The notes beneath the pieces were generated by a model. That model did no database searches and was not told the origin of the DNA. It saw only the letters and a list, made by a program, of their open reading frames with translations. From the NCBI GenBank assembly GCA_048940445.1, contig JBHLON010000016.1, positions 4,322 to 68,321 on the forward strand: a stretch of DNA of 64,000 bases, written 5' to 3'. Position numbers and translations under genes: made by a program. Positions 1-64,000 of this stretch are shown here, one piece after another. The stretch is from Promethearchaeota archaeon. GTDB taxonomy: Archaea > Asgardarchaeota > Lokiarchaeia > Sigyniarchaeales > SOKP01. Each line of letters starts with the position of its first letter. Positions within the stretch are counted from its first letter, which is position 1.

Positions 1-645
1 GATAAGTGGTTGACGATTAGCATCTATTTGTAAATTTTTTGAAATAGGATAAACATCAATAATTCTTTTTATTGAAGTTAAGAAAAGTGGAATTTTATTT
101 TCTGTAATTAATAACGTCATGTTGTTAACCTTCATATCAGGAGCAGAATTCCAGTCAATATTTCTACTAATTGAATTGGATGCATTATTAACAATACATA
201 ACATAGATTCTTGATTTGTTTCTTTATCTGTTTCAAATAGTGTATTGTTGATTAAGTCTAATTCGGCTAATAGAGTGGCATTATTATGTAAATTTTGTCC
301 CATAAAAATGATTGCCCCTCCACCATTATTAACAAAATTAGAAATTATTCCCTGTTCTGAAGTATTTAATCGTGCATCAAAAACTATAACAGCATCAATC
401 CATGATCCTATCGGAGTCAATGGTTCATTGTCAGAAATTATTGAAATATTAAAATCCTCCTGATCAATACTAAGACTTTGAAGAAATAATCTATCATTCC
501 CCTTACTAATCACTAAGACGTTTCTATTGGTACTTGGTTGTGCAAATGCCGGTTTTATTATCAGAAATACCGCAATATTACTGACTATTAAAGCTATCAA
601 ACTGATAATTAATAATTTTGATACTTTGTTTTTAGTAATCGGCAT
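1..645 (-). CDS. Membrane-anchored or secreted hypothetical protein, N-terminal 215 codons (the 3' end lies beyond the window start)
   Basis: Absent from the ORF track because there is no stop codon in the window. My reverse-complement translation from the ATG at 645-643 stays open to nt 1: MPITKNKVSKLLIISLIALIVSNIAVFLIIKPAFAQPSTNRNVLVISKG... It has an N-terminal hydrophobic anchor or signal. 'VIVFDARL...FVNNGGGAIIFMGQ' weakly resembles ThuA/class-I amidotransferase-like folds. Confidence 0.5.
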   Translation of the reverse strand, partial: MPITKNKVSKLLIISLIALIVSNIAVFLIIKPAFAQPSTNRNVLVISKGNDRLFLQSLSIDQEDFNISIISDNEPLTPIGSWIDAVIVFDARLNTSEQGIISNFVNNGGGAIIFMGQNLHNNATLLAELDLINNTLFETDKETNQESMLCIVNNASNSISRNIDWNSAPDMKVNNMTLLITENKIPLFLTSIKRIIDVYPISKNLQIDANRQPLI

Positions 646-716
646 AGTTATTTGTAAAATTAATTAAAATTAGTATTTAATAATGAAATTTTGTCATTTA
701 TTAATGTTTATGTTTT

Positions 717-1553
717 TTATAGATGCTTCTCAAGCCAAATATACATGTCGCGATACACTAATGCACGACCCTTTTCATTCCATAATTCATGAAGAAAACC
801 TTCATACTCACGATAAGTTTTATCTTGACTTTTTATATTTTTATAAAATTCATGGGTTTTCGATTTATCTATGATATTATCATTTCCAGCTTGTAAGATT
901 AATATGGGACAAAGCAAGTTCACAGCATTCTCCATGGCCCATTTCATTGAAATCTCTATTTCTGCTAATGATTTTATCGTTATTACTTCTAATTTATTCT
1001 TATCGGCAATATGCTCTCTTAAGATTTTTAAATCACTTGTTAATTGATTTTGATGAATAGAGAATGGGATGTGCTTACTAGATTTTGAGATAGCTCCTGT
1101 GACTTTTTTTATCTTTTTTTTGCTAATAAATGATTTTTCTGTTAATCCTAATTGAGGAGAGGAGACAATAATTCCTGGTAAACCTGGATGGTTAATCGCA
1201 TAAATTAAACTTATTAAACCTCCAAATGCATGACCTATTAAGAAAATTTTGTTTTCTCCAGCTTTGCTTTTTACAAGATCCATGAATAATACGAGATCTT
1301 TTTGAATATGATCCATGCTATCTATATGGCCCTGTATCTCTGCATTTCGAAAATGCCCTCTTAAATCAAAGGCAAAGATTGAATAACCATTTTCTGTAAA
1401 AAATTCAGCAGGGATCTTCATTCTATCTGAATGAGTGCCCCAACCATGAATTGCAATTAAGGATGCTTTAATTTCTTTAGAATCAGGAATCCAATATTGA
1501 TAAAACAATTTTTTATTTTCTCTTCCCTCAAAATGACCAGATTTATTTATCAT
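717..1553 (-). CDS. Alpha/beta hydrolase, lysophospholipase/monoacylglycerol-lipase-like, with nucleophile-elbow Ser replaced by Ala
   Basis: The motif order is typical of Hydrolase_4-type enzymes: 'AIHGWGTHSDR', 'DLRGH', nucleophile elbow 'GHAFGG' (expected GHSxGG), then 'AGNDNIID' and 'GFLHEL' (acid and His). Confidence 0.8.
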   Translation of the reverse strand: MINKSGHFEGRENKKLFYQYWIPDSKEIKASLIAIHGWGTHSDRMKIPAEFFTENGYSIFAFDLRGHFRNAEIQGHIDSMDHIQKDLVLFMDLVKSKAGENKIFLIGHAFGGLISLIYAINHPGLPGIIVSSPQLGLTEKSFISKKKIKKVTGAISKSSKHIPFSIHQNQLTSDLKILREHIADKNKLEVITIKSLAEIEISMKWAMENAVNLLCPILILQAGNDNIIDKSKTHEFYKNIKSQDKTYREYEGFLHELWNEKGRALVYRDMYIWLEKHL

Positions 1554-1750
1554 ATTAATTCATTTAATCCTTCAATTTCAATAAAAATAGATTTGATAAG
1601 ATAATAAATTTCAGTATTTTTTTATTATTAATGTTTTTGGACATAAAATCATGAAAAATGTAAATATAACGAACTTTTATATTAATCAGTAAACTTCTTA
1701 TTAAATAATGTTATTTTATTATCAACAATTTAAAGTTAAAGGCAATTTCG

Positions 1751-2359
1751 ATGAATGCACCAGAAAAAGAAGATGAAATTATTAGTATAATAATATTGGG
1801 TAGGGGCGGACAAGGAGCGGTTACTGCATGTGAACTGATTGCTGAAGCTGCCTATTTAAGCGGAAATTTTAATGATGTTCATGCTTATCCTTCATTTGGT
1901 GCTGAAAGAAGAGGCGCTCCAGTTCAAGCTTATGCAAAGCTTTCAAGAACCGAAAAAATATGGGATCGTGCTCAAATTGAGCATCCTGATATCTTAATTG
2001 TATTTGATGAAACTGTATTAGATTCTGAGGTTGTTGCTTCGCTAAAAAATAATGGTACATTTATTATCAATTCAAATAAAGAACCAAAATTCTTTGCAGA
2101 TAAATTTAATTTTAGTAAAAATATAAAAATTATTGTAGCTGATATTAGTAATTTAGCTTTAAAGAAGAATTTAACTATTGAAGGAAATCCAGTCATAAAT
2201 ACTCCAATTTTAGGTCTGTTATCTAAAGCTTTACCAGATTTGACTTTAGAAAATTTAAAATCAGTAGTTTTTGATAAATTAGGTGATAAATTAGGGACAC
2301 TTAATTTTGAATTAATAGAGCAAGGTTATAAGATCGCCAAAATATTATGGGTTGATTAG
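1751..2359 (+). CDS. porG: Pyruvate/2-oxoacid:ferredoxin oxidoreductase, gamma subunit
   Basis: 'ILGRGGQGAVTACELIAEAA' and 'AYPSFGAERRGAPV' are classical POR/VOR gamma motifs. Size is 202 aa. Confidence 0.85.
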   Translation: MNAPEKEDEIISIIILGRGGQGAVTACELIAEAAYLSGNFNDVHAYPSFGAERRGAPVQAYAKLSRTEKIWDRAQIEHPDILIVFDETVLDSEVVASLKNNGTFIINSNKEPKFFADKFNFSKNIKIIVADISNLALKKNLTIEGNPVINTPILGLLSKALPDLTLENLKSVVFDKLGDKLGTLNFELIEQGYKIAKILWVD

Positions 2360-4599
2360 TTAACTGGTAATTTTATTATAAAAGTACTTCCTTTATTTCT
2401 ACCAGCAGATTCCGCTCTAATCTCTCCTTCATGTAAATCAATTATTTCTTTTGATATAAATAATCCTAAACCACTACCTTGGATATCTAAATATTCATAA
2501 CCTGGACTATAACGTTCAATTTTTCCAAATCTAGTAAAAAGCATGTGCATCTCCTCTTTCGTAAGCCCTATTCCAGTATCTGTAATTTTTAGTTCCGCCC
2601 AATTTCCGTTCTGATTAAGAATAAGATTAATTTCACCGTTTGGAGGCGTATTCTTTATTGCATTTGATATTAAATTTATAAGAACTTGTTCAATCCTAAT
2701 TTTATCTATGTTTAACTCTAAAACTTCAGGAATAGATTGCTTGAGATGTATTTTTCTTTCCTTTATCCAGTAATCCATTTCTTTAATACAATCAATAATA
2801 ATTTTACTTAAATTGTTGGAGGCTTTCCTAAGTTGAAGTTTATGATATTCAATCCGAGAAATATCAATTAAATTTTCTATTAAATGTCTTAATCTTTTCC
2901 CTCCTTTTACTATTAACTGAATTATCTCAAGTTGGTCTTTTTTAAAATTATCCTTATATAAATTTAGTAAGAGTTCACTGCCTCCACTTATAGAAACAAG
3001 AGGCGTTTTTAATTCATGAGAAACACGAGAGATTAAATTTTTTCTTATTGTATCTAACTCCTTTAATTTTCTAATTTCTTCCTTTATTAATATTTCTGCT
3101 TCCTTTTTAGGAGTTATATCGGTAAAAATTGCCTGTACATGAACCTCTCCCCCTATCTTGATTAAACCTGCCTGCAAATTGACCCATATTAGACTACCAT
3201 TCTTTCTATAAGCTTGCAGATCAACCCGATGCACTCTATCACCTTTAATGAATTTCTTAAACAGAACAGAAAGATTTTTTAAGTATTCTGGATGAATAAC
3301 AGGAACGTCTCTAAAATTCTTCCCTTCTAATTCTTTTTTATCGTATCCAAAGGTATCTATAAATGTTTGATTAAAATCAAGAATCATTCCTTTAGAATCT
3401 AATAATACTATTGAAAAAGGAGTATTTTCATAAAGACTTCGAAACTTTTCTTCTGATTCTCTTAGTTTTCTTTCTAGGTTGAATTTCTCAGTAACATCAT
3501 TAAATGTTCCATCAATCTGAATTGGCCAACCATCTCTATCTCTAATTAAATGTGAATTTAACTCGAGGATAATCTTATTCTCCTTTTTAGTTTTCGCATG
3601 ACAAAAATAGTTTCTCGCTATACCATTTTTAATAATTTTTTCAAGATAATCACCTCTATCTTCAGGATCTTGCCAAAAATCAATAACATTTTTGCCTATT
3701 AGGTTTTCCAAAGGATCAACTTCTAATATTATATTATGTGCACTATTATGATTTAAAATCTGGCCATCCAAAGTAACCTGATAAAATCCTACATCTAAAT
3801 TTTCTATTAAATTGCGATACTTTTGTTCTGATTCTTTTAAATTCTCTTCAGCTATTTTTCTTTCAGTAATATCTTCAGTATGGACAATAATTAAATCTGG
3901 ACTAACATAACCATAATTAACTGATAAATATTTTTCCTTATCTAAATGTTGAAATTGATATTTCATTTCTTTAGTGATTTGAATTTTTTCTTCCATACAC
4001 AATCTTAAATCTTCTAATATATCTAACCTATTTTCATATAATTTAGAAGCTTTATACCCTAGAAAATCATTCACACGCCCATTTGTAATTTTTTCAGCTG
4101 CTTTATTAAAATCTATTAACACAAAATCATCATCATATTTTTGCCAAGTGTAAGCTGGAATAGGTCCTTCTTTATAAAGTGCCTTAAACATTCCTTCTGA
4201 TTTTTTCAAATTTTGTTCAGCAAGTTTTCGATCTGTTACATTTTTACCAACACCTAAAATAGCATAAATTTCTCCATCTTTTTTTAAAGGAATCCCATAA
4301 GTCTCTACATAAATAGAATTTCCATCCTTAGTTTTTACCTTATATTCACTTCTTTTTGATTGTTTTCCACTTTTTTTTATTTCTTTCGTTACTTTGTAAG
4401 CTTTTTGTAAATTTTCTTTATCTAAGAGATTTATGAAAGAAATATTAGCTATTTCACTTTTTTCATAGCCTAAAGTAATTAGCGTGATTTCATTGGCATC
4501 TAAAAAATTACCATTCAAATCATTAACATAAATCAAATCTAAAGAATGTTCAAACAGATCTTTAAACTGTTCTCTTATTTTATCTTCATTATATTCCAT
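2356..4599 (-). CDS. Cytoplasmic multi-PAS sensor histidine kinase
   Basis: Repeated PAS-like segments with coiled linkers ('RKxAEExLKxSE' occurs several times). H-box 'SHELKTPL'. HATPase motifs 'NAIKNTP', 'DTGIGL' and 'GSGLGLFISKEI'. No TM segment is evident and no response regulator is adjacent. Confidence 0.85.
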   Translation of the reverse strand: MEYNEDKIREQFKDLFEHSLDLIYVNDLNGNFLDANEITLITLGYEKSEIANISFINLLDKENLQKAYKVTKEIKKSGKQSKRSEYKVKTKDGNSIYVETYGIPLKKDGEIYAILGVGKNVTDRKLAEQNLKKSEGMFKALYKEGPIPAYTWQKYDDDFVLIDFNKAAEKITNGRVNDFLGYKASKLYENRLDILEDLRLCMEEKIQITKEMKYQFQHLDKEKYLSVNYGYVSPDLIIVHTEDITERKIAEENLKESEQKYRNLIENLDVGFYQVTLDGQILNHNSAHNIILEVDPLENLIGKNVIDFWQDPEDRGDYLEKIIKNGIARNYFCHAKTKKENKIILELNSHLIRDRDGWPIQIDGTFNDVTEKFNLERKLRESEEKFRSLYENTPFSIVLLDSKGMILDFNQTFIDTFGYDKKELEGKNFRDVPVIHPEYLKNLSVLFKKFIKGDRVHRVDLQAYRKNGSLIWVNLQAGLIKIGGEVHVQAIFTDITPKKEAEILIKEEIRKLKELDTIRKNLISRVSHELKTPLVSISGGSELLLNLYKDNFKKDQLEIIQLIVKGGKRLRHLIENLIDISRIEYHKLQLRKASNNLSKIIIDCIKEMDYWIKERKIHLKQSIPEVLELNIDKIRIEQVLINLISNAIKNTPPNGEINLILNQNGNWAELKITDTGIGLTKEEMHMLFTRFGKIERYSPGYEYLDIQGSGLGLFISKEIIDLHEGEIRAESAGRNKGSTFIIKLPVN

Positions 4600-4867
4600 T
4601 TCAATAACCTTTTGAGATGATTAGAAACTTCTAATAGGTTCTTCTCTAAAGAGTTTATCTAACTATTCTTATTTATTTTTTTCTTTTAAAAGAAGATTAA
4701 TTTTTTAAACAAAATTAGCAGTTTAATTTTGAATTTAGATTCGATAAACGAAAAATAAGTATAATTCTAACATACTTTTCCAGTAATTCTTATCAAATTT
4801 AATAGCAAGAAATTTATTTCAATACTTATTAATTCCCATATTAAGTTCTATTCAATAAGTGTTAGCA

Positions 4868-5167
4868 ATGACAGATGTCAAAAAGGATTATCAAAAAATT
4901 CTAGGTTCTGTTCAAAAACCTGTGAAAGGCGAAGCAGGAAAAACTGGAACTTGGAGTTCTAAAAAACCTATAATTGATATAAACAAATGCATTCCTGCTA
5001 AATCAGGTAAACCTAGCTGTTTTAATTGTTGGTTATATTGTCCAGAAGCAGTTATTTCAAGAACTATTCCACCACGAATCGAATTAGATTACTGTAAGGG
5101 ATGTGGGATTTGTATGGAAGAATGTCCTGTTAAAGCTATAACTATGGAAGAGGTGGAAATAGACTGA
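4868..5167 (+). CDS. porD: Pyruvate/2-oxoacid:ferredoxin oxidoreductase, delta subunit (2x[4Fe-4S] ferredoxin-like)
   Basis: 'CFNCWLYCPEAVI' and 'CKGCGICMEECPVKAI' cysteine clusters. About 100 aa and immediately upstream of porA. The track starts at GTG 4859; I prefer ATG 4868. Confidence 0.8.
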   Translation: MTDVKKDYQKILGSVQKPVKGEAGKTGTWSSKKPIIDINKCIPAKSGKPSCFNCWLYCPEAVISRTIPPRIELDYCKGCGICMEECPVKAITMEEVEID

Positions 5168-5190
5168 CGATATTAGAATCGAAATCTGAT

Positions 5191-6462
5191 ATGATTGAAC
5201 AAAAAAGGAAAATATTAACTGGTAATCATGCTGCAGCTCATGCAATAAGACAGGCAAGAGTGGGTGTAGTTTCAGCATATCCAATTACTCCTCAGAGTCC
5301 TGTAGTAGAAAAGATAGCTGAATTTATCGCTAAAGGTAAATTAAACGCTAAATTTGTTAAAGTGGAATCAGAACACTCTGCTCTGGCTGTTTGCTGTGCT
5401 GCGTCTGCTACAGGATCAAGAGTTGCTACAGCAACTTCTGCTCATGGCTTAGAATTAATGTATGAAATGCTTCCTTGGGCTGCAGGAAATAGATTACCTA
5501 TAATAATTAATCTTGCAACTAGATCTCTTGGAGCCCCATGGAGTGTTTGGACAGATCATTCAGACTTTATAACAATAAGAGACGTAGGTTGGATTCAGTT
5601 CATGTGTGAAGATAATCAAGAAATTTATGATACTAACATTCAAGCGTTTAAAATCGCTGAGGACCCTCGAGTCTTTCTTCCAACCATAGTTGCTTATGAT
5701 GGTTATATCTTAAGTCATACTATGATGCCTGTTATTTTGGAAGATCAAAAAGATATTGATGAATTTTTGCCACCACTTAAACATCATATTAATTTGTCTG
5801 ATATTTCTCAAGTAAAAGGTGTAGATCCGGTTACCACACCAGATATAAGAGATAGAGGGGAAGAGGGAACTACTCCTGCATATTATGAATACAGATATGC
5901 TTTACAGAAGGCTCTTGAAAATTCAGTTGAGGTTATACAAGAAGTTCATGATGAATTTGCTCAAAAATTTGATAGGTCATATGGAAATGCTTTATTTAAA
6001 ACAGAGTATATAGAGGATGCAAATATAATCATTTTCGGGATGGGATCAGTTGCTTCTCAATCTAAAAACGTTCTAAAAAAACTTAGAGAGCAAGGATTAA
6101 AAGTAGGATTAGTGAGTTTAAGATTATTTAGACCTTATCCCGCTAAATTTTTACGAGAATTATTAAAAGATAAAGAAATTATTGTAGTATTTGATAGAGA
6201 CATTGGATATGGTTATGAGGGCGTGTTATGTTATGAATTAAAGTCTGCATTATACGGTTTGAAAAATCCTCCTTATATTAAAGGATTTATTGTCGGTTTA
6301 GGCGGAAGAGATGTTAAAAATGAACACATTATTGATGGAGTTAAAATAGCATTAAATCAAGCTAAAACAGGAGAAATTTCTCAAGAAACTGAATTTTTAG
6401 GCCTAAAATTAGATCAAATAGTAAATTATGATGAATCAATATTCTTTAAAGAGGTGAAATAG
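5191..6462 (+). CDS. porA: Pyruvate/2-oxoacid:ferredoxin oxidoreductase, alpha subunit
   Basis: 'LTGNHAAAHA...VVSAYPITPQS', 'ESEHSA' and 'ATSAHGLELM' are typical POR alpha motifs. 423 aa. Confidence 0.9.
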   Translation: MIEQKRKILTGNHAAAHAIRQARVGVVSAYPITPQSPVVEKIAEFIAKGKLNAKFVKVESEHSALAVCCAASATGSRVATATSAHGLELMYEMLPWAAGNRLPIIINLATRSLGAPWSVWTDHSDFITIRDVGWIQFMCEDNQEIYDTNIQAFKIAEDPRVFLPTIVAYDGYILSHTMMPVILEDQKDIDEFLPPLKHHINLSDISQVKGVDPVTTPDIRDRGEEGTTPAYYEYRYALQKALENSVEVIQEVHDEFAQKFDRSYGNALFKTEYIEDANIIIFGMGSVASQSKNVLKKLREQGLKVGLVSLRLFRPYPAKFLRELLKDKEIIVVFDRDIGYGYEGVLCYELKSALYGLKNPPYIKGFIVGLGGRDVKNEHIIDGVKIALNQAKTGEISQETEFLGLKLDQIVNYDESIFFKEVK

Positions 6463-6464
6463 TA

Positions 6465-7370
6465 GTGGTAAATGTAATGGATCTTTCTGAGGAAGAATAT
6501 ATTTATCCCGGTACGAGAGCTTGTGCCGGTTGTTCAATGGCTTTAATATATAGGATCGCACTCAAAGCCTTAGGCCCAAATACAATTATAACCGTACCGG
6601 CATCTTGTTTAACAGTTTTGCATGGAATGCAGGGGTTTTGTACAACCAAAGTATCCGTTTATCATACTCCTTTTGCGACTACAGGAGCTGCTGCTTCGGG
6701 TATAGTCGCTTCTTTAGAGGACAAAAATTTAGCGAAAGACATTAATGTAGTAGCATTTGCTGGAGATGGAGGTACTGTTGATATAGGGATACAAGCCCTT
6801 AGTGGAGCAGTTGAGAGAGGCACAAATTTTATTTATGCTTGTTATGATAACGAAGCTTATATGAACACTGGAGTTCAACGTAGTGGCTCTACTCCATTAG
6901 GAGTTAGAACAACCACTACACCTGAAGGCAAATTAGGGCATAAAAAGAATATGGCAAAGATACTAGAAGCACATGGAATCCCTTACGTTGCTACAGCAAT
7001 ATCATCTTATCCACTTGATTTGTATGAAAAGTTTCAAAGGGCTAAAAGTATTCAAGGATCAAAATATATACATATCTTAGCCCCATGCCCTCCAGGATGG
7101 AACTATAACCCCAAAGATTCAATTAAAGTAGGTAGACTAGCAGTTCAGACAGGATTCTGGCCTTTATTTGAAGTTATTGAAGGAAAGTTCATATTATCAA
7201 GAGATAGTGAGAGGTATTTAGATTCATCTAAGAGAAAACCCATTGAGGACTATTTGAATGCCCAAAAGAGGTTCGCGAATCTCTCCCATGAAGATATTGA
7301 TACTTATAAAAAATATATTGACGATTTGTGGATTGAGATAAAGGAGAGATTGGAAAAAGCTACAAAATGA
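6465..7370 (+). CDS. porB: Pyruvate/2-oxoacid:ferredoxin oxidoreductase, beta subunit (TPP-binding)
   Basis: 'CAGCS', 'FAGDGGTVDIG', 'YDNEAYMNTGVQRS' (TPP/Mg motif) and 'APCPPGW'. Starts 2 nt after porA. Confidence 0.9.
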   Translation: MVNVMDLSEEEYIYPGTRACAGCSMALIYRIALKALGPNTIITVPASCLTVLHGMQGFCTTKVSVYHTPFATTGAAASGIVASLEDKNLAKDINVVAFAGDGGTVDIGIQALSGAVERGTNFIYACYDNEAYMNTGVQRSGSTPLGVRTTTTPEGKLGHKKNMAKILEAHGIPYVATAISSYPLDLYEKFQRAKSIQGSKYIHILAPCPPGWNYNPKDSIKVGRLAVQTGFWPLFEVIEGKFILSRDSERYLDSSKRKPIEDYLNAQKRFANLSHEDIDTYKKYIDDLWIEIKERLEKATK

Positions 7371-7400
7371 TTTATCTTTTTTCTTTTGATTTTATTTATC
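7371..7400 (+). terminator. Candidate oligo-T transcription terminator after porB
   Basis: T-rich tract 'tttatcttttttcttttgattttattt' directly after the porB stop. Archaeal termination commonly uses oligo(dT). The AT-rich background weakens this call. Confidence 0.35.
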
Positions 7401-7473
7401 TTGAACTAAGACAAATTTGAAAATAATCCAATAAAAATTAAAGATAAAATAATTTAAGATTAATTGATCTTTC

Positions 7474-8259
7474 ATGATAAAAACATTTATCTTCAATGAA
7501 ATTAAGAATATATGGATTGAAGAAGAAGAATATCTTTTTTTACATGATCTATGCGCTTTTTTTGAAGATAATAATCCAAATATTTATGTTTGGAAAGGAC
7601 CAAAATGTAGCAAAAGAAGATATAAAAAAGCCTATCGATCCTTAAATGAATTAGTCTCCAAATATGTCTTTCCTAAATTTCAGATCAACGTATTAGTGAA
7701 ACATATTCCACACCAAATAGAAGAAATACTTAACAAAATGTTAAATACTGCTAAAGAACAAGAAGGAAACACAAAATTAAAATTTTCAAAATTCACCACC
7801 ATAAGATTATACTTAGTTTTTTTATTTATAGCAATTGTACTTTCTATTATATCAATTATCTCACTAACTAATTGGCTATTCTGGCCTAAAATAGATGGTA
7901 ATGTCATGATCACTTCATTATTATATCAAATTTGGTTGATTTACCCTCAGATTTTAATATTCATTTCTTTGATAATGTTTATCTTAAACACTATAATTGG
8001 TTTATATGAAAGAGAAACACAAGTAATTATTTTTTCTTTAATAGGGTTAATAATTTGTTGCGGAATTGTACTATATCTTCAACAAGGAATTTTCTTGTTT
8101 ATATTTCAAGAAGGATCCTCGGAGTCATTATACATCATTAAAATTGAAGATATAATCGTTTTTTGGATTACAATTTTATCTGCAATCGCTCTCTTTGTAG
8201 TACTTAATCTAGTTAAGTTAGTTACATTTATAAGAACCTATAGTAGGTTTATATTCTAA
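7474..8259 (+). CDS. Membrane protein with a ~110-aa soluble N-terminal domain (possible gelsolin-like fold) and about 5 TM helices
   Basis: Hydrophobic helices run from about aa 110 to 255. The N-terminal 'YLFLHD...NIYVWKGPKCSKRRYKKAY' resembles the gelsolin-repeat signature (hypothesis only). Confidence 0.6.
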   Translation: MIKTFIFNEIKNIWIEEEEYLFLHDLCAFFEDNNPNIYVWKGPKCSKRRYKKAYRSLNELVSKYVFPKFQINVLVKHIPHQIEEILNKMLNTAKEQEGNTKLKFSKFTTIRLYLVFLFIAIVLSIISIISLTNWLFWPKIDGNVMITSLLYQIWLIYPQILIFISLIMFILNTIIGLYERETQVIIFSLIGLIICCGIVLYLQQGIFLFIFQEGSSESLYIIKIEDIIVFWITILSAIALFVVLNLVKLVTFIRTYSRFIF

Positions 8260-8322
8260 TCCTAATTATATTGTAATGCAATTCCATAAATGTTATAAAC
8301 TTGATAAAATAAAGAGAATAAT

Positions 8323-9204
8323 ATGGCTGAAGCGGCTAAACTTTTACCCAAACTTGAAAAAGAAGATATTCGAATTTTAATGGCAATCGAAATTGGAATG
8401 AAACGCTCAGAATATGTTAAAATTACAGACATTAAGTTTTATGCTAGATATCCAATTGAAGAAACTCTTTTTAGGCTGAAAAATGCTCATAAATTTGACT
8501 TGATCATACGTAATTCATCAGAATATGAAATATCCTACACTTTAAATTCAATAGGATATGATATTTTAGCTTTACATGCATTAGTAGAAAGAGGAGTCAT
8601 TAGTCATCTAGGGCCATTAATTGGAAAGGGAAAAGAATCAGACGTTTATAGTTGCATGGATGACAATGAAAATATTTTTGCTTTAAAACTTTATCGAATG
8701 GGTAGAACAAGTTTTAAAAATATTAAGAAATACCGTAGTTTTGTAGGAGAACGTACGCATCTTTCATGGTTATATATCAATAGATTAGCAGCAAGGAAGG
8801 AATTTCGGGCATTAAAAAAGATATACCAACTCAAATTAAATACACCCAAACCAATTGCCTTTAATCGTCATGCAATTGTTATGTCATATTTAAGAGGAAA
8901 GGAATTGGTATATTTTCAAAATATAAAAAAACCCCAAAAAGTATTCAATAAACTCATAAAACAAATAAAACTTATATACCAGAAAGCAAATATGATTCAT
9001 GGAGATTTGGGTGAATTCAATATCATTTTGGATGAGAAGGGAAACATTTTAATAATAGACTGGGTACAATGGGTTCCTAAAGAGCATCCAAATGCAAAAT
9101 CTCTTTTAGAAAGAGATATTAATAATATATGTAATTATTTCGAAAAAAAGTTTAATGTAATAAGCAATCCTATCAAAATATTAAAAGATTTTTATAAAAA
9201 ATAG
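8323..9204 (+). CDS. rio2: RIO-type serine/threonine protein kinase, Rio2-like (N-terminal wHTH plus RIO domain)
   Basis: An N-terminal ~90-aa winged-helix-like region, then 'GKGKESDVY' (P-loop-like), 'ALKLYRMGRTSF', 'HGDLGEFNIIL' and 'IIDWVQ' (catalytic and metal loops). Confidence 0.85.
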   Translation: MAEAAKLLPKLEKEDIRILMAIEIGMKRSEYVKITDIKFYARYPIEETLFRLKNAHKFDLIIRNSSEYEISYTLNSIGYDILALHALVERGVISHLGPLIGKGKESDVYSCMDDNENIFALKLYRMGRTSFKNIKKYRSFVGERTHLSWLYINRLAARKEFRALKKIYQLKLNTPKPIAFNRHAIVMSYLRGKELVYFQNIKKPQKVFNKLIKQIKLIYQKANMIHGDLGEFNIILDEKGNILIIDWVQWVPKEHPNAKSLLERDINNICNYFEKKFNVISNPIKILKDFYKK

Positions 9205-9214
9205 TTTGAAATGC

Positions 9215-9814
9215 TCAATTTTTAATTAAATTTCCTTGAAGAATAAGATCTTCAATATTCTCAATATTTGTTATTTTGAGATTAATTATATTTGGTTTTA
9301 AAAATAAAACTAACAATTCTAAATTTAATGTTTTCTTTAAAATCGAAAGATGAAGATTAGCCATATGTTTACTAACCATGATAATCTCCTTTATACCACT
9401 TATCATATTAGATAAATTTTGTAGTGAAGTAATAGAATATATTAAGTCAACTTTATTATTTCTAAGAGGCAAATTTTCCACGTCGGCTAAAATAAGATTT
9501 ATATTAACATTTTTAATCCAAGAACGATACTTCTTAACAAATAACTTCAACATATTTAGAGAAATATCAATCCCGATATAATTTAAAGCTTTTATATGAT
9601 AATTTTTCTTCTCTTTTAAGATAAATTCAAAAAGAAGGCCAGAACCACACCCAACGTCTAAAAAAACTTTTTTTTCTATTTGAAAACTATTAAATGTAAC
9701 TTTATATTTCTCTTCTTGAATTTTTTTATATCTTTTATCATAAAAGTCTGAGGTACTGTTATATTTTTCTATTATTTCCTTTTTCTTATTGGAATTTCCC
9801 ATATAATCATTCAA
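9215..9814 (-). CDS. Class I SAM-dependent methyltransferase
   Basis: Motif I 'FLDVGCGSGLL', and 'IGIDIS' (post-I acidic residue). About 200 aa. Confidence 0.75.
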   Translation of the reverse strand: MNDYMGNSNKKKEIIEKYNSTSDFYDKRYKKIQEEKYKVTFNSFQIEKKVFLDVGCGSGLLFEFILKEKKNYHIKALNYIGIDISLNMLKLFVKKYRSWIKNVNINLILADVENLPLRNNKVDLIYSITSLQNLSNMISGIKEIIMVSKHMANLHLSILKKTLNLELLVLFLKPNIINLKITNIENIEDLILQGNLIKN

Positions 9815-9921
9815 TTAAGTGTACCTATATAATGATTATCTATAAAAAGGTTTTAATTGAAAAAAGTTTTTCTTTAAATTATCTTTTCTAAAAATATATT
9901 AAACATTACAAAGGTAAAAAC

Positions 9922-10185
9922 ATGTCAAATAGAAATAATTCGATTCCTAAATCAAAAAATCCACTATCTATACTTATGGCATCGCAAAATAGTCAAGTCC
10001 TGTTAAGATTAAAAGATGGTACAGAATATAGAGGTTTATTAAAAGAAATAGATGCATATATGAACCTTATCTTAGAATCGGCCACCGAAATCATGGATGG
10101 CTCACCCGTAGCTAAATATAACGAGATCTTCATTCGTGGAAACAATCTACTTTTTATAAAACCAGATGCATCCCAATTATTATAG
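9922..10185 (+). CDS. Sm-like (LSm/SmAP) RNA-binding protein
   Basis: Sm1 'LRLKDGTEYRGLLKEIDAYMNLILE' and Sm2 'IFIRGNNLLFI'. Confidence 0.85.
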   Translation: MSNRNNSIPKSKNPLSILMASQNSQVLLRLKDGTEYRGLLKEIDAYMNLILESATEIMDGSPVAKYNEIFIRGNNLLFIKPDASQLL

Positions 10186-10239
10186 CGTTTCTTCCTTAGA
10201 ATTACATTCTGATTTTTCTGTTATTTAATTATTGCTTCA

Positions 10240-11127
10240 TTATTCAAATCTCATGGGAAATATATTCTTATTTCTTATTATTGCATATGATCCTGGATTA
10301 GGGGAAAAATAACCCCTATAATTTACTGAAGAAAAGATAGATAATAATCTCCTATTAAAAAACCATCGATAACCTTCGGGAAAACATTCATGGGCTCTAA
10401 TAATGAATTTTAGGTTGTTTTTTTCTATGAAATCATCAAAAGCTTTCTTTCCAAAAAATTTTATTCCAGGACCCCTATAACTATTAGAAAATTTAAGATT
10501 TTCTATATCTTTGGGGTCATTCCATAGTATTTGAAAAATCGCTGAAATAGTATCCTTTCTTTCTATGTCATTATATTTTTTATCTTTTAATTCTTGTAAA
10601 ATATTTATATCTTCGGGAATTCCACCATGCAAACAAAGAATACAATTATTTACCAATGCACATAAAGGCAATTCATTATATAATAATAAAACTTCATTAA
10701 ATTTAGATTTATCATTAAATCTTGAAATAAACTCTTGAAAAAAGCCGTAGTATTGATTCATTTCGAGGGTTTCATGGTTTCCTTTTAATATATAATACTT
10801 ATTAGGCTCGATTATTTTTAAAACTAAAACTAATATTAAGGTTTCAAGCTGATGAGTACCTCGATCTACAAGATCTCCTAAAAAAATGACCCATTTAGGA
10901 CTTTTTTTTTCTATCAGATTTAATAAACTTTTCAAACTTTGCAAATTCCCATGAATATCTCCTATTACAAAAATTTCTTCATCCTTATCATCTGTATTAA
11001 ATTCTAGCAGTAAACTTTCACATTCAAGCTTTTCTCTTGCTAATTGTAAAATTGTTGAAATATCTTCGAATTTTAAATCTGAAATACTATTTGGATTTTT
11101 GATGAGGTGTTTGAAGCTAGGTTTCAT
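10240..11127 (-). CDS. PPP-family serine/threonine protein phosphatase (PP1/PP2A-like metallophosphoesterase)
   Basis: 'GDIHGN', 'GDLVDRG', 'GNHE', 'LHGG' and 'RAHE' occur in canonical PPP order. Confidence 0.85.
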   Translation of the reverse strand: MKPSFKHLIKNPNSISDLKFEDISTILQLAREKLECESLLLEFNTDDKDEEIFVIGDIHGNLQSLKSLLNLIEKKSPKWVIFLGDLVDRGTHQLETLILVLVLKIIEPNKYYILKGNHETLEMNQYYGFFQEFISRFNDKSKFNEVLLLYNELPLCALVNNCILCLHGGIPEDINILQELKDKKYNDIERKDTISAIFQILWNDPKDIENLKFSNSYRGPGIKFFGKKAFDDFIEKNNLKFIIRAHECFPEGYRWFFNRRLLSIFSSVNYRGYFSPNPGSYAIIRNKNIFPMRFE

Positions 11128-11264
11128 ACTTTCTCACTCTAAATAATAATATTTGCGTATTTTTCTTATATAAATGCTTTAATGATTAAAATAAATGTGT
11201 ATAATTCTTTGGAATTTTTTTTAATTTAAGTATTTGATATTGAAACCAAACAAAATGATAATAC

Positions 11265-13292
11265 ATGGAAAAACAAGATTTAGAGAGCCTTTCACTTTCT
11301 ATAGATAAGAAAATTAAAAGATTTGAAAATGAAAAGGTCAAACAACACAAACAACGAAAAGATCAGGGAGCTATTTATACTCCGAAACAGATAGTAGACT
11401 TTATGATTATTGAGGTTTTTAAACTTTATTTTAGAGAATATTTTGGGGTACCTCGATTCAATTATTTTAATCAACTTATTTCTTTTATTCTAAAAAATCA
11501 AATAATTAAAAAGGGATTAATTGATAGGATTCCGAATTTAAAATTTTTAGATCCTGCATGTGGTACTGGAAGATTCTTAATCTCAATTGCTAAAAAGTTG
11601 GCAATAATATATAAAATTCTCTATCCAGATATGTTAGATTTTGATATAAAAAAAACCGTGATCGAAAGGCATCTTTTTGGCATTGACATTGAAAATTCTG
11701 CATTAAAGATAGCTAAATTAAGGTTAACTAAATGGCTGTTCTCAGAAGTTCAAGATATCGATGCATTAACCATACAAAAGGATAATATTGATCAGATTTC
11801 AAATAATTGTGGAATAAATTTCAACTTTTATAATTGTGATTTCCTTTTAGATTTTAATTTAACTAGTTTTGACTTTATTATTGGAAATCCTCCATATATT
11901 GAAAACAAGAAGATTTTGGATAAAAATTATAAAAAAACACTCAAAGATAGGTTTAATTCTGCTTATAGGTTATATGACCTTTCTATACTATTCATAGAAA
12001 AAGCATTAGAAATATTACGAAAGCATAATGGAATACTCTCATTTTTGACAACAAATAAATTCTTAGCAGCTGATTACGGAATAAAAATTCGACAGATTCT
12101 TATTGAAAAAACGGAAATTAGAGAGATCATAGATGTTTCTTCCTTACCAATCTTTTTTAATGTTGCCGCTTACCCAGTGATTATAACCTTAAAGAAAAAG
12201 GCTCCCATGAATAATTTAATAAAAATAAAAAAATTAAAAGATTTAAAATTAATTGAAAGAGAGCCTCCAATTACGCTTGATGAAATTTATCAAAATCAAG
12301 TTCATACTTTACCTGATAATGTAATTCCTATATCCAATAATCTAAATCTAGTTAAATTTTTATATAAAAATTATAAACAAATGGTAAATGAAATTCCTGA
12401 CCTTAAAATAGTATATAGGCCTTATGGGTTTATTAACTGGTCTAAAAATTTTAAGTACGTCTCTCAGAAATATTCATCTGATAAAGATTTATTACTAATT
12501 GGAACTGGAAACGTAGGAAAATTCCATATAAACTTCACTAAACCTATTCGAATTGCTCAACGCAAATTAAATATTTGTTATTTTAATCATAATGATACTT
12601 TTGAATCTAAATGGAAAGAGTTAAGTAGAGAAAAATTGATTTTCAGAGAAATTGCTAAAAATCTCACATTTTCCTATGATCCCGGTCTCTTTACGAATAT
12701 TACAGGATTATATTTTATTATAATTCCATCTTATAATACAAATCAAATATTTAGTTTACTACTAATTTTGAATTCAGAATTAATAAATCGGGTTTTTAAA
12801 ACTTTATTTGGGACATTACACATGGCGGGTGATTATATGCGAATAAATGGAAGCTTTATTAAACGATTGCCTATGTTAGAAATGATTCCGACATCTTTTT
12901 CAGGATTAGGAAAAACCATTCAATTCCTTTCACAGCTTAAGTCTGAATTCAAGGAAACTGATGCGATAAAGTCCTTAGAAAACATTGATATTTCATTTTT
13001 AGAAAAAATGATAAACTTTTACGACAAATTATCAAATGCTATCATAAATGGATTATATTTAAAAAAATCAAATTCTCTAGATTATAAAATATTATCTAAT
13101 TCTATAAAAAATCTACCGAAAATTCGCACAAGGTATTTTTCTCAATATTATCGTCTATCAAAACATACGATTTATTCAGAAAACGAAAGAGAGTCGACTT
13201 TTAATTCTATTCTTGATATATATAACGACTTAAAATATGACAAGCAAATTTTGAAACAGATTGAAAAATTTCAAAAATTAGTAATGCAATGA
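11265..13292 (+). CDS. N6-adenine DNA methyltransferase, gamma-class (Eco57I/TaqI-like), with a long C-terminal extension
   Basis: 'GAIYTPKQIVDFM' (motif X), 'LDPACGTGRFL' (motif I) and 'IIGNPPYI' (motif IV). No nuclease motif was recognised in it or in its neighbours. Confidence 0.8.
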   Translation: MEKQDLESLSLSIDKKIKRFENEKVKQHKQRKDQGAIYTPKQIVDFMIIEVFKLYFREYFGVPRFNYFNQLISFILKNQIIKKGLIDRIPNLKFLDPACGTGRFLISIAKKLAIIYKILYPDMLDFDIKKTVIERHLFGIDIENSALKIAKLRLTKWLFSEVQDIDALTIQKDNIDQISNNCGINFNFYNCDFLLDFNLTSFDFIIGNPPYIENKKILDKNYKKTLKDRFNSAYRLYDLSILFIEKALEILRKHNGILSFLTTNKFLAADYGIKIRQILIEKTEIREIIDVSSLPIFFNVAAYPVIITLKKKAPMNNLIKIKKLKDLKLIEREPPITLDEIYQNQVHTLPDNVIPISNNLNLVKFLYKNYKQMVNEIPDLKIVYRPYGFINWSKNFKYVSQKYSSDKDLLLIGTGNVGKFHINFTKPIRIAQRKLNICYFNHNDTFESKWKELSREKLIFREIAKNLTFSYDPGLFTNITGLYFIIIPSYNTNQIFSLLLILNSELINRVFKTLFGTLHMAGDYMRINGSFIKRLPMLEMIPTSFSGLGKTIQFLSQLKSEFKETDAIKSLENIDISFLEKMINFYDKLSNAIINGLYLKKSNSLDYKILSNSIKNLPKIRTRYFSQYYRLSKHTIYSENERESTFNSILDIYNDLKYDKQILKQIEKFQKLVMQ

Positions 13293-13407
13293 AATAGATT
13301 TTCCCTATTTAGATTTAAGCATCAACAAAAAATAAAAAAATCTAAATTCTATCGTATCAAATTTTTATTTATTAATTTATTAAAAATTAAAATTAAAAAA
13401 AAGATAA

Positions 13408-13740
13408 TTGGTGTTACCATTGGCTAAAAAAAAGAAAATTATTAAAGAATCTGAAGAAGATGATGTACCTAATGGAAAATTAGATGATGAAGGAGATCAA
13501 ATAATAGATTTATATGATGAAGAAGACAATTTAGATGAAGATTTAGAGTATGATTTAAGCCAAATTGAAGATGAAATGTTAGAAGATGAAACTGAAGATG
13601 AGGAATTTGGTTATGAGGTAAATGAAGTAGAGGCTATGCTAAGAAAAATTAACTGCGATCCATGTCCGGGAAGTTCAAGCAAACGCCGATGCAAAGTACG
13701 TGATGACTTCGGATGCCCTCCTGATAAAGCTAAAAAGTAA
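13408..13740 (+). CDS. Small, highly acidic protein with a C-terminal 4-Cys basic tail
   Basis: D/E-rich core ('EEDDVPNGKLDDEGDQIIDLYDEEDNLDEDLEYD...') followed by 'CDPCPGSSSKRRCKVRDDFGCPPDKAKK'. The start is non-ATG (TTG 13408 or GTG 13411). Confidence 0.5.
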   Translation: MVLPLAKKKKIIKESEEDDVPNGKLDDEGDQIIDLYDEEDNLDEDLEYDLSQIEDEMLEDETEDEEFGYEVNEVEAMLRKINCDPCPGSSSKRRCKVRDDFGCPPDKAKK

Positions 13741-13805
13741 TAAATCATCTTATTTCTGCAATTTTTTATTTTTTTACTATAAATGAATAATGTGATGAAT
13801 AATTT

Positions 13806-14813
13806 TTGATATCTAAAAACTTAAAACGTCTTTTCATAATTTATTTCGCAATTATTATAAGTGCTTTAATTTGGAATATAAATCGAAATATTTTTGGTAA
13901 TCCAATTTGGCCATGTATTATTCTATCAACAACCACATTTCTAATTATATACACTCCTTTTGAAATATATTTTAGCTTTAAAGACATTTGGCTTGATAGG
14001 TGGTCTAAGATTAAATTAAAAGAATTATCCTTAAAGAAGATAAGAATTAATATAAAGAAGGGGCAAAAAGAAAAAACTAAAGCAATTAGAGCAGTTATAG
14101 TTACTCCTAAAGATGAAAGCGCCATAAAGCCGAAAGATATAATTATTATTGTATGCCATGGTTTTTCTGATACTAAAGAAACACTCCAATTCTATTATTT
14201 ACCATTAGCACTCCAAGGCTTTACTATATTAGCATATGATTCTCGTGGAACAGGGGAGTCAAAAAAAGTTGGAAAAAGAAGCCAATTTTTGATGCGTATT
14301 GATGATTTTAAAGCAATAGCTAATTGGATTAAAAATAATGATGATTTTAAGAATAAAAAAATTTATTCTGCAGGTTTTAGTATCGGTGCTTTAACTATTT
14401 TATGTGGGGGTTTTCCAGATAAAAATATAGAAAAAATTGTGGCAGTTTCATCAATCTCTAATTATAAAAAAAACTTACCGCGCTTTAATCCAATCCTTTT
14501 AATTAGATATTTTTTCAAAGGTGTTAAACTCATTGTTAAAAATGATGAAAATGAACGGTTATCCCCCTATATCATTATAAATAATTTAAAAAAATCTTTA
14601 CCTGAAGAAGAGTGGAAAAAATTATCAGATAGGGTATTACTGATTCATTCTAGAAATGATAGAATAATTAAATTAAAGAATTTTGAGGAACTTAGTAAGA
14701 TTCTTAATCTAAGAGAAGAAAATAGATTGATTCTGAAAAGAGGCGGACATACAAATAAGAAAAATGAATTAATTTTAGTAAGTCTCACCTTAAAATTTTT
14801 TAGCTCTCCTTAA
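13806..14813 (+). CDS. Membrane-anchored alpha/beta hydrolase
   Basis: Two N-terminal hydrophobic helices. 'CHGFSD', nucleophile elbow 'GFSIGA', and late 'HSRNDRII'/'GGH'. TTG start in the track. Confidence 0.7.
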   Translation: MISKNLKRLFIIYFAIIISALIWNINRNIFGNPIWPCIILSTTTFLIIYTPFEIYFSFKDIWLDRWSKIKLKELSLKKIRINIKKGQKEKTKAIRAVIVTPKDESAIKPKDIIIIVCHGFSDTKETLQFYYLPLALQGFTILAYDSRGTGESKKVGKRSQFLMRIDDFKAIANWIKNNDDFKNKKIYSAGFSIGALTILCGGFPDKNIEKIVAVSSISNYKKNLPRFNPILLIRYFFKGVKLIVKNDENERLSPYIIINNLKKSLPEEEWKKLSDRVLLIHSRNDRIIKLKNFEELSKILNLREENRLILKRGGHTNKKNELILVSLTLKFFSSP

Positions 14814-14874
14814 AAACATTATGAGTTCTATTTAAATATATTATTACTAATTAAAGGATAAAAATTTTATCCAA

Positions 14875-15027
14875 ATGGTAATCTGTAATTTATGTAATAA
14901 GGAAATTATTGATACTGAATTGAAAAAGTCATTTCAAATTACATTGGGAAATAAAATGAATGGAAAATTCGATTGTGAAAAAAAATTTTTTTATCATTTA
15001 GATTGTTTAATGAATTTATCAACTTGA
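14875..15027 (+). CDS. Possible 50-aa Cys/His small protein (below the ORF-track size cutoff)
   Basis: My translation: MVICNLCNKEIIDTELKKSFQITLGNKMNGKFDCEKKFFYHLDCLMNLST*. The CxxC...C-x6-H-x2-C spacing suggests a zinc-binding knuckle. It lies in an otherwise empty 230-nt gap. Confidence 0.3.
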   Translation: MVICNLCNKEIIDTELKKSFQITLGNKMNGKFDCEKKFFYHLDCLMNLST

Positions 15028-15043
15028 GACAAAAATCTTCACA

Positions 15044-16492
15044 CTATTCTAAAATTTTACTCCAATTTGAATAATTAACAATTTTTTTGTAATTTTGGAC
15101 AATCGTTTTGAATAAAATACATCCCAAGCAGAACATATTTACGAAATCCTCAAATGAAAGATTTAGAATCTTACAACTAGCCTCTGAAAATCCAATTCCG
15201 CGTTCAACTTCTATTTGACCATCGTAACCAGAAAGATTGACTACAAACTCTTCTTTATTTAAGCCATTTATGAAGCAAGCCCGTGATATTCTAGCTAATC
15301 CACCTATAGGAATAATTCTATTATTATTTTGAGCTAAATATATTCGTATATCGAATGTATGTTTTTCTCCTTTCCACTCTATCAATGTATAATTAGCCTT
15401 CTCTTGTAGCGTGTAAGGAAACGGATTTCGATAATTTTTAAATTTATTAAAGAATTCCTTCTTACTTAGTTCTAATATATTTCTAATATCAGCACCATTA
15501 TCATTTATTGATATGTACATGACACCAGTTCCTCCTGATCCTCCTAATGGCTTAAGAATAAGAGGCTTCCTAAATTTCTTTATAAAAATTTCTACTTTTT
15601 TTTCAAGTTCTTTTTCAAAATATGCTTTAGTAAACAAAAGATATTTTAATCTATACTTTTCTAATCTAATTTTATTTAAATAACTTGAAAGATATGTTAA
15701 TGACTTATCGTCAGTGACCAAAAAGATTGGATTAACTATTAAAGTATGTAACTTTCTTATATCTTTCTTTAATATATTAATAAATTTTTCAGAACTTAAA
15801 CGTCTGGCAATTCCATCCCCTAACAATAGATTAACTTTTTCCCCATTAAATTCAACCCAATTATTGGAAAACGATATAGAATTAATTATTTGATTGTAAT
15901 CCGCAATTAAAAAGACAAATTCTGCATCATAATTGGAATCAAAATTATCAATATTGAATATTTTAACCTTATGTCCTTCAGCCTTTAATTTTCTTCTAAA
16001 ATAATCAATCATAATAACCTTCTCATGTATTAAACCATCATTTTCAGGAACCCCTACTAAAATTAATATCTTTTTATCTTCTCTTTCATTATTAAAGAAA
16101 ACTTGATGTATAGCTCCAAGATATCCATTATAAAGGATATTTTGTTGCTTTTTTGAAAGAATTGATACTCCTCGATGGGAACCGCCATTAGTTTCTAATA
16201 AAGAAAATTTATTCCCATCAAGCTCATGTGAAACCATAAAATCAACACTTCCAGCATAGAAATAATCTTGCTTTTCCAAATAATTATCCATGCTTTCTGA
16301 CATTCTATTTAAGGCTTCTTCTCTAACTTTATCTATAAAATTATCATCTTGAGAAGCTCTTAAGGCAGCAAAAGATATTAAGTCTAATCCTAATGACTTA
16401 CCTAATTCAATTAGTTCCAAATCTGATTCAGAAATGTTTTTTGACATCAAATTTAGGAATTTTGTGAGTAAATTCTCACTCAAAATTATCAC
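15044..16492 (-). CDS. ATP-grasp-fold ligase-like protein with a ~300-aa N-terminal region of unknown function
   Basis: 'LILKPLGGSGGTGV', 'FDIRIYL', 'GGLARIS' and 'VVNLSGYDG' follow the order of ATP-grasp (RimK/TTL-like) motifs. The N-terminal two thirds are unassigned. Confidence 0.55.
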   Translation of the reverse strand: MIILSENLLTKFLNLMSKNISESDLELIELGKSLGLDLISFAALRASQDDNFIDKVREEALNRMSESMDNYLEKQDYFYAGSVDFMVSHELDGNKFSLLETNGGSHRGVSILSKKQQNILYNGYLGAIHQVFFNNEREDKKILILVGVPENDGLIHEKVIMIDYFRRKLKAEGHKVKIFNIDNFDSNYDAEFVFLIADYNQIINSISFSNNWVEFNGEKVNLLLGDGIARRLSSEKFINILKKDIRKLHTLIVNPIFLVTDDKSLTYLSSYLNKIRLEKYRLKYLLFTKAYFEKELEKKVEIFIKKFRKPLILKPLGGSGGTGVMYISINDNGADIRNILELSKKEFFNKFKNYRNPFPYTLQEKANYTLIEWKGEKHTFDIRIYLAQNNNRIIPIGGLARISRACFINGLNKEEFVVNLSGYDGQIEVERGIGFSEASCKILNLSFEDFVNMFCLGCILFKTIVQNYKKIVNYSNWSKILE

Positions 16493-16544
16493 TCAAGAAA
16501 AAATTTTATATAATCAATAGATAAAAAAAATATTCCAAATATTA

Positions 16545-17750
16545 CTATAGATATAGGTAGCCTTGATGGTTTCCCTTCGTACTTAATCTTAAACTCCCAA
16601 GTAAGATCTTTTTAATTTGTGTTTGTTCTTTAAAGTTTAAATCTGAAAATAAAAGAATATAGTCTTTCTCTAAATTAATTACGAATAATAACCCGATTTT
16701 AATAAGATTTGAATCTTCAGTCAACATAGAAACGATTACGTAATGATATGGTAAATTGACTAAATCATTCACATTTATTTCTATTTCAATGATTTTATCA
16801 TTTTCTTTATCATAATCATTCTTAATAAACTTAATATTGTCCAGAGGAATAGAAATCTTTCTAAAATTCTCTAGAATCTTAGCAAATTGACTTTGCCTTA
16901 AAAAGCGTCTTTCATCTTTATCCTTTTCATAAAAATATTGATTTACTTCTTTTAAAAAAATTATCTTCAGATTTTTTAATTTCGAAGCATATTTTTCAAT
17001 TTCTTTTAATTCTTCAATATTATCATCATGGAAAACTATTAAGATATCAGGGTTTATAGTATCTATAAAGAAATTTTTATAAATAATACCAGCCTCTGTT
17101 TTAATCCAACCATCAGTATCAATAAGAATATATTTCGAATCCTTATGCCTTTTGATAAAATTTTCAATTAAGCTTTTACATGAATGAGCCACAACGAATT
17201 TAAAGTTGGATTTCGGAAAGGTACTACCGATGAAAACAGTTTCTTCAGAATTAATATCTGCGCTTGATATTATAAAATCTTCAATTTTACCGATGTTCAA
17301 AGTTGTGGGTAAATAAATAATCTGTTGTCCTAAATCAGAATCAAGGTAACCTCCGGAAAAACCCTCTTTAAGTATGTTATTAGCTAAATACTTTATTAGG
17401 GTAGTTTTACCACTACTTATACCTAATACCATTATTTTAAGAGCCTTCCTCGATTGGGTCTTCTTTATTTCATTAATAACCGTATCTTTAACTTTAACCC
17501 ATTCCTTGTTAATTGTATTTTCTTCGATAATATCGATATTTTTGTCATTAGCATTGTAAATTTCAAATTTAGAAGGTTCTAAGGTATAAATCGGATATTT
17601 AGAAGCACTAGGAACTATTAAAGCAGTTTCTTCACCAACTTTTGTTGGTGTAAAAATTTTCCCAAATACATCAATTTTTCCTTCAAGGAGATTAACTCTA
17701 GATGGACCTTTAATTAATAATGTATGATTTTTATCCACATCTTTAATCAT
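16545..17750 (-). CDS. Clp1/Grc3-like polynucleotide 5'-hydroxyl kinase
   Basis: N-terminal beta domain 'LLEGKIDVFGKIF', P-loop 'VLGISSGKTTL', and downstream 'YLDSDLGQQ' (the Clp1 'DxDxGQ' motif). Confidence 0.65.
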   Translation of the reverse strand: MIKDVDKNHTLLIKGPSRVNLLEGKIDVFGKIFTPTKVGEETALIVPSASKYPIYTLEPSKFEIYNANDKNIDIIEENTINKEWVKVKDTVINEIKKTQSRKALKIMVLGISSGKTTLIKYLANNILKEGFSGGYLDSDLGQQIIYLPTTLNIGKIEDFIISSADINSEETVFIGSTFPKSNFKFVVAHSCKSLIENFIKRHKDSKYILIDTDGWIKTEAGIIYKNFFIDTINPDILIVFHDDNIEELKEIEKYASKLKNLKIIFLKEVNQYFYEKDKDERRFLRQSQFAKILENFRKISIPLDNIKFIKNDYDKENDKIIEIEINVNDLVNLPYHYVIVSMLTEDSNLIKIGLLFVINLEKDYILLFSDLNFKEQTQIKKILLGSLRLSTKGNHQGYLYL

Positions 17751-17889
17751 AAAACACTCAATTCATCATATTTAAATTAAATAATTTGGGTGTCTGTTGA
17801 CAATTTTTAGTTCTTAATTTTAAGAATTATTTTTGTTTATAATCAACTATCTCCTTTAATCTTTAAAACTTTTTTAATTTAATCTAATT

Positions 17890-18648
17890 TTAGATTTGAT
17901 TAATAAAATTAATTATTTCAGAGACAATTATTTCATGATCGGGACTTTCGAGGATTGGATGGTCATTATTTTCTAACCAAACTTTTCTTTTTACTTGTGA
18001 ATCAATGTTTTCAAATATATATTCCATACTATTGTGTTTTATAACAGAATCTAAACGGCCTTGGAGTAGTAATGCAGGGCACTTGATTATAGGCAATATC
18101 ATTTTCATTTCTCGAATTAACTTATTCATTTTGGTCGCTTGGTTTATAGGAATTTTTTCGTAACCAATCCATTTTCCATTTGTTTCTTCTCTAAATTTTT
18201 TAGCTGGAATTGAATAATATTTTTTAAACAATCTAATAAATGGTACTAATTTACTCAAAAAAGATTTAACTCCTATTGGAGCACTTATTGTAAAAACTCC
18301 GTCCAAATCATAGGTACTAACCAAAATTAATGCTAAAACACCACCGAGAGAATGGCCTCCAGCGATTATTTTATTACAAGTTTTTTTAAGCAATAATAAT
18401 TCTTCATCAAGCGCATTTTTCCAATCTTCTATTTGTGTATACCTTAAATCTTTAGGTGACGTACCAAATCCGGGAAGTAAAGGAATTGAAATTGTACAAC
18501 CGATACGATCATGAACATCCTCTGCTATATATTTCAAATCTGCACATGTTCCCCCTCCTCCTCCAGGAATCATCAAGATTCCTAAGTTATTGCCGTGAAA
18601 GTAAAAAGGACCGGCTCCCCTTAGAGTATTTTGGGTAAATTTCTGCAT
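17890..18648 (-). CDS. Alpha/beta hydrolase (carboxylesterase-like)
   Basis: Nucleophile elbow 'GHSLGG', 'LLLQGRLDSV' and 'NNDHPI' (Asp/His region). 252 aa. Confidence 0.75.
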   Translation of the reverse strand: MQKFTQNTLRGAGPFYFHGNNLGILMIPGGGGGTCADLKYIAEDVHDRIGCTISIPLLPGFGTSPKDLRYTQIEDWKNALDEELLLLKKTCNKIIAGGHSLGGVLALILVSTYDLDGVFTISAPIGVKSFLSKLVPFIRLFKKYYSIPAKKFREETNGKWIGYEKIPINQATKMNKLIREMKMILPIIKCPALLLQGRLDSVIKHNSMEYIFENIDSQVKRKVWLENNDHPILESPDHEIIVSEIINFINQI

Positions 18649-18701
18649 TCTAGATTAAACCTATATCATTATTAATGATCATTTTTAATGATAGGATTGC
18701 A

Positions 18702-19229
18702 TTACTTTTTCAGATCTTTATAACAGGATATGCACATTTTTGTTCCTTGATAATCAACAAGGCGAGAAGTCATTGTTAATTCGTTGCATACCTCACAAGG
18801 TATAGATTCTTCAATCTCAGCACGTCTAGGTGGGTTAAATTCTACTTCATTAATTGTAAAGATTTTCTCTGGATTAGATGATAATAATTTTTTTACTCTT
18901 TCATCTCGTGATAATTTTTTGTCTTCAAAAACAGAAGCTTTTAATGCTAATCGAATTCCTTTCTTTAATTTGCGGTCGTAAATTGTAAAATTATTCTTTC
19001 CATAATCTAAATGTATTAAATTTCCTTTACCATATGTAGTACCTAATAATGCTTGAATTGCATCCACGCTGCAATTATCATTTTCGACCACAGCTACTAG
19101 CTCCTCATCTACCGAGGGTTTAAAACCATGATCTAAAATATATTTTGCTACTAATACACCAATTGCTAAACCTGGGCATATATGACCATGAAATAAAGTC
19201 GCTTTTTTCATTAAATCTTGTATCTCCAA
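18702..19229 (-). CDS. FmdE-domain protein with C-terminal zinc ribbon
   Basis: 'FHGHICPGLAIG' is the hallmark of the formylmethanofuran dehydrogenase subunit E family. C-terminal 'CEVCNE...CISC'. Confidence 0.8.
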   Translation of the reverse strand: MEIQDLMKKATLFHGHICPGLAIGVLVAKYILDHGFKPSVDEELVAVVENDNCSVDAIQALLGTTYGKGNLIHLDYGKNNFTIYDRKLKKGIRLALKASVFEDKKLSRDERVKKLLSSNPEKIFTINEVEFNPPRRAEIEESIPCEVCNELTMTSRLVDYQGTKMCISCYKDLKK

Positions 19230-19309
19230 TTAACTCACCAAAAATAATCTCTTTTAATAAAAAATCCATTATATAATTTATTAGATGATATTTATTTTTT
19301 TTTATTGAT

Positions 19310-19834
19310 ATGAAATTTTCTATTGAAAAAACAGTTGATTTGAAATTCCTTGTTGATGCAATGTTGGGAAGATTAGCCCGATTTTTGCGAATTTTTGGAT
19401 ATGATACAATATATGCAAATGATCTGAAGGAATATTTTAAAATGGATCCCATACCTGACAATGATTTAGAAAAGTATGCGGAAAATGATGATCGCATCAT
19501 TATAACGAAAGATTACTCCTTTTATACTAAAACCAAAAACATAAGTATCTATTTAAAAGGAGAAGGTATATACAATTACTTAAATCAACTTAAAAAAACT
19601 TTAGATATAACTTATGAGTTTGATTTAAAGAAAGCAAGATGTTCTGTTTGTAATTCAGAATTAATAAGAATTGAAAAGAAACAATTAATCAGAGACAAAG
19701 TCTTAAAAGAGACTTATAAGAATTATAATGAATTTTATCAATGTATTAACCCAAAATGCAATAAAATATTTTGGAATGGACCTCATATACTAAACATCAC
19801 AAAAAATTTGAAGAGAAAATTAGCTCTTGAATAA
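19310..19834 (+). CDS. Mut7-C (DUF82) PIN-like RNase domain protein with Zn ribbon
   Basis: 'FLVDAMLGRLARFLRIFGYDT' and C-terminal 'CSVCN...CINPKC'. Confidence 0.75.
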   Translation: MKFSIEKTVDLKFLVDAMLGRLARFLRIFGYDTIYANDLKEYFKMDPIPDNDLEKYAENDDRIIITKDYSFYTKTKNISIYLKGEGIYNYLNQLKKTLDITYEFDLKKARCSVCNSELIRIEKKQLIRDKVLKETYKNYNEFYQCINPKCNKIFWNGPHILNITKNLKRKLALE

Positions 19835-19843
19835 GTGTCGATT

Positions 19844-20065
19844 CTAAAAATAAGTCTGTTTAATCTCTTGAAATCTTCTTTTTGTTTTTTCAGCTTCTTC
19901 AGTACATTTGCCCTTTGAATACATATTATATGCCTGATTCAGTAATTCAAGTGCTTTTTTATATTCTTTATTTTTAAAATGGTTCTCTGAAAGTTCCACT
20001 AAGGAATCACCTTTTTTCCTATAATAAGCCATAAAATCCTTAGATGTATCAATATTCTTGTCCAT
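19844..20065 (-). CDS. Small helical hypothetical protein (TPR/MIT-like helix pair)
   Basis: The 73-aa ORF fills the gap between flanking genes. 'HFKNKEYKKALELLNQAYNMY' looks like a TPR/MIT-type helix. No firm family assignment. Confidence 0.4.
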   Translation of the reverse strand: MDKNIDTSKDFMAYYRKKGDSLVELSENHFKNKEYKKALELLNQAYNMYSKGKCTEEAEKTKRRFQEIKQTYF

Positions 20066-20121
20066 GATCTTATCTTTATTACTCTTTTAAGACTATATAT
20101 AATTAATTAAATCTGTATTGT

Positions 20122-21546
20122 TTAAAATTTTTCTGCTTTTCTACGAAACTCCTCTAAGTCTACGACTTTATCGTTTAATCGGGATTCTTCAGCAGCAAAA
20201 GCCATCAGATGACTTTCTAATGATGCACGGGCACTTGTTAAGGGTTGGATTTTGCGTTTTCCCATATGACTCTCAACAAATTCATCCAAAAGTTCAAAAT
20301 CCCCTTCATCGACACTAGCCGTTTTAAATGCCATTTTTCTTTTATGTATTAGATTCTTCTTTCCTGAAAAATGGTCATATAAAAATATTTTTTCCCCACT
20401 CATATTAAACTCTCCAATTAGTGTTGCTTTTGTTCCATCTATTCTTAATGTACGTCCTTCTTGTTCGCTGAAGCCATGCATAGTTAGATTAGCTGTAACT
20501 CCATTTTCGAACTCAATATTCACAATTTGATGATCAACTACATTATTATCACAGTGATAAACGCATCTACCATAGGGACTTTTTTTTAGAATCATAGCCT
20601 TAGCATTATCGGAATAGTCTTCCTTCTGATTGGCATATAAATAATATATGGGAAAATCTTGGTAATATCTCAATCTTTTTAATGGTTTTATAATCTTAGA
20701 GATAAGAGTCAGAAGAGTTAAATGGTTCCTTCTTAATCGAGCTAATAATTTTATAAATATATTTTCACTTTTTGCCATCATTTGAGTTATTGGCTCAATA
20801 TCAATATAAATTCTTGGAGCATAATAGAGGCAGTATTTTTTTGCAGGACATCCATCCAAACAATACTCCGGAGCTCTTTTTGGAGCATTTTCTGGCTTGA
20901 AAAACAATAAATTACCAAAAGAACTAATCTTTTCTGGTAAAGAATTTACTATCCAATAAAGGAGATCTAAGTCATGACAGCATTTGGCAAGGATCATAGG
21001 TGAAGATTTTTCACTATTAGCCCATGGTCCTCTTATGTAGCTATGTGCATAATGATACCACATAACATTCTCTCTATGTGTAATATTGACAATGTCTCCA
21101 AGCAACCCTTTATGGACAATATTATGTACTTTTGAAAAAAAATCAGAGTATCTAAGTATATGTGCTACTACTAAGATTCTGCCTGTTTCTTCTACTTTTT
21201 TCACTATTTTAACGCTATCTTTTAGAGTGTGTGCCATTGGTTTTTCTAATAATATATCATATCCTTTTTCTAAAGCATGAATAGTAGGTTCTGTGTGCAT
21301 TTGATCTTGGGTACAAATAAAAGCAACATCTGCTAATTGATCCTCTTTAAATAAATCCTGCCAACTTTCGTAGCACTTTTCAGGAAGAATTCCATGTAGC
21401 GAAGCGAATTTCTTACGTCTTGTTTCTATTGGTTCAGCCACAGCAACAAATTTTAATTTTTTTCTATTCTTTAAAGCGTACTCGCCATATACCGTTAAGC
21501 CACGCCTACCAGCTCCAATTAGTACAGCAGTTATAGGTTTTTTCAT
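20122..21546 (-). CDS. Gfo/Idh/MocA-family NAD(P)-dependent oxidoreductase
   Basis: N-terminal Rossmann 'AVLIGAGRRG', and 'LLEKPMA' (the EKP motif). Lies 15 nt downstream of aroC on the same strand. Confidence 0.8.
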   Translation of the reverse strand: MKKPITAVLIGAGRRGLTVYGEYALKNRKKLKFVAVAEPIETRRKKFASLHGILPEKCYESWQDLFKEDQLADVAFICTQDQMHTEPTIHALEKGYDILLEKPMAHTLKDSVKIVKKVEETGRILVVAHILRYSDFFSKVHNIVHKGLLGDIVNITHRENVMWYHYAHSYIRGPWANSEKSSPMILAKCCHDLDLLYWIVNSLPEKISSFGNLLFFKPENAPKRAPEYCLDGCPAKKYCLYYAPRIYIDIEPITQMMAKSENIFIKLLARLRRNHLTLLTLISKIIKPLKRLRYYQDFPIYYLYANQKEDYSDNAKAMILKKSPYGRCVYHCDNNVVDHQIVNIEFENGVTANLTMHGFSEQEGRTLRIDGTKATLIGEFNMSGEKIFLYDHFSGKKNLIHKRKMAFKTASVDEGDFELLDEFVESHMGKRKIQPLTSARASLESHLMAFAAEESRLNDKVVDLEEFRRKAEKF

Positions 21547-21561
21547 TTTTATATAAATCTT

Positions 21562-22677
21562 CTATTCTTTTATAACAGAAGGAATTTTTCCTTCTATTAA
21601 TAAATAATCTAATAAAACAATAGCAGTCATCGCTTCAATGACAATAATAATCCGAGGCACAATACAAGGATCATGTTTTCCTTCAATTTGGATGACCTCA
21701 TGATTCATAGTCTTAAGATTTATAGTTTTTTGGGGTAACTTAATAGAAGGAGTTGGTTTAACTGCTACTGTGAATTCTATTGGCATTCCCGTTGATATCC
21801 CTCCTACAATTCCTCCTGAATCATTCTTTTCGGTTAAAATTTTACCATTCTCAAAAATCCAAGGATCATTATGCTCTGATCCTTTCATTCGAGCAGCATT
21901 AAAACCTGCTCCAAACTCAATTCCTTTTATCGCGGGAATCGCAAAAATTGCTCTACTTAAGTTTGACTTAATATTATTAAATATGGGACCTCCAACACCA
22001 GCTGGGAAATTATTAACTATACATTTAACTAAACCGCCTATAGAATCTCCCTTAGTTTTCACAGTCTCAACTTCTTTCACCATTTTTTTAGATAATTCTA
22101 CATTCAACGCTCTCACAGGGGATTCTTCTCTGATTTTAATCATCTTATTAATGTCCTTAATGTTATAATTAAAATTATCTATTACGGATCCAATTCCTTT
22201 GGTATATGCGAAAATGTTTATATTATTCCTCAGCAAAACCTGCTTCGCTAATGCACCCGCCATAACAAAACTTGCGGTCATTCTTCCAGAAAAATGTCCA
22301 GATCCTCTATAATCTGCAAATCCTCCAAATTTCTTCAAAGAACTATAATCAATTTGAGAGGGTCTCAATAAATTTTTGATTTTTTCATATTTTGATGAAT
22401 CAACATCTTCATTTTTAATAATAAGACATATTGGAGCTCCTGTTGTTTTTTTATTAAAAATACCTGAAAATACACGTGCTTTATCAGATTCTCTCCTAGA
22501 CGATGTTAAATTTGAGAGACCAGGTTTCCTAAAATCTAGTTCCTTTTGTATTAAATTTATATCGAAATCTAAACCTGCTGGTATACCATCAACTATGACA
22601 CCTATAATGTCTCCATGACTTTCTCCGAAACAAGTTATTTTTAAAGCATTACCAAATGTATTATTTCCCAATTTCAA
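21562..22677 (-). CDS. aroC: Chorismate synthase
   Basis: 'FGESHG', 'RPGLSNLTSSRRESD' and 'SGRMTA' motifs. 371 aa. Confidence 0.9.
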   Translation of the reverse strand: MKLGNNTFGNALKITCFGESHGDIIGVIVDGIPAGLDFDINLIQKELDFRKPGLSNLTSSRRESDKARVFSGIFNKKTTGAPICLIIKNEDVDSSKYEKIKNLLRPSQIDYSSLKKFGGFADYRGSGHFSGRMTASFVMAGALAKQVLLRNNINIFAYTKGIGSVIDNFNYNIKDINKMIKIREESPVRALNVELSKKMVKEVETVKTKGDSIGGLVKCIVNNFPAGVGGPIFNNIKSNLSRAIFAIPAIKGIEFGAGFNAARMKGSEHNDPWIFENGKILTEKNDSGGIVGGISTGMPIEFTVAVKPTPSIKLPQKTINLKTMNHEVIQIEGKHDPCIVPRIIIVIEAMTAIVLLDYLLIEGKIPSVIKE

Positions 22678-22780
22678 AACTCATAAAAATTATTTGAACT
22701 ATTAGCTATTTTTTAATTAATATTATATCCTTAATTTTCTTAAGTTTTTATTCAAATAAGATCATTATTTTAAAGAAAAA

Positions 22781-24094
22781 ATGAGTATTAAAATTGATCC
22801 AATTAGCTGTTTAAATGGAGATGTATTAGCACCTCCATCAAAAAGTTATTCACACCGTGTATTTATAGCTGCAAGTTTAGCTGAAGGGGTTTCAATTATT
22901 AAGAATCCATTAATAGTTGGTGATGTGGGCATTACGGTTGAAATTTTGGAAAAATTAGGTATTAAGATCTTAAATGTAGGAAATACTACTTATATCGTTG
23001 AGAGAACTGAAAAAGCTTTTAAAAAATGTGACGAAATATTAGACTGTAAAAATTCTGGCACTTCAATAAGAATTTTTAGCGTTTTATCACTCTTAATTGA
23101 AGGAGGGCTTTCGCTCACAGGTGAGTTCTTAAAACGGAATAGACCGATTATATCTCTTTTGGATTCCTTAAATAATATAGGAGCAAAATATAAGATGTCA
23201 GAAAATGTGTTATCTATCACTAGGATTAATAGAAAATGTGATATAATTAAAATTCCTGGAAATATAAGTTCACAATTCATAACTTCGCTTTTAATGGTTT
23301 GCCCATTATTAAAATGCGTAAATTATGATCATATAACAATTGAAGTGAATACTCCAGTAAGATCATACCCTTATATAGAAATTACTAAGCACGTTTTAGA
23401 GTCATTTGGAATAAACATTATAGAGGTTTTAAATCATGAGAAATTTATTAGATATTATATTAGCATTCCTCAAAATTATCGTACCCAGTCTTTTGAAATT
23501 CCGGGCGATTTTTCATCGATTGCTAATATAATTGCTGCCACAATACTTTCACCAGAGGATTCAAAGGTAATTATCTATAATTTAAATTTTGAAAAACCAC
23601 AAGGTGACAAAAGAATACTTGAGATTTTAACAAAAATGGGTGCTAATATACAGATTGAAGAAAATAGTTTAACCGTTTATGGCAATCGAAATAAATTTGT
23701 TTTAAGAGGATTAGATATCGATGTAAGCCAAAATCCTGATTTATTTCCTATCTTAGCAATTATTGGAGCATTTGCAGAAGGTAAAACTACTTTATATAAC
23801 ACTTCTACTCTTAAATTCAAAGAAAGCGATAGAATTGAAACAGTTGCTTCACAATTAACTAAAATGGGAGTTAAAGTTAAACAAGGAGAGGATACACTTA
23901 CTATTTATAAATGTAAAAAATTGAAAGGCTCAATAATTAACCATGAACAAGATCATAGAATTGCTATGGCTTTTATCGTAGCATCATTATACGCAGATTC
24001 AAGTTCTCAAATCAATAAAATAGAAATAATAAATGACTCTTATCCAAATTTTGTTAACGATCTAAATAAATTAGGTGCAAATATTAAAGTTTAA
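22781..24094 (+). CDS. aroA: 3-phosphoshikimate 1-carboxyvinyltransferase (EPSP synthase)
   Basis: 'PPSKSYSHR', 'NSGTSIR', 'KESDR' and 'DHRIAMAF' motifs. 437 aa. Confidence 0.9.
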   Translation: MSIKIDPISCLNGDVLAPPSKSYSHRVFIAASLAEGVSIIKNPLIVGDVGITVEILEKLGIKILNVGNTTYIVERTEKAFKKCDEILDCKNSGTSIRIFSVLSLLIEGGLSLTGEFLKRNRPIISLLDSLNNIGAKYKMSENVLSITRINRKCDIIKIPGNISSQFITSLLMVCPLLKCVNYDHITIEVNTPVRSYPYIEITKHVLESFGINIIEVLNHEKFIRYYISIPQNYRTQSFEIPGDFSSIANIIAATILSPEDSKVIIYNLNFEKPQGDKRILEILTKMGANIQIEENSLTVYGNRNKFVLRGLDIDVSQNPDLFPILAIIGAFAEGKTTLYNTSTLKFKESDRIETVASQLTKMGVKVKQGEDTLTIYKCKKLKGSIINHEQDHRIAMAFIVASLYADSSSQINKIEIINDSYPNFVNDLNKLGANIKV

Positions 24095-24105
24095 TAAATT
24101 TTTGG

Positions 24106-24522
24106 TTATCTAAACGACTTTTGTCTTCTTTTTCTTGCCTTTGTACCACCAAAGTGTTTAGGTTCTATTCTTCTTGAATCTCCAGAAAGTAATGATTCAT
24201 CATATTCTCTGAATGCTTTTTCAATTGCTTTAGTATTTATAAATTTATTAATCACTTTTGCAATTGCTATTCGAGTAGCATCAGTTTGACCCATTTTTCC
24301 GCCACCTTTGACTTCAACATTAATATCGCATTTATCTATTTTTGGATGTTCAATAACTTTTAATACTTCTTGAATTCTTAATCTTGCAATTTCGGGTTCG
24401 TAAGTTTCTAAGGGGACATTATTAATTTTTATCTGTCCTTTAGCAGGAAACCTTAGTACAGCTCTAGCTATGGCAGATTTTCTTTTTCCTGATGATTGTA
24501 TGATCTTAATTTTTTCAGACAT
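24106..24522 (-). CDS. rps9: 30S ribosomal protein S9 (uS9)
   Basis: 'VKGGGKMGQTDATRIAIAK' and C-terminal 'KARKRRQKSFR'. Confidence 0.95.
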   Translation of the reverse strand: MSEKIKIIQSSGKRKSAIARAVLRFPAKGQIKINNVPLETYEPEIARLRIQEVLKVIEHPKIDKCDINVEVKGGGKMGQTDATRIAIAKVINKFINTKAIEKAFREYDESLLSGDSRRIEPKHFGGTKARKRRQKSFR

Positions 24523-24527
24523 ATTGA

Positions 24528-24998
24528 TTAAGCCTCAATTTTCTTGTTATTCCATCCTAATCGTGAGCATAAATTTTCCAAGGTGATATACTTATTATAA
24601 TACGATAACCTTTTTTTATCAGCATTAGGTATTTCTTGAGGAATTAATTTTTGATACCTTTTCTGAAAACGTTCAGGAATATCACTAATATATACATGCA
24701 CTCTTTTAATAGCATCTTTTCCTCGTAATTTCTTTCTCGGTAACATTTTTTTTATAACTTTTCTCATAAGAGTGTCGGGTCTCCTTGGCCAAAACGGTCC
24801 TCTAGTTGGATTAGTGGCAGTACTAATATTTAATTTACTCAAATATTTTTTATGAATATTATTCTTAGTACCACTAATAATGGCGTACTTAGCATTAATT
24901 ACCACTACTTTCTCTCCAAGTAATACTTTTTTAGCAACCTGACTGCAAAAACGACCTAATATTTTATCTTTAGCATCTAGCAATAAATATTCCTGCAT
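24528..24998 (-). CDS. rpl13: 50S ribosomal protein L13 (uL13)
   Basis: 'DAKDKILGRFCSQVAK...GEKVVVINA' is typical of uL13. Position is between L18e and S9. Confidence 0.9.
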   Translation of the reverse strand: MQEYLLLDAKDKILGRFCSQVAKKVLLGEKVVVINAKYAIISGTKNNIHKKYLSKLNISTATNPTRGPFWPRRPDTLMRKVIKKMLPRKKLRGKDAIKRVHVYISDIPERFQKRYQKLIPQEIPNADKKRLSYYNKYITLENLCSRLGWNNKKIEA

Positions 24999-25022
24999 AT
25001 CGGCTCACTTTTTGATTAAATT

Positions 25023-25379
25023 TTAATAAAATATTTTCACATCTCTTCCTTCAGGATTTTGTTGTAATAATTCCTCAATTGAAATAACTTTACTACCTGA
25101 ATTTTCAATCTTTTTCCTTGCTGGTTTTGAACAGGTTAAGCAAGCAATTGTTATTTTGTGCTCTAATTCTCCATTTCCTAATACTTTTCCTGGAACCACA
25201 ATAACATCACTTTCTTTAGTCTTCTTATTGATTCTATGCAGATTCGCTTCTATTCGATTTTTTCTTGGACCGGATAACTTTTTTGAAATTTGTCTCCAAA
25301 TTCTTCTTTTAGTCTTCCATAAATCTCGGATCAATTTTCTATTAGCATAATCTGAAGGACCAGTGACTCTATGGCTCAT
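25023..25379 (-). CDS. rpl18e: 50S ribosomal protein L18e (eL18)
   Basis: A basic 118-aa protein with 'VVPGKVLGNG'. Conserved position downstream of rpoD. Confidence 0.85.
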   Translation of the reverse strand: MSHRVTGPSDYANRKLIRDLWKTKRRIWRQISKKLSGPRKNRIEANLHRINKKTKESDVIVVPGKVLGNGELEHKITIACLTCSKPARKKIENSGSKVISIEELLQQNPEGRDVKIFY

Positions 25380-25457
25380 TTTTGTAAATCCTTTTTTCTC
25401 ATTATTCGTTAAATATGAAATGTAAAATTTAGGATATTATAATAAATTTTCCATTGA

Positions 25458-26297
25458 CTAAGTTTGTATTTCAAGTTTCTCTAACTTAGTCACAAATTCA
25501 TTGATTTTTTCATTAAATATTTCAAAGGTTTTTTTAATTATTATATTGAACGGGAGTACACCATCGCTTTCTATAGAAAATATATAAGAATTTTCTTTCG
25601 CATATACTTTAATTTTATTATCAGAATTTTTCTCACATGATTGACAAAGAGTGCACTTTTTCCAATAATCTGACTTCAATTTCAAAAGATTTTTCGAAGT
25701 CAATTCAAAAAGCTCTTCAGGACACATTCTCAGGATTAATTTATTTTGATCCAAATTCTTTAAATCGTTTTCATTTAATTCCACAATAGGATAATACCTA
25801 AAAGCAACATTGGAAACTGCTTGCCACTTAGCATGATCTCGTGCAATCCCTAATACAGCATAAGCTTCTAAGATTACTTGATTATTTTTGTCAATCTTTA
25901 CAATTGGAATATTAGGATCCACAGGAATTATTTTTGGATCATTTGATTTTAGATCTCCTGAATAAATATCTATAGGAGCATTTGTAGTATTTGTAATTTC
26001 TAAGGTTAGAGAAACTTGGCAAAGTGGACAACCATAGCCTGAGCATTCACATGAATTTGGGAGATTATATGCTTCTAGATCTGTTTTAAGCGGAATTAAT
26101 CCAATTCTATGGGCTAAAATTTCGTCATAGAGTGGGCTGTCGTTTTTAAGAATAATAACTTCATCAACAGCCATAACAGGAATTTCTGTCAAAATAATTC
26201 GCCGTAATGCATTAACCATTTCTATAGAAATTCCTTCAATTACAAACGTAAGTTGATTGGGAGTTTGTTCAATTACTTCAAGATTTAATGGACTCAT
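25458..26297 (-). CDS. rpoD: DNA-directed RNA polymerase subunit D (Rpo3)
   Basis: 'NALRRIILTEIPVMAVDEV' and 'DEILAHRIGLIPL', plus Cys-rich inserts 'CECSGYGCPLC' and 'CTLCQSCE'. The track starts at TTG 26321; ATG 26297 (MSPLNLEV...) is more plausible. Confidence 0.85.
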   Translation of the reverse strand: MSPLNLEVIEQTPNQLTFVIEGISIEMVNALRRIILTEIPVMAVDEVIILKNDSPLYDEILAHRIGLIPLKTDLEAYNLPNSCECSGYGCPLCQVSLTLEITNTTNAPIDIYSGDLKSNDPKIIPVDPNIPIVKIDKNNQVILEAYAVLGIARDHAKWQAVSNVAFRYYPIVELNENDLKNLDQNKLILRMCPEELFELTSKNLLKLKSDYWKKCTLCQSCEKNSDNKIKVYAKENSYIFSIESDGVLPFNIIIKKTFEIFNEKINEFVTKLEKLEIQT

Positions 26298-26398
26298 TGT
26301 TTTAATAAATAAAAATATCAATTAGTATCAGAATATAATTTCAAATGAGGAATTTAAGATAAATTTTTCTGTTCTTAAAAAAAGAATTATAAAAATAG

Positions 26399-27727
26399 TT
26401 AATAGAACTTGAAATACTCGTATGCTTTATTTGGACTCTGGAAACAATATTTAACTTCTTGAAAATTTCTCCTAAATTCACTAACTTCTTTCTTTACGTT
26501 CGTAGGATCTTTATTATCAATCAATATTTTTTTAATATATTCGGCAATATCTTGCATATCATTTTTTCCCATACCAAGTCTTGTAACTTCTGAAGTACCA
26601 ATTCTTAACCCACCTGGATTTTGATAATGTCTACCTTGAGCGATATCATACGGTAAAAGATTTCGATTGAGAATGATATTTGCATCTTCTAAAAGTTTTT
26701 CTATATCTCCCCCTAAACCATGCGTTTTCTGAAATTCAGTAATATCTACAACAATTTGATGAGACTCTGTAAAACCTTTATGTTCCATTAAAACATTGAT
26801 TCCGCGCTCATATAAAGCTTGACCAAGGGCCTTTGCATTATTTATAACATTTTTATGGTAATTCTTTCCAAACTCAAGCATTTCAGCTAAAGCTATAGCC
26901 AGTCCCGCTACATTATGAAGATGATGGTTTGAAAGAAGGGCTGGAAAGGCACATGATCTCAATGTAGGTATTAAATCTTCCCTATTTGAAATTAAAGCAC
27001 CATGCTGAGGGCCTGGAAGAGTTTTATGAGTACTCATTGTCATAGCATCCACACCTTCTCTTAAAGGATCCTGAAAGTATCCTGATCCAATTAATCCAGC
27101 TACATGAGCTGCATCATATCCCACATAAGCACCAACTTCTTTAGCAACATCACCAAGTTCTTTTACAGGGTGAGGAAATAAAAATACTGAACCTCCAAAT
27201 AAAACTAATTCTGGTTTGAATTCCCTTATAATTTTAGCTGAGGCATCAATATCTAGATTCATTTCATCATTATCAAAGGCGAGATATTCCACATTTAATC
27301 CCCTAGTTGTGCCAGCTGTACCAAAAATTTCTCTCCCACTTTTTGCAAATCTCGGGCCATGAGAAATATGTCCTCCTCTAACAATAGACATACAACACAT
27401 CTTTCCATTATTATCTGAGGTAAAAGCATTATACATGGTTAAATTTGCAACAACACCTGAAACAGGACGAACATCGGCATGAATGGACTTAAAGTATTCA
27501 TTAGCTAAATCCATACATATATCTTCTATTTTATCTATATATTTACATCCAGCATATACACGTTCCCCGCTCCATCCTTCTGCATATCGGTGACTGAAAT
27601 CACAACTGCATGCCTCATCAACTGCAGGGCTAGTGATATTTTCTGAAGCGATTAAAGGAATACTTTTAGAAAACCAATCATGATGTTCTACTAATAAATT
27701 TCTAATCTCTTTAACCTTATTCTTCAC
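26399..27727 (-). CDS. glyA: Serine hydroxymethyltransferase
   Basis: 'LIASENITSPAV', and the PLP-lysine motif 'STHKTLPGPQHG'. 442 aa. Confidence 0.9.
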   Translation of the reverse strand: MKNKVKEIRNLLVEHHDWFSKSIPLIASENITSPAVDEACSCDFSHRYAEGWSGERVYAGCKYIDKIEDICMDLANEYFKSIHADVRPVSGVVANLTMYNAFTSDNNGKMCCMSIVRGGHISHGPRFAKSGREIFGTAGTTRGLNVEYLAFDNDEMNLDIDASAKIIREFKPELVLFGGSVFLFPHPVKELGDVAKEVGAYVGYDAAHVAGLIGSGYFQDPLREGVDAMTMSTHKTLPGPQHGALISNREDLIPTLRSCAFPALLSNHHLHNVAGLAIALAEMLEFGKNYHKNVINNAKALGQALYERGINVLMEHKGFTESHQIVVDITEFQKTHGLGGDIEKLLEDANIILNRNLLPYDIAQGRHYQNPGGLRIGTSEVTRLGMGKNDMQDIAEYIKKILIDNKDPTNVKKEVSEFRRNFQEVKYCFQSPNKAYEYFKFY

Positions 27728-27941
27728 TTCTGATCTAACCTATTTTATAAATTTAAAGATGGTTAAATTAATAATAAAAAAACAATTTTTTTAAATCTTA
27801 TCTCAAATAAAAGAATTAATATATTTTAGATACTAGAGTAAAATTGTCAACATAAATCGAATTTACTTGTTTAAAAATTTTCAAAATACTATTTATTTTA
27901 ATCAGAAGTTTCAAAATTAACATAAGATATGTAATCTTAAC

Positions 27942-28859
27942 CTAACCTTTAGATTTCTCTAAAATTAGTCTTGCTTCATATAAGTCTAGCTTTTTACCCG
28001 CTTTTTGTTTTTCTAATGCGGTTGCGAGTTTTTCTTGTTTAATTTTTTCAAGCTCTTCTTCTTTTTTTAAATTAGCTTTATAAGATCTCTTAGGTCTTTT
28101 TCCTCTTTTATAAGATTGTTTATTCCTAGAAAAAGTTCTTCTGTGATTCATTAACTTTAAAAATTGTTCATGATAGTTATCAGCTTCCTTTTTATTTTCA
28201 ATTAATTGTTCTTCGATTCCTTTTTTTTTCCCCTTTAACTCTTTTGTTAACTGAAATAATTCATTCATCTTAGTATGATATTTTTGAGACTTATTGGACC
28301 ACTTATTTAATTGCTCATAAATTTTGCCCAAATTAATTTTAACAATCTGAATTTTCCTTTCTATTTTAAATAAGTCAGAATTTTGTTGTTCTGCTAAATA
28401 ATCCTGTTTAATTTTTGCTAAATCTCTAATTTTATCAACAATAGCATTCTCTTCAGAAATATTTAAGTTTTCAGTTTCTATCCTCCTTTCCATGGTGCTA
28501 ATTTTGTTTTCTATTTGCTTAATTGAGATAACCTTAGAAGTACCTTTTTTTAAACTGCTTGGTTTTTGTATATTTTTCTTTTCTTCTATTAATTTATCCA
28601 AAAATTTTTTATAATCAATCTTTTTTTCTTTTAGCTTTTTAACCTTGCTATTCCAATAATCTCTTTTTTTCTTAAAATCATTCCGTGCTAATTTCAAATA
28701 TCTATTAATTTGATTGTCAATCTCTTGTAAATCATTTATATATTCTTTAGTTTTTTTATTTAAATCGTCTCTCTTGTTTTTAAACTCTTCAATTTGGTGT
28801 TGAAGTTCTTTAAAAGAGAGCCTAGAGGGTTGAGAGAATTGAGATTTTTCGCTGCTCAT
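27942..28859 (-). CDS. K/E-rich coiled-coil protein (archaeal COG1340-like)
   Basis: 305 aa with heptad-like K/E/L periodicity throughout. No enzymatic motif. Confidence 0.6.
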   Translation of the reverse strand: MSSEKSQFSQPSRLSFKELQHQIEEFKNKRDDLNKKTKEYINDLQEIDNQINRYLKLARNDFKKKRDYWNSKVKKLKEKKIDYKKFLDKLIEEKKNIQKPSSLKKGTSKVISIKQIENKISTMERRIETENLNISEENAIVDKIRDLAKIKQDYLAEQQNSDLFKIERKIQIVKINLGKIYEQLNKWSNKSQKYHTKMNELFQLTKELKGKKKGIEEQLIENKKEADNYHEQFLKLMNHRRTFSRNKQSYKRGKRPKRSYKANLKKEEELEKIKQEKLATALEKQKAGKKLDLYEARLILEKSKG

Positions 28860-29107
28860 AGAGGATTCATTAAGGAGTATCTATAAAAAGATTTGATAGA
28901 TTGAGTAATTCAATCTTACATTTATTTTATAGTTTTGGTAAAAAAGCTCTTAATTCATTTAAAGACTTATTTATAATTACAAATTTGTAAAATAATTTAA
29001 AAAGTCTAATCGATGAAGAAAGTTTCTATATAGCTAAAATCGATTTTTATTAAAGAGTAAAATCATTTAATTACTTTAGCTTAATTGAAAATCAAATGGG
29101 ATGATTT

Positions 29108-29974
29108 ATGAATTCTGAGACAATAAATGAAAATGATTTGGTATTTTTAGTTCTAGATGACAGAAGAAAATGGTTAATTAAAGTAAAATCTGGAAAAGAA
29201 TTCCATACTCATAAGGGGATAATTTATTTTAATGAAATTATAGGAAAACCTTATGGATCAGTTATATTTTCAAAACCACATGAGACTCAAGGTTATAAAT
29301 TCTATGTAATGCGCCCATTGCCTTCTGATTATATACAATATATAAGGCGTAAAACGCAAATAATTTATCCCGAAGATGCGGGATTAATATTAATTTATAC
29401 TGGAATAGGACCGGGTAGTAAGGTAATTGAAGCCGGATGTGGTTCAGGTGCTTTAACTTGCATCTTAGCTAACTATGTTCGGCCGAATGGGCATATATAT
29501 TCATACGATATTAAACAAAAGCATATAAACAGGGCATTAAAAAATATTGAAAAAGCACAATTGCAGGATTTCGCAACTATTCAATATGGAGATATTTTAA
29601 TTGATCATTTTGAGCATAGAGCAATGGATTCTGTTGTATTGGATATGCCAGAACCCTGGAATGCCGTTGAAAAAGTTAAAAAATATTTAAAATTGAGTGG
29701 AACTCTCGTTTCATTTTCTCCAACAATAGAACAAGTAAAAAAGACAACCCGTTCGCTTAAAAATAACCAATTTTTTGATATAAAAACTTACGAACTCATT
29801 AAAAGAGAAATACAAGTAAAAAAGAATGCTACAAGACCTATGTCTAGAATGGTTGGACACACTGGTTATATGACATTTGCTCGAAAAGTACATGATTACA
29901 AAAATCCTTATCGCGAAAAAAAGCCTATTAAGGATGAATTTATTAATTTGGATGGAATGCCATTAAGAGGTTAG
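29108..29974 (+). CDS. trmI: tRNA (adenine-N1)-methyltransferase TrmI/Gcd14
   Basis: 'IIYPEDAGLI', 'EAGCGSGALT' and 'VLDMPEPW', typical of the Gcd14/TrmI family. Confidence 0.85.
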   Translation: MNSETINENDLVFLVLDDRRKWLIKVKSGKEFHTHKGIIYFNEIIGKPYGSVIFSKPHETQGYKFYVMRPLPSDYIQYIRRKTQIIYPEDAGLILIYTGIGPGSKVIEAGCGSGALTCILANYVRPNGHIYSYDIKQKHINRALKNIEKAQLQDFATIQYGDILIDHFEHRAMDSVVLDMPEPWNAVEKVKKYLKLSGTLVSFSPTIEQVKKTTRSLKNNQFFDIKTYELIKREIQVKKNATRPMSRMVGHTGYMTFARKVHDYKNPYREKKPIKDEFINLDGMPLRG

Positions 29975-29980
29975 AATATT

Positions 29981-30319
29981 ATGGAAATTGATTATAAGGA
30001 ATTTTCTAGTTTAGATATCAGAGTTGGGTTAGTTAAAGAATGTAAAAAAGTAGAAAAATCAAAGAATCTATATAAAATGTCAGTCGATTGTGGAGATGTA
30101 GGGGTAAGGCAAATTATAACAGGTATTTCAAACTATTATTCAATTGAACAATTATTAAATAGAAAGATAATCGTATTAGTAAATTTAAAGCCTAAAATGA
30201 TTATGGGCCTTGAAAGTAAAGGAATGTTATTAGCTGCTGATGTCAATAATGAACCATTTCTACTAAAAATTGATGAAAAAAAAGGAAAATCAGTACCACC
30301 AGGTACTAAAATTAAATAA
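29981..30319 (+). CDS. tRNA-binding domain protein (Trbp111/CsaA/EMAP-like OB fold)
   Basis: 'LDIRVGLVKECKKVEKSKNLYKMSVDCG', 'VNLKPKMIMGLESKGMLLAA'. Starts 6 nt after trmI. Confidence 0.8.
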   Translation: MEIDYKEFSSLDIRVGLVKECKKVEKSKNLYKMSVDCGDVGVRQIITGISNYYSIEQLLNRKIIVLVNLKPKMIMGLESKGMLLAADVNNEPFLLKIDEKKGKSVPPGTKIK

Positions 30320-30745
30320 TTAAAAACCTTTTAATTTTACACCTGTCTGAAATTCTTTCTTCTTCTTAAACCTTTCAGTCTTAAAAAAATGCTTTTTCTT
30401 CTCAGGTAAAATGCTAATATATTTCCTTAAAATATCTTCCACAAATACTTTTGTAGTTTTATTCGGTATTTTACTTGGATCGCTCAAATGAGACAAAACT
30501 TCTTTATTTTTTGAATCTGGTGGAAGTCCTAAATTCTTAATGGGAATATGGAATGAGTGTATGAACCAACCTGCTTTCTTTTCATCATGAGCAATTACTC
30601 TCAGAATATTTTCTTGTTCTTTTCGAATTTTTATATCAAGCAATTTTTTTGACGATCGAACCAGAATGCTTGCGTACACAGGGATATTGCTTTTTGGATC
30701 GTGTATTTTTTTATAAAATTTTTTTAATTTTTCATTCATTTTCAT
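30320..30745 (-). CDS. Hypothetical basic protein
   Basis: The 141-aa ORF fits the gap exactly. No recognisable motif. Confidence 0.45.
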   Translation of the reverse strand: MKMNEKLKKFYKKIHDPKSNIPVYASILVRSSKKLLDIKIRKEQENILRVIAHDEKKAGWFIHSFHIPIKNLGLPPDSKNKEVLSHLSDPSKIPNKTTKVFVEDILRKYISILPEKKKHFFKTERFKKKKEFQTGVKLKGF

Positions 30746-30928
30746 TCAAAACATGAATCATATAATCAGAGCCTTATTTAATCTAATTAAGAATGATAAA
30801 TAAATTTACCATATGACTCTATGGCTTTAAATCAAGGTCTACTCTAATTAAAAAATAAAATTAAAAATCTTTTTTTGTTGTTTATACTTTATTTTTTTAT
30901 TAAATGTTTAAATTTAAAAAGACACAAT

Positions 30929-31351
30929 ATGCCAGTAAGATTAGAAAAATTTGAAATTAATACAAAAGCATTTTGCGATGTAATAGATATAACTTCTCAA
31001 GTGCAAAGTATTATTAATGAAGGCTCAATAACCACAGGGTTAGTAAATGTTCATATTGCAGGATCAACTGGAGCAATTAGCACAACTGAATATGAACCTG
31101 GTTTGGTTAAACATGATATTGAAGATCTTTTTGAAATTTTAATTCCTTATCAAAAAAGCTATCAACATCATAAAACTTGGGGGGATCATAACGGCGCTGG
31201 GCATTTGAGGAGCTTCCTTCTTAAAACATCTCAAACTTTCCCTTTTCATAATAAAAAACTTATTTTAGGCACATGGCAACAAATAATCTTTTGTGAATTT
31301 GATGAAAAACCAAGGAGACGTACAATCTATTGCCAACTAATCGGTGAATAA
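30929..31351 (+). CDS. YjbQ/UPF0047-family protein (secondary thiamine-phosphate synthase-like)
   Basis: 'VHIAGSTGAISTTEYEPGLVKHDIEDL' and 'GAGHLRSFLL'. The track start at 30875 is non-ATG; I prefer ATG 30929. Confidence 0.8.
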   Translation: MPVRLEKFEINTKAFCDVIDITSQVQSIINEGSITTGLVNVHIAGSTGAISTTEYEPGLVKHDIEDLFEILIPYQKSYQHHKTWGDHNGAGHLRSFLLKTSQTFPFHNKKLILGTWQQIIFCEFDEKPRRRTIYCQLIGE

Positions 31352-31363
31352 TTAAACAAAAAT

Positions 31364-31582
31364 CTAAATTTTGTTAGTTCCTGTTAGTAATGAATTAAAT
31401 TCATGAACTAACATTTCATAAATTTCTTTACGTTGAATATCTATCATTTTAAGGATTGTATAGTGGCAATCTTCAATCTCATTTTTGAATAGCGGGATTT
31501 TTCTTATAACGTTGTCAAATCGGTTTTTTTGACGGATTTGATAGTTTAAAAATTCTAAAAATTTATTTTGTTCCTCAATCAT
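31364..31582 (-). CDS. Small hypothetical protein
   Basis: 72-aa ORF with no motif. Coding status uncertain. Confidence 0.35.
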   Translation of the reverse strand: MIEEQNKFLEFLNYQIRQKNRFDNVIRKIPLFKNEIEDCHYTILKMIDIQRKEIYEMLVHEFNSLLTGTNKI

Positions 31583-31848
31583 TTAATTTAACCTTACTAG
31601 TTATTATTAGAATAGATAGAAAAACCCTATAAAAAAGCAGAATATTATCCTTAAGTTATTAAAATGTCATTCTTAAATTATAAGAGTATTATTAAAGAAT
31701 TACGGGAGTATTATTTTAAAACCCTTTTGTTTCACATAAGGTTAAAAATAATGATTTTCACTTTCTAATAAATATGTATTGATTGTTTTTATCGTTTTGC
31801 ATTTCTTAAATTCTTAATAATAAGCTATTCGGAAATTGAGTTAAAAGT

Positions 31849-32778
31849 ATGGAAAAAATTATCAAATTAATTGTCTCAGGTTTAGATAACGCAGGCAAAA
31901 CTTCAATCTTAACAGCTTTAGATAAAAAATACGATTTTCATAAGGAAATAATCTCGCTTACTCCAACTATTCGAGTTGAATATCATGCAACTGAATTTTT
32001 AGGACAACGTGTGATCTTTTGGGATTGTGGTGGTCAACAAAAGTACAGGGAATTATATCAAAGTAAACCAAACTTCTATTTTGATGGAACAGATTTGCTT
32101 CTTTATGTTATAGATATTCAAGACAAAGAGAGATATAATATGTCCCTTGAATATTTAGATATGGTATTAGGTTATTTTATAACCAATAAAATTGATGTGC
32201 CTTTAATTGTAACTTTTCATAAATACGATCCTGAAATAAGAAGTGATGATACTTACCTAGAAGAGATAAAAATCTTAAGAAATCAAATATTGGACAAATA
32301 TTCGAATCTTAAAATTCTATTCCAACAGACTTCTATATATGATATAATCTCGATTATTCAATTAGTTTCGTATGGTTTATCTGTATTTGATGAAACATTC
32401 TTTGATTTGTCAGATTTGCTTGAAAATTATCTACAGATATTCAATAGTAAATCTCTTATTATTTTCGATAAAAATGGCATTATTATAAGTGAATTCTATA
32501 ATAGTGAGATACAACCAGAGCATTATATCCACCTATTAGAATCTATAAAAGAGCATCTATTTTTACTTAAAAGAATGCAAGAAGAATCTTATGAGGCAGA
32601 ATATAACTTATCAACAAATAGTACTGGTTTGTTATCATATTTACATCGATTGACAATCGGAAGAGAATCACTATTCATATCTGTAATTTTACAAGAAAAA
32701 CAAAAAGATAATTTTTTAGAGAAATTCTCAGAATTCCTAACAAAAATAGAAGGCATATTAACTCCTATTTTATACTAA
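31849..32778 (+). CDS. Rag/Gtr-family small GTPase with C-terminal (roadblock-like) domain
   Basis: G1 'GLDNAGKT', G3 'WDCGGQ', G4 'FHKYD' (His in place of Asn, as in Rag/Gtr HKxD), 'TSIYD', then a ~140-aa C-terminal domain. The total of 309 aa matches RagA/Gtr1 size. Confidence 0.75.
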   Translation: MEKIIKLIVSGLDNAGKTSILTALDKKYDFHKEIISLTPTIRVEYHATEFLGQRVIFWDCGGQQKYRELYQSKPNFYFDGTDLLLYVIDIQDKERYNMSLEYLDMVLGYFITNKIDVPLIVTFHKYDPEIRSDDTYLEEIKILRNQILDKYSNLKILFQQTSIYDIISIIQLVSYGLSVFDETFFDLSDLLENYLQIFNSKSLIIFDKNGIIISEFYNSEIQPEHYIHLLESIKEHLFLLKRMQEESYEAEYNLSTNSTGLLSYLHRLTIGRESLFISVILQEKQKDNFLEKFSEFLTKIEGILTPILY

Positions 32779-32783
32779 AATCA

Positions 32784-33893
32784 TTAATCTATATTTAAGA
32801 GCTCTCTTGCTTTATCCATCAATTTGCCTTTTTTGTTTTGGTGCAGTCTTATAAACTTAATTACTTTCTCTAAGCACTCTTGTTTATGATCACCACACAT
32901 TAATTCACCTTTTATACAAGCCTCAAAATCTTCAGTTAACTTTTCGTCATTATCCTCAAAATGATACATCAACATCTTATAAATCATGCATTTATTAGGC
33001 TCTCCTCCTAACTCTTGCTGTTCCTTCTTATTTCGACGCCCGCCTGTTAATGCACCCATCACTTTCTTCTCAATCGCTTCTATGGGTTCATTAAAGGTGA
33101 AATAACTATTTGGGTTTCTCTTTGCCATTTTTTCTGATCCATCGATTCCTGCTAATAAATAATGATAAGTTGCGCCTGGAATAAAGAAACCATTATAATA
33201 TCTACGAGTGAGATCTCGAGTTAACCGAATATGAGGGTCTTGATCAATTCCAACTGGAACTAAGGTTGGTTGCGGTCCATCTAAAATTTGTGGCAATACA
33301 ATATCTCCTACTTGAATAAGAGCAGATATATAGAGTCCAAAACTTTTTTCTCCATATATGGCATTTAACATATTCTGAGTCACAAGTCTACTAACTTTAA
33401 AACATACATCTTTAACAATGGGTTCTTGAGATTGCTTCCAAAGATACAATTTTTCAGGGGATGAGTCTAATCCTAAGGCTAAAATATCTGCAATATTGTC
33501 TATTGCAAATTCTTCAGATTCTTCATATGTTAATCCATTATCTTCCCAAGTTTCTATATCAGCAATACCATAATATGCTTTTGCACCCATTTTCTGAAAT
33601 TCGATAATTTCTAGAGCTGTAGTTGATGTTCCAAGATGAAATGGTCCAGAAGGTTTTATACCACTCATTACAGCCCAGGGTTGACCCATCTTTAATGCCT
33701 TATAAATGAGATTTAGATCTCTGTGCCCAAAAATGATTTTTCTTCTAATAAATCGATTTTCAATGAATTTTTCTCTTGTGATTGGGTCTATTTCTTCTAT
33801 GCCAAAATCTTTAATTAACCTAACATAATCTTCTTCTAATAGATGGGTTTCTCCCCATGGATCAATTTTTAGAGCTTCTCTTTTTTTCGGCAT
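32784..33893 (-). CDS. trpS: Tryptophan--tRNA ligase (archaeal/eukaryotic type)
   Basis: Class I motifs 'PSGPFHLGT' (HIGH-like) and 'KMAKRN' (KMSKS-like). 'GIADIE' and the C-terminal 'GELMCGDHK' resemble TrpRS more than TyrRS. Confidence 0.8.
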   Translation of the reverse strand: MPKKREALKIDPWGETHLLEEDYVRLIKDFGIEEIDPITREKFIENRFIRRKIIFGHRDLNLIYKALKMGQPWAVMSGIKPSGPFHLGTSTTALEIIEFQKMGAKAYYGIADIETWEDNGLTYEESEEFAIDNIADILALGLDSSPEKLYLWKQSQEPIVKDVCFKVSRLVTQNMLNAIYGEKSFGLYISALIQVGDIVLPQILDGPQPTLVPVGIDQDPHIRLTRDLTRRYYNGFFIPGATYHYLLAGIDGSEKMAKRNPNSYFTFNEPIEAIEKKVMGALTGGRRNKKEQQELGGEPNKCMIYKMLMYHFEDNDEKLTEDFEACIKGELMCGDHKQECLEKVIKFIRLHQNKKGKLMDKARELLNID

Positions 33894-34106
33894 TTTAACT
33901 CATAGATCATTTATTAATAATAATAAAAATAAGAAAAATAAAAAATTTTGATATTCTTTCTTAATTCTTTACTAATTAAGTGAATATTATCATGTTATAA
34001 TTTAATATACTTTTAAGAAGTTCACTTTATAAAAATAAACTGAACTATTATTCTTTAACAAATTATAAACAAAATCTATAATATATCCTTTTAGTATTAA
34101 GATTCT

Positions 34107-34502
34107 ATGACTGAAGATGAAAATATTTCTGAAGAAGAATGGAGAAAAAACTTAACAAAAGAACAATATTACGTGCTTCGTCAAAAGGGAACAGAAAAAC
34201 CATTCACTGGTAAATATTGGAATAAGCATGATAAAGGAATGTATTATTGTTCAGGATGCGGAACTCCCTTGTTTGATTCGAATACTAAATTTGATTCAGG
34301 GTCTGGTTGGCCTAGTTTTTATGCTCCAATTAACAAGGATGCTATTTCTGAAAAGAAAGATTTAAGTTTTGGTATGAAACGTACAGAAATTGTATGTTCT
34401 AAATGTGGAAGTCATTTAGGTCATGTATTCAAAGATGGACCCAAACCAACAGGATTAAGATACTGCGTAAATTCGATTTCATTAAATTTTGATAAAGTGT
34501 GA
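34107..34502 (+). CDS. msrB: Peptide-methionine (R)-S-oxide reductase
   Basis: 'CSGCGTPLF', 'GWPSF', '[16 protein letters not shown]' and 'RYCVNS'. Confidence 0.9.
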
Positions 34503-34535
34503 ATTTCCAAAATAAATGCTAAAAACCATTCATAT

Positions 34536-35414
34536 TTATTTCAATTTTCCACCATATACGGGGAACATGCTCGCATTTCCATAATCCTTTATTTGGGGTA
34601 CATTTTTTAAGAATTCCATGTCTTCTTCAGAAATTACAAAATTCACATCCGCATTGTCTTTCATGTGCGCCGGATTTGCCGTTTTTGGTAATGGAAGAAG
34701 ATCAAGCTGAAGGTCGTAACGAATGGACAATTGTGGCACTGAAACACCATATTTCTCAGCAATTTTTATGATTTCTTGATTTTTCAATAATTCTCCGTGT
34801 GCAATCGGTGAATGAGCCTCTACAAGAATGCCCTTTTCTTGAGTATATTGAATGAGCTCTTTAGGTGTGTTGCTTATATGCGCCAAAATCTGATTTACCA
34901 TTGGTTTTACAGAGCAGAATTCAAGGATGTTATCGATATCTACTTTTTCAAAGTTCGAAAGACCAATGGCATGAAGTTTTCCGTCATTATATGCTTCTTC
35001 AAGAGCTCTCCATGCTTTACGGTTTCCTTCGAAGTAAGGATCTTCTTCACGGAATTCTGTCCAAGGTTGCGGGCTGTGAATAATCATCATGTCAATATAA
35101 TCAAACCCCAATGTTTTAAGCGATTTATCAATTGATGTAACAGCTTTTTTATATGACTTTACTTCTGCAGCAAGTTTTGTGGTCACAAACATATCCTCTC
35201 TTTTCACACCACATGCTCTAATTCCATCTCCAACTCCACTTTCATTACCATATGCTTGAGCTGTATCAATATGCCGATAACCAATTTTTGCAGCATCCCT
35301 TACTGCCTGTGCCACATCCTTATTACTTATAAACCATGTTCCAAGACCTAATTTTGGGATCTCAACCCCATTAGATAGAATATACTTTTCTTCTAAAATC
35401 ATAAATAATTTCAC
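34536..35414 (-). CDS. Aldo/keto reductase (bacterial DkgA/YvgN-like)
   Basis: 'LGLGTW', 'GYRHIDTAQAYGNE', 'FVTTKL' and 'IHSPQPW'. Composition is noticeably less N/K/I-rich than the neighbours. Confidence 0.9.
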   Translation of the reverse strand: MKLFMILEEKYILSNGVEIPKLGLGTWFISNKDVAQAVRDAAKIGYRHIDTAQAYGNESGVGDGIRACGVKREDMFVTTKLAAEVKSYKKAVTSIDKSLKTLGFDYIDMMIIHSPQPWTEFREEDPYFEGNRKAWRALEEAYNDGKLHAIGLSNFEKVDIDNILEFCSVKPMVNQILAHISNTPKELIQYTQEKGILVEAHSPIAHGELLKNQEIIKIAEKYGVSVPQLSIRYDLQLDLLPLPKTANPAHMKDNADVNFVISEEDMEFLKNVPQIKDYGNASMFPVYGGKLK

Positions 35415-35435
35415 CTTTTCATTTTTTTTTGATAA

Positions 35436-35858
35436 CTACAATTTGTCATATTCTTCATCACTTACTTGTTCAAACCATTCGGCATCTCCTAAAGTAGGAT
35501 TCGTACTGATACCAACATGAACAAACCAACTATCTTTTGATGCTCCATGCCAATGTTTCACATTTGGTGGGATTTTCACAACATCACCAGGTTGAAGCGA
35601 TTGTGCTGGTTTTTCCTCTTCTTGATAATATCCTTTACCTCCTGTTACTAGAAGAATTTGTCCCCCTGGATGTGAATGCCATTTGGTCCTTGCTTCTGGT
35701 TCAAAACTTACATTGTATACTGGACAATTAAATTCCTTCTCCGTCACCAGCATTTGAACCCATACATTACCAGTAAAATAGTCACTCGTTGCTTTTTCTC
35801 CCTTGGGAAATATCACACTTTTATCCAAATCATTTTTATTTTGCATTTTCAACCTCAA
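35436..35858 (-). CDS. Cupin-domain protein
   Basis: 'WHSHPGGQILLVTGGKG' and 'PPNVKHWHGA' (the two cupin motifs). Confidence 0.85.
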   Translation of the reverse strand: MRLKMQNKNDLDKSVIFPKGEKATSDYFTGNVWVQMLVTEKEFNCPVYNVSFEPEARTKWHSHPGGQILLVTGGKGYYQEEEKPAQSLQPGDVVKIPPNVKHWHGASKDSWFVHVGISTNPTLGDAEWFEQVSDEEYDKL

Positions 35859-36062
35859 AAATTATTACTATGTAATATAAAAAATTTAATAATTAATTTA
35901 AAAAGTCTCTATTTAGATTATAAGATAAAAAGAACCAAGATTGAAGAAAATAAGAATACAAATCAATATACAAGCAAATAGTAATTTACTCCGTTTGTTC
36001 CCAAAAGAAGTTAATTTATTTTTAAAATTAAAGAAAAATATGATTCTTTCTATAGCTGGGAC

Positions 36063-36803
36063 TTAAATTATTAATTCAAATCCATCATAAGCAGAGAAAG
36101 TGGCTTTAAATATTCTTTTTGCTTTATCTACAGCCCTCTTTCGCGACTCTAAGGTTGGAAATAAACTGGCATCGAAATGTGTAATTATTAACAATTTAGT
36201 ATTGGATTTCCGTGCTACAGTGGCAATTTCTTCAGGTTTTAAATGTGGCCACCCCCATTCTTCTTGACCTATTTTATAAGAACATTCACTTATGAGTAGA
36301 TCTGCGTTATTAGATAACTCATAAAGTGCATCGCAAACACCTGTATCCGTACAATATGTGATAATTTTATTCTCCAACTTAATTCTAAATCCTAAACATT
36401 TATCTGAATGAAGTAAAAGCTTACAGGAAAAGGGAATAGGGTATTCATAATCATTTTCCTCAACTTCCAAAATCTCGATTTTATAAGGAATTTCTTCAAA
36501 TGGGGAAGTATAAGGATGCTTGATTATATTATTTAGATTCTTCTTAGTTCCTTTATAACCAATTATTTTCACAACTTGTTTAAACTTAAATTTATTGAGA
36601 ACATGAAAACCAATTATATGGTCTAGATGTACATGACTGAGAAATAAAAGGATTGGTTTATCTTCCTTAATATAGTCGCATATTTTGTAGAGACCATTCC
36701 CAGCATCAAGAATAACATAATGATCCTTTGATTCAATCAACGTGGAAGTCGTATTATTAAAAGTTGAGTACCAACCATTTGTTCCTAGGAAGATTACCCT
36801 CAA
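36063..36803 (-). CDS. MBL-fold metallo-hydrolase (RNase Z/RNase BN-like)
   Basis: 'FLSHVHLDHIIG' (HxHxDH), 'ILDAGNG', and a late 'THF'. 246 aa. Confidence 0.75.
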   Translation of the reverse strand: MRVIFLGTNGWYSTFNNTTSTLIESKDHYVILDAGNGLYKICDYIKEDKPILLFLSHVHLDHIIGFHVLNKFKFKQVVKIIGYKGTKKNLNNIIKHPYTSPFEEIPYKIEILEVEENDYEYPIPFSCKLLLHSDKCLGFRIKLENKIITYCTDTGVCDALYELSNNADLLISECSYKIGQEEWGWPHLKPEEIATVARKSNTKLLIITHFDASLFPTLESRKRAVDKAKRIFKATFSAYDGFELII

Positions 36804-36959
36804 TTTATCACAACTCTTTCTTAAAATTCAAATTATACTTCTTTTATTTTATTTGGATTAGTGAAACTCCAATTCCATAACAATAAAATACATAATAATA
36901 TTAATTCAGACCTAAGTGGAAAGAAAGGATTCCAATTCATCATATGGAATAAAGTCTTC

Positions 36960-37278
36960 TTAATAAAAAAGATCTACTTTATCTAATAAATTATTCCAAG
37001 AATTAATTCCAAACTGCTTCCATTGACCCCTTCTCGCTGCATTATCATAATTTGCTTTAAAACCAACTGTTTTTGAAGTTGGATTTTTACCATTCTTCTC
37101 CCTATACCCTCTCATTTCTCTAATTGCTCTATCCAAGCCTTTCTTTCCTACATACTTATTTTTTTCAATATGAATTTCTCCAAAAACAAGTCTGAGTAGA
37201 TCATTCCAGTTTTCAATTCCAAATTCTTTCCATTTTTTTTGGAAAACTTTGCGGTTTTTTTAAAACTAAATCCTTCAT
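36960..37278 (-). pseudogene. Frameshifted small gene encoding two 'W-K-x-F-G-I-x-x-W-N-x-L-L' repeats (frameshift in an A8 run)
   Basis: Hand translation: ATG 37278 gives MKDLVLKKPQSFPKK, then the frame breaks in the homopolymer at 37233-37240. The adjacent frame continues WKEFGIENWNDLLRLVFGEIHIEKNKYVGKKGLDRAIREMRGYREKNGKNPTSKTVGFKANYDNAARRGQWKQFGINSWNNLLDKVDLFY*, with the stop at 36960-36962. Confidence 0.5.
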
Positions 37279-37351
37279 TCTATCTATTTGTTTATAAATA
37301 AATTAGCAGTTATTTTGGAAACTCACAAATCTTAAAGAAAAAGAATAGTTT

Positions 37352-37813
37352 CTACAATCCTATTATTGATGAGGAATTTTTATATTCTTTTAAAACCATA
37401 TTTGAGATGGTTTTCATTACGTATGGTTTTTCGTTTAATTCCCTAATGAAATTATGAACATCTTCAGCTTCTTTAAAGCGACATATCAAAAAAGCAGATT
37501 GTTCTCCTGTGGTATGAAATATTGAGCAGACTTCCGGGATTTGTCTTATTTCACTTAAAATTTCAGCAGTATGTTTCCCATCTATCTGGATTCTTATTAA
37601 AAATATCAGCTTATAACCAAGTTTTTCATTATTTAATTTCAATGTATAACCTTCTATAATCCCATTGCTTTCTAACTTAGTTAAGCGATTGTGAATTGTT
37701 CCGATGGAAATTCCAAGTGAATCATGTATTTCACGATAGGAAGTTTTAGCATTTTCTTGAAGGATTCGAATAATACTTCTATCGATATCATCTAAAACTT
37801 TTTCTTTTTTCAT
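37352..37813 (-). CDS. Lrp/AsnC-family transcriptional regulator
   Basis: 'LDDIDRSIIRILQENAKTSYREIHDSLGISIGTIHNRLTKLESNGII' (HTH_AsnC) plus a C-terminal RAM-like domain. Confidence 0.85.
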   Translation of the reverse strand: MKKEKVLDDIDRSIIRILQENAKTSYREIHDSLGISIGTIHNRLTKLESNGIIEGYTLKLNNEKLGYKLIFLIRIQIDGKHTAEILSEIRQIPEVCSIFHTTGEQSAFLICRFKEAEDVHNFIRELNEKPYVMKTISNMVLKEYKNSSSIIGL

Positions 37814-38020
37814 TTTAAAACCATTTGATTCAAGGTAAAAAATAATAGGAGTTCATTATAATGTATTGTGAACAATATTTATAACTTACTTTTTGTAATT
37901 AAAAAAATTTCAATTTTACCATAAATTTCAATTAGTTTTTATAATGATCTCCAAATCATAAAATTCTTTAATCACGCGAAATTAAAAAATTTAAAACAAT
38001 AAGATCAAAGTGAATGAAAG

Positions 38021-39610
38021 ATGTCTGTACCAATATTAATTTTAAGAGAAGGTACTGAGCAGGTACGTGAAAAAGAGGCCAGAGATCAAAATATTAAAGC
38101 TATGATGAGTATTACTGAAACTGTTAAGTCTACTCTTGGTCCAAAAGGAATGAATAAGATGTTAGTTGATTCTATGGGAGATGTTACAATCACTAATGAT
38201 GGTGCTGAAATATTGAAGAATCTAGATATAGAAAATGTGGCAGCTAATATGATGGTTAATGTGGCAAAAGCAATAGATGAAGAAATAGGAGATGGAACCA
38301 CAACCGCAGTTATTTTTTCTGCTGCATTGTTAGGTAATGCTTTGGAACTTATTGAACAAGATATTCATCCTAAACCTATTACTCACGGTTATAGATTAGC
38401 AGCAAATAAAGCACTTTCCATTTTAAATGAGATTTCTGAAGAGATTTCTACCGAGAATGAAAAAGTGCTTAAAGATATAGCTAAAACTTCAATGAATTCG
38501 AAGGATGTTGTGGGTTTGAGAGATTTTTTCGCAGAATTAGCCTTAAAAGCAATAAATCATATCAAAGATGAGGATGAAAAAACATTTTCAAAAGTTAATA
38601 ATGTTAAAATCGTAAAAGCACCTGGAAAATCTCTTAAGGAATCAGAGCTTGTAAATGGAATTTATTTGCAAAAAGAAAAAGTAAACTCTTCTATGCCAGA
38701 TGCAATTAAAGATGCAAAAATCGCTGTAATACGAAGAAAACTTGATGTGGTAAAAACTGAATTTGATGCTCAAATTCAAATTTCTAGTCCTTCAGATATT
38801 CAAAGATTCTTAGATCAAGAAGAAAAAATTCTAGTAGATTACCTGAATATTTTCAAAGAAGCAGGAGTAAATATGATAATTAACAGTCAGGATATCTCTG
38901 ATAAATTTGGGGCTTATCTAGCAAGAGAAGGAATTGCAGGCATAAAAAACGTTGGAGAAGATGACTTGAAAGCTGTTCTAAAGGCTGTAGGTGCGAAACG
39001 GGTCGATGATCTAACATCATTATCGGCAGATGATCTTGGATATGCTGCTATGGTTAAATTTGAGAAGTTAGATAAAGATGAGTATGCAATACTCTCTGGG
39101 TGTAAAAATCCAAAATCAGTTTCGATTCTATTGAAAGGTGGCTTAGAAAAAATATTAAATACTGCTGAAATAACCTTACATGACGTTCTCTCTGTTATAG
39201 CAAAAACCTTAGATACGAAAAAAGTTGTTGCTGGTGGAGGAGCGATTTATGTGGAGTTATCTAAAAGATTAAGGGAATATTCAAATCAAGTCAGCGGAAA
39301 AGAACAGCTTGCAATTACAGCATTCGCTTTAGCTTTAGAAGAAATTCCAATAACTCTAATCAAAAATGCGGGATTGGATGAGATTGAAAAAATGACTGAA
39401 TTAAGAGCTGCTCATAAATCCGAGGAAGATAAATGGATCGGAATAGATACTATTACAAATACAATAGGGGATAACTTTCAGAAAGGTATTATTGAACCAG
39501 CTGCATTAATAAATCATGTTTTAAAATCTGGAAGTGAGTTAGCAAACTTAATTTTGAGAGTAGATAGAATTATTAATGCAAAAGGATCTAAGTCTTCAGG
39601 TTTAGAATAA
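38021..39610 (+). CDS. ths: Thermosome subunit (group II chaperonin)
   Basis: 'LGPKGMNKML', 'ITNDGAEIL', 'GDGTTT' and 'VAGGGA'. 529 aa. Confidence 0.95.
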   Translation: MSVPILILREGTEQVREKEARDQNIKAMMSITETVKSTLGPKGMNKMLVDSMGDVTITNDGAEILKNLDIENVAANMMVNVAKAIDEEIGDGTTTAVIFSAALLGNALELIEQDIHPKPITHGYRLAANKALSILNEISEEISTENEKVLKDIAKTSMNSKDVVGLRDFFAELALKAINHIKDEDEKTFSKVNNVKIVKAPGKSLKESELVNGIYLQKEKVNSSMPDAIKDAKIAVIRRKLDVVKTEFDAQIQISSPSDIQRFLDQEEKILVDYLNIFKEAGVNMIINSQDISDKFGAYLAREGIAGIKNVGEDDLKAVLKAVGAKRVDDLTSLSADDLGYAAMVKFEKLDKDEYAILSGCKNPKSVSILLKGGLEKILNTAEITLHDVLSVIAKTLDTKKVVAGGGAIYVELSKRLREYSNQVSGKEQLAITAFALALEEIPITLIKNAGLDEIEKMTELRAAHKSEEDKWIGIDTITNTIGDNFQKGIIEPAALINHVLKSGSELANLILRVDRIINAKGSKSSGLE

Positions 39611-39640
39611 TCATTTTATTTTTTTTTTAATTTTTATTAA
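39611..39640 (+). terminator. Candidate oligo-T terminator after the thermosome gene
   Basis: A T10 run at 39619-39628, followed by T5, directly after the stop codon. Confidence 0.45.
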
Positions 39641-39790
39641 AACTCATTATCAAATTAATCAATTTTCAAAAATGGGTAAATATTACCACAAAACGATCTG
39701 AAATCGTTTAATTTGTAAACCTTTTTAACAATCTTTCTTTTGTTTAAACGTATTCTATTAAATATATCAATTCAAATTCAAGGACATAAA

Positions 39791-41689
39791 ATGGATTATA
39801 TTAATGATTTTGAGCAATATTTAAAAGACAAAAGATTAACACAAGAAAATTTTAAGAAACTTATTGCATTGAACAATAGATACGTACTCAAGATTGTAAA
39901 AGAGTTTGTTGACATATGTAAACCCAGTAAGATCACAGTTATTTCAGATGCAGAAGAAGATATTAATTATGTTAGACAGAGATCAATTGAAATTCGAGAG
40001 GAAATAAAATTGCTCTTAAAAGGTCATACTGTTCATTATGATGCATTTATTAATATGTTAAATCACGACCAAGCTAGAGACAAAGAAAATACTCAAGTTC
40101 TAGTTTCAAAAAAAGATAAGGATGCATTTCCTTGGATTAATACCATGGAAAGAGAAGCGGGTTTAAATGAAATCTTGGAAATTATGGATGGTTGCATGGA
40201 TGGACATGAATGCATTATTCGATTCTATTGCTTAGGACCAAAGAACTCTAAATTTTCAATACTCGCTCTTCAAATGACTGATTCCTTTTATGTTGCTCAT
40301 TCAGAAGATCTTTTATACCGGGCAGGATATGAAGAATTTAAAAAGTTAGGTGGTTCTGATGATTTCTTCTACTTTATACACTCTTCAGGAGAACTATATG
40401 AAAAACCACCAGTTACAAAAAATTTAAAGAAGCGTAGGATATATATTGATTTACAAGAAGGACGTGTACTTTCAGTAAATAATCAATATGCTGGAAATTC
40501 ACTTGGATTAAAAAAGCTCGCCTTACGTTTAGCGATTTATAAGGCAAATAATGAGGATTGGTTAACAGAACATTACTTTATAATGGGACTCCATCCAAAG
40601 GGAAAGAACAGGACTTCATTTTTTTGTGGAGCATTTCCATCAGCGTGTGGAAAAACATCAACAGCTATGCTCCCCGGACAAACTATTGTAGGAGATGATA
40701 TAGCTTATCTTCGTGTATGGGAGGATGGTTATGCTCATACAGTAAATATTGAGAGAGGAATTTTTGGAATTATTAAGGATGTAGATGCTAAAAATGATCC
40801 CGTCATTTTTGATGCTCTTACAACACCTCGAGAAACCATTTTCTCAAATGTTTTAGTAAAAGATGGGACACCTTATTGGATTGGAGATGGAAGAGAAATC
40901 CCAAATAATGGCTTTAACTTTTCAGGTGATTGGAAAAAAGGAAAAAAAGATGAAAATGGAAAGGAAATACCGCATGCTCATCCAAATGCTCGTTATACAA
41001 TTCGAATAGAAGAATTAAGTAATGCCGATCCAAATCTCCATAATCCAGAGGGTGTACCCGTTCATGGGATTCTTTACGGAGGCAGAGACAGTGATACAAT
41101 GCCTCCAGTGGTTGAAAGTCTTAATTGGGAACATGGTATCTTTTTAGGAGCTGCTATAGAATCAGAAACAACTTCAGCTACAATTGGTACAGAAGGAGTA
41201 AGAACGCAGCAACCAATGGCTAATCTCGATTTTTTGGTTGTACCTTTAGGAAAATATTTAGCTAATCATGAAAAATTTGGTTCTCGTCTTAAATTTCCCC
41301 CAAAAGTTTTTGCAACTAATTACTTTCTAAAAAGTAAGGATGGTAATTATCTGAATGGAATATTAGATAAATTAGTGTGGGTGATGTGGGCCGAAGGGAG
41401 AACAAATAATGAATTTGCTGGGATTAAGACACCTATTGGTTATATCCCTAAATATGAAGATTTGAAAAATTTATTTAAAATCTACTTAGATAAAGAATAT
41501 TCAGAAAGTGACTATATACAACAATTTTCAATTAGAATAAAGAAATTAATTGAAAAATTAGAAAGAATAAAGATAATGTATCAAAAGGAAAAACATGTAC
41601 CAAAATTTTTCTGGAACATTATTAATCAACAGATGAGTAGTTTAAATGAATTAAGTAAAAAATGTAATAACGATGAGATTTCCCTCTAG
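39791..41689 (+). CDS. pckG: Phosphoenolpyruvate carboxykinase (GTP)
   Basis: 'FPSACGKTS' (kinase-1a), 'GDDIAYLR' and 'NARYT' motifs. The track start at 39740 is TTG; ATG 39791 (MDYIND...) is more plausible. Confidence 0.9.
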   Translation: MDYINDFEQYLKDKRLTQENFKKLIALNNRYVLKIVKEFVDICKPSKITVISDAEEDINYVRQRSIEIREEIKLLLKGHTVHYDAFINMLNHDQARDKENTQVLVSKKDKDAFPWINTMEREAGLNEILEIMDGCMDGHECIIRFYCLGPKNSKFSILALQMTDSFYVAHSEDLLYRAGYEEFKKLGGSDDFFYFIHSSGELYEKPPVTKNLKKRRIYIDLQEGRVLSVNNQYAGNSLGLKKLALRLAIYKANNEDWLTEHYFIMGLHPKGKNRTSFFCGAFPSACGKTSTAMLPGQTIVGDDIAYLRVWEDGYAHTVNIERGIFGIIKDVDAKNDPVIFDALTTPRETIFSNVLVKDGTPYWIGDGREIPNNGFNFSGDWKKGKKDENGKEIPHAHPNARYTIRIEELSNADPNLHNPEGVPVHGILYGGRDSDTMPPVVESLNWEHGIFLGAAIESETTSATIGTEGVRTQQPMANLDFLVVPLGKYLANHEKFGSRLKFPPKVFATNYFLKSKDGNYLNGILDKLVWVMWAEGRTNNEFAGIKTPIGYIPKYEDLKNLFKIYLDKEYSESDYIQQFSIRIKKLIEKLERIKIMYQKEKHVPKFFWNIINQQMSSLNELSKKCNNDEISL

Positions 41690-41722
41690 ATTTTTGATTA
41701 AAATTCATCAATAAAACAAGAA

Positions 41723-42403
41723 TTACATTAAGACTTTTAATCCATCTTTAACTTTATAAGTTCGATTAAAACGATCAATTTCGATAAATCGTTTTATTTC
41801 AAGATTATTTAAGAAATCTCTCATTTCAATTGGATCTTTCTTTAGTTTTTCTGCTAAGCCTTCGATATTTTCTTCATAAGTACGTAATATTTCTATTAAT
41901 GAAGAATAATTTTCATAAATTTGATTAACAAGCTGTTTTAATACCTCATCAAGATTTTCTCCAGTTTTCGTGCTCGTGGGAAAAATTACAGCTTCTTGAG
42001 GTAAATAATTTTGAGCACGAACGACTTCAGGATGTCTTGCTCCTGCCATATCTTGCTTATTTGCTAAAAATATAATGGGAACATCTTCATTAATTACTTT
42101 TCTTATGGAATTCAAAATTATGATCGCATCTTCATCTTTCTCAGGATGGACAGCATCAAAAATAAAAATAATCCCATCAGTTCCCTTTAAAACAACATCT
42201 CTCATCACATTAAATCTTAACAATCCAGGAGTTCCGAAAAGAAATACATCAAAGCCATTTAGTTTTACACAGCCTAAGTCCATTCCTACTGTATAGTACT
42301 TATTATCTCTTGCCTTAGCCTCTACATTTAATGCATTTTCATCAAAATGCTTAATGAAAGATGATTTTCCACATTGCAATGGGCCTGATATAACTATTTT
42401 CAT
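41723..42403 (-). CDS. Small GTPase of the MglA/CvnD-like (COG2229) type with a C-terminal helical/wHTH-like tail
   Basis: G1 'GPLQCGKSS', G3 'FGTPGLLRF', G4 'ANKQD', G5-like 'TSTK'. A ~60-aa C-terminal extension. Confidence 0.75.
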   Translation of the reverse strand: MKIVISGPLQCGKSSFIKHFDENALNVEAKARDNKYYTVGMDLGCVKLNGFDVFLFGTPGLLRFNVMRDVVLKGTDGIIFIFDAVHPEKDEDAIIILNSIRKVINEDVPIIFLANKQDMAGARHPEVVRAQNYLPQEAVIFPTSTKTGENLDEVLKQLVNQIYENYSSLIEILRTYEENIEGLAEKLKKDPIEMRDFLNNLEIKRFIEIDRFNRTYKVKDGLKVLM

Positions 42404-42815
42404 TTTGTCGGAATTAAGTTCTCTATTGTAATTTATTATTCTTCTATTAACTTTTTTTGTTTTATTATTTCGATTAATATATAGATAATATAAATCACTT
42501 TTTTTTCTTATATTTGATTTTATTTAAGAATTTAGGCTCATATCTGTCAGTTAAATTTTGGCATATCAAGAGCTAATAATCTCATTTAACTCTTTTCTTT
42601 AAAAAAAATTACTAAATTCAATTATTTTTAATGAAAAAATGATCAAAGTGAATATATATTTGACAAAAAAAATTCTATTAAGGAAATATTTATATAGATA
42701 TATGATTTAATTTGTTAATTATAACGATATTAGTTTTAAAAATAAACAATCATTTTCAAAAAGGCCAATCTATTTTAGAAAAATAATGGTATTTCGAAAA
42801 AGAAAATGATCAAAA

Positions 42816-45800
42816 ATGGTAAGTAGTAAAATATTGATTATAGGTGGCGGAATTTCCGGTATAGAAGCAAGTCTTACGTTAGCTGAACAAGGTTATAAGG
42901 TTATACTTGTAGAAAAAACATCTTCTGTTGGTGGTAGGATGGCACAGTTAGATAAAACTTTTCCTACTTTAGATTGTTCAATCTGTATTCTGGCTCCCAA
43001 AATGGTTGAAGTATCTCGTCATCCAAACATCGAATTATTAGCATATTCTGAGGTACAAGAGATAAATGGTGAAGAAGGAAATTTTGATGTTAAAGTGCTT
43101 AAAAAGGCTAAATATGTAAATTGGGAAGCTTGTACTGGTTGTGCATCGTGTACTGAAAAATGTCCAATGAAGAAAATCCCTTCTGAATTTGAGGAGGGTA
43201 TGGGCAATAGAACAGCAATCTATATCCCATTCCCTCAAGCTGTTCCACGTAAAGCTGTAATAGACCCAGAAAAATGTCTATTTTTAACTAAAAATGCGTG
43301 TAAAATATGTGAAAAAGAGTGTGAAGCTGGAGCTATTAATTGGAATGATAAGGATGAAATTATAAATTACAACGTAGCTGCCATAATTGTGGCAACTGGA
43401 TTTGACCAACTTGATCCTTCCGTATTAGATAGATATCATTATGGGGAATATTCAAACGTAATAACTGCTATGCAATATGAACGCTTATTAAGTGCATCTG
43501 GTCCTACAGGGGGTGAAATTCTACGTCCTTCAGATAAGGCCCATGCAAATAGAATTGCATTTATTAGTTGTGTAGGATCAAGAAATGAAGATCTATGTTC
43601 ATATTGTTCTAAATTCTGTTGCATGTATCAAACTAAAGAGGCTGTAGTCACTCGAGAACATGCTCCAAACACAAATGTCACTATTTATTTTAATGATCTC
43701 AGAGTCATTGGAAAAAATCAAGATGAATTTACTGTACGGGCAAGAGAAGAATATAATTTAAAGTATCATCACGGAATACCCGGAGATGTTAGAGAAAATC
43801 CAGAAAATCATAATCTTATTGTAAAATCAGCTAATTTAGATACCGGTGAGGTTGATGTTGATGAATATGACCTCGTAGTACTAGCTAATGCTGTAACTCC
43901 ACGAAAAGACGCTGATAAACTTGCTAGCATTTTAGGGATCGAGCAAAACGAATTTGGATTTTTTAGAACTGCTAATTCAACTGAAGATTTAAGATCTACT
44001 AAGCCTGGAATTTATGTTACTGGTTCGTGTCAATCTCCTGATGATATAGCTAATTCAGTCGCGAAAGCAGGTGCTGCTGCTGTTCTAGCAGCAAGCCATG
44101 CTACACCTTTAAGTGAAGAGGAACAAAAAGTCGAATTACCCCCTTTAAAAGAAATTTTATCACATGATGAAGCTCGTATAGGTGTGTTCATTTGTAGATG
44201 TGGTATCAATATTGCGGGATATATTGATGTACCCTCTTTAGTAGAGTACGCTAAAACTCTTCCTAGTGTAGTTTATGCTGACGAAAATAAATATAGTTGC
44301 TCTCAATTAACCCAAGATATCATAAAAGAAAAAATTGAAGAGTTAAGTTTAAACCGTGTAGTAGTTGCTGCATGTACACCACGGACTCATGAGCCTTTAT
44401 TTCAAAAAACTATAAGAGAAGCTGGATTAAATGAGTATCTGTTTAATTTTGTTAGTATACGTGAATTAGATTCTTGGGTTCATATGAAAGACAATAAGAG
44501 GGCAACTGATAAAGCAAAAGATCTAATAAGAATGGGTGTAGCAAGAGTAATTTATCAAAAACCAGAATATAAAATTAGAGGAAATGTAGTTCCAGAGGCT
44601 TTGGTAGTCGGTGGGGGTATTACTGGAATAAATGCAGCAATAGAAATTTCTAATAAAGGATTTAGAGTACATCTGGTTGAAAAAGAAGATAAATTAGGTG
44701 GTCAATTAAATTTAATTTATAAAATTAACTCTGATCGAATCGATTCTGAAAAATATTTAGAAAATCAACTGAGAGAATATAATCAACTTAAAAACATAAA
44801 TACTTATCTAAATTCAGAATTAATAGATGTAAAAGGTTCTATCGGTGATTTTAATGTTAAAGTTAGAAATTCTGCGGATAACAAAAACATTGACTTGAAT
44901 GTGGGCACCATACTAATCACCACTGGTGCATATGAATATAAACCCATAGGTTGGTACCATTATGGTGAAAATGAAAATGTTATTACTCAATTAGAATTAT
45001 CCGGAAAATTGAGAAATAACGAGTTAAAAGATGGTGAAACTCTTGTTTTTATACATTGTGTAGGGTCTCGTCAACCAGAAGGTGGTAATGGAGTCACATA
45101 CTGTTCTCTGATTTGTTGTTCTGAATCAATTAGACATGCTTTATATGTAAAAGAGAACTATCCTAATTCAAATATTTACGTATTATATAGAGATATACGG
45201 GTTGGAACTGAGGAAGAATCCTTTTATTGGAAAGCTCGAGAAAATGTGAATTATATACGATTTAATGAGTATCCAACTGTTGATATTGAAAATCATCAAC
45301 TAAAAGTAAGAGTGCAAGATATCTTAACTCAAACCGATCTTACAATAGAAGCAGATAAAGTAGTACTTTCGACACCATTAATCCCCCACGATACTCAAAA
45401 ATTAGGAGAGATGATCAAATGTGCTAGAGATCAGAATGGATTTTTCTTAGAAGCTCATGTAAAATTGAGGCCTGTTGATTTCGCTACAGATGGAATCTAT
45501 TTGGCAGGAACATGTCATGGACCGAAAGGAATCTCTGATTCTATATCGCAAGCTAGGGGTGCTGCTGCCCATGCCTTAATACCCCTGATTTCTGGAGAAG
45601 TTGAGAATGAACCGTTAGTCTCAATAGTTAATCCTGCTTTATGCATTGCTTGCCAAAAATGTGAAGAAGCCTGCAATTTCGGAGCAATTGGGGTTAATTT
45701 TGATAATTCAATCTTAGTGTCTCAATCTAACCCTTTATTGTGTAAGGGATGCGGTGATTGTTCAGCCGCCTGTCCAACGGGAGCTATTATTATGCGTCAT

Positions 45801-46304
45801 TTTGCAGATGAACAAATATATCCTATGATTAAAGAAGCTGTTCGAGGAGAATTTATTGATGAGCGACCTCGTATAATTGCATTTTTATGCAATTGGTGTA
45901 GTTATGCTGGTGCAGATACATGTGGAGTAAGCCGATTCCAATATCCGACTAATATAAGACCTATTAGAGTAATGTGTACTGGGAGGATACCAAAGCATTT
46001 TATTTTACAAGCCTTTTTAGAAGGTGCTGACGGCGTATTAATTGGTGGATGTCATATTGGCGATTGTCATTACTTGGAGGGTAATTATGATATGTTAAGA
46101 CGATATAATGAAATTCGGGAAATGTTAGAAAAAGTAGGAATCAATGCAGAACGTATTCGACTAGAATGGGTTTCTGCAAGTGAAGGAAAGCGTTTTTCAC
46201 AGATAGTAACGGAATTCGTTACTAAAATAAAGCAACTTGGACCTTTACCTAAAACTGGTGATAAGGTAGAACTGAAAAAGGAGAAGATAAAGGAGGGGAC
46301 ATAA
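42816..46304 (+). CDS. hdrA: Tandem HdrA-like flavoprotein fused to an MvhD-like domain (heterodisulfide reductase subunit A family)
   Basis: There are two dinucleotide-binding motifs: 'IIGGGISGIEAS' (nt ~42840) and 'VVGGGITGINAA' (nt ~44610). Other HdrA-type motifs are 'GGRMAQLDKTFPTLDCSIC', two 'CVGSR...C..CC' segments, the mid-protein 'RIGVFICRCGINIAG' HdrA N-domain motif, and ferredoxin motifs 'CIACQKCEEAC'/'CKGCGDCSAACP'. The C-terminal 'IIAFLCNWCSYAGAD...RVMCTGR...GGCHIGDCHY' is MvhD/FlpD-like. Confidence 0.85.
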   Translation: MVSSKILIIGGGISGIEASLTLAEQGYKVILVEKTSSVGGRMAQLDKTFPTLDCSICILAPKMVEVSRHPNIELLAYSEVQEINGEEGNFDVKVLKKAKYVNWEACTGCASCTEKCPMKKIPSEFEEGMGNRTAIYIPFPQAVPRKAVIDPEKCLFLTKNACKICEKECEAGAINWNDKDEIINYNVAAIIVATGFDQLDPSVLDRYHYGEYSNVITAMQYERLLSASGPTGGEILRPSDKAHANRIAFISCVGSRNEDLCSYCSKFCCMYQTKEAVVTREHAPNTNVTIYFNDLRVIGKNQDEFTVRAREEYNLKYHHGIPGDVRENPENHNLIVKSANLDTGEVDVDEYDLVVLANAVTPRKDADKLASILGIEQNEFGFFRTANSTEDLRSTKPGIYVTGSCQSPDDIANSVAKAGAAAVLAASHATPLSEEEQKVELPPLKEILSHDEARIGVFICRCGINIAGYIDVPSLVEYAKTLPSVVYADENKYSCSQLTQDIIKEKIEELSLNRVVVAACTPRTHEPLFQKTIREAGLNEYLFNFVSIRELDSWVHMKDNKRATDKAKDLIRMGVARVIYQKPEYKIRGNVVPEALVVGGGITGINAAIEISNKGFRVHLVEKEDKLGGQLNLIYKINSDRIDSEKYLENQLREYNQLKNINTYLNSELIDVKGSIGDFNVKVRNSADNKNIDLNVGTILITTGAYEYKPIGWYHYGENENVITQLELSGKLRNNELKDGETLVFIHCVGSRQPEGGNGVTYCSLICCSESIRHALYVKENYPNSNIYVLYRDIRVGTEEESFYWKARENVNYIRFNEYPTVDIENHQLKVRVQDILTQTDLTIEADKVVLSTPLIPHDTQKLGEMIKCARDQNGFFLEAHVKLRPVDFATDGIYLAGTCHGPKGISDSISQARGAAAHALIPLISGEVENEPLVSIVNPALCIACQKCEEACNFGAIGVNFDNSILVSQSNPLLCKGCGDCSAACPTGAIIMRHFADEQIYPMIKEAVRGEFIDERPRIIAFLCNWCSYAGADTCGVSRFQYPTNIRPIRVMCTGRIPKHFILQAFLEGADGVLIGGCHIGDCHYLEGNYDMLRRYNEIREMLEKVGINAERIRLEWVSASEGKRFSQIVTEFVTKIKQLGPLPKTGDKVELKKEKIKEGT

Positions 46305-46307
46305 AAA

Positions 46308-46841
46308 ATGACTGAAATGTTAAAGAAAAATGCAAAGGAATTAGATGTAAACTTTCGCTATGAAATAGCAAAGAAGGTAGGGGCAAAATCCCTACTAAAA
46401 TGTATTCAATGCGGAGTATGTAGTTCTGGTTGTACTGTTACTGAATATGTTGATTTACAGCCACATCGAGTAGTTGCTTCATGCCTTCTAGGTTTAAAAC
46501 AAGAAGTTTTATCTAGTAACGCAATTTGGACTTGTTCATTATGTCATAGATGTACTGAAAGATGTCCGAAAAATGTTGATTATTCTTTCATTTTAGCATT
46601 ATTACGAAATTTGGCTGCAAAAGAAGGTAAAATCCCTAAAGAATATTCGAGTACAATTGAAGTTATTTATGATAATGGCTTTGTGGTACCCTATACTGAA
46701 GGTATGAAGAAGAATATTGATCGAAGGAGAGAAAGATTAGGATTACCAGAAATAGTTCCCCCCAATCTAGAAGAAATTAAACTAATAATTGATAAAACAG
46801 GATTAGGAAATCTTGTAATTAAAAAAGAGGTGGATAAATAA
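46308..46841 (+). CDS. hdrC: HdrC-like iron-sulfur subunit
   Basis: 'CIQCGVCSSGC' and 'CSLCHRCTERCP'. 177 aa, starting 3 nt after hdrA. Confidence 0.8.
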   Translation: MTEMLKKNAKELDVNFRYEIAKKVGAKSLLKCIQCGVCSSGCTVTEYVDLQPHRVVASCLLGLKQEVLSSNAIWTCSLCHRCTERCPKNVDYSFILALLRNLAAKEGKIPKEYSSTIEVIYDNGFVVPYTEGMKKNIDRRRERLGLPEIVPPNLEEIKLIIDKTGLGNLVIKKEVDK

Positions 46842-47726
46842 ATGGTAGATTATGCTTTATTTCTAGGGTGTACTATACCTTTGAAGCTCCCTCATCTTGA
46901 AAAAGCTTTTAGAGATGTTGCTAGTATTTTAGGATTAAGCTTAAAAGAAATGGAAGGAGTAAGCTGTTGTCCGGAACCAGTTTCTCTACAATCCCTAAAT
47001 ATTGATACATGGATGACTTTGGGTGCGAGAAACCTGTCCATAGCCGAAAAGATGGGATTAGATGTGTTAACTATCTGCTCTGGATGCTATGAGACCCTTA
47101 AAACAGTAAGTGTACTATTAGAAGAAGATAAAGATTATTTAGATAAGATTAATGTCTTATTGAAAAAGATTAATCATGAGTATAAAGGTAAAACAAAAGT
47201 TTATCATTTTGTAGAATTATTTACTGAACCTAAAATGCTTAGTAAAATTAAAAGCTTAGTAGTAAAACCTTTAGATGATTTAACCCTTGCTGTGCATTAT
47301 GGTTGTCACCTTGTAAGACCAAGTAAAATCATGCGTTTTGATCACCCGGAAAAACCAGAAAAAATAGATATTATACTTCAGGCACTCGGGGCAAATACCA
47401 TAAATTTTGCAACTAAATTAGAATGTTGTGGTTACTGCGCTCGTCTCCAAGAGGAAATCGGAGAAAAACTTGTAGAAGAAAAAATGACAGAACTATGTGA
47501 ATTAACTGAAGATGTTGATGCACTAATTGCCGTTTGCCCAGCTTGCGTTACACAATATGATAGAAAAGAAAAAATCATTGCTAGAAAAACAGGAAAGGAA
47601 TTAGATATACCTGTTCTTTATTTAGCAGAGCTTATGGCATTAGCTTTAGGAGTAAGTATTGAAGATCTTAGTCTGACAAATAGAAGTGTGAAACCTAACA
47701 AATTAATTGAAAAGTTAAGTATATAA
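46842..47726 (+). CDS. hdrB: HdrB-like subunit (two CCG domains)
   Basis: 'FLGCTIP', 'CCPEP', 'HYGCHLVRP', 'CCGY' and 'CPACV'. Abuts the hdrC stop. Confidence 0.85.
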   Translation: MVDYALFLGCTIPLKLPHLEKAFRDVASILGLSLKEMEGVSCCPEPVSLQSLNIDTWMTLGARNLSIAEKMGLDVLTICSGCYETLKTVSVLLEEDKDYLDKINVLLKKINHEYKGKTKVYHFVELFTEPKMLSKIKSLVVKPLDDLTLAVHYGCHLVRPSKIMRFDHPEKPEKIDIILQALGANTINFATKLECCGYCARLQEEIGEKLVEEKMTELCELTEDVDALIAVCPACVTQYDRKEKIIARKTGKELDIPVLYLAELMALALGVSIEDLSLTNRSVKPNKLIEKLSI

Positions 47727-47790
47727 AATTTTTTTCCAACCTATAATAAAAATTAAATTTATTTAAAAAATAAAAAAAATGTTATGAAAT

Positions 47791-48489
47791 ATGATAATAA
47801 CCCAATTAAAAGATATTGATGAATTATATGAATATATAAAGCCATATTCATCCATTTTAGTAGCTGGTTGTGATGGATGTTGTCAACCTCCCCGATCTTT
47901 AAATGAGGCAAAATTATTAGGTCAACTTCTTGAATTAAAGGCTAGAACTGAAGGTAAAAATCTTAAATGGAAAGCTATTACAGTCTTAAGACAATGTGAT
48001 GATAGAATTGTGGCAACGACTATACGACCTGTTTTAGAAGATTACGAAGCAATTATTACCCTAGCATGTGGTTTAGGCGTTGTAATGATGAATAAAGTAC
48101 TTCCGCAGAAACTAACATTTCCTGCTCAAAATAGCATGTTTGGAGGAGCTCAAAATAATGGTGAAAACAATTTTATCGAATTATGTGAAACTTGTGGTGA
48201 CTGTATCGTTGGAGAAACTGGAGGAGTATGTCCACGAGCGGGTTGTGCTAAACATTTAAGTAATGGACCATGTGGAGGTATGGTTGATGGGATGTGTGAA
48301 GTTAAAGGGTACACTGTTCCATGTGCATGGGTTGAAATATGGAAACGTTTGAAAGAATTCAATAGACTAGATTTATTTAAAAAATATAGAGGACCAAGAG
48401 ATTATAGAACTTCAACAAGCCCAGGATATATGGAAATCTATAAAGAATATGTTTCTGAAGAAGAACAAAGTAAAGAGGTGAAAAATTAA
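47791..48489 (+). CDS. metV: MetV-like Cys-rich small subunit of methylenetetrahydrofolate reductase (copy 1)
   Basis: 'CETCGDCIVGETGGVCPRAGCAKHLSNGPCGGMVDGMCEV' is the MTHFR_C-type zinc-ribbon signature. Immediately followed by metF. Confidence 0.75.
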   Translation: MIITQLKDIDELYEYIKPYSSILVAGCDGCCQPPRSLNEAKLLGQLLELKARTEGKNLKWKAITVLRQCDDRIVATTIRPVLEDYEAIITLACGLGVVMMNKVLPQKLTFPAQNSMFGGAQNNGENNFIELCETCGDCIVGETGGVCPRAGCAKHLSNGPCGGMVDGMCEVKGYTVPCAWVEIWKRLKEFNRLDLFKKYRGPRDYRTSTSPGYMEIYKEYVSEEEQSKEVKN

Positions 48490-49428
48490 ATGGGAAAAAG
48501 GCCAGCCTTCAGTAATCTTTGCAAGACAATTGAATCCGGAAAATTTGTTATAACGGGAGAACTGGAACCTAAGAAGATTTTAGATTTAAGTGAAATTCTT
48601 CATGGTGCTGAAGAAATGAAAAAGACTGGAAAAATTGTGGCTGCAAATGTCACTGATGGTCCACAAGGGGATGCATATATGTCTTCATTAGTTCCAAGTT
48701 ATTTAATCCAAGAAAAAGTAGGTATTGAGGCAGTATGGCAGGTAACAGTACGAGATCGTAACCGTGTAGCACTATTTGGAGATGTAATTGCTGGAGCAGT
48801 ATTAGGTTTGAAAAATATACTAACCCTTACAGGAGATCATACCGCACTCGGAGATCATAAAAAAGGAAGACCGGTATACGATATTGATAGCACACAATTC
48901 TGTGAAATGCTTTCTATTATGATTGACAATGGAACAGATTATGAAGGAAACGAATTAAAGGGTGGCAAGATTGAAATGAACTATGGATGTGTCGCAAATC
49001 CAAATAGTAACCCTAGAGAACCAGAGATACTAAAAGTTGGTCGGAAAGTTGAACAAGGAGTTGATTTCATTCAGACACAAACTGCATTTGATATTGATGA
49101 TGCTAAAGATTTCCTAAAAGATCTTGAACAATTTAACGTTCCGGTTCTATTAGGTATTTTTCCACTCAAATCTTTTGGTATTGCTGATTATTTCGATAAA
49201 TTTATTCCTGGAGTAAGTGTTCCAAAAGACCTTCTCAAATCTTTAAAAAAGGCAGAAAAAGATAATAAGGGAGATAAAAAAGCTAAATATGCCGCTATTG
49301 ATAAGATCAATATAGAATTTTTTGAACCATTTATTAATGAAATCAAAAAAACCACGAAAGCCGCGGGTATTCATTGTATGGCTGTAGAATATGAGAGATT
49401 ATTTGATCCATTATTGAAAGATTTCTAA
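48490..49428 (+). CDS. metF: MetF-like methylene-tetrahydrofolate (or -pterin) reductase (copy 1)
   Basis: TIM-barrel MTHFR-like motifs 'AANVTDGP', 'TVRDRN', 'NILTLTGDH', 'DFIQTQ' and 'LLGIFPL'. 312 aa. Confidence 0.8.
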   Translation: MGKRPAFSNLCKTIESGKFVITGELEPKKILDLSEILHGAEEMKKTGKIVAANVTDGPQGDAYMSSLVPSYLIQEKVGIEAVWQVTVRDRNRVALFGDVIAGAVLGLKNILTLTGDHTALGDHKKGRPVYDIDSTQFCEMLSIMIDNGTDYEGNELKGGKIEMNYGCVANPNSNPREPEILKVGRKVEQGVDFIQTQTAFDIDDAKDFLKDLEQFNVPVLLGIFPLKSFGIADYFDKFIPGVSVPKDLLKSLKKAEKDNKGDKKAKYAAIDKINIEFFEPFINEIKKTTKAAGIHCMAVEYERLFDPLLKDF

Positions 49429-49479
49429 ATAATTTAATTATATTAATTACATTTTTTTAAAAATGGAAGAAGGGAAATT

Positions 49480-49938
49480 ATGAAAAATTTGGATGAGAAA
49501 GATAAAAAAATATTAGAAATGTTGATAGAGGATTCACGTAGACCTTATCATGAGATAGGGAAAGAAGTTGATCTCTCTGAATCTACTGTTAGGAAACGTG
49601 TAATTAGATTACAGGAAGATGGAGTAATCGAAAAATTCACAATTAAAGTATGTCGTGAGGAAGAAAGATGTATTTACGCTTTTGTAACCTTATTACCTAA
49701 AAATCAATCAGAAATCAAAGAGTTAATTAGAGAGACTCAGATTTTGCCTCAATGCGAAGAAGTGTATTTCTTAGCAGGAGAGTGTGGGATCTTACTGAAA
49801 GTCAACGTTCCTGAGATTACAGAACTCGATGCGTTAATAGAAAATTTTCGAGGTAGAAGTGATATTAAAAGTGTAGAGAGGGTGTGTGTTGTACTTAAAC
49901 CTATTAAAACTTTGACTCAGAATGGTATTTCACCTTAA
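49480..49938 (+). CDS. Lrp/AsnC-family transcriptional regulator
   Basis: 'LDEKDKKILEMLIEDSRRPYHEIGKEVDLSESTVRKRVIRLQEDGVI'. Lies 51 nt downstream of metF on the same strand. Confidence 0.8.
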   Translation: MKNLDEKDKKILEMLIEDSRRPYHEIGKEVDLSESTVRKRVIRLQEDGVIEKFTIKVCREEERCIYAFVTLLPKNQSEIKELIRETQILPQCEEVYFLAGECGILLKVNVPEITELDALIENFRGRSDIKSVERVCVVLKPIKTLTQNGISP

Positions 49939-50007
49939 TATGCATATTAACCAAATCGAACTTAATATATTAAAAGTAAATGACGATGCATAGTTAATTT
50001 TTGGAGT

Positions 50008-50901
50008 TTAAGAATTATTTTTAAGAAAATTTATGATAATTTCAGCTAACTCGGTTCCTTTATCTTCTTGAATGAAATGACTCGCATTTTGTATTGTGAT
50101 ATGATTTTGATCATGGGCACCTGGAATTATTTTTTGCCAGAATTTATCCCCATCTTTAGTAATTGGGTCACTATCAGAAAATACAGTTAAAAATGGTTTT
50201 TTCCATTTCCGAAACTGTTCTATTGCTTTTTTATTTAAGACATGTTCTGGGTCCTCAGTACTAATTGGAACTAAAGATGGCATGATACGAGGACCAACCT
50301 TATAAGACTCGTCAGGAAATGGAGCATCATATGCTTTCAGCGTTTCCACTGACAATTCAGAAGTGGTCCCTGATTATATGATGGCTTTTATATCGAGTTT
50401 TGGAGATGTTCTTGAAAACTCTCGCCATTGCATAAAAGCCTTATTCATTTTCTGCTCTCCTGTGGGTAATCCTCCATTTGATAAAATTATTCGACTGAAC
50501 CGTTCTTTATTTTCAATAGCAACTCTTAAACCAATTAAAGAACCCCAATCTTGACAAAATAATGTGATATGTTTCAAATTGAGTGATTTAACCCATTTTG
50601 TTATCCATTTAACATGCGTACGGTAAGTATGATCACTTAATGCGCTAGGTTTATCAGATCTTCCAAAACCTACTAAATCTGGTGCGAGAGTTCGGTATCC
50701 TGCTTCCACAATAATTGAAACCATATGTCTATACAAATAACTCCATGTAGGTTCACCATGCATTAATAAGACACAATCTTTACTTTTTGGCCCCTCATTA
50801 ATATAGTGGATTCTTATTCCATCAATTACTATATAACGAGGTTCAAAGGGAAAATCAGGCAGATTTTGAAATCTTTCTTCTGGAGTCCGTAATAATTTCA
50901 T
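50008..50901 (-). pseudogene. Haloalkane dehalogenase (DhlA-like, HLD-I type) interrupted by a single in-frame TAA
   Basis: Track ORFs 50374..50901 and 50008..50355 are in the same frame (start offsets differ by 546 nt). Read through, the junction is ...KLDIKAII*SGTTSELSVETLKAYDAPFPD... with the TAA at 50374-50376. Motifs 'HGEPTWSYLYR', 'APDLVGFGRSDKP', 'CQDWGS' (nucleophile Asp), 'AYDAPFPD' and 'ASHFIQED' are all present. Confidence 0.8.
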
Positions 50902-50933
50902 TTATTTGTCAATCTTTTTGGAGTTTATTATAA

Positions 50934-51968
50934 TTATAATATATTATTAACGTAATAAAATATTCTTCCTTCTTCTTCTTTAATTTTCACTTTTTGCTCG
51001 CGCTCTAAATACTTTAAATGCCCTAAGACTTCACTTAATGCCATATATGAATTAATCTCATCAAGATCATCACCGAAATGCATTTTAGATATTTCTAATG
51101 GTGTCATAGGATTATCTTTAATTAAGGTAGAAATCTCTCTCAATCTATTGTTATGATGTTCCTTGATTGCTAAAATTCGTTCGTGAGGATTATAAATAAT
51201 TTCTTGATGACCTGGAAATATTATTTTTGGTTTTAGTTCGTCAATTTTATCTAAAGACTTCAAATAATGATCTAAAATATTGTCAAAATCATAGGCTTTA
51301 TATTTTTCAGATAGACTAGAGGGTATAATAAAATTGCCTATATGAGGAGTTATTCTAGAAAGAATATGATCTCCAGAAAAAAGATATTTTCTTTTAGTGT
51401 CAAAAATACATATATGCCCAAAACTATGCCCTGGAGTCCAAATAATTTTTAAATTGTTTAAGATTGTATCACCATCTTGGACAATTTTATCAGGTCTCTG
51501 ATATCGCAAATATTGCGGCCAAAAAGTAAAAAATTGAACTATTCTTTTCCTATTTTTGTCAGTAATTCCATATTTCATCATTAATTTAGCAAGTTCATTT
51601 GCCTTTTGAGTCATTTCTTCTAATTTAGCATCATTTGTTTCCCATTCTAGAATCTGATAGGTAATATCACTCATCACTAGTTTCAGTTTTTCATTCTTCC
51701 GCTTTAAAGTTTTTGCTAATCCGATATGATCAACATGAATATGAGTAATAATACAGTAATCAATATCTTGAGTAGAAAATCCTGCTTTTCTTAAAACTGA
51801 AAAAAATTTTTTGTTCCAATTACCCATATTAAGTCCAGCATCTATAAGAACTAATTTATCCTCAATCTCAAAAAGATAAAGACAAACATATTTAACCGCA
51901 AACGGAACTTCGATCCTTATCTGAAAAACATCTTCAATTTTAGTGATCTCTGATTTAAAATCATACAA
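50934..51968 (-). CDS. MBL-fold metallo-hydrolase with C-terminal helical/wHTH-like domain
   Basis: 'ITHIHVDHIG' (HxHxDH), 'TPGHSFGH' and 'SGDHI'. 344 aa. Confidence 0.8.
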   Translation of the reverse strand: MYDFKSEITKIEDVFQIRIEVPFAVKYVCLYLFEIEDKLVLIDAGLNMGNWNKKFFSVLRKAGFSTQDIDYCIITHIHVDHIGLAKTLKRKNEKLKLVMSDITYQILEWETNDAKLEEMTQKANELAKLMMKYGITDKNRKRIVQFFTFWPQYLRYQRPDKIVQDGDTILNNLKIIWTPGHSFGHICIFDTKRKYLFSGDHILSRITPHIGNFIIPSSLSEKYKAYDFDNILDHYLKSLDKIDELKPKIIFPGHQEIIYNPHERILAIKEHHNNRLREISTLIKDNPMTPLEISKMHFGDDLDEINSYMALSEVLGHLKYLEREQKVKIKEEEGRIFYYVNNIL

Positions 51969-52073
51969 GTTACGGGCCTTAATATAATCTATTATTCTTT
52001 AATAAGTAAAACATTCAAAATTTTAGTATTTTCCGAATTCTGGAATTATAAAAAGATATAAAAAAAATATAAT

Positions 52074-52769
52074 TTAGGTCTTTAAACCATAATACATAAA
52101 CCAAAAACTGCTTAAATATCCAATTCTCACAAATATTACTGCATAACCGAGTTCGCTTAACCCTTCTAACAACCCAAAAACACAGAAGAATATAGACCCC
52201 AAGGACAATAGTAGAAACTTTTTTCTTAATATACCTGTTGATTGAATGCTTTTGACTAAGAATCCAATTCCAAGTAGAATTATTACGCTAAGAAGAAAAA
52301 TAGCCATTAAAATACCTGCTATAGAGAAAACTTTAACATTATAATCAATTAACAATTCTGCTCTAGGTACAAAATTAAAAGCACTAAATGGATAAATAAA
52401 GATCAGAATCTCAAAGATAATACTTAAAATTACGAATAAAATTACTATATACCATTTAAATTTGGGTATTTGAAGTTCTGCACCAATATATATTGATGTG
52501 ATAATCGCAGGTGCAAGCCAAATATAACTTAAAATCCCAACAATACCATCACTGTTATCTATGTTTGTCTTGATTATTAACATATATAAAAAATCTAAAA
52601 ACACTCCTAAATACATTAATCCCGCAAATAAATTTGCTAAACCTAAATAATTCAAGATCTTAGCATTAGTCTTTCTTGCTTTATATATGAAAAATAAACC
52701 AAAAACTACGCCAAAAATAACCACTCCGGAGGCTGTAATTCCATCAATCCATCCAAATGGATTAAGCAT
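52074..52769 (-). CDS. Polytopic (about 7-TM) membrane protein of unknown function
   Basis: About seven hydrophobic stretches of 20-25 aa across 231 aa. No family motif recognised. Confidence 0.6.
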   Translation of the reverse strand: MLNPFGWIDGITASGVVIFGVVFGLFFIYKARKTNAKILNYLGLANLFAGLMYLGVFLDFLYMLIIKTNIDNSDGIVGILSYIWLAPAIITSIYIGAELQIPKFKWYIVILFVILSIIFEILIFIYPFSAFNFVPRAELLIDYNVKVFSIAGILMAIFLLSVIILLGIGFLVKSIQSTGILRKKFLLLSLGSIFFCVFGLLEGLSELGYAVIFVRIGYLSSFWFMYYGLKT

Positions 52770-52947
52770 TTTACATTCACCACTAGTTTTAATAATTAAA
52801 TTGATAATTTTATCCTAAATTATCAATTTAATTCTTAATAATATTAATACAAACTCAGTTTATAAATAACTATGGTAAAAGAAGAATAATAAATTCAATC
52901 AAATTTGGCTCTGTTTTGAAAATCCATAATACCTAAAAAATTTCAGT

Positions 52948-53238
52948 TTATCTCTCTTGCCCCTGATTTTTATCTTTTTCAAAGAAGAGTGATTTTTTTA
53001 TATCAAATTCAAGGTCTCTTAATTTTCTTTTTATTTCTGTTGGATTGTAATCTTTTTTCAGCATATCAATTATAGTCTCTTTTAGATTTTCCAAGTTATC
53101 TATTGCACACTGATAAAAAATATTATTTTCATCCATACTCATATTTAGAATCTCATATAATCCCGTAAGAGCATCTCTTATTTTTTCATAATATTCCCAT
53201 GCCTTCTCTAATTCGGTTTCTTTTTTATTGTCAGACAT
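52948..53238 (-). CDS. Small helical hypothetical protein
   Basis: 96-aa ORF with charged, helical character and no motif. Confidence 0.4.
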   Translation of the reverse strand: MSDNKKETELEKAWEYYEKIRDALTGLYEILNMSMDENNIFYQCAIDNLENLKETIIDMLKKDYNPTEIKRKLRDLEFDIKKSLFFEKDKNQGQER

Positions 53239-53366
53239 CGTCGCTAGATCAATGTATAGTTAATTTAAAAAATGATTTGTAACTTATAACATTTCCTTAA
53301 AAGAATTAAGGGATAAGGATATGATATATCTTAAATAAAATAAGGAAATATATAAAAATAAATTAG

Positions 53367-53699
53367 TTATAAAAGTGCTTTAATTTCTTTTACTAAATCT
53401 TTAACTCCTGCTTCTGAAAGTATTTTGAAAACATCCTCAGCATTTACTCTTAGAGCTCCATCTAGAAGTTTTTCAAAACCAATTCTCGTGTTTAATCTTT
53501 CTGTTTTTTGTAAGTGAAAGATAACTCTGCCCAACTCGTTTTTTAAAATACCACCTTGAGCATTTAAACAAACTTCTAGAAGTTCAGGAGCTATATCTTC
53601 AATAACTGCCAAATCAATATGACTCGCTAATTCATAAACTTTTTCAATTTGAGCTTCATTTAAAGTTAAGATCTCTACTTTTGATTTCATTATTTCCAT
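53367..53699 (-). CDS. Small hypothetical protein
   Basis: 110-aa ORF. Its composition is less biased than spurious AT-rich ORFs. No motif recognised. Confidence 0.45.
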   Translation of the reverse strand: MEIMKSKVEILTLNEAQIEKVYELASHIDLAVIEDIAPELLEVCLNAQGGILKNELGRVIFHLQKTERLNTRIGFEKLLDGALRVNAEDVFKILSEAGVKDLVKEIKALL

Positions 53700-54208
53700 T
53701 TTTTTTCATCTTTTCTTTAATTATTTTTTGATTATTTTTTACTACTGACTAAAGTAAGAATAGTTTAATATTTAAATGTATTGGGGCTTTTTCCATTGCC
53801 TTTTTTACGTAATCGGGCGAATATCTAAAAGAATTACTCTTTCCGAACCCAATTTGACAGAATCCAGAATGCTTCAATTGGGGGTGAAAATAACGCATTT
53901 TTAATAATTTTATCTTAATATATAACATTTTTATTGCTAAAAAAGGAATTTTTTTGACAAAAAATTGCATTTTTCTAGTAAATGGGAAAGAAATGGGCTT
54001 TCATTATTCAAAAAAAGTTATGAAAAAATGATCATAACCTAACAATTATGATTTATTTCTTATTGAAAAACCAAAATTTTTTTAAATTGATATATGGATT
54101 TAGATCAAATTGCTCTCTTTTGATAAAATTCTCCTTTCACATATTTAGGAATGATAAAAAAGTTTGTGATAATTGTCGGATTTAATAAATAAAAAGAAAT
54201 AAAAAAAA

Positions 54209-55429
54209 TTATATTGGAATTTTTTCCAATAAAATGTCTGGAGTTCCAATTCCAAAGTATCCTTTTTTCCAAAATGATGTGGTGAACGAAGCAAGAGTTG
54301 CTATACTTAGAGGGTCGTATGGATTAGGATAGCGGCATATGCTAGCATCCGATCCATCATAATACAGTTCAACTGTTATTCCATCTTGAATCCGAAAGTT
54401 TCGTTTTTGAGTCAGTTTGGCTTTGATTAATTGTTCCGCTTTTTGTTGTCGAGCAAGACTATAAAATGGATCGATTAAAAAGAGTTTGAGTTGTTCTGTG
54501 GTATATAAATTTGTTTTTACTGCGAAATTATTTTTATTAACTTTGTTAATGACTGCAATGCCTGGTACAGATTCAACTGTTAAAATTGTCCCTTTTTTAT
54601 CAGAGATGATATAATTCCAAGAAGCACAAAAACTAGAAATCATAATTGAGAGAAATTTCCCAGCATTTTTGCAATTTTCAAAAGCAAATCTGCATTTAAT
54701 AGAAGTTGGAATGCCAAAATCACCACTCTTCCAAGTTTGGACTAAATTGAGGGTACAAGAAACTTTACGACTTTTTCCTATCGCTAAGGTGCTTGCTCCC
54801 ATTCTAAGGGCAAATACTTCCTCTTTACCGATAATTTTATGATGCACCCAAACTAAAGTTGGTTTAAATATCAATCCAAAATCCATTGTTTGACCGAGAA
54901 CAAAATGCGAATTCCTGTTTTTCACTGCAAAAGCAGTACAGGCTCCAATGTTACCACCTGAAATCTGCATAGGTATCAAGATTCCATAATATAAATCTAG
55001 AAAGACAACTTGCAGTAAAATCTCTTCATAAGTAAGACCAGTTGCATCTGCAATTCCATACATCTCTTCCTTATATGATTTTGGAATTTGGTAATTATTG
55101 GCAAGATATAGAATATTTTGTAGATCTAAATTTAGAGTATAAATAAAGTAATCAATGATGTTATCGAAAGCATTTATCTGTGATATTAAGTATTTCCCAG
55201 TTAAAAATCCTAAATCATAATAACTCTCCGCAATAATATAGAGATAATTTTGGTGTTCACCTCGCCATTCAGCATAATTTTTATTTTCTCGATTGCAACT
55301 TGAATTAAGCAGTACACTTCTCTCTCCTGAATTTAACTCATTTGAAGTTAAAGTTGAAACTAAAGTAAATAACCCCCCCATAAAGAAAAAAGAGATAAAC
55401 AGCAAACCTAATACTTTTATATTCTTCAT
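54209..55429 (-). CDS. Membrane-anchored Ntn-hydrolase, peptidase C45 / acyl-CoA:6-APA acyltransferase-like
   Basis: N-terminal anchor 'VLGLLFISFFFMGGLFTLV'. 'GGNIGACTAFAVKN' looks like the Gly-Cys autoprocessing/nucleophile site of C45/choloylglycine-type Ntn hydrolases. Also 'GQTMDF'. Confidence 0.6.
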   Translation of the reverse strand: MKNIKVLGLLFISFFFMGGLFTLVSTLTSNELNSGERSVLLNSSCNRENKNYAEWRGEHQNYLYIIAESYYDLGFLTGKYLISQINAFDNIIDYFIYTLNLDLQNILYLANNYQIPKSYKEEMYGIADATGLTYEEILLQVVFLDLYYGILIPMQISGGNIGACTAFAVKNRNSHFVLGQTMDFGLIFKPTLVWVHHKIIGKEEVFALRMGASTLAIGKSRKVSCTLNLVQTWKSGDFGIPTSIKCRFAFENCKNAGKFLSIMISSFCASWNYIISDKKGTILTVESVPGIAVINKVNKNNFAVKTNLYTTEQLKLFLIDPFYSLARQQKAEQLIKAKLTQKRNFRIQDGITVELYYDGSDASICRYPNPYDPLSIATLASFTTSFWKKGYFGIGTPDILLEKIPI

Positions 55430-55841
55430 AAAATATAATTCACTCCTAATTTTGCTATTATTGATAACAATTTATTTGTTAACGTTATGTGATATTTATC
55501 TTAAACTATAAAAAATACAAGAAATAGCTGTTTTTGACTAGAGTATTTATTCATTTCTGCGTTCTTACTTTTATGTCATTTAATTATTTTTTTTAATTTA
55601 AAAATGATATCTAGGCGATTGAATTTGATGATCCTATGATCCATTGTTATCACTAATGTTTTCATATTTATACAAAAATGCTGTAAATAATCTAAAAATA
55701 AAAAAATTTGTCATAATGACTACTATTTTTATCTTTTCAAATTTTTATTTTTAAATAAAGAAGTTCAAAAAATAATAATTAACCTTTAATAAATTTATTA
55801 ATTTCAATAATTAATCAAAATTAAATTAAGAGCATAACAAA

Positions 55842-56513
55842 ATGGTCGTAATTACTACTAAAAAACCAGATGAAGAAGTTTTTGAAGCAATAGAAAATTA
55901 TAATGTAAAGAAATTAACAATTGTATCTTGTGGAACTTGCGCTGCTTTATGTCAGACAGGAGGAACTGAGGGAGCAGAAGAGTGGAGAAAAAAGTTACAA
56001 GATAAGGGCTATGAAGTAGAAGCTGCAATTGTATCAGAAGATGTATGTGATAATAGAGTAATGAAAAAAGATTTGCGGAAAATTGATGATGAAATAAAAG
56101 CATCTGATGCTATTTTGACATTAAGTTGTGGACTTGGTGTTCAATCAATTGTAGAGGTACTTCAGAAAAAGTATCCAGAAAAACCAGTTCTCATTTCTAA
56201 TAATACTAAATTTATTGGAATGACAGAAAGAATCGGTCGATTCTATATGCGATGCAGGGCCTGTGGTGATTGCTATTTGAATTATTCTGGGGGGATTTGT
56301 CCAATTGCAACATGTGCTAAGGGTTTAATGAATGGTCCGTGTGGAGGAATGGTTGACGGAAAGTGCGAAGTGGGTAATTATGAAAGAGATTGTGGGTGGA
56401 TTTTGATCTTTAATCGATTAAAAGCAATAGGCAGATTGGACCTATTTAGTGAATTGCGAGATGCTCGAGATTGGTCTGAATCTGGTCATCAACAAGAAGT
56501 CATATTTAGATAG
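55842..56513 (+). CDS. metV: MetV-like Cys-rich small subunit (copy 2)
   Basis: 'CRACGDCYLNYSGGICPIATCAKGLMNGPCGGMVDGKCEV' is collinear with copy 1 at 47791. The N-terminal 'SCGTCAALC' and 'LSCGLGVQ' parallel 'GCDGCCQ' and 'LACGLGVV' in copy 1. Confidence 0.75.
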   Translation: MVVITTKKPDEEVFEAIENYNVKKLTIVSCGTCAALCQTGGTEGAEEWRKKLQDKGYEVEAAIVSEDVCDNRVMKKDLRKIDDEIKASDAILTLSCGLGVQSIVEVLQKKYPEKPVLISNNTKFIGMTERIGRFYMRCRACGDCYLNYSGGICPIATCAKGLMNGPCGGMVDGKCEVGNYERDCGWILIFNRLKAIGRLDLFSELRDARDWSESGHQQEVIFR

Positions 56514-56528
56514 GGGTGAAACAATAGT

Positions 56529-57467
56529 ATGACAGAAGTTAAAGTTTTTTCAAAATTAGGACAGGCTCTTGCAAAAGGAGAATTTATTTTAACTGGTGAA
56601 TTGGAGCCTGAGAAAACTTGTGATCTTTCTCATACAGTTCAAGAAGCTAAGGAAATGGCTCCCTTTGTTATTGCTGCTAATGTAACTGACAGTCCACTTG
56701 GTATTGTTACTATCAATAGTTTAGCATCATCTTATATTATACAAAGAGACGCTGGTTTGGAATGCATATGGCAGTTGACTGTTAGAGATGTTAATAAACT
56801 TGGAATATCTGGAATGATAATGGGAGCACAAGCTCTTGGGATACATAATATTCTTTCCTTAACAGGAGATCATCCAGCATTGGGAGATATGCCTGAAAGT
56901 AAACCTGTTTTTGATTTAGATTCTGCTACTCTAGTAAAATTAGTCAGAGAAATGGTAGATACTGGTAAGATCAATAATTATGAAATAGAAGCACCACCAA
57001 GACTTCATGTTGGTGCTGCTGCTAATCCAAATGCTGAACCAATGGAAGCAGAGGTGTTGAAGATTGGACGTAAAGCCAAAGCAGGAGCTGAATTTTTACA
57101 GACTCAAGTAGTGTATGACTTAGATCGTACGATTGAATTTTTAACAGCAATTAAGAGATATGGTGTACCTATCCTATTAGGGATATTTCCAATGAAGAGT
57201 TATGCGATAGCAAAAGGTTTTGATGAATTTGTCCCAGGAGTCTCCGTACCCAAAGATATTCTTGCGAAATGGAAATCGATCAAAACTGAATATTCCAATG
57301 ATAAGAAGATGCAAAAAGAAGCTTATGATTATGCAAATTATGAATTTTTTAAACCATTTATTACAGAACTTAGACAAAAGAATCTTCTAGCCGGGATTCA
57401 CTGTATGGCAGTCCATTACCCTCGAATTTTCCCAAAGTTAGAAGAGATAATAAAAAGTATTAATTAA
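56529..57467 (+). CDS. metF: MetF-like methylene-tetrahydrofolate (or -pterin) reductase (copy 2)
   Basis: Same length (312 aa) and the same motifs as copy 1: 'AANVTDSP', 'TVRDVN', 'NILSLTGDH', 'EFLQTQ' and 'LLGIFPM'. Confidence 0.8.
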   Translation: MTEVKVFSKLGQALAKGEFILTGELEPEKTCDLSHTVQEAKEMAPFVIAANVTDSPLGIVTINSLASSYIIQRDAGLECIWQLTVRDVNKLGISGMIMGAQALGIHNILSLTGDHPALGDMPESKPVFDLDSATLVKLVREMVDTGKINNYEIEAPPRLHVGAAANPNAEPMEAEVLKIGRKAKAGAEFLQTQVVYDLDRTIEFLTAIKRYGVPILLGIFPMKSYAIAKGFDEFVPGVSVPKDILAKWKSIKTEYSNDKKMQKEAYDYANYEFFKPFITELRQKNLLAGIHCMAVHYPRIFPKLEEIIKSIN

Positions 57468-57500
57468 ATAATATAATTATTTTTTTTAATTCCCCTTAAA

Positions 57501-58532
57501 TTACAAATTTTTTAAACGAGGATCCAAAGCGTCTCGTAACCCATCCCCTAGTAGCATAAATCCTAAAACAGCAATCAAGATCATAAATCCCGGTCCCATT
57601 GAAGCCCATGGAGCGCTATAAAGGAATTGTCGTGCTTCTGAAATTGAATTCCCCCAATCTATCATTCTAGGGTCGCTAAATCCTAAAAATGAAAGTCCTG
57701 CTAAGGCTAATATGATCCCTCCAATGTTAAATGTTAAGGAAATGATTATTGGTTGGATTACATTTGGTAAAATATGTTTAAACATTATTCTCCAATTTCC
57801 TGCACCCGATACTTTAGCGGCTTGAATATATGGTAATTCTCGAGCTTGCAATACTGATGCTCTTATTAGACGTGCATAAAACGGTACTCCAAGAATACCC
57901 CACGCGATCATTATATATTCTATTTGAACACCAGTATTAAAAATTTCGCTGAAAACCGAAAGAAAAACTAATGCGAGGATTAAACCAGGAAACGCAAGCA
58001 ATATATCGGCAAGTCTCATAATGACAGTGTCAATCCATCCACCATAATATGCAGCAACTACTCCAAAAACAACTCCTAAGCATACACTAAATCCAATAGC
58101 TGGAAGTGCTACAGTTATGGAAGTCCTTGCCCCGTAAATCATTCGGGCAAGTACATCTCTTCCAAAATTTGCTTGTCCTAAAGGATGATTTGGTGAAGGT
58201 GGCCCCCAAGATCCTGGGAAGACTCCATTAGCTTGTTCAAATGTGAAAGTAGAAATCCAATTGGGAAAAATAGCTAACGAAATAATGCCAAAGACTATAA
58301 CTATACCTATGATGCTCAGAATAGATTTAAATCTTCGAATGAATTTCCTTCTACTTATTGATCTTTCATATTCATATTCTCTTTGATTTAACTCTTCAAT
58401 TGAAGAACCGGGAATTAGAAGAAATTTAATATGACTAAAGATCCACTTAATAATATTTTTAGTACCAGAAGGTTTTTCCTTTCTTATTTCCAGTTCACTT
58501 TCTAAAAGTTCATAATAAGACTTTTCTTCCAT
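57501..58532 (-). CDS. ABC transporter permease, DppC/OppC-type (peptide/nickel family)
   Basis: Six TM helices. EAA-loop region 'YIQAAKVSGAGNWRIMFKHILPN', and C-terminal 'LRDALDPRL'. Confidence 0.85.
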   Translation of the reverse strand: MEEKSYYELLESELEIRKEKPSGTKNIIKWIFSHIKFLLIPGSSIEELNQREYEYERSISRRKFIRRFKSILSIIGIVIVFGIISLAIFPNWISTFTFEQANGVFPGSWGPPSPNHPLGQANFGRDVLARMIYGARTSITVALPAIGFSVCLGVVFGVVAAYYGGWIDTVIMRLADILLAFPGLILALVFLSVFSEIFNTGVQIEYIMIAWGILGVPFYARLIRASVLQARELPYIQAAKVSGAGNWRIMFKHILPNVIQPIIISLTFNIGGIILALAGLSFLGFSDPRMIDWGNSISEARQFLYSAPWASMGPGFMILIAVLGFMLLGDGLRDALDPRLKNL

Positions 58533-58727
58533 ATAAATTTCACTGCAAAATAATTGTTTTCTCTAAAATCAGTGAACTTGATCCTTTATTAACTATTTTA
58601 CAGTAAGTTTGTATTGAAATCCATTTAAATCTGGATCGAGATATTGTTATTCACTTTATAAAAGCTCAAACTGAGATTCTTTATTGATATTTCTGTCTAT
58701 TCAAAAAATTTCTTCTTTTTAATAAAT

Positions 58728-59909
58728 TTATAACCATTCAACAGTAGATGAACATCCAAGGCCCTCTCTATCTTTAATTCTACCTTGAACTAAAAATGTA
58801 TCACCTTCATACCCACATTCTAGGCATTTACTTTTTGATACTAATTCCACTATATCATCTACCAATACTGCATGATTTACTGACGCATCCACTCCAAAAG
58901 GAGTTAAAACTTCTAGAAAACCTTTATCGCCAATCCCATTAAGAGGATCTAAGGTACTAATATCTCTAATTACAATTCTCGCTTGAGGTGGGCAGTGAAA
59001 AATAAAATCTTGATATTTATCTGACCAATGACTACCAAAAACTATTGGTGTTTCTGTAAAGCCATACATATCAGTAACATTTTTAGCTTTAGTCCCAAAA
59101 AACTCAATGCAATCTGAAACAAATTGTGTTTTTTCTATGGGAGGATACTTTAATTGAGACTTGTGTCCACTCCATCCGCCACCACCTGTCGTTATATAAC
59201 TATTGGGTAAATCAAATTTTATGTTTTCCTCCTTCAAATACTTATTCATAAATGTATTTAATAATTGAAGACTTCCCCCAATTGAAATATTTTTTTGTTT
59301 ATCAGTGGGTTTTCTTAAATTCTTGTTTATTACCTTTACTACATGCTTAGAGTTAATTCCAAAAGCACCCACTAAGCTACGACTTTTAACTATCTCTTTA
59401 AATGCTTTTAAGATAAAGAATTTTATTAAATATTTTGGTTTTGTAATTTTAGTAGTGATATCATTTAAAGTGCTAGTATACAGACTCACTGGTCTCAATT
59501 TAGTGTATCTCTTCGCAATCCGATTTAAGAACGTAACGCTAGGAGCAAAATTCATTGAAATTGTTTTATATTGATTATGGTCCTTCATTGGAATTGGGAT
59601 AAACTCATAGATACATTTTATGGTCATACTTGCTAATAACTCAATATCATCAGTTGATCTCCCTACTAAAGATGGATCTCCCGTTGTACAAGAAGATACG
59701 TTCCATGTCTTAAATGCAGGGGATATAACAGGGATCTTTAGTAATTTTTCAAACTTTTGCGCTGATGCTTTGAAAAATACAGCTGGTATATAGGGGATTT
59801 CTGTTAAATCATCTATTTTATCTATATAGTCTGTATCATAATTTTGTCTTTCTGTCAATTCTCTGTAAAAATTATTAAATCGAACGGATTCATTTATTAT
59901 ATTTCTCAT
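58728..59909 (-). CDS. LuxE-like acyl-protein synthetase / adenylate-forming enzyme
   Basis: Collinear with my recollection of LuxE: 'IDDLTEIPYIPAVFFK' (LuxE 'IDDIPVFPTSMFK'), 'VSSCTTG' ('TSSGTKG'), 'TTGGGGW' ('ITGGGWK'), and C-terminal 'GRIKDREGLGCS' ('RRLNTREQKGCS'). Confidence 0.6.
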   Translation of the reverse strand: MRNIINESVRFNNFYRELTERQNYDTDYIDKIDDLTEIPYIPAVFFKASAQKFEKLLKIPVISPAFKTWNVSSCTTGDPSLVGRSTDDIELLASMTIKCIYEFIPIPMKDHNQYKTISMNFAPSVTFLNRIAKRYTKLRPVSLYTSTLNDITTKITKPKYLIKFFILKAFKEIVKSRSLVGAFGINSKHVVKVINKNLRKPTDKQKNISIGGSLQLLNTFMNKYLKEENIKFDLPNSYITTGGGGWSGHKSQLKYPPIEKTQFVSDCIEFFGTKAKNVTDMYGFTETPIVFGSHWSDKYQDFIFHCPPQARIVIRDISTLDPLNGIGDKGFLEVLTPFGVDASVNHAVLVDDIVELVSKSKCLECGYEGDTFLVQGRIKDREGLGCSSTVEWL

Positions 59910-60077
59910 TAAATCTAAAAATTCATTATCTTTATATTCTGAATTAATAATAAGCCTTATTTTATCGTTAGGAATTATCTTGCTGGAAATTGTAATGATT
60001 TCACACCAATACTATGTTGCTTTTCATTATTAATAATAATAATTTAAAATTTCTATAATTAAATAAATTAATCTCTT

Positions 60078-60779
60078 TTATTCTTTTTCTCTCGAAAATG
60101 GTGTTTTTTCTCGAATATTAATTACATAGAACAGATATCCAAAAGGATATCTAATTTGTTTTACATGAAAAGGATCAAATGCGAATAATTCTCTTGCTGA
60201 TAATAAAAACTGATAATATAGATTTTTGTTTTGAATAATATCAACAATTCCGTCAAATTGAAAACTTAAGAATTTTGGCGCCGTTCCTGTATAAAGTAAG
60301 GATGCAAACGGATTCTTTAACAAATTTTTAGCTGTCTGTCCTTCAAATATTTCTAAACCACCTAATAAATAAGGATCAAAATTGTTAACATCTTTATAAA
60401 ATTTTAAGGCAGTTTGCATTCTTTGAGTAATGGTGTTTTCCCATCTCTGAGACTCACATAATTGTCTAGTCTTTATAAATAAATTAAGATATTCATTAAT
60501 TTTATTATATCTTGGTAATAATCCTAAACCTTTTGTAGCTAGATTAATAAATGGTTCATTTATATTCATAGTTGCTAATACTGGAAGATGAGCTGGAAGT
60601 GTTTTAACTGAATGCATGCCTCCCTTCTGTAACTGTTTAAACATTCCTAATCTAGCATTTGATTGCCACTGTAAGAATGTATTTGGAACAGGTTTAATGC
60701 TATAGGTTTTAATCTTTCCCTTTTGATCCTTTATGCTTACATTTTTGTTTTCTCGAATAATCTGATATTCTAATTCCAT
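60078..60779 (-). CDS. Hypothetical protein (233 aa)
   Basis: A clean ORF between the MFS and LuxE-like genes with no recognisable motif. Possibly a split-barrel-like fold (speculative). Confidence 0.5.
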   Translation of the reverse strand: MELEYQIIRENKNVSIKDQKGKIKTYSIKPVPNTFLQWQSNARLGMFKQLQKGGMHSVKTLPAHLPVLATMNINEPFINLATKGLGLLPRYNKINEYLNLFIKTRQLCESQRWENTITQRMQTALKFYKDVNNFDPYLLGGLEIFEGQTAKNLLKNPFASLLYTGTAPKFLSFQFDGIVDIIQNKNLYYQFLLSARELFAFDPFHVKQIRYPFGYLFYVINIREKTPFSREKE

Positions 60780-60877
60780 GATTCTCCCTTTTTTTATATA
60801 TTATGATTCAGATATTATTCTTCTAATTTATTTTTGTTAAATTCTCTAAAAGATAAAAATGTATAAACTTGTTTCTG

Positions 60878-62059
60878 CTAAAATTTAATTTTTACCATGA
60901 ATACTATTATTAAAACCAAACTGGGAATAATAAAACCTAAAAGTACGGCAATTTGAAAATTAAAGTATTGAGAAAAAAATCCAGATATGGGAGAACCTAA
61001 AGCTACTCCTCCCACAGTAAATGAGTAAAAAAGGCCAGTTGCTATACCACGAATATTAGTATCACTATATATTTTGATGGTTCCTGCGGTGGTAGGAAAA
61101 ATCAAACCATGTCCTAAACCGAAAAAGATCATTCCTATAATTGGGAACATATTGATTTGAGGAAATATGAGAAAAAGGAAAGAGCAGGAAGTAATTAGTA
61201 GACCCAGTGAAATGACTTTTTTCATTCCTATTTTATCACTCAATATTCCAGCAGGGTAATGAATCAGCAATGAAAATATTACCATAAAAGCCAATAACAT
61301 TCCAATTTGAGCGTCTGTAAAGTTATAAATTTTCAATTCGACTGTATAAGTACCCGTAATAATCCCTAAGTTAAAAAAAAGGGCTAGAATTGATAAATAT
61401 GGTATAATTATATATTTATTCATAAATAAACTACGTAAAATTCTAAACTCCTTTTTTAGGCTTAGTTTTTGTGGGATGGGTTTGTAAGATGATTTGATAA
61501 ATATTGATATGAAGGTCACAGCAATCATTATAATTGCTATTGTGAAAAAAACCTCTTTATAACCAAAAAATGATGCTAAGAATCCTCCTATTATAAAACC
61601 AAATAACATAGAAAACCCAACAGCGATCCCATATAATGCCATTCCTCTACCACTCTTTTCTTTTGAAACCGAATCTCCGATATATGACATCGTTGCGGGT
61701 CCACCAAATCCCCCTCCCAGTGCATGTATAATTCTTGCAATAAGCAAAAATGACGTCGTATTTGCTATAAAATACAAAAACATAGATACTCCATCTAATA
61801 GAATTCCTAACGAAAGAAACACCTTTCGTGAAAATTTGTCGACCAATCGTCCAAAAATAATATTTGAGGGAATATGGACTATGGAATATATTCCAACAAT
61901 TAATCCTGCCATAAAGAGTGATGCGCCTAATTGAATTGCGTAATTTGCCATAATAGGAATCACTACAGCACTATCAAAATTAACAAAAAAAGTAATAATT
62001 AATACTAACAAGAAAAATATTTTCTGAGTTTTCTTAAGTGGAGAAATATCTTCACTCAT
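60878..62059 (-). CDS. MFS transporter
   Basis: About 12 TM helices. Loop 2-3 motif 'GRLVDKFSRK'. Confidence 0.85.
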   Translation of the reverse strand: MSEDISPLKKTQKIFFLLVLIITFFVNFDSAVVIPIMANYAIQLGASLFMAGLIVGIYSIVHIPSNIIFGRLVDKFSRKVFLSLGILLDGVSMFLYFIANTTSFLLIARIIHALGGGFGGPATMSYIGDSVSKEKSGRGMALYGIAVGFSMLFGFIIGGFLASFFGYKEVFFTIAIIMIAVTFISIFIKSSYKPIPQKLSLKKEFRILRSLFMNKYIIIPYLSILALFFNLGIITGTYTVELKIYNFTDAQIGMLLAFMVIFSLLIHYPAGILSDKIGMKKVISLGLLITSCSFLFLIFPQINMFPIIGMIFFGLGHGLIFPTTAGTIKIYSDTNIRGIATGLFYSFTVGGVALGSPISGFFSQYFNFQIAVLLGFIIPSLVLIIVFMVKIKF

Positions 62060-62202
62060 TAGATCTCATTTTGAATTAATAATACTATATTATATTAAAC
62101 AAATATCTAATTTAAAATGCCATCATTCACAAATTAAAACGATTTAAACTTAATTAGAGATTATAATTATAATATTAGATAGTCTTAAATAATCTCTTCA
62201 AT

Positions 62203-63420
62203 CTACTTAAGCTTACCATCCATTCCAAACTTATTTGCCATATTTTCTACAAGTTCAGGCATAACTTCTGAGAGCCCTTCTTCTCGAGCATAATCCTCTA
62301 TCATCTTTTTTACCATCTTTCTTATAAAAGCAGGAATTTTTTCAATCATTTTTTCTGCTTCAAGATTCCATTTAATTGGTTTCACCTCTGAAGTTTCTAT
62401 GTTTAATGCATCTATTTTTTTATCAGAAGGTATAACAATAAGAACATTACTTTTACTAAACATCGCACAGTTAAATGCATGAGAACCTATTAAAGAGATA
62501 TCTTCTTTATGAAGCCCCCATCTACCTAAGACAATCAAATCAGAATTCTTGAGATTACTATAATCCAAAATTTTAGTATATACCTTACCCATAAACACGT
62601 TCAAATTTAACGAAATTTGTTTAGAATCTGCAATTAATTGAGCTTTTTTTAATCCTTCTAAATATAACTTTTCTAACCCCTTATCAATTATCTCATCATG
62701 AATTTGCTCTTGTGCCGTGAAATTAAACTTTTTCTGAGCTTCCATCGGTAATACATCCGCTATTTTTCTAAAAACTCCTGAATGAAAATAAGGATCATAT
62801 ACAGCAATAGCATCAATTGTGGTGTTATATATTTTTGCAAAATTAAGTGCTCTTAATAAAGCAGAATAAGAATTTGGACTTCCATCAATCCCTATTACAA
62901 TGGGATTATATTTAAACAGCATCGGTTTCTTTACAATTAGTAAATCTGACTTTAAATTATGTAATAAAATCCTTTGAGTTAAACTACCAAGAACATTTGC
63001 TTCCTCTTTTCCATGTCCCCATCCTCCTAATACTATTAGATCAGGGCTTATTTTATTGATTACTTCAAGAAGCTTAGAATAATTTCTACCTTCTGGGGTT
63101 ATACCCTGAACTTTTAAATTCTTTTCCGAAGCCTTGTTAGCTATTGGAGCCAAATATGCATCTGAAATTAATTGCATTCCATCTGTAATTAAATCTTCAT
63201 GAGTATTTCTTAAATAATTCAACCTTTCTTCTTCTTGATATCTCTCTGGTAATCCCGTTTCCATTTCAATAAATCTATATTTATGCATTTTTGATCCATA
63301 AACATGACATCCATACAAGACCTTTGATTTTGAGTATTTAGCGATCTTTAATGCCACATCTTCTGCTATATCTGAATAAATTGAACCATCTAAAGCTATA
63401 AGGATTTTATCATACATCAT
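62203..63420 (-). CDS. Tandem universal stress protein (UspA) domains with a C-terminal PCP_red-like helical domain
   Basis: Two repeats of 'I..(A/I)(L/I)DGS...' ... 'DLIVLGxWG(H/L)'. The C-terminal 'IKWNLEAEKMIEKIPAFIRKMVKKMIEDYAREEG' resembles the protochlorophyllide-reductase 57 kD C-terminal domain. Confidence 0.7.
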   Translation of the reverse strand: MMYDKILIALDGSIYSDIAEDVALKIAKYSKSKVLYGCHVYGSKMHKYRFIEMETGLPERYQEEERLNYLRNTHEDLITDGMQLISDAYLAPIANKASEKNLKVQGITPEGRNYSKLLEVINKISPDLIVLGGWGHGKEEANVLGSLTQRILLHNLKSDLLIVKKPMLFKYNPIVIGIDGSPNSYSALLRALNFAKIYNTTIDAIAVYDPYFHSGVFRKIADVLPMEAQKKFNFTAQEQIHDEIIDKGLEKLYLEGLKKAQLIADSKQISLNLNVFMGKVYTKILDYSNLKNSDLIVLGRWGLHKEDISLIGSHAFNCAMFSKSNVLIVIPSDKKIDALNIETSEVKPIKWNLEAEKMIEKIPAFIRKMVKKMIEDYAREEGLSEVMPELVENMANKFGMDGKLK

Positions 63421-63435
63421 TATTATAAAATCGAA

Positions 63436-64000
63436 TTATTTATATTTCTTTCTTTCTTTTTTAATCTTTCTACGTCTTCTTATTGCAAAAATCGCTCCTA
63501 TTAAGGATAAGGCAAATACAGAACCAAATGCGATAAGAAAGAAATAAAATTCAAATCCAACGGAGCCACAATCATTATCTTCAAAAATATTGCCCTCTGC
63601 TTCGGTATCAACAGTGTAACAATAATTATTCCCTTTAAGGTTATTCCCAATAATATTATTATAATTTGAACTTTGGCCTAGATGAAGCCCTAAGTAGTTA
63701 TTATTCGCAGTATTTAAAGTTATATTATTAAAACTACTATTATATAAAAGAATTCCAATAGCTGTGTTATATGATGCGATGTTTTTTGATATACTATTAT
63801 TGTCACTATTAAATAGTACAATGCCAAATCCTTGCTTAACGTCTTTTCCATGGTTATTTGCTCTATTATAAATGATCACATTATTATGACTTTTATTTAA
63901 TCCAATACCGATATAGGTATTATTAAACATTGAATTTTCTATAATTGAATTATTATAGCTATTTATTAAGGAAATTCCATATCCCACATTGGAAGAAATA
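63436..64000 (-). CDS. Right-handed beta-helix (PbH1/NosD-like) surface protein, C-terminal part with TM anchor (5' end beyond the window)
   Basis: Periodic 'N-x-I-x-x-N-x-x-x-N-x-x-G-I' repeats. C-terminal 'FYFFLIAFGSVFALSLIGAIFAI' followed by 'RRRRKIKKERKKYK'. The frame stays open to nt 64000. Confidence 0.7.
   Translation of the reverse strand, partial: ISSNVGYGISLINSYNNSIIENSMFNNTYIGIGLNKSHNNVIIYNRANNHGKDVKQGFGIVLFNSDNNSISKNIASYNTAIGILLYNSSFNNITLNTANNNYLGLHLGQSSNYNNIIGNNLKGNNYCYTVDTEAEGNIFEDNDCGSVGFEFYFFLIAFGSVFALSLIGAIFAIRRRRKIKKERKKYK

What the first reader, a model, noticed from the sequence alone, without database searches (positions are those of the whole stretch)
42816..49938. hdrA(-mvhD)-hdrC-hdrB-metV-metF(-lrp) cluster: candidate electron-bifurcating methylene-pterin reductase in an archaeal genome
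Six + strand genes are packed with gaps of 3, 0, 64, 0 and 51 nt. Their products carry the following signatures:
- HdrA: FAD plus Fe-S.
- MvhD-like domain, fused to the HdrA C-terminus.
- HdrC: two CxxCxxCxxxCP-type clusters.
- HdrB: CCG motifs 'CCPEP' and 'CCGY'.
- MetV: 'CGDC...GGVCP...NGPCGG'.
- MetF/MTHFR-like.

This component set matches the MetFV-HdrABC-MvhD complex known from the acetogen Moorella thermoacetica. Here it sits in an archaeon that also encodes archaeal-type C1 and central-carbon genes in the same window (FmdE-like, glyA, 4-subunit POR, GTP-PEPCK). I see no Mer-type gene in the window, so it may supply the methylene-to-methyl step of an archaeal Wood-Ljungdahl pathway.

Pterin specificity (H4F vs H4MPT), electron partners and actual bifurcation are all unknown. 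The trailing Lrp/AsnC gene suggests dedicated regulation.
Basis: partly seen in the sequence, partly recalled or inferred. Interest (0 to 1): 0.7.

Follow-up and report, generated by a model that had tools for sequence, protein, structure and literature searches.

The report
Asgard Hdr-linked methylene-pterin reductase cluster
A six-gene cluster, conserved across dozens of Asgard (Lokiarchaeia-type) archaeal genomes, places a methylene-tetrahydropterin reductase (MetVF) next to a heterodisulfide-reductase-like flavin and iron-sulfur module. It is probably an energy-coupling step of one-carbon metabolism; the type is known in outline from acetogenic bacteria but has not been studied in these relatives of eukaryotes.

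Summary
Six + strand ORFs (42816-49938, gaps 3/0/64/0/51 nt) encode a 1162-aa tandem HdrA with a fused MvhD domain, then HdrC, HdrB, MetV, MetF and an Lrp/AsnC regulator. Every cofactor motif is intact.

The window comes from an Asgard (Promethearchaeota/Lokiarchaeia-type) MAG. The order hdrA-hdrC-hdrB-metV-metF is kept in 66 of 80 related species-level genomes. In the other 14, a different MvhD-ending flavoprotein sits directly before metV. lrp follows metF in 75 of 80.

HdrA is a heterodimer in one chain. Module 1 keeps the inserted ferredoxin domain, Cys197 and the Glu/Lys signature of a bifurcating flavin. [quoted passage not shown] There is no NAD(P)H-binding module, unlike Moorella.

MetF belongs to the archaeal clade that includes ANME-1, Syntrophoarchaeum and Bathyarchaeia. 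Some members of that clade sit beside H4MPT-type Wood-Ljungdahl genes.

Verdict: this is a real, conserved archaeal variant of the Hdr-type MetVF reductase. Its function is inferred only. Bifurcation, pterin specificity, the partner that docks on MvhD, the role of HdrBC and co-transcription all remain untested.

The parts
42685..42696 (+). TATA-box-like element AATATTTATATA, about 120 nt upstream of the hdrA ATG. Candidate archaeal promoter of the cluster.
   Evidence: The consensus AA..TTTATAtA is kept at 80% or more in an alignment of 56 orthologous upstream regions. Position confirmed. Promoter function is inferred.
42816..46304 (+). hdrA: 1162-aa fusion of two HdrA modules, a C-terminal ferredoxin domain and MvhD.
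   Evidence: 67 full-length orthologues carry the same fusion.
42816..44165 (+). HdrA module 1 (aa 1-450). It has the thioredoxin-reductase-like FAD domain and the inserted 2x[4Fe-4S] ferredoxin domain (aa ~100-175). It keeps C54/C57 (= Cys194/Cys197 of 5ODC_A) and E222/K274 (= E356/K409, the signature of a bifurcating flavin). It has no N-terminal domain and no C-terminal ferredoxin domain.
   Evidence: Alignment to 5ODC_A. The E/K criterion comes from PMC9430772. These residues are invariant in 67 orthologues.
44166..45851 (+). HdrA module 2 (aa 451-1012). It has the HdrA N-terminal [4Fe-4S] domain, a second FAD domain and the C-terminal 2x[4Fe-4S] ferredoxin domain (aa 938-993). The second FAD domain lacks the DCSIC motif and the inserted ferredoxin domain, and has Ser and Arg in place of E356 and K409.
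45864..46259 (+). MvhD/FlpD domain (aa 1017-1148) fused to HdrA. It is the presumed docking and electron-entry module, with a [2Fe-2S] cluster.
   Evidence: PF02662, E 8.9e-53. It matches 5ODC_D and 8RVU_F at E ~1e-49.
46308..46841 (+). hdrC-like gene; product carries 2x[4Fe-4S].
   Evidence: TIGR03290, E 3.9e-30, below the equivalog cut-off. Two CX2CX2CX3C motifs.
46842..47726 (+). hdrB-like gene; product has two complete CCG motifs (sites for non-cubane clusters).
   Evidence: PF02754. TIGR03288, E 9e-82, below the cut-off. Motifs confirmed.
47729..47735 (+). T7 tract 2 nt after the hdrB stop. Candidate archaeal terminator or attenuator.
   Evidence: A run of five or more T is present in 62 of 63 orthologous hdrB-metV spacers. 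Coordinates confirmed. Function not shown.
47791..48489 (+). metV1: Fe-S/zinc-ribbon-type small subunit of MetVF, with 13 Cys.
   Evidence: PF12225, E 2e-28. Cys pattern shared with MetV2. A natural MetV-MetF fusion, P0172, exists.
48490..49428 (+). metF1: (beta-alpha)8 flavoprotein, a methylene-tetrahydropterin reductase of the archaeal (ANME-1, Syntrophoarchaeum, Bathyarchaeia) clade.
   Evidence: PF02219. AF2 model with pLDDT 90.4. All top-50 PDB matches are MTHFRs. Clade placement.
49452..49458 (+). T7 tract after the metF stop. Candidate terminator or attenuator.
   Evidence: A run of five or more T is present in 72 of 74 orthologous metF-lrp spacers. Coordinates confirmed.
49480..49938 (+). 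Lrp/AsnC-family regulator conserved next to metF.
   Evidence: Pfam and NCBIfam hits. It lies directly after metF in 75 of 80 loci.
55842..57467 (+). Second, Hdr-free metV2 (55842-56513) and metF2 (56529-57467) pair. This paralogue of the reductase core is relevant to the redundancy and specificity arguments.
   Evidence: Pfam. 36% and 45% identity to MetV1 and MetF1. An orthologue lies within 10 kb of metF1 in 16 of 80 loci.

Best explanation
The cluster encodes an archaeal variant of the Hdr-type MetVF methylene-tetrahydropterin reductase.

Proposed roles of the parts (inferred):
- MetF1 is a flavin TIM-barrel and MetV1 an Fe-S subunit. Together they interconvert methylene- and methyl-tetrahydropterin. 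The pterin is more likely H4MPT-like than H4F, but this is unresolved.
- The 1162-aa HdrA folds as a heterodimer within one chain and has a single complete redox pathway.
- They reach the FAD of module 1, which carries the Glu/Lys signature of bifurcating flavins.
- The high-potential branch runs through the module-1 cluster (and probably HdrC/HdrB) to MetV and MetF.

Net reaction (inferred): a mid-potential donor that docks on MvhD, plus oxidised ferredoxin, plus CH2=H4X, gives reduced ferredoxin plus CH3-H4X. The donor could be a hydrogenase, a formate dehydrogenase or an FrhB-like module and is unknown. The reaction could also run in reverse as a confurcation during methyl-group oxidation. 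In this scheme methylene-pterin takes the place of the heterodisulfide as the high-potential acceptor. The Lrp/AsnC gene regulates the unit.

Shown here: gene content, intact cofactor ligands, domain asymmetry, synteny and clade membership. Inferred: complex formation, electron path, bifurcation, substrate and direction.
For: - All six families are assigned with strong E-values.
- The gaps are 0-64 nt.
- hdrA-hdrC-hdrB-metV-metF is conserved in 66 of 80 Asgard species-level genomes. In the other 14 an MvhD-terminated flavoprotein still directly precedes metV, so MetVF1 is never without such a partner.
- An Hdr-free MetVF2 paralogue exists in the same window. This implies that MetVF1 is the copy specialised for the Hdr link.
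- HdrA domain mapping onto the solved MvhADG-HdrABC structure shows complementary loss of the N-terminal domain/C-terminal ferredoxin domain in module 1 and of Cys197/the inserted ferredoxin domain in module 2. Chadwick et al. interpret this same pattern as a fused heterodimer.
- 38 of the 40 Cys in HdrA (which include all the positions I assign as Fe-S ligands), together with E222 and K274, are conserved in at least 56 of 67 orthologues; 34 of them are invariant.
- HdrB keeps both CCG motifs and HdrC both 4Fe-4S motifs.
- In S. ovata, pull-downs show that MetF/MetV bind HdrA, HdrB and MvhD (PMC9430772).
- A natural MetV-MetF fusion and two MetF-CdhD fusions exist among relatives.
- Archaeal-clade MetVF lies beside HdrA genes plus FlpD in Syntrophoarchaeum, beside Mtd in Bathyarchaeia, and between CODH/ACS and Mch/Ftr/Fwd, followed by a ferredoxin-FlpD protein, in a Hadarchaeales-like contig.
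- The MetF1 model is a confident MTHFR-type barrel. The Glu24, Asp116 and Gln195/197 positions are invariant in the family alignment.
Against: - There is no biochemical evidence for any archaeal member.
- Even the bacterial prototypes have not been shown to bifurcate. The Moorella complex has an unknown second acceptor, and S. ovata showed no ferredoxin or NAD+ co-reduction.
- No hydrogenase, Fdh or FrhB gene that could dock on MvhD lies in the 64-kb window.
- Conserved oligo-T tracts after hdrB and metF may end transcripts.
- 14 of 80 relatives lack hdrCB between the flavoprotein gene and metV. HdrBC may therefore not be the wire to MetV.
- ANME-1 MetVF has no Hdr neighbour.
- HdrB, HdrC and HdrA score below the NCBIfam equivalog cut-offs.
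- Pterin specificity is unresolved. Cultured Lokiarchaeia are reported to have fhs/folD/metF and to lack the H4MPT branch.
Confidence: 0.55

Rival explanations
1. Non-bifurcating electron wire. The Hdr/MvhD module only delivers electrons from one donor (reduced ferredoxin, a hydrogenase, F420H2 or a membrane chain) to MetVF, with no energetic coupling. This is what the data for Sporomusa ovata suggest.
For: In S. ovata, H2-dependent methylene-THF reduction showed no co-reduction of ferredoxin or NAD(P)+, and the complex was loose and membrane-associated. Module 2 of the Asgard HdrA lacks the E/K signature. MetVF alone can be ferredoxin-dependent in clostridia (PMC8515935 and PMC8760232, listed).
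Against: Module 1 keeps the E/K signature, Cys197 and the inserted ferredoxin domain that binds ferredoxin in the methanogen enzyme, and these are invariant in 67 orthologues. Both bacterial HdrAs lack that domain in the corresponding part. A plain wire would not need about 1600 residues of flavin and Fe-S protein kept at 72-89% identity.
Confidence: 0.25
2. Two independent systems that are merely neighbours. One is an HdrABC-MvhD disulfide reductase that works with a hydrogenase on an unknown thiol/disulfide pair. The other is a stand-alone MetVF reductase.
For: Conserved T-tracts after hdrB and metF. HdrB keeps both disulfide-site CCG motifs. Asgard literature assumes that MvhADG-HdrABC acts on an unidentified heterodisulfide. 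ANME-1 MetVF stands alone.
Against: An MvhD-ending flavoprotein is adjacent to MetVF1 in 80 of 80 loci despite rearrangements, including replacement by a GltD-like-MvhD fusion. A separate free MetVF2 paralogue exists. MetVF is likewise linked to HdrA/FlpD genes in Syntrophoarchaeum and in a Hadarchaeales-like contig. Physical interaction has been shown in S. ovata.
Confidence: 0.1
3. The unit is real, but it serves H4F-dependent anabolism or amino-acid catabolism (methionine methyl supply, or glycine, serine and histidine breakdown) rather than a Wood-Ljungdahl methyl branch.
For: Cultured Lokiarchaeia are reported to encode fhs, folD and metF and to lack most of the H4MPT branch. The Lokiarchaeia ancestor is inferred to have FolD at about 1 copy and Fhs at 0.5-0.8. 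The trailing regulator is of the amino-acid-responsive Lrp/AsnC type.
Against: An anabolic reductase would not need an Hdr module. MetF1 is 72-93% identical across 80 species, which is typical of a core catabolic enzyme. Archaeal-clade relatives sit in H4MPT Wood-Ljungdahl neighbourhoods. The GlyA in the window is far closer to the M. jannaschii enzyme (E 1e-138) than to bacterial H4F enzymes (E 1e-60). That the M. jannaschii enzyme is H4MPT-dependent is from my own knowledge.
Confidence: 0.15

Closest known systems
Moorella thermoacetica MetFV-HdrABC-MvhD (Mock et al. 2014, as described in PMC9430772 and PMC9012536)
   Same: The same six protein families sit in one gene cluster. HdrA is built from two HdrA-like modules with complementary domain loss. 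Methylene-pterin reduction is proposed as the exergonic arm of a flavin-based bifurcation.
   Different: - Moorella HdrA is 1487 aa. It carries a GltD-type NAD(P)H/FAD module and has the E/K signature in both modules. The Asgard HdrA is 1162 aa, has no such module and has E/K in module 1 only.
- The Asgard HdrA keeps the inserted ferredoxin domain.
- MvhD is fused here and is a separate protein in Moorella.
- The gene order differs: hdrCBA-mvhD-metVF in Moorella.
- MetF1 is only about 36% identical to clostridial-type MetF. Direct identity to Moorella was not measured.
- The pterin is probably different.
Sporomusa ovata Hdr-type MTHFR (PMC9430772)
   Same: HdrA has the same module order: an N-terminal TrxR-like module with E/K, then N-domain + TrxR + C-terminal ferredoxin domain. 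It has no NAD(P)H module. MetVF interacts with HdrA/B and MvhD.
   Different: S. ovata HdrA (942 aa) has no inserted ferredoxin domain, and MvhD is a separate protein. The complex is membrane-associated and linked to quinone and cytochrome, and no bifurcation was found.
MvhADG-HdrABC of methanogens (PDB 5ODC and others)
   Same: All HdrA domains, MvhD, the HdrC clusters and the HdrB CCG motifs are present, with E-values of 1e-204 and 1e-49. Ferredoxin is presumed to leave through the inserted ferredoxin domain.
   Different: The methanogen enzyme is a homodimer of 650-aa HdrA with two symmetric paths. Here one chain mimics a heterodimer with one path. The acceptor is presumed to be methylene-pterin through MetVF rather than CoM-S-S-CoB. 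No MvhAG genes lie nearby.
Fused or tandem HdrA3/4, 5/6 and 12/13 of ANME archaea, and the MetFV-HdrA-MvhD clusters of Ca. Syntrophoarchaeum (Chadwick et al. 2022, PMC9012536)
   Same: Complementary Cys197 and N-terminal-domain loss implies a heterodimer. MetF belongs to the same archaeal clade: the Hdr-linked Syntrophoarchaeum MetF is 51% identical to MetF1.
   Different: In ANME HdrA3/4 the N-terminal half carries the N-terminal domain and lacks Cys197, which is the opposite order to here. Syntrophoarchaeum has several separate hdrA genes after metVF and no hdrBC in the stretch seen. ANME-1 metVF is not Hdr-linked.
Methanosarcina acetivorans HdrA2B2C2 (HdrA-MvhD fusion; PMC5296606)
   Same: MvhD is fused to the C-terminus of HdrA. 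It is the best NCBIfam model for the window protein (NF040770, 1180 bits).
   Different: HdrA2 has a single HdrA module of about 780 aa. It reduces CoM-S-S-CoB and ferredoxin with F420H2 and has no MetVF partner. The high score here is summed over three stretches of a duplicated protein.
Stand-alone MetVF reductases of clostridial acetogens (for example C. ljungdahlii; PMC8515935)
   Same: The MetV+MetF heterodimer core. This is the best analogue for the second pair, metV2-metF2, at 55842-57467.
   Different: They have no Hdr module, use H4F as substrate, and are 33-36% identical.

Membership tests
Hdr-type MTHFR (MetFV-HdrABC-MvhD) | Adjacent metV and metF, with MetF of the MetV-associated (non-E. 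coli) type | tested here: met
   PF12225 and PF02219 on adjacent ORFs with a 0-nt gap. MetF1 is much closer to clostridial and YitJ-type MetF (E ~1e-45; NF006396, 1e-52) than to E. coli and Thermus MTHFR (E 5e-6).
Hdr-type MTHFR (MetFV-HdrABC-MvhD) | hdrA, hdrB and hdrC homologues in the same cluster, with intact cofactor motifs | tested here: met
Hdr-type MTHFR (MetFV-HdrABC-MvhD) | MvhD/FlpD component | tested here: met
   Present as a fused C-terminal domain of HdrA: PF02662, E 8.9e-53, and 5ODC_D, E 1e-48.
Hdr-type MTHFR (MetFV-HdrABC-MvhD) | NAD(P)H-oxidising GltD-like module in HdrA (Moorella form only) | tested here: not met
   No Fer4_20/GltD hit in the window HdrA. Its alignment to 5ODC_A is colinear with no large insertion. 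Such a module does occur in the L067 and L068 relatives. S. ovata also lacks it.
Hdr-type MTHFR (MetFV-HdrABC-MvhD) | Physical complex of MetVF with HdrABC-MvhD | not testable with these tools
   Only indirect support: synteny in 80 of 80 loci and pull-downs in S. ovata.
Hdr-type MTHFR (MetFV-HdrABC-MvhD) | Methylene-H4F as substrate | not testable with these tools
   Neighbourhoods of clade relatives point to H4MPT. Literature on cultured Lokiarchaeia points to H4F.
Flavin-based electron-bifurcating HdrA | Glu356/Lys409-equivalent residues at the FAD (criterion of Appel et al. 2021, as quoted in PMC9430772) | tested here: met
   E222 and K274 in module 1 are invariant in 67 orthologues. Module 2 has Ser/Arg. 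The signature is a correlate of bifurcation, not proof.
Flavin-based electron-bifurcating HdrA | Demonstrated coupled reduction of a low-potential and a high-potential acceptor | not testable with these tools
   Needs enzymology.
CoB-CoM heterodisulfide reductase HdrABC (methanogen equivalogs) | Score above the NCBIfam equivalog cut-offs for HdrA, HdrB and HdrC | tested here: not met
   HdrA NF041778: 768.8 against a cut-off of 1400. HdrB TIGR03288: 274.5 against 345. HdrC TIGR03290: 104.7 against 160. Only the HdrA2 'exception' model passes (1180.6 against 1100), and that score is summed over a duplicated protein.
MTHFR fold family (PF02219) | (beta-alpha)8 barrel of MTHFR type with the catalytic Glu and Asp | tested here: met
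   AF2 model with pLDDT 90.4 and pTM 0.90. The top 50 Foldseek PDB hits are all MTHFRs, with TM 0.7-0.8. E24 and D116 are invariant. D116 aligns with the RGD Asp of the Thermus enzyme. The equivalence to E. coli Glu28 and Asp120 is my inference.
Archaeal 'ANME-1-type' MetF clade (Chadwick et al. 2022) | Groups with MetF of ANME-1, Syntrophoarchaeum, Bathyarchaeia and other uncultured archaea, apart from bacterial MetF | tested here: met
   45-51% identity to these against 33-36% to clostridial MetF. A neighbour-joining tree (distance method only) places MetF1 and MetF2 inside this clade.
Lrp/AsnC regulators | N-terminal AsnC-type HTH plus C-terminal ligand-binding (RAM) domain | tested here: met
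   PF13404, E 8.6e-15, and PF01037, E 4.6e-7. Ligand and target are unknown.

The most novel reading that the evidence does not exclude
In Lokiarchaeia the long-sought 'unknown heterodisulfide' of one HdrABC paralogue may not be a disulfide at all, but methylene-H4MPT. On this reading the single-chain HdrA heterodimer plus MetVF1 forms an F420-independent substitute for Mer. [quoted passage not shown] Such an enzyme could run forwards (bifurcating, for acetogenesis) or backwards (confurcating, producing H2 or formate in syntrophy). That would give the archaeal lineage related to eukaryotes a dedicated energy-coupling site. MetVF2 would serve the other pterin pool.
Probability: 0.2. Interest if true: 0.8.

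Novelty: new variant of a known kind. Interest (0 to 1): 0.55.

Why it matters
- Models of Asgard metabolism (hydrogen dependence, syntrophy, reverse flow) depend on how these organisms balance ferredoxin, H2 or formate, and C1 units. The papers I read leave the acceptor of Asgard Hdr complexes as 'an unidentified heterodisulfide'.
- A MetVF-Hdr unit kept at 72-93% identity in at least 80 species-level genomes names a concrete candidate acceptor.
- Whether the methylene-pterin reductase step conserves energy is also unsettled in acetogens.
- The Asgard form is a simpler architecture. It has one bifurcation-type FAD, one ferredoxin-binding domain, no NADH module and a fused MvhD. It should therefore be easier to reconstitute and to solve structurally.
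- The free MetVF2 paralogue in the same genome is a natural control for pterin specificity and for the effect of the Hdr module.
- None of the open-access papers I searched describes this cluster in Asgard archaea. The closest statements are in Chadwick et al. 2022.

Tried and rejected
- A 20-sequence MetF alignment (A1) was too divergent for the genome scan. Moorella, Sporomusa and cultured Lokiarchaeia loci could not be fetched, and direct identities to them were not measured.
- I could not test whether this genome holds mer, mtd, mch, ftr, fwd, cdh, fhs, folD or a hydrogenase outside the window.
- tblastn with Mtd and with CdhA-E, Mch, Ftr and FwdC from other archaeal contigs found nothing in the window or in the ±10 kb flanks of the 80 Asgard loci.
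- Rfam found no RNA family in 42300-57600 at E ≤ 1. A riboswitch-type leader is therefore not supported.
- The sigma-70 promoter/terminator scanner was not used because the organism is an archaeon. I used conservation of the upstream and spacer sequences instead.
- No solved structure has a MetV-like sequence.
- A MetV structure prediction was not attempted. No admissible alignment could be built under the tool's input rule.
- Sousa et al. 2016 is not held in the library, and PMC12222021 has no supplements held. One literature search was badly designed and uninformative. PMC5103874 was irrelevant.
- I considered and rejected the idea that the tandem HdrA is an assembly artefact, because 67 independent MAG contigs carry the same fusion.

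Full report
**1. Observation**

The gaps are 3, 0, 64, 0 and 51 nt.

Profile searches confirm every family assignment (Pfam, NCBIfam):
- The 1162-aa first protein carries two FAD/pyridine-nucleotide-disulfide-oxidoreductase stretches, 4Fe-4S domains and a C-terminal FlpD/MvhD domain (PF02662, E 8.9e-53, residues 1020-1142).
- HdrC matches TIGR03290 at E 3.9e-30.
- HdrB has the CCG domain and matches TIGR03288 at E 9e-82.
- MetV is PF12225 (E 2e-28).
- MetF is PF02219 (E 2e-26).
- The last gene encodes an Lrp/AsnC regulator.

The HdrB, HdrC and HdrA scores lie below the NCBIfam equivalog cut-offs. These are therefore Hdr-family proteins, not demonstrable CoB-CoM heterodisulfide reductases.

The context genes it named are real: FmdE-like, GlyA, PEPCK and four POR-type subunits.

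**2. Source organism**

The exact protein sequences are in NCBI as MFX1497477-MFX1497482. They come from a 'Promethearchaeota archaeon' MAG, on a contig of 70,396 bp. Close relatives (72-93% MetF identity) come from MAGs titled Promethearchaeota or Promethearchaeia, including Loki_b31 and the ABR and AMARA bins. The window is ~30% G+C. This is an Asgard archaeon, most likely of the Lokiarchaeia (Promethearchaeia) class.

**3. HdrA is a heterodimer in one chain**

I aligned HdrA to the solved methanogen HdrA, 5ODC_A.

Module 1 (residues 1-450):
- It is a thioredoxin-reductase-like FAD domain that contains the inserted 2x[4Fe-4S] ferredoxin domain.
- It keeps the DCSIC motif (C54/C57 = Cys194/Cys197).
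- It keeps E222 and K274, the equivalents of E356 and K409. These residues are used to tell bifurcating from non-bifurcating HdrA flavins (PMC9430772).

Module 2 (residues 451-1012):
- It lacks DCSIC and the inserted ferredoxin domain.
- It has Ser and Arg at the E and K positions.

MvhD follows at residues 1017-1148.

In the methanogen enzyme, Cys197 of one protomer completes the N-terminal-domain cluster of the other. Chadwick et al. read complementary loss of Cys197 and the N-terminal domain in tandem or fused HdrAs as evidence for an obligate heterodimer. The window protein shows that complementarity, so it should hold one complete electron path rather than two.

In 67 full-length orthologues, 38 of the 40 Cys in HdrA, together with E222 and K274, are conserved in at least 56 sequences; 34 of these Cys, E222 and K274 are invariant. 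These include all the positions I assign as Fe-S ligands. The fusion is therefore real and under selection.

**4. Comparison with the bacterial prototypes**

The source is PMC9430772.
- Moorella HdrA is 1487 aa. It has a GltD-type NAD(P)H/FAD module, three FAD sites and the E/K signature in both modules.
- S. ovata HdrA is 942 aa. It has the same module order as here and the E/K signature only in the N-terminal module.
- Both lack the inserted ferredoxin domain in the C-terminal part, and both have MvhD as a separate protein.

The Asgard protein has no GltD-like domain. Its alignment to 5ODC_A is colinear. It keeps the inserted ferredoxin domain and fuses MvhD. NADH is therefore an unlikely donor, and interaction with ferredoxin is likely. 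The parts list matches Moorella. The architecture is a distinct variant.

**5. Synteny**

One scan of species-representative genomes found 443 stretches that encode relatives. The best 80 are all Asgard MAGs. tblastn with the window proteins gave the following picture.
- hdrA-hdrC-hdrB-metV-metF is present in 66 of 80 loci. Seven of these are cut by a contig end.
- In the other 14 loci an MvhD-ending flavoprotein lies directly before metV, with no hdrCB in between.
- lrp lies directly after metF in 75 of 80.
- The flanking PEPCK, small-GTPase and metallo-beta-lactamase-fold genes are often syntenic as well.

The 14 variant loci are informative.
- Most have a 47%-identical tandem HdrA with the E/K signature in both modules.
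- L063, L065 and L079 also have hdrC-hdrB and an unfused hdrA pair plus mvhD upstream.
- L067 and L068 have instead a 910-aa GltD-like (Fer4_20 + Pyr_redox_2)-ferredoxin-MvhD fusion.
- L070 has an FrhB/FdhB-like gene beside the cluster.

The invariant feature is therefore an MvhD-terminated flavoprotein next to MetVF1. The electron-input chemistry varies, and HdrBC is not always interposed.

**6. A second MetVF pair**

The window also holds metV2 (55842-56513) and metF2 (56529-57467), with no Hdr neighbours. MetF2 is 45% identical to MetF1, and MetV2 is 36% identical to MetV1. An orthologue of MetF2 lies within 10 kb of MetF1 in 16 of 80 loci.

Eme et al. infer about 2.3 MTHFR copies for the Lokiarchaeia ancestor. 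For the same ancestor they infer:
- Mtd, Mch, Ftr, Fwd and CODH/ACS.
- FolD at about 1 copy and Fhs at 0.5-0.8.
- 2.6-3.1 copies of the broad COG2141 family, 'Mer or related'.

The two paralogues may serve different pterin pools or different directions.

**7. Which MetF?**

- MetF1 models as a confident (beta-alpha)8 barrel (pLDDT 90.4). All top PDB matches are MTHFRs.
- In a library of 50%-identity cluster representatives, its nearest neighbours are only 47-49% identical.
- One of these, P0171, is the Lokiarchaeia MetF2 type. Another, P0170, is from Bathyarchaeota.
- The P0170 family contains Bathyarchaeia, Ca. Syntrophoarchaeum, Hadarchaeales and ANME-1 (Methanophagales) proteins.
- A neighbour-joining tree puts MetF1 and MetF2 inside this archaeal clade, apart from the clostridial and YitJ types. 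This agrees with Chadwick et al..

Genomic contexts of clade members:
- Syntrophoarchaeum: metV-metF, then several hdrA genes and FlpD.
- ANME-1: metVF alone.
- Bathyarchaeia: Mtd lies divergently adjacent and NfnAB-like genes lie downstream.
- A Hadarchaeales-like contig: the CODH/ACS operon on one side, a ferredoxin-FlpD protein directly after metF, and Mch, Ftr and Fwd genes nearby.

Two relatives are MetF-CdhD fusions and one is a MetV-MetF fusion.

These contexts tie the archaeal clade to the H4MPT-type Wood-Ljungdahl pathway. No such genes lie within 10 kb of the Asgard clusters.

The GlyA in the window is far closer to the M. jannaschii enzyme (E 1e-138) than to bacterial enzymes (E 1e-60). 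That the M. jannaschii enzyme is H4MPT-dependent is from my own knowledge. Against this, cultured Lokiarchaeia are reported to have fhs/folD/metF and to lack the H4MPT branch. Pterin specificity stays open, with a lean towards H4MPT.

**8. Transcription signals**

- A TATA-like AATATTTATATA (42685-42696) is conserved about 120 nt upstream of hdrA in 56 loci.
- A T7 tract follows the hdrB stop (47729-47735). Another follows the metF stop (49452-49458).
- Runs of five or more T occur in 62 of 63 orthologous hdrB-metV spacers and in 72 of 74 metF-lrp spacers.
- Oligo-T is the archaeal intrinsic termination signal (established knowledge).
- The cluster may therefore be read as up to three units, or be attenuated. 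Co-transcription is not shown.
- No Rfam family matches the region.

**9. Mechanism and verdict**

The best-supported reading is an Hdr-coupled MetVF reductase. In it, methylene-pterin replaces the heterodisulfide as the high-potential acceptor. Ferredoxin is the low-potential partner, reached through the inserted ferredoxin domain. An unidentified donor docks on MvhD.

The thermodynamics allow either direction (my own knowledge of the standard potentials):
- H2 or formate (about -414 mV) could drive ferredoxin reduction (about -500 mV) together with CH2=H4X reduction (about -200 mV).
- In reverse, the same enzyme could confurcate at low H2.

This reading is an inference from homology and synteny. 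No archaeal member has been assayed, and the bacterial prototypes have not been shown to bifurcate. I give it a confidence of 0.55. The main rival is a non-bifurcating electron wire, at 0.25.

The finding is a new variant of a known kind. The open-access papers I could search do not describe it in Asgard archaea. The closest prior statements are in Chadwick et al. 2022.

Noticed in passing
window 55842-57467 (+): Second metV2-metF2 pair with no Hdr genes. It is 36% and 45% identical to MetV1 and MetF1, and it is linked to the first cluster in at least 16 related genomes.
   Followed up: partly
window 50008-50901 (-): An alpha/beta-hydrolase (haloalkane-dehalogenase-like) gene is split into two ORFs, 50374-50901 and 50008-50355. 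This is a frameshift or stop: either a pseudogene or an assembly error.
   Followed up: no
window 41723-42403 (-), 31849-32778 (+), 16545-17750 (-): Eukaryote-like proteins. A Ras/Arf-family small GTPase lies divergent from hdrA and is syntenic in most related loci. There is also a Gtr1/RagA-like GTPase and a CLP1-type P-loop protein.
   Followed up: no
window 1751-7370: The POR-type 2-oxoacid:ferredoxin oxidoreductase genes are interrupted. The gamma subunit (1751-2359) is separated from delta, alpha and beta (4859-7370) by a 747-aa PAS-rich histidine kinase on the opposite strand (2356-4599).
   Followed up: no
L067:6545-9277 and L068 (same position): In two related Asgard genomes the tandem HdrA before metV is replaced by a 910-aa GltD-like (Fer4_20 + Pyr_redox_2)-2x4Fe4S-MvhD fusion. 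This suggests an NAD(P)H-linked version of the same unit.
   Followed up: partly
L065:650-9250; L070:535-9268: Relatives carry hdrC-hdrB (L063, L065, L079), an unfused hdrA pair (431 aa + 555 aa, split exactly at the module boundary of the fused protein) and a 250-aa MvhD protein. These are followed by a second, fused tandem hdrA and then metVF. L070 also has an FrhB/FdhB-like gene upstream. This looks like a record of duplication and fusion.
   Followed up: partly
window 47729-47735 and 49452-49458: Oligo-T tracts immediately after the hdrB and metF stop codons are conserved in nearly all orthologous spacers (62 of 63 and 72 of 74).
   Followed up: partly
L084:1-16927 (Hadarchaeales-like contig): metV-metF sits between a complete CODH/ACS operon (with RACo) and a tandem ferredoxin-FlpD protein, with Mch, Ftr and Fwd subunit genes nearby. 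It is a compact archaeal Wood-Ljungdahl island that uses MetVF.
   Followed up: partly
window 62203-63420 (-), 58728-59909 (-), 37352-37813 (-): Three unexamined genes: a universal-stress-protein fusion with a PCP_red (protochlorophyllide-reductase C-terminal) domain, a LuxE-like acyl-protein synthetase, and a second Lrp/AsnC regulator next to the thermosome gene.
   Followed up: no

Follow-up and report, generated by a model that had tools for sequence, protein, structure and literature searches.

The Hdr-type methylene-THF reductase (HdrCBA-MvhD-MetVF) was reportedly described in Mock 2014. A two-module order of HdrA is found in the Hdr-type methylene-THF reductases of Moorella thermoacetica and Sporomusa ovata (Rosenbaum 2022, PMC9430772). 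In these enzymes, MetVF binds HdrA, HdrB, and MvhD physically, and bifurcation is considered putative; the Sporomusa enzyme is apparently membrane-linked (PMC9430772). The Moorella HdrA was reported to contain two FAD (PMC5861303). ANME have fused or tandem HdrA paralogs (HdrA3/4, 5+6, and 12+13; Chadwick et al. 2022, PMC9012536). Their paired units are complementary in the Cys197 ligand and the N-terminal cluster domain and were read as a heterodimer that breaks two-fold symmetry; in HdrA3/4, this heterodimer lies inside one chain (PMC9012536). The double-HdrA design is thus not new, as it is already present in acetogenic bacteria and methane-oxidising archaea.

Canonical HdrA is a homodimer, in which electron paths cross between the protomers with the help of a mobile arm (PMC9012536; PMC13580544). 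The arm consists of the N-terminal cluster domain, the C-terminal ferredoxin, and MvhD of one protomer, and it serves the FAD, Cys pair, HA4 cluster, and inserted ferredoxin of the other protomer (PMC9012536; PMC13580544). Here, an HdrA-HdrA-MvhD protein from an Asgard archaeon is compared with these systems. The window, which is the whole stretch of DNA analysed, is 64,000 nucleotides long.

Domain composition of the tandem HdrA protein

The following features were recognized in the hdrA gene.

42816..46304, forward strand: hdrA, tandem HdrA-HdrA-MvhD fusion (ORF, Pfam, NCBIfam, PDB alignments, AF2 model)
42816..44105, forward strand: module 1, aa 1-430, TrxR-like FAD core with inserted ferredoxin and without N-terminal domain (5odc_A alignment, structure match)
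42975..42986, forward strand: Cys54/Cys57 pair in DCSIC (position counted from the 5odc_A alignment)
43113..43340, forward strand: inserted ferredoxin, aa 100-175, 2x[4Fe-4S], C106/109/112/116 and C154/162/165/169 (5odc_A alignment, motifs)
43479..43637, forward strand: E222 and K274 (equivalent to E356/K409), with the HA4-type site C252/C264/C268/C269 between them (counted from the alignment)
44106..44171, forward strand: inter-module linker, aa 431-452 (gap between two PDB-aligned pieces)
44172..44570, forward strand: HdrA N-terminal (MvhD-like) domain, aa 453-585, HA3 "shuttle" site C460/C462/C495/C520 (5odc_A alignment)
44583..45605, forward strand: module 2 flavin domain, aa 590-930 (Pfam, motifs, conservation, module-module alignment)
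45621..45845, forward strand: C-terminal ferredoxin, aa 936-1010, 2x[4Fe-4S], C943/946/949/953 and C976/979/982/986 (Pfam Fer4, 5odc_A alignment)
45864..46259, forward strand: MvhD domain, aa 1017-1148, [2Fe-2S] site (Pfam FlpD, PDB MvhD chains)

The ORF starts with ATG, has no internal stops, and encodes 1162 aa in the order of module 1, a short linker, module 2, and the MvhD domain. NCBI holds exactly this protein as a "Promethearchaeota archaeon" MAG protein. Two distinct Pfam matches to Rossmann/FAD domains are present. Three pieces align to M. thermolithotrophicus HdrA (5odc_A): aa 2-377 to residues 142-512, aa 451-616 to residues 2-167, and aa 871-1007 to residues 512-648. These pieces are not colinear with the canonical order, in which a chain of ~650 aa runs from the N-domain through the TrxR domain, with its inserted ferredoxin and Cys pair, to the C-terminal ferredoxin. 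The AF2 model of the full chain has a pLDDT of 90.4 and a pTM of 0.90, and one of its matches extends over complete HdrA chains (5odc_A, TM 0.79). Over the solved HdrA and MvhD chains, the identity ranges from 35 to 46% and TM from 0.79 to 0.97. Pfam and PDB alignments, with matches well outside chance, agree with the sequence-only reading, which had described two HdrA-like flavin modules and a fused MvhD domain in one ORF of 1162 aa, and each motif it quoted was found where it had been placed.

Module 1 opens at the Rossmann motif, whose G10, G12, and G15 are invariant in the aligned homologs. That it starts there and carries DCSIC and the inserted ferredoxin cysteines had been read from the sequence, and the alignment to 5odc_A 142-512 bears this out. 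Its modelled structure fits the HdrA core chain 8rwn_A (TM 0.97, rmsd 1.0 A, 46% identity). The motifs of this module are FPTLDCSIC (aa 49-57), CTGCASCTEKCP (aa 106-117), CLFLTKNACKICEKEC (aa 154-169), SCVGSR (aa 251-256), CSYCSKFCC (aa 261-269), and GIYVTGSCQSPDDI (aa 398-411). Cys54 and Cys57 correspond to Cys194/Cys197 in the HdrA of M. thermolithotrophicus and to Cys202/Cys205 in that of M. marburgensis; among 36 diverse tandem homologs, 35 keep the pair, which is absent in module 2. The cysteines of the inserted ferredoxin vary little or not at all among tandem homologs.

E356/K409 is the signature of the bifurcating HdrA flavin (PMC9430772). It was counted in 58 Asgard and 34 diverse homologs. 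E222 is conserved as E in 58/58 and 33/34 of them, respectively, and K274 as K in 58/58 and 32/34. The corresponding positions in module 2 are occupied by S729 and R773 in all 58 Asgard sequences, while E/K is mostly kept there in the wider, non-Asgard tandem relatives. Module 1 is proposed to be the bifurcating core, because it is the sole module that keeps the E/K flavin signature.

The motif usually seen at the N-terminus of HdrA had been noticed between the two modules, and its location is confirmed by the alignment of aa 451-616. It includes RIGVFICRCGINIAGYIDV (aa 454-472) and VVAACTPRTHEPLF (aa 516-529), and the four HA3-site cysteines show almost no variation, if any, among tandem homologs. 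The flavin domain that follows shows 26-31% identity to module 1, in an alignment that skips the ferredoxin insert. Its motifs are VVGGGITGINAA (aa 597-608), HCVGSR (aa 747-752), CSLICC (aa 763-768), FFLEAHVKLRP (aa 876-886), and GIYLAGTCHGPKGI (aa 893-906). The only cysteines at aa 590-940 are 748, 763, 767, 768, 869, and 900; therefore, module 2 has neither the Cys pair nor the inserted ferredoxin cysteines, consistent with the earlier claim that it lacks both these cysteines and "TLDCSxC". It keeps the Rossmann glycines G599/G601/G604 and an HA4-type site, C748/C763/C767/C768. These glycines, the G893/G898 region, and the four cysteines are invariant in 92 sequences, which supports its assignment as an HdrA-type flavin module with FAD-binding glycines and a flavin-adjoining [4Fe-4S] site.

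A 2x[4Fe-4S] ferredoxin and an MvhD-like domain follow module 2, as predicted. The Pfam Fer4 match covers aa 943-991, and the C-terminal ferredoxin cysteines are invariant. The Pfam FlpD (MvhD) match covers aa 1020-1142 (E 9e-53), and aa 1017-1148 match the MvhD chains 5odc_D and 8rvu_F with an E value of about 1e-49; over the PDB MvhD chains, E ranges from 1e-49 to 1e-52. C1028, H1080, and D1083 correspond to Cys16, His68, and Asp71 of M. marburgensis MvhD, counted on 9sw2_D, and are conserved.

Seven [4Fe-4S] clusters and one [2Fe-2S] cluster are predicted. The six canonical [4Fe-4S] sites and FAD are all present, split over the two modules; one HA4-type site and a second FAD site are additional to the canonical set, so that the sequence contains two FAD-binding sites. 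Across 36 tandem homologs (32-48% identity) and across 92 aligned sequences, every Fe-S cysteine and both GxGxxG motifs are fully or almost fully conserved. The proposal that Fe-S motifs are divided complementarily between the modules is thus supported by motif positions and by conservation in tandem homologs. The contrast to a canonical HdrA with a single flavin was misleading, because canonical HdrA is an obligate homodimer that carries two FADs.

Gene cluster and relation to described systems

The genes hdrA, hdrC, hdrB, metV, and metF follow one another closely in this order as an operon; the gaps between them measure 3, 0, 64, and 0 nt. The synteny of the cluster is kept in other Asgard MAGs (L081 and L082), with an Lrp/AsnC-type regulator at its end.

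46308..46841, forward strand: hdrC-like, 177 aa, two CxxCxxCxxxC motifs, start 3 nt past the hdrA stop (Pfam Fer4_8, Fer4_17)
46842..47726, forward strand: hdrB-like, 294 aa (Pfam CCG x2)
47791..48489, forward strand: metV, 232 aa, MetVF-type methylene-THF reductase small subunit (Pfam PF12225, E 2e-28)
48490..49428, forward strand: metF, 312 aa, methylenetetrahydrofolate reductase, start abutting metV (Pfam MTHFR, E 2e-26; PDB MTHFR matches)
49480..49938, forward strand: Lrp/AsnC-type regulator (Pfam; synteny in L081 and L082)

Both CCG motifs of the hdrB-like gene product are intact (C10..CC42/43..C79xxC82 and C155..CC195/196..C232xxC235).

The architecture is not novel, as the same two-module order is present in M. 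thermoacetica and S. ovata (PMC9430772). In both bacteria, an extra N-terminal TrxR-like FAD module precedes the MvhD-like N-domain, which is followed by a TrxR domain without inserted ferredoxin and by the C-terminal ferredoxin, and two FAD signatures are found, as in the Asgard protein. The cluster partners hdrC, hdrB, mvhD, metV, and metF are also shared, with mvhD as a fused domain here. With S. ovata, the protein shares the restriction of the E/K signature to module 1; with Moorella, it shares the additional ferredoxin domain in module 1, which is missing in S. ovata. MvhD is a separate adjacent gene in both bacteria, whereas it is fused C-terminally here. The Moorella protein has a GltD NAD(P)H/FAD insertion. 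Pfam found no GltD-like (NADH-binding) insert in the 1162-aa protein; therefore, it does not belong to the Moorella subtype. Relatives of ~1495 aa (e.g., P0129) carry a GltD insert within the inserted ferredoxin, seen as ~480 extra residues between aa 171 and 162 of the query. The described enzymes are from bacterial hosts, in contrast to the Asgard host here. The protein is thus set apart by the MvhD fusion, the lack of the NADH-binding GltD insert, and the Asgard host.

ANME HdrA3/4 likewise has two HdrA units per chain with complementary loss of Cys197 and the N-domain. According to the text of that paper, the N-domain unit precedes the Cys197 unit in the ANME fusions; the order is reversed here, where the chain opens with the Cys-pair unit (aa 1-430) and continues with the N-domain unit (from aa 453). 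The ANME clusters have FdhAB-like or HdrD-like partners instead of MetVF. Every HdrA and MvhD domain and cofactor site of the methanogen MvhAGD-HdrABC, Fdh-Hdr, and Elp-Hdr complexes (5ODC, 7BKB, 8RVU, and 9SW2-6) is found here and is well conserved. However, those complexes contain two identical chains with two symmetric paths and serve heterodisulfide-producing methanogenesis, whereas two non-identical modules in one chain, with probably one surviving path, are encoded alongside MetVF here.

Proposed electron path and alternative readings

It is likely that the protein is a single-chain asymmetric HdrA dimer with MvhD, and that it carries out flavin-based electron bifurcation or confurcation within the Hdr-type methylene-tetrahydrofolate (or -methanopterin) reductase HdrA-HdrC-HdrB-MetV-MetF of an Asgard archaeon of the Promethearchaeota/Lokiarchaeia type. 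This fused dimer would retain one of the two canonical electron paths. Module 2 would contribute the whole arm, with the HA3 N-domain, the C-terminal 2x[4Fe-4S] ferredoxin, and the MvhD [2Fe-2S] cluster, and module 1 the whole core, with FAD and E222/K274, Cys54/Cys57, the HA4-type cluster, and the inserted 2x[4Fe-4S] ferredoxin. A donor would feed electrons into MvhD, from which they would reach the FAD of module 1 and be split there. In one branch, the HA4 cluster of module 1 would pass them to HdrC/HdrB and then to MetV/MetF, where methylene-H4F is reduced; in the other, they would reach a ferredoxin by way of the HA3 shuttle cluster and the inserted ferredoxin. Of the rewired electron path suggested by the sequence-only reading, the asymmetry stands; the path is not new and is better read as that of a fused dimer cut to one path.

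The probability is negligible that two adjacent genes were joined through an error in sequencing, assembly, or reading frame. The unusual length of the protein alone would favor this explanation, which is refuted by more than 120 Asgard protein clusters of 1146-1170 aa with 75-100% identity, from independent NCBI, JGI, ENA, and Logan assemblies, and by dozens of 50%-identity clusters from many bacterial and archaeal phyla that are colinear across aa 5-1006. The junction is also modelled confidently by AF2, with a mean linker pLDDT of 85-89 in 10-residue blocks. The artefact raised as a concern at the module junction is excluded on this basis. It is very improbable that the protein is a subunit of an ordinary CoM-S-S-CoB heterodisulfide reductase of the Methanosarcina HdrA2 type, in which HdrA is fused to MvhD. 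The C-terminal fusion is shared with M. acetivorans HdrA2, and the NCBIfam NF040770 score of 1180.6 bits formally passes the cut-off of 1100. However, this score is the sum of three separate stretches on a 777-position model, which arise because the protein has two modules, and is inflated by the duplicated flavin module; the best stretch aligns aa 2-426 to model positions 138-557, and there is no colinear match overall. In HdrA2, there is one flavin module only, and the order is canonical. The hdrC-like and hdrB-like products are below the cut-offs of the CoB-CoM equivalogs (105 against 160 bits for TIGR03290 and 274 against 345 bits for TIGR03288), the operon also encodes MetV and MetF, the gene comes from an Asgard archaeon, and the annotated ORFs of the window include no mcr genes.

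Bifurcation may not take place at all, and Hdr/MvhD may wire MetVF to another, possibly membrane-associated partner with HdrA as a relay, as was proposed for S. ovata (PMC9430772). S. ovata MvhD is largely membrane-associated, and H2-dependent methylene-THF reduction occurs via membranes in that species (PMC9430772). Besides, no donor gene (hydrogenase, FrhB-like, or FdhB-like) is present among the 41 annotated ORFs of the window, out of 57 of at least 120 aa. On the other hand, module 1 has every element tied to bifurcation, namely E222/K274, the Cys pair, and the inserted ferredoxin, the last of which S. ovata lacks. MvhD is covalently fused here and therefore cannot be a detachable membrane linker. 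This makes wiring without bifurcation rather improbable. Somewhat less improbable, but still unlikely, is the catalytic involvement of both flavins in two different reactions, with the module 2 FAD and its adjoining [4Fe-4S] cluster as a second redox site, such as an entry for a two-electron donor or an exit to MetV/MetF or a second HdrCB. The invariance of the module 2 GxGxxG, G893/G898 region, and HA4-type cysteines and the retention of E/K in module 2 of many non-Asgard tandem homologs are consistent with it. E/K is present in both Moorella modules, and the Sporomusa HdrA shows weak NADH:benzyl viologen activity despite having no GltD (PMC9430772). Against it, module 2 has no low-potential outlet of its own, since both the Cys pair and the inserted ferredoxin are missing from it, and S729/R773 is fixed in the Asgard sequences. 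The "CVGSR" cluster motif (aa 748-752) at the NAD(P)H position of thioredoxin reductase also appears to argue against direct NAD(P)H binding.

In the single-chain asymmetric dimer, the module 2 flavin domain is probably a scaffold acting as the dimer partner, and possibly a non-bifurcating relay. The strict conservation of its FAD and cluster motifs suggests a role beyond a scaffold.

Domain organization and integrity of the hdrA product

The hdrA reading frame (42816–46304, + strand) opens with an ATG codon and runs uninterrupted through 1162 residues. In a phmmer search against PDB sequences, the protein splits into four pieces, which are listed below with the Pfam matches.

Domain matches in the hdrA product (5odc_A is HdrA of Methanothermococcus thermolithotrophicus)
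aa 2–377: TrxR-like FAD domain with inserted ferredoxin; corresponds to 5odc_A residues 142–512 (phmmer)
aa 451–616: N-terminal cluster domain and start of the Rossmann fold; corresponds to 5odc_A 2–167 (phmmer)
aa 871–1007: end of the FAD domain and C-terminal ferredoxin; corresponds to 5odc_A 512–648 (phmmer)
aa 1017–1148: MvhD domain; matches PDB MvhD chains with E about 1e-49 (phmmer)
about aa 5–43 and 595–631: two separate Rossmann/FAD matches (Pfam)
aa 943–991: Fer4 families (Pfam)
aa 1020–1142: FlpD/MvhD, E 9e-53 (Pfam)

All 13 motifs cited in the sequence-only reading were found at the positions it gave, and the double HdrA with MvhD that it described is borne out by the PDB alignment, Pfam and the cysteine positions. 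The stretch aa 590–940 holds only six cysteines, four of which constitute the CVGSR...CSxxCC site. Thus, module 2 (aa 453–1010) contains neither the DCSxC pair nor the inserted ferredoxin. The flavin domains of modules 1 and 2 are only 26–31% identical to each other, which rules out a recent internal duplication; the tandem arrangement is ancient.

The possibility, raised in the same reading, that two genes were joined by an assembly or frame error at the module junction is excluded by same-length homologues in independent assemblies and by colinear representatives of 50%-identity clusters. An identical protein is present in NCBI in a MAG of "Promethearchaeota archaeon". The best 120 homologues, drawn from NCBI, JGI, ENA and Logan assemblies, are 1121–1170 aa long (all but one at least 1146 aa) and show 75–100% identity across 95–100% of the length. 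Their labels are Promethearchaeota and Loki-, Thor-, Hermod-, Hod- and Heimdallarchaeota. The G+C content of the window (about 30%) and its genes for a thermosome subunit, GTP-dependent PEPCK and eukaryote-like small GTPases fit an Asgard archaeon.

There is a sharp gap in identity. More than 120 Asgard clusters (including P0003–P0120) are 75–100% identical over about 1160 aa, and the next relatives, Helarchaeota P0121 and P0122, are only 46–48% identical to the window protein. Such conservation is very strong for so large a protein across differently labelled Asgard phyla, although the labels may be unreliable.

Correspondence with the wiring of canonical HdrA

Canonical HdrA is an obligate homodimer in published structures, and its electron paths cross between the protomers. 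According to Chadwick et al. (PMC9012536), the 2017 crystal structure shows that the N-terminal cluster has Cys197 as one ligand, which the flavin domain of the opposite protomer contributes. In the 2026 cryo-EM study of Methanothermobacter marburgensis (PMC13580544), HdrA's N- and C-terminal domains together with MvhAGD constitute a "mobile arm". The [2Fe-2S] cluster of the arm MvhD comes near the Cys202'/Cys205' pair and FAD' of the partner protomer. HA3, the cluster of the arm N-domain, takes up the low-potential electron from FAD' and passes it to HA5'/HA6' in the inserted ferredoxin of the partner, and the high-potential electron exits through HA4' to HdrC and HdrB (PMC13580544).

Module 2 carries a complete arm, with the N-domain (C460, C462, C495, and C520), the C-terminal ferredoxin and the fused MvhD, in which C1028, H1080 and D1083 are the equivalents of MvhD Cys16, His68 and Asp71. 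Module 1 is a complete core, with Cys54/Cys57, an HA4-type site and the inserted ferredoxin. The split of arm and core between the modules matches the canonical wiring exactly. We conclude that two HdrA units are covalently joined in the window protein as an asymmetric dimer, which keeps one of the two symmetric paths. The alignments establish the domain map and the conservation; from them we infer a dimer-like packing of the modules as well as the direction of electron flow in this protein.

The E356/K409 pair serves to recognize bifurcating HdrA flavins (Appel 2021, as quoted in PMC9430772). Its equivalents in module 1 are E222, kept in 58/58 Asgard and 33/34 other tandem homologs, and K274, kept in 58/58 and 32/34, respectively. 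At the corresponding positions of module 2, every one of the 58 Asgard sequences has S729 and R773; in the wider family, E (22/34) and K (17/34) are mostly found there. A rival reading is that the flavin of module 2 is also redox-active, as a second site. The strict conservation of its FAD and cluster motifs speaks for this, but module 2 has no outlet ferredoxin, no Cys pair and, in Asgard archaea, no E/K pair. The complex could also be a non-bifurcating relay, as discussed for Sporomusa ovata; against this, all elements linked to bifurcation are kept in module 1. The asymmetric dimer with a bifurcating flavin in module 1 is preferred.

An AF2 model built from 92 sequences is confident, with pLDDT 90.4 and pTM 0.90. 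It matches the solved HdrA core chain 8rwn_A with TM 0.97, rmsd 1.0 Å and 46% identity, a match that by its size and identity is attributed to module 1. Against whole HdrA chains, the TM score is 0.79 (5odc_A). The model (m676d057964e9) fits the "state 2" cryo-EM conformations of HdrA (8rvu_A, TM 0.79; 7bkb_A, 0.78) clearly better than the "state 1" conformations (8rvy_A, 0.59; 7bkd_A, 0.60). Thus, the pose that AF2 gives to the module 2 arm domains resembles state 2.

The operon and its likely function

The genes downstream of hdrA are arranged as follows.

Genes of the hdrA operon
42816–46304, + strand: hdrA
3-nt gap after hdrA, + strand: HdrC-like gene
abutting hdrC, + strand: HdrB-like gene, both CCG motifs intact
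64-nt gap after hdrB, + strand: metV
abutting metV, + strand: metF (stop at 49428)
downstream of metF: Lrp/AsnC regulator gene

This gene order recurs in other Asgard MAGs (loci L081, L082, and L083), where genes for the thermosome, PEPCK and the small GTPase again lie upstream. HdrB (274 against a cut-off of 345 bits) and HdrC (105 against 160) both score below the NCBIfam equivalogs for CoB-CoM heterodisulfide reductase. Assignment of the hdrA product itself to the Methanosarcina-type heterodisulfide reductase subunit HdrA2 was considered because it passes the cut-off of NCBIfam NF040770 (1180.6 against 1100 bits). This identity is rejected; the cut-off is passed only through the sum of two flavin modules, and the operon partners are MetVF. 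Because each flavin module adds to the score, automatic pipelines could misname tandem HdrA as HdrA2.

The operon is equivalent to the cluster hdrCBA-mvhD-metVF, which encodes the "Hdr-type" methylene-THF reductase in Moorella thermoacetica and S. ovata. HdrA of these bacteria begins with an additional TrxR-like module at the N-terminus, after which come an MvhD-like domain, a TrxR domain without inserted ferredoxin and a C-terminal ferredoxin (Rosenbaum et al., PMC9430772). In Moorella, a ferredoxin domain and an inserted GltD NAD(P)H/FAD domain are also part of the additional module; the E/K pair is present in both modules in Moorella and in the first module only in S. ovata, and MetVF interacts with HdrA, HdrB and MvhD in pull-downs (PMC9430772). 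Two FAD per Moorella HdrA are reported in PMC5861303. The window protein is a third subtype of HdrA of the Hdr-type MTHFR. It shares the inserted ferredoxin of module 1 with Moorella HdrA, and the absence of the GltD insert and the restriction of E/K to module 1 with S. ovata HdrA. Unlike both, it has a fused MvhD. According to a 2018 survey (PMC6085437), bifurcating Met complexes occur chiefly in Firmicutes and Proteobacteria.

The most likely reaction would be the reduction of methylene-H4F (or methylene-H4MPT) via HdrCB and MetVF, coupled to the reduction of ferredoxin at the inserted ferredoxin of module 1. Donor electrons would enter via MvhD. The window protein has no GltD domain, which excludes NADH as a donor by that route. 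The reverse, confurcating direction would be equally possible. No hydrogenase, FrhB-like or FdhB-like gene is present among the 41 annotated ORFs of the window (of 57 ORFs of at least 120 aa). The search of PDB sequences for a solved MetVF-Hdr complex returned none; MetF matches ordinary MTHFRs only, and MetV has no match there. A scan for sigma-70 promoters and terminators stayed below shuffle expectation and is uninformative for an archaeal host.

A second metV-metF pair (55842–56513 and 56529–57467, + strand) lies about 6.4 kb downstream of the operon. Its MetF shares 45% identity with MetF of the operon, and hdr genes are not adjacent to it. Two MetVF are therefore encoded in the genome, one linked to Hdr and one standing alone. 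A serine hydroxymethyltransferase, a C1-pterin enzyme (26399–27727, − strand), and a two-gene pair resembling 2-oxoacid:ferredoxin oxidoreductase (5191–7370, + strand) are plausible partners for the supply of methylene-pterin and reduced ferredoxin, respectively. Two small GTPase genes of the window are eukaryote-like. A Ras/Arf-like one (41723–42403, − strand) lies immediately upstream of hdrA, a position kept in L081 and L082, and an Arf / Gtr1-RagA-like one (31849–32778, + strand) about 10 kb upstream. An Eco57I/MmeI-type DNA methyltransferase with a TaqI-like specificity domain (11265–13292, + strand) and a PAS-domain histidine kinase (2356–4599, − strand) are not related to hdrA.

Distribution and significance of tandem HdrA

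The sequence-only reading set two flavin modules with complementary losses apart from canonical HdrA with a single flavin. That design is not new; it is already published for ANME archaea, in which two HdrA units with complementary loss of Cys197 and the N-domain form a heterodimer within one chain, and Moorella HdrA was remarked to be of the same kind (PMC9012536). Going by the text of PMC9012536, the order of units in the ANME fusions is opposite to that in the window protein. The architecture is thus known from acetogens and ANME archaea; the window protein extends it to a new lineage and adds one more fusion, without introducing a new principle. None of the papers searched specifically describes the Asgard tandem HdrA-MvhD protein. 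In databases, it goes by unspecific names ("hydrogenase iron-sulfur subunit", "FAD-dependent oxidoreductase", or "heterodisulfide reductase subunit A").

The same reading had proposed a domain-architecture search; homology and contig searches show tandem HdrA across many phyla and only rare fusion of MvhD. An exhaustive homology search of 50%-identity cluster representatives gave several length classes. Dozens of proteins of about 950–1090 aa are colinear in a single stretch with query aa 5–1006 and have both modules without MvhD. Few proteins, such as P0121 (Helarchaeota) and P0130 and P0281 (Desulfonatronum), belong to the class of 1140–1176 aa with fused MvhD. Those of about 1500 aa, such as P0129 (Syntrophaceae), have a large insertion within the inserted ferredoxin of module 1; in P0129, the module 1 insertion is GltD-like. 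In an alignment of 36 representatives (32–48% identity), all Fe-S cysteines are invariant or almost so, as are the two GxGxxG motifs.

Genomic context was sampled at 80 loci from GTDB species genomes, among the matches listed by a conserved-stretch contig scan built on nine sequences; close Asgard relatives of the window protein are absent from these listed matches, and the taxa are a sample only. Colinear tandem HdrA was observed in Asgard archaea, Thermoplasmata/Methanomassiliicoccales, Bathyarchaeia and one Methanosarcina among archaea, and in many Desulfobacterota, Chloroflexota, Planctomycetota, Thermotogota, Elusimicrobiota and Acidobacteriota among bacteria. At 69 of these 80 loci, the MvhD sequence falls outside the hdrA frame, mostly as a separate gene starting 5–200 nt downstream, and at only 4 is it fused to tandem HdrA. 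MetV or MetF is nearby in only 5 of the 80, which rules out MetVF as an obligatory neighbor, and HdrC and/or HdrB without MetV/MetF in 26. Tandem HdrA is therefore a general module, for which MetVF is one partner among others.

In the energy economy of anaerobes, electron bifurcation by HdrA plays a central part, and the gating of the two crossed paths in the symmetric HdrA dimer is still under cryo-EM study. A chain with one arm, one core and an attached MvhD is a natural asymmetric construct to probe the gating mechanism. Asgard archaea are relatives of the eukaryotic host lineage, and the operon is very strongly conserved there (75–100% identity over 1160 aa), which points to a specific, putative coupling of C1-pterin reduction to ferredoxin. 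A rather unlikely extension is that a minimal bifurcation unit of the "half-of-sites" type, fully covalent because core, arm and MvhD share a single chain, has become fixed in the Asgard clade. The second flavin of this unit would be permanently retired from bifurcation (S729/R773, 58/58). Reduction of methylene-H4F/H4MPT would be coupled by the unit to ferredoxin, and the donor would not be NADH but, for instance, H2 via group 3c hydrogenase. If so, the unit would be the hitherto unassigned energy-coupling step of the Asgard Wood-Ljungdahl pathway and a natural single-path system for testing the mobile-arm model.

Several gene arrangements seem to have reached the same complementary double-HdrA design. 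In P0128, the N-domain and the core with the Cys pair come first and the second module after. Both modules of P0132 and P0136 have an inserted ferredoxin. P0180, P0209 and P0214 are stand-alone "module 2 + MvhD" proteins with long unrelated C-terminal extensions. Tandem HdrA of about 1014–1031 aa is also present in methanogens, at L021 (Methanosarcina sp. DH2, 6001–9491) and L034 (Methanomassiliicoccales, 5878–9425), with mvhD (about 148 aa) as a separate gene behind it. The L021 locus further has HdrC/HdrB-like genes upstream of the tandem hdrA and ORFs of 409 and 524 aa downstream.
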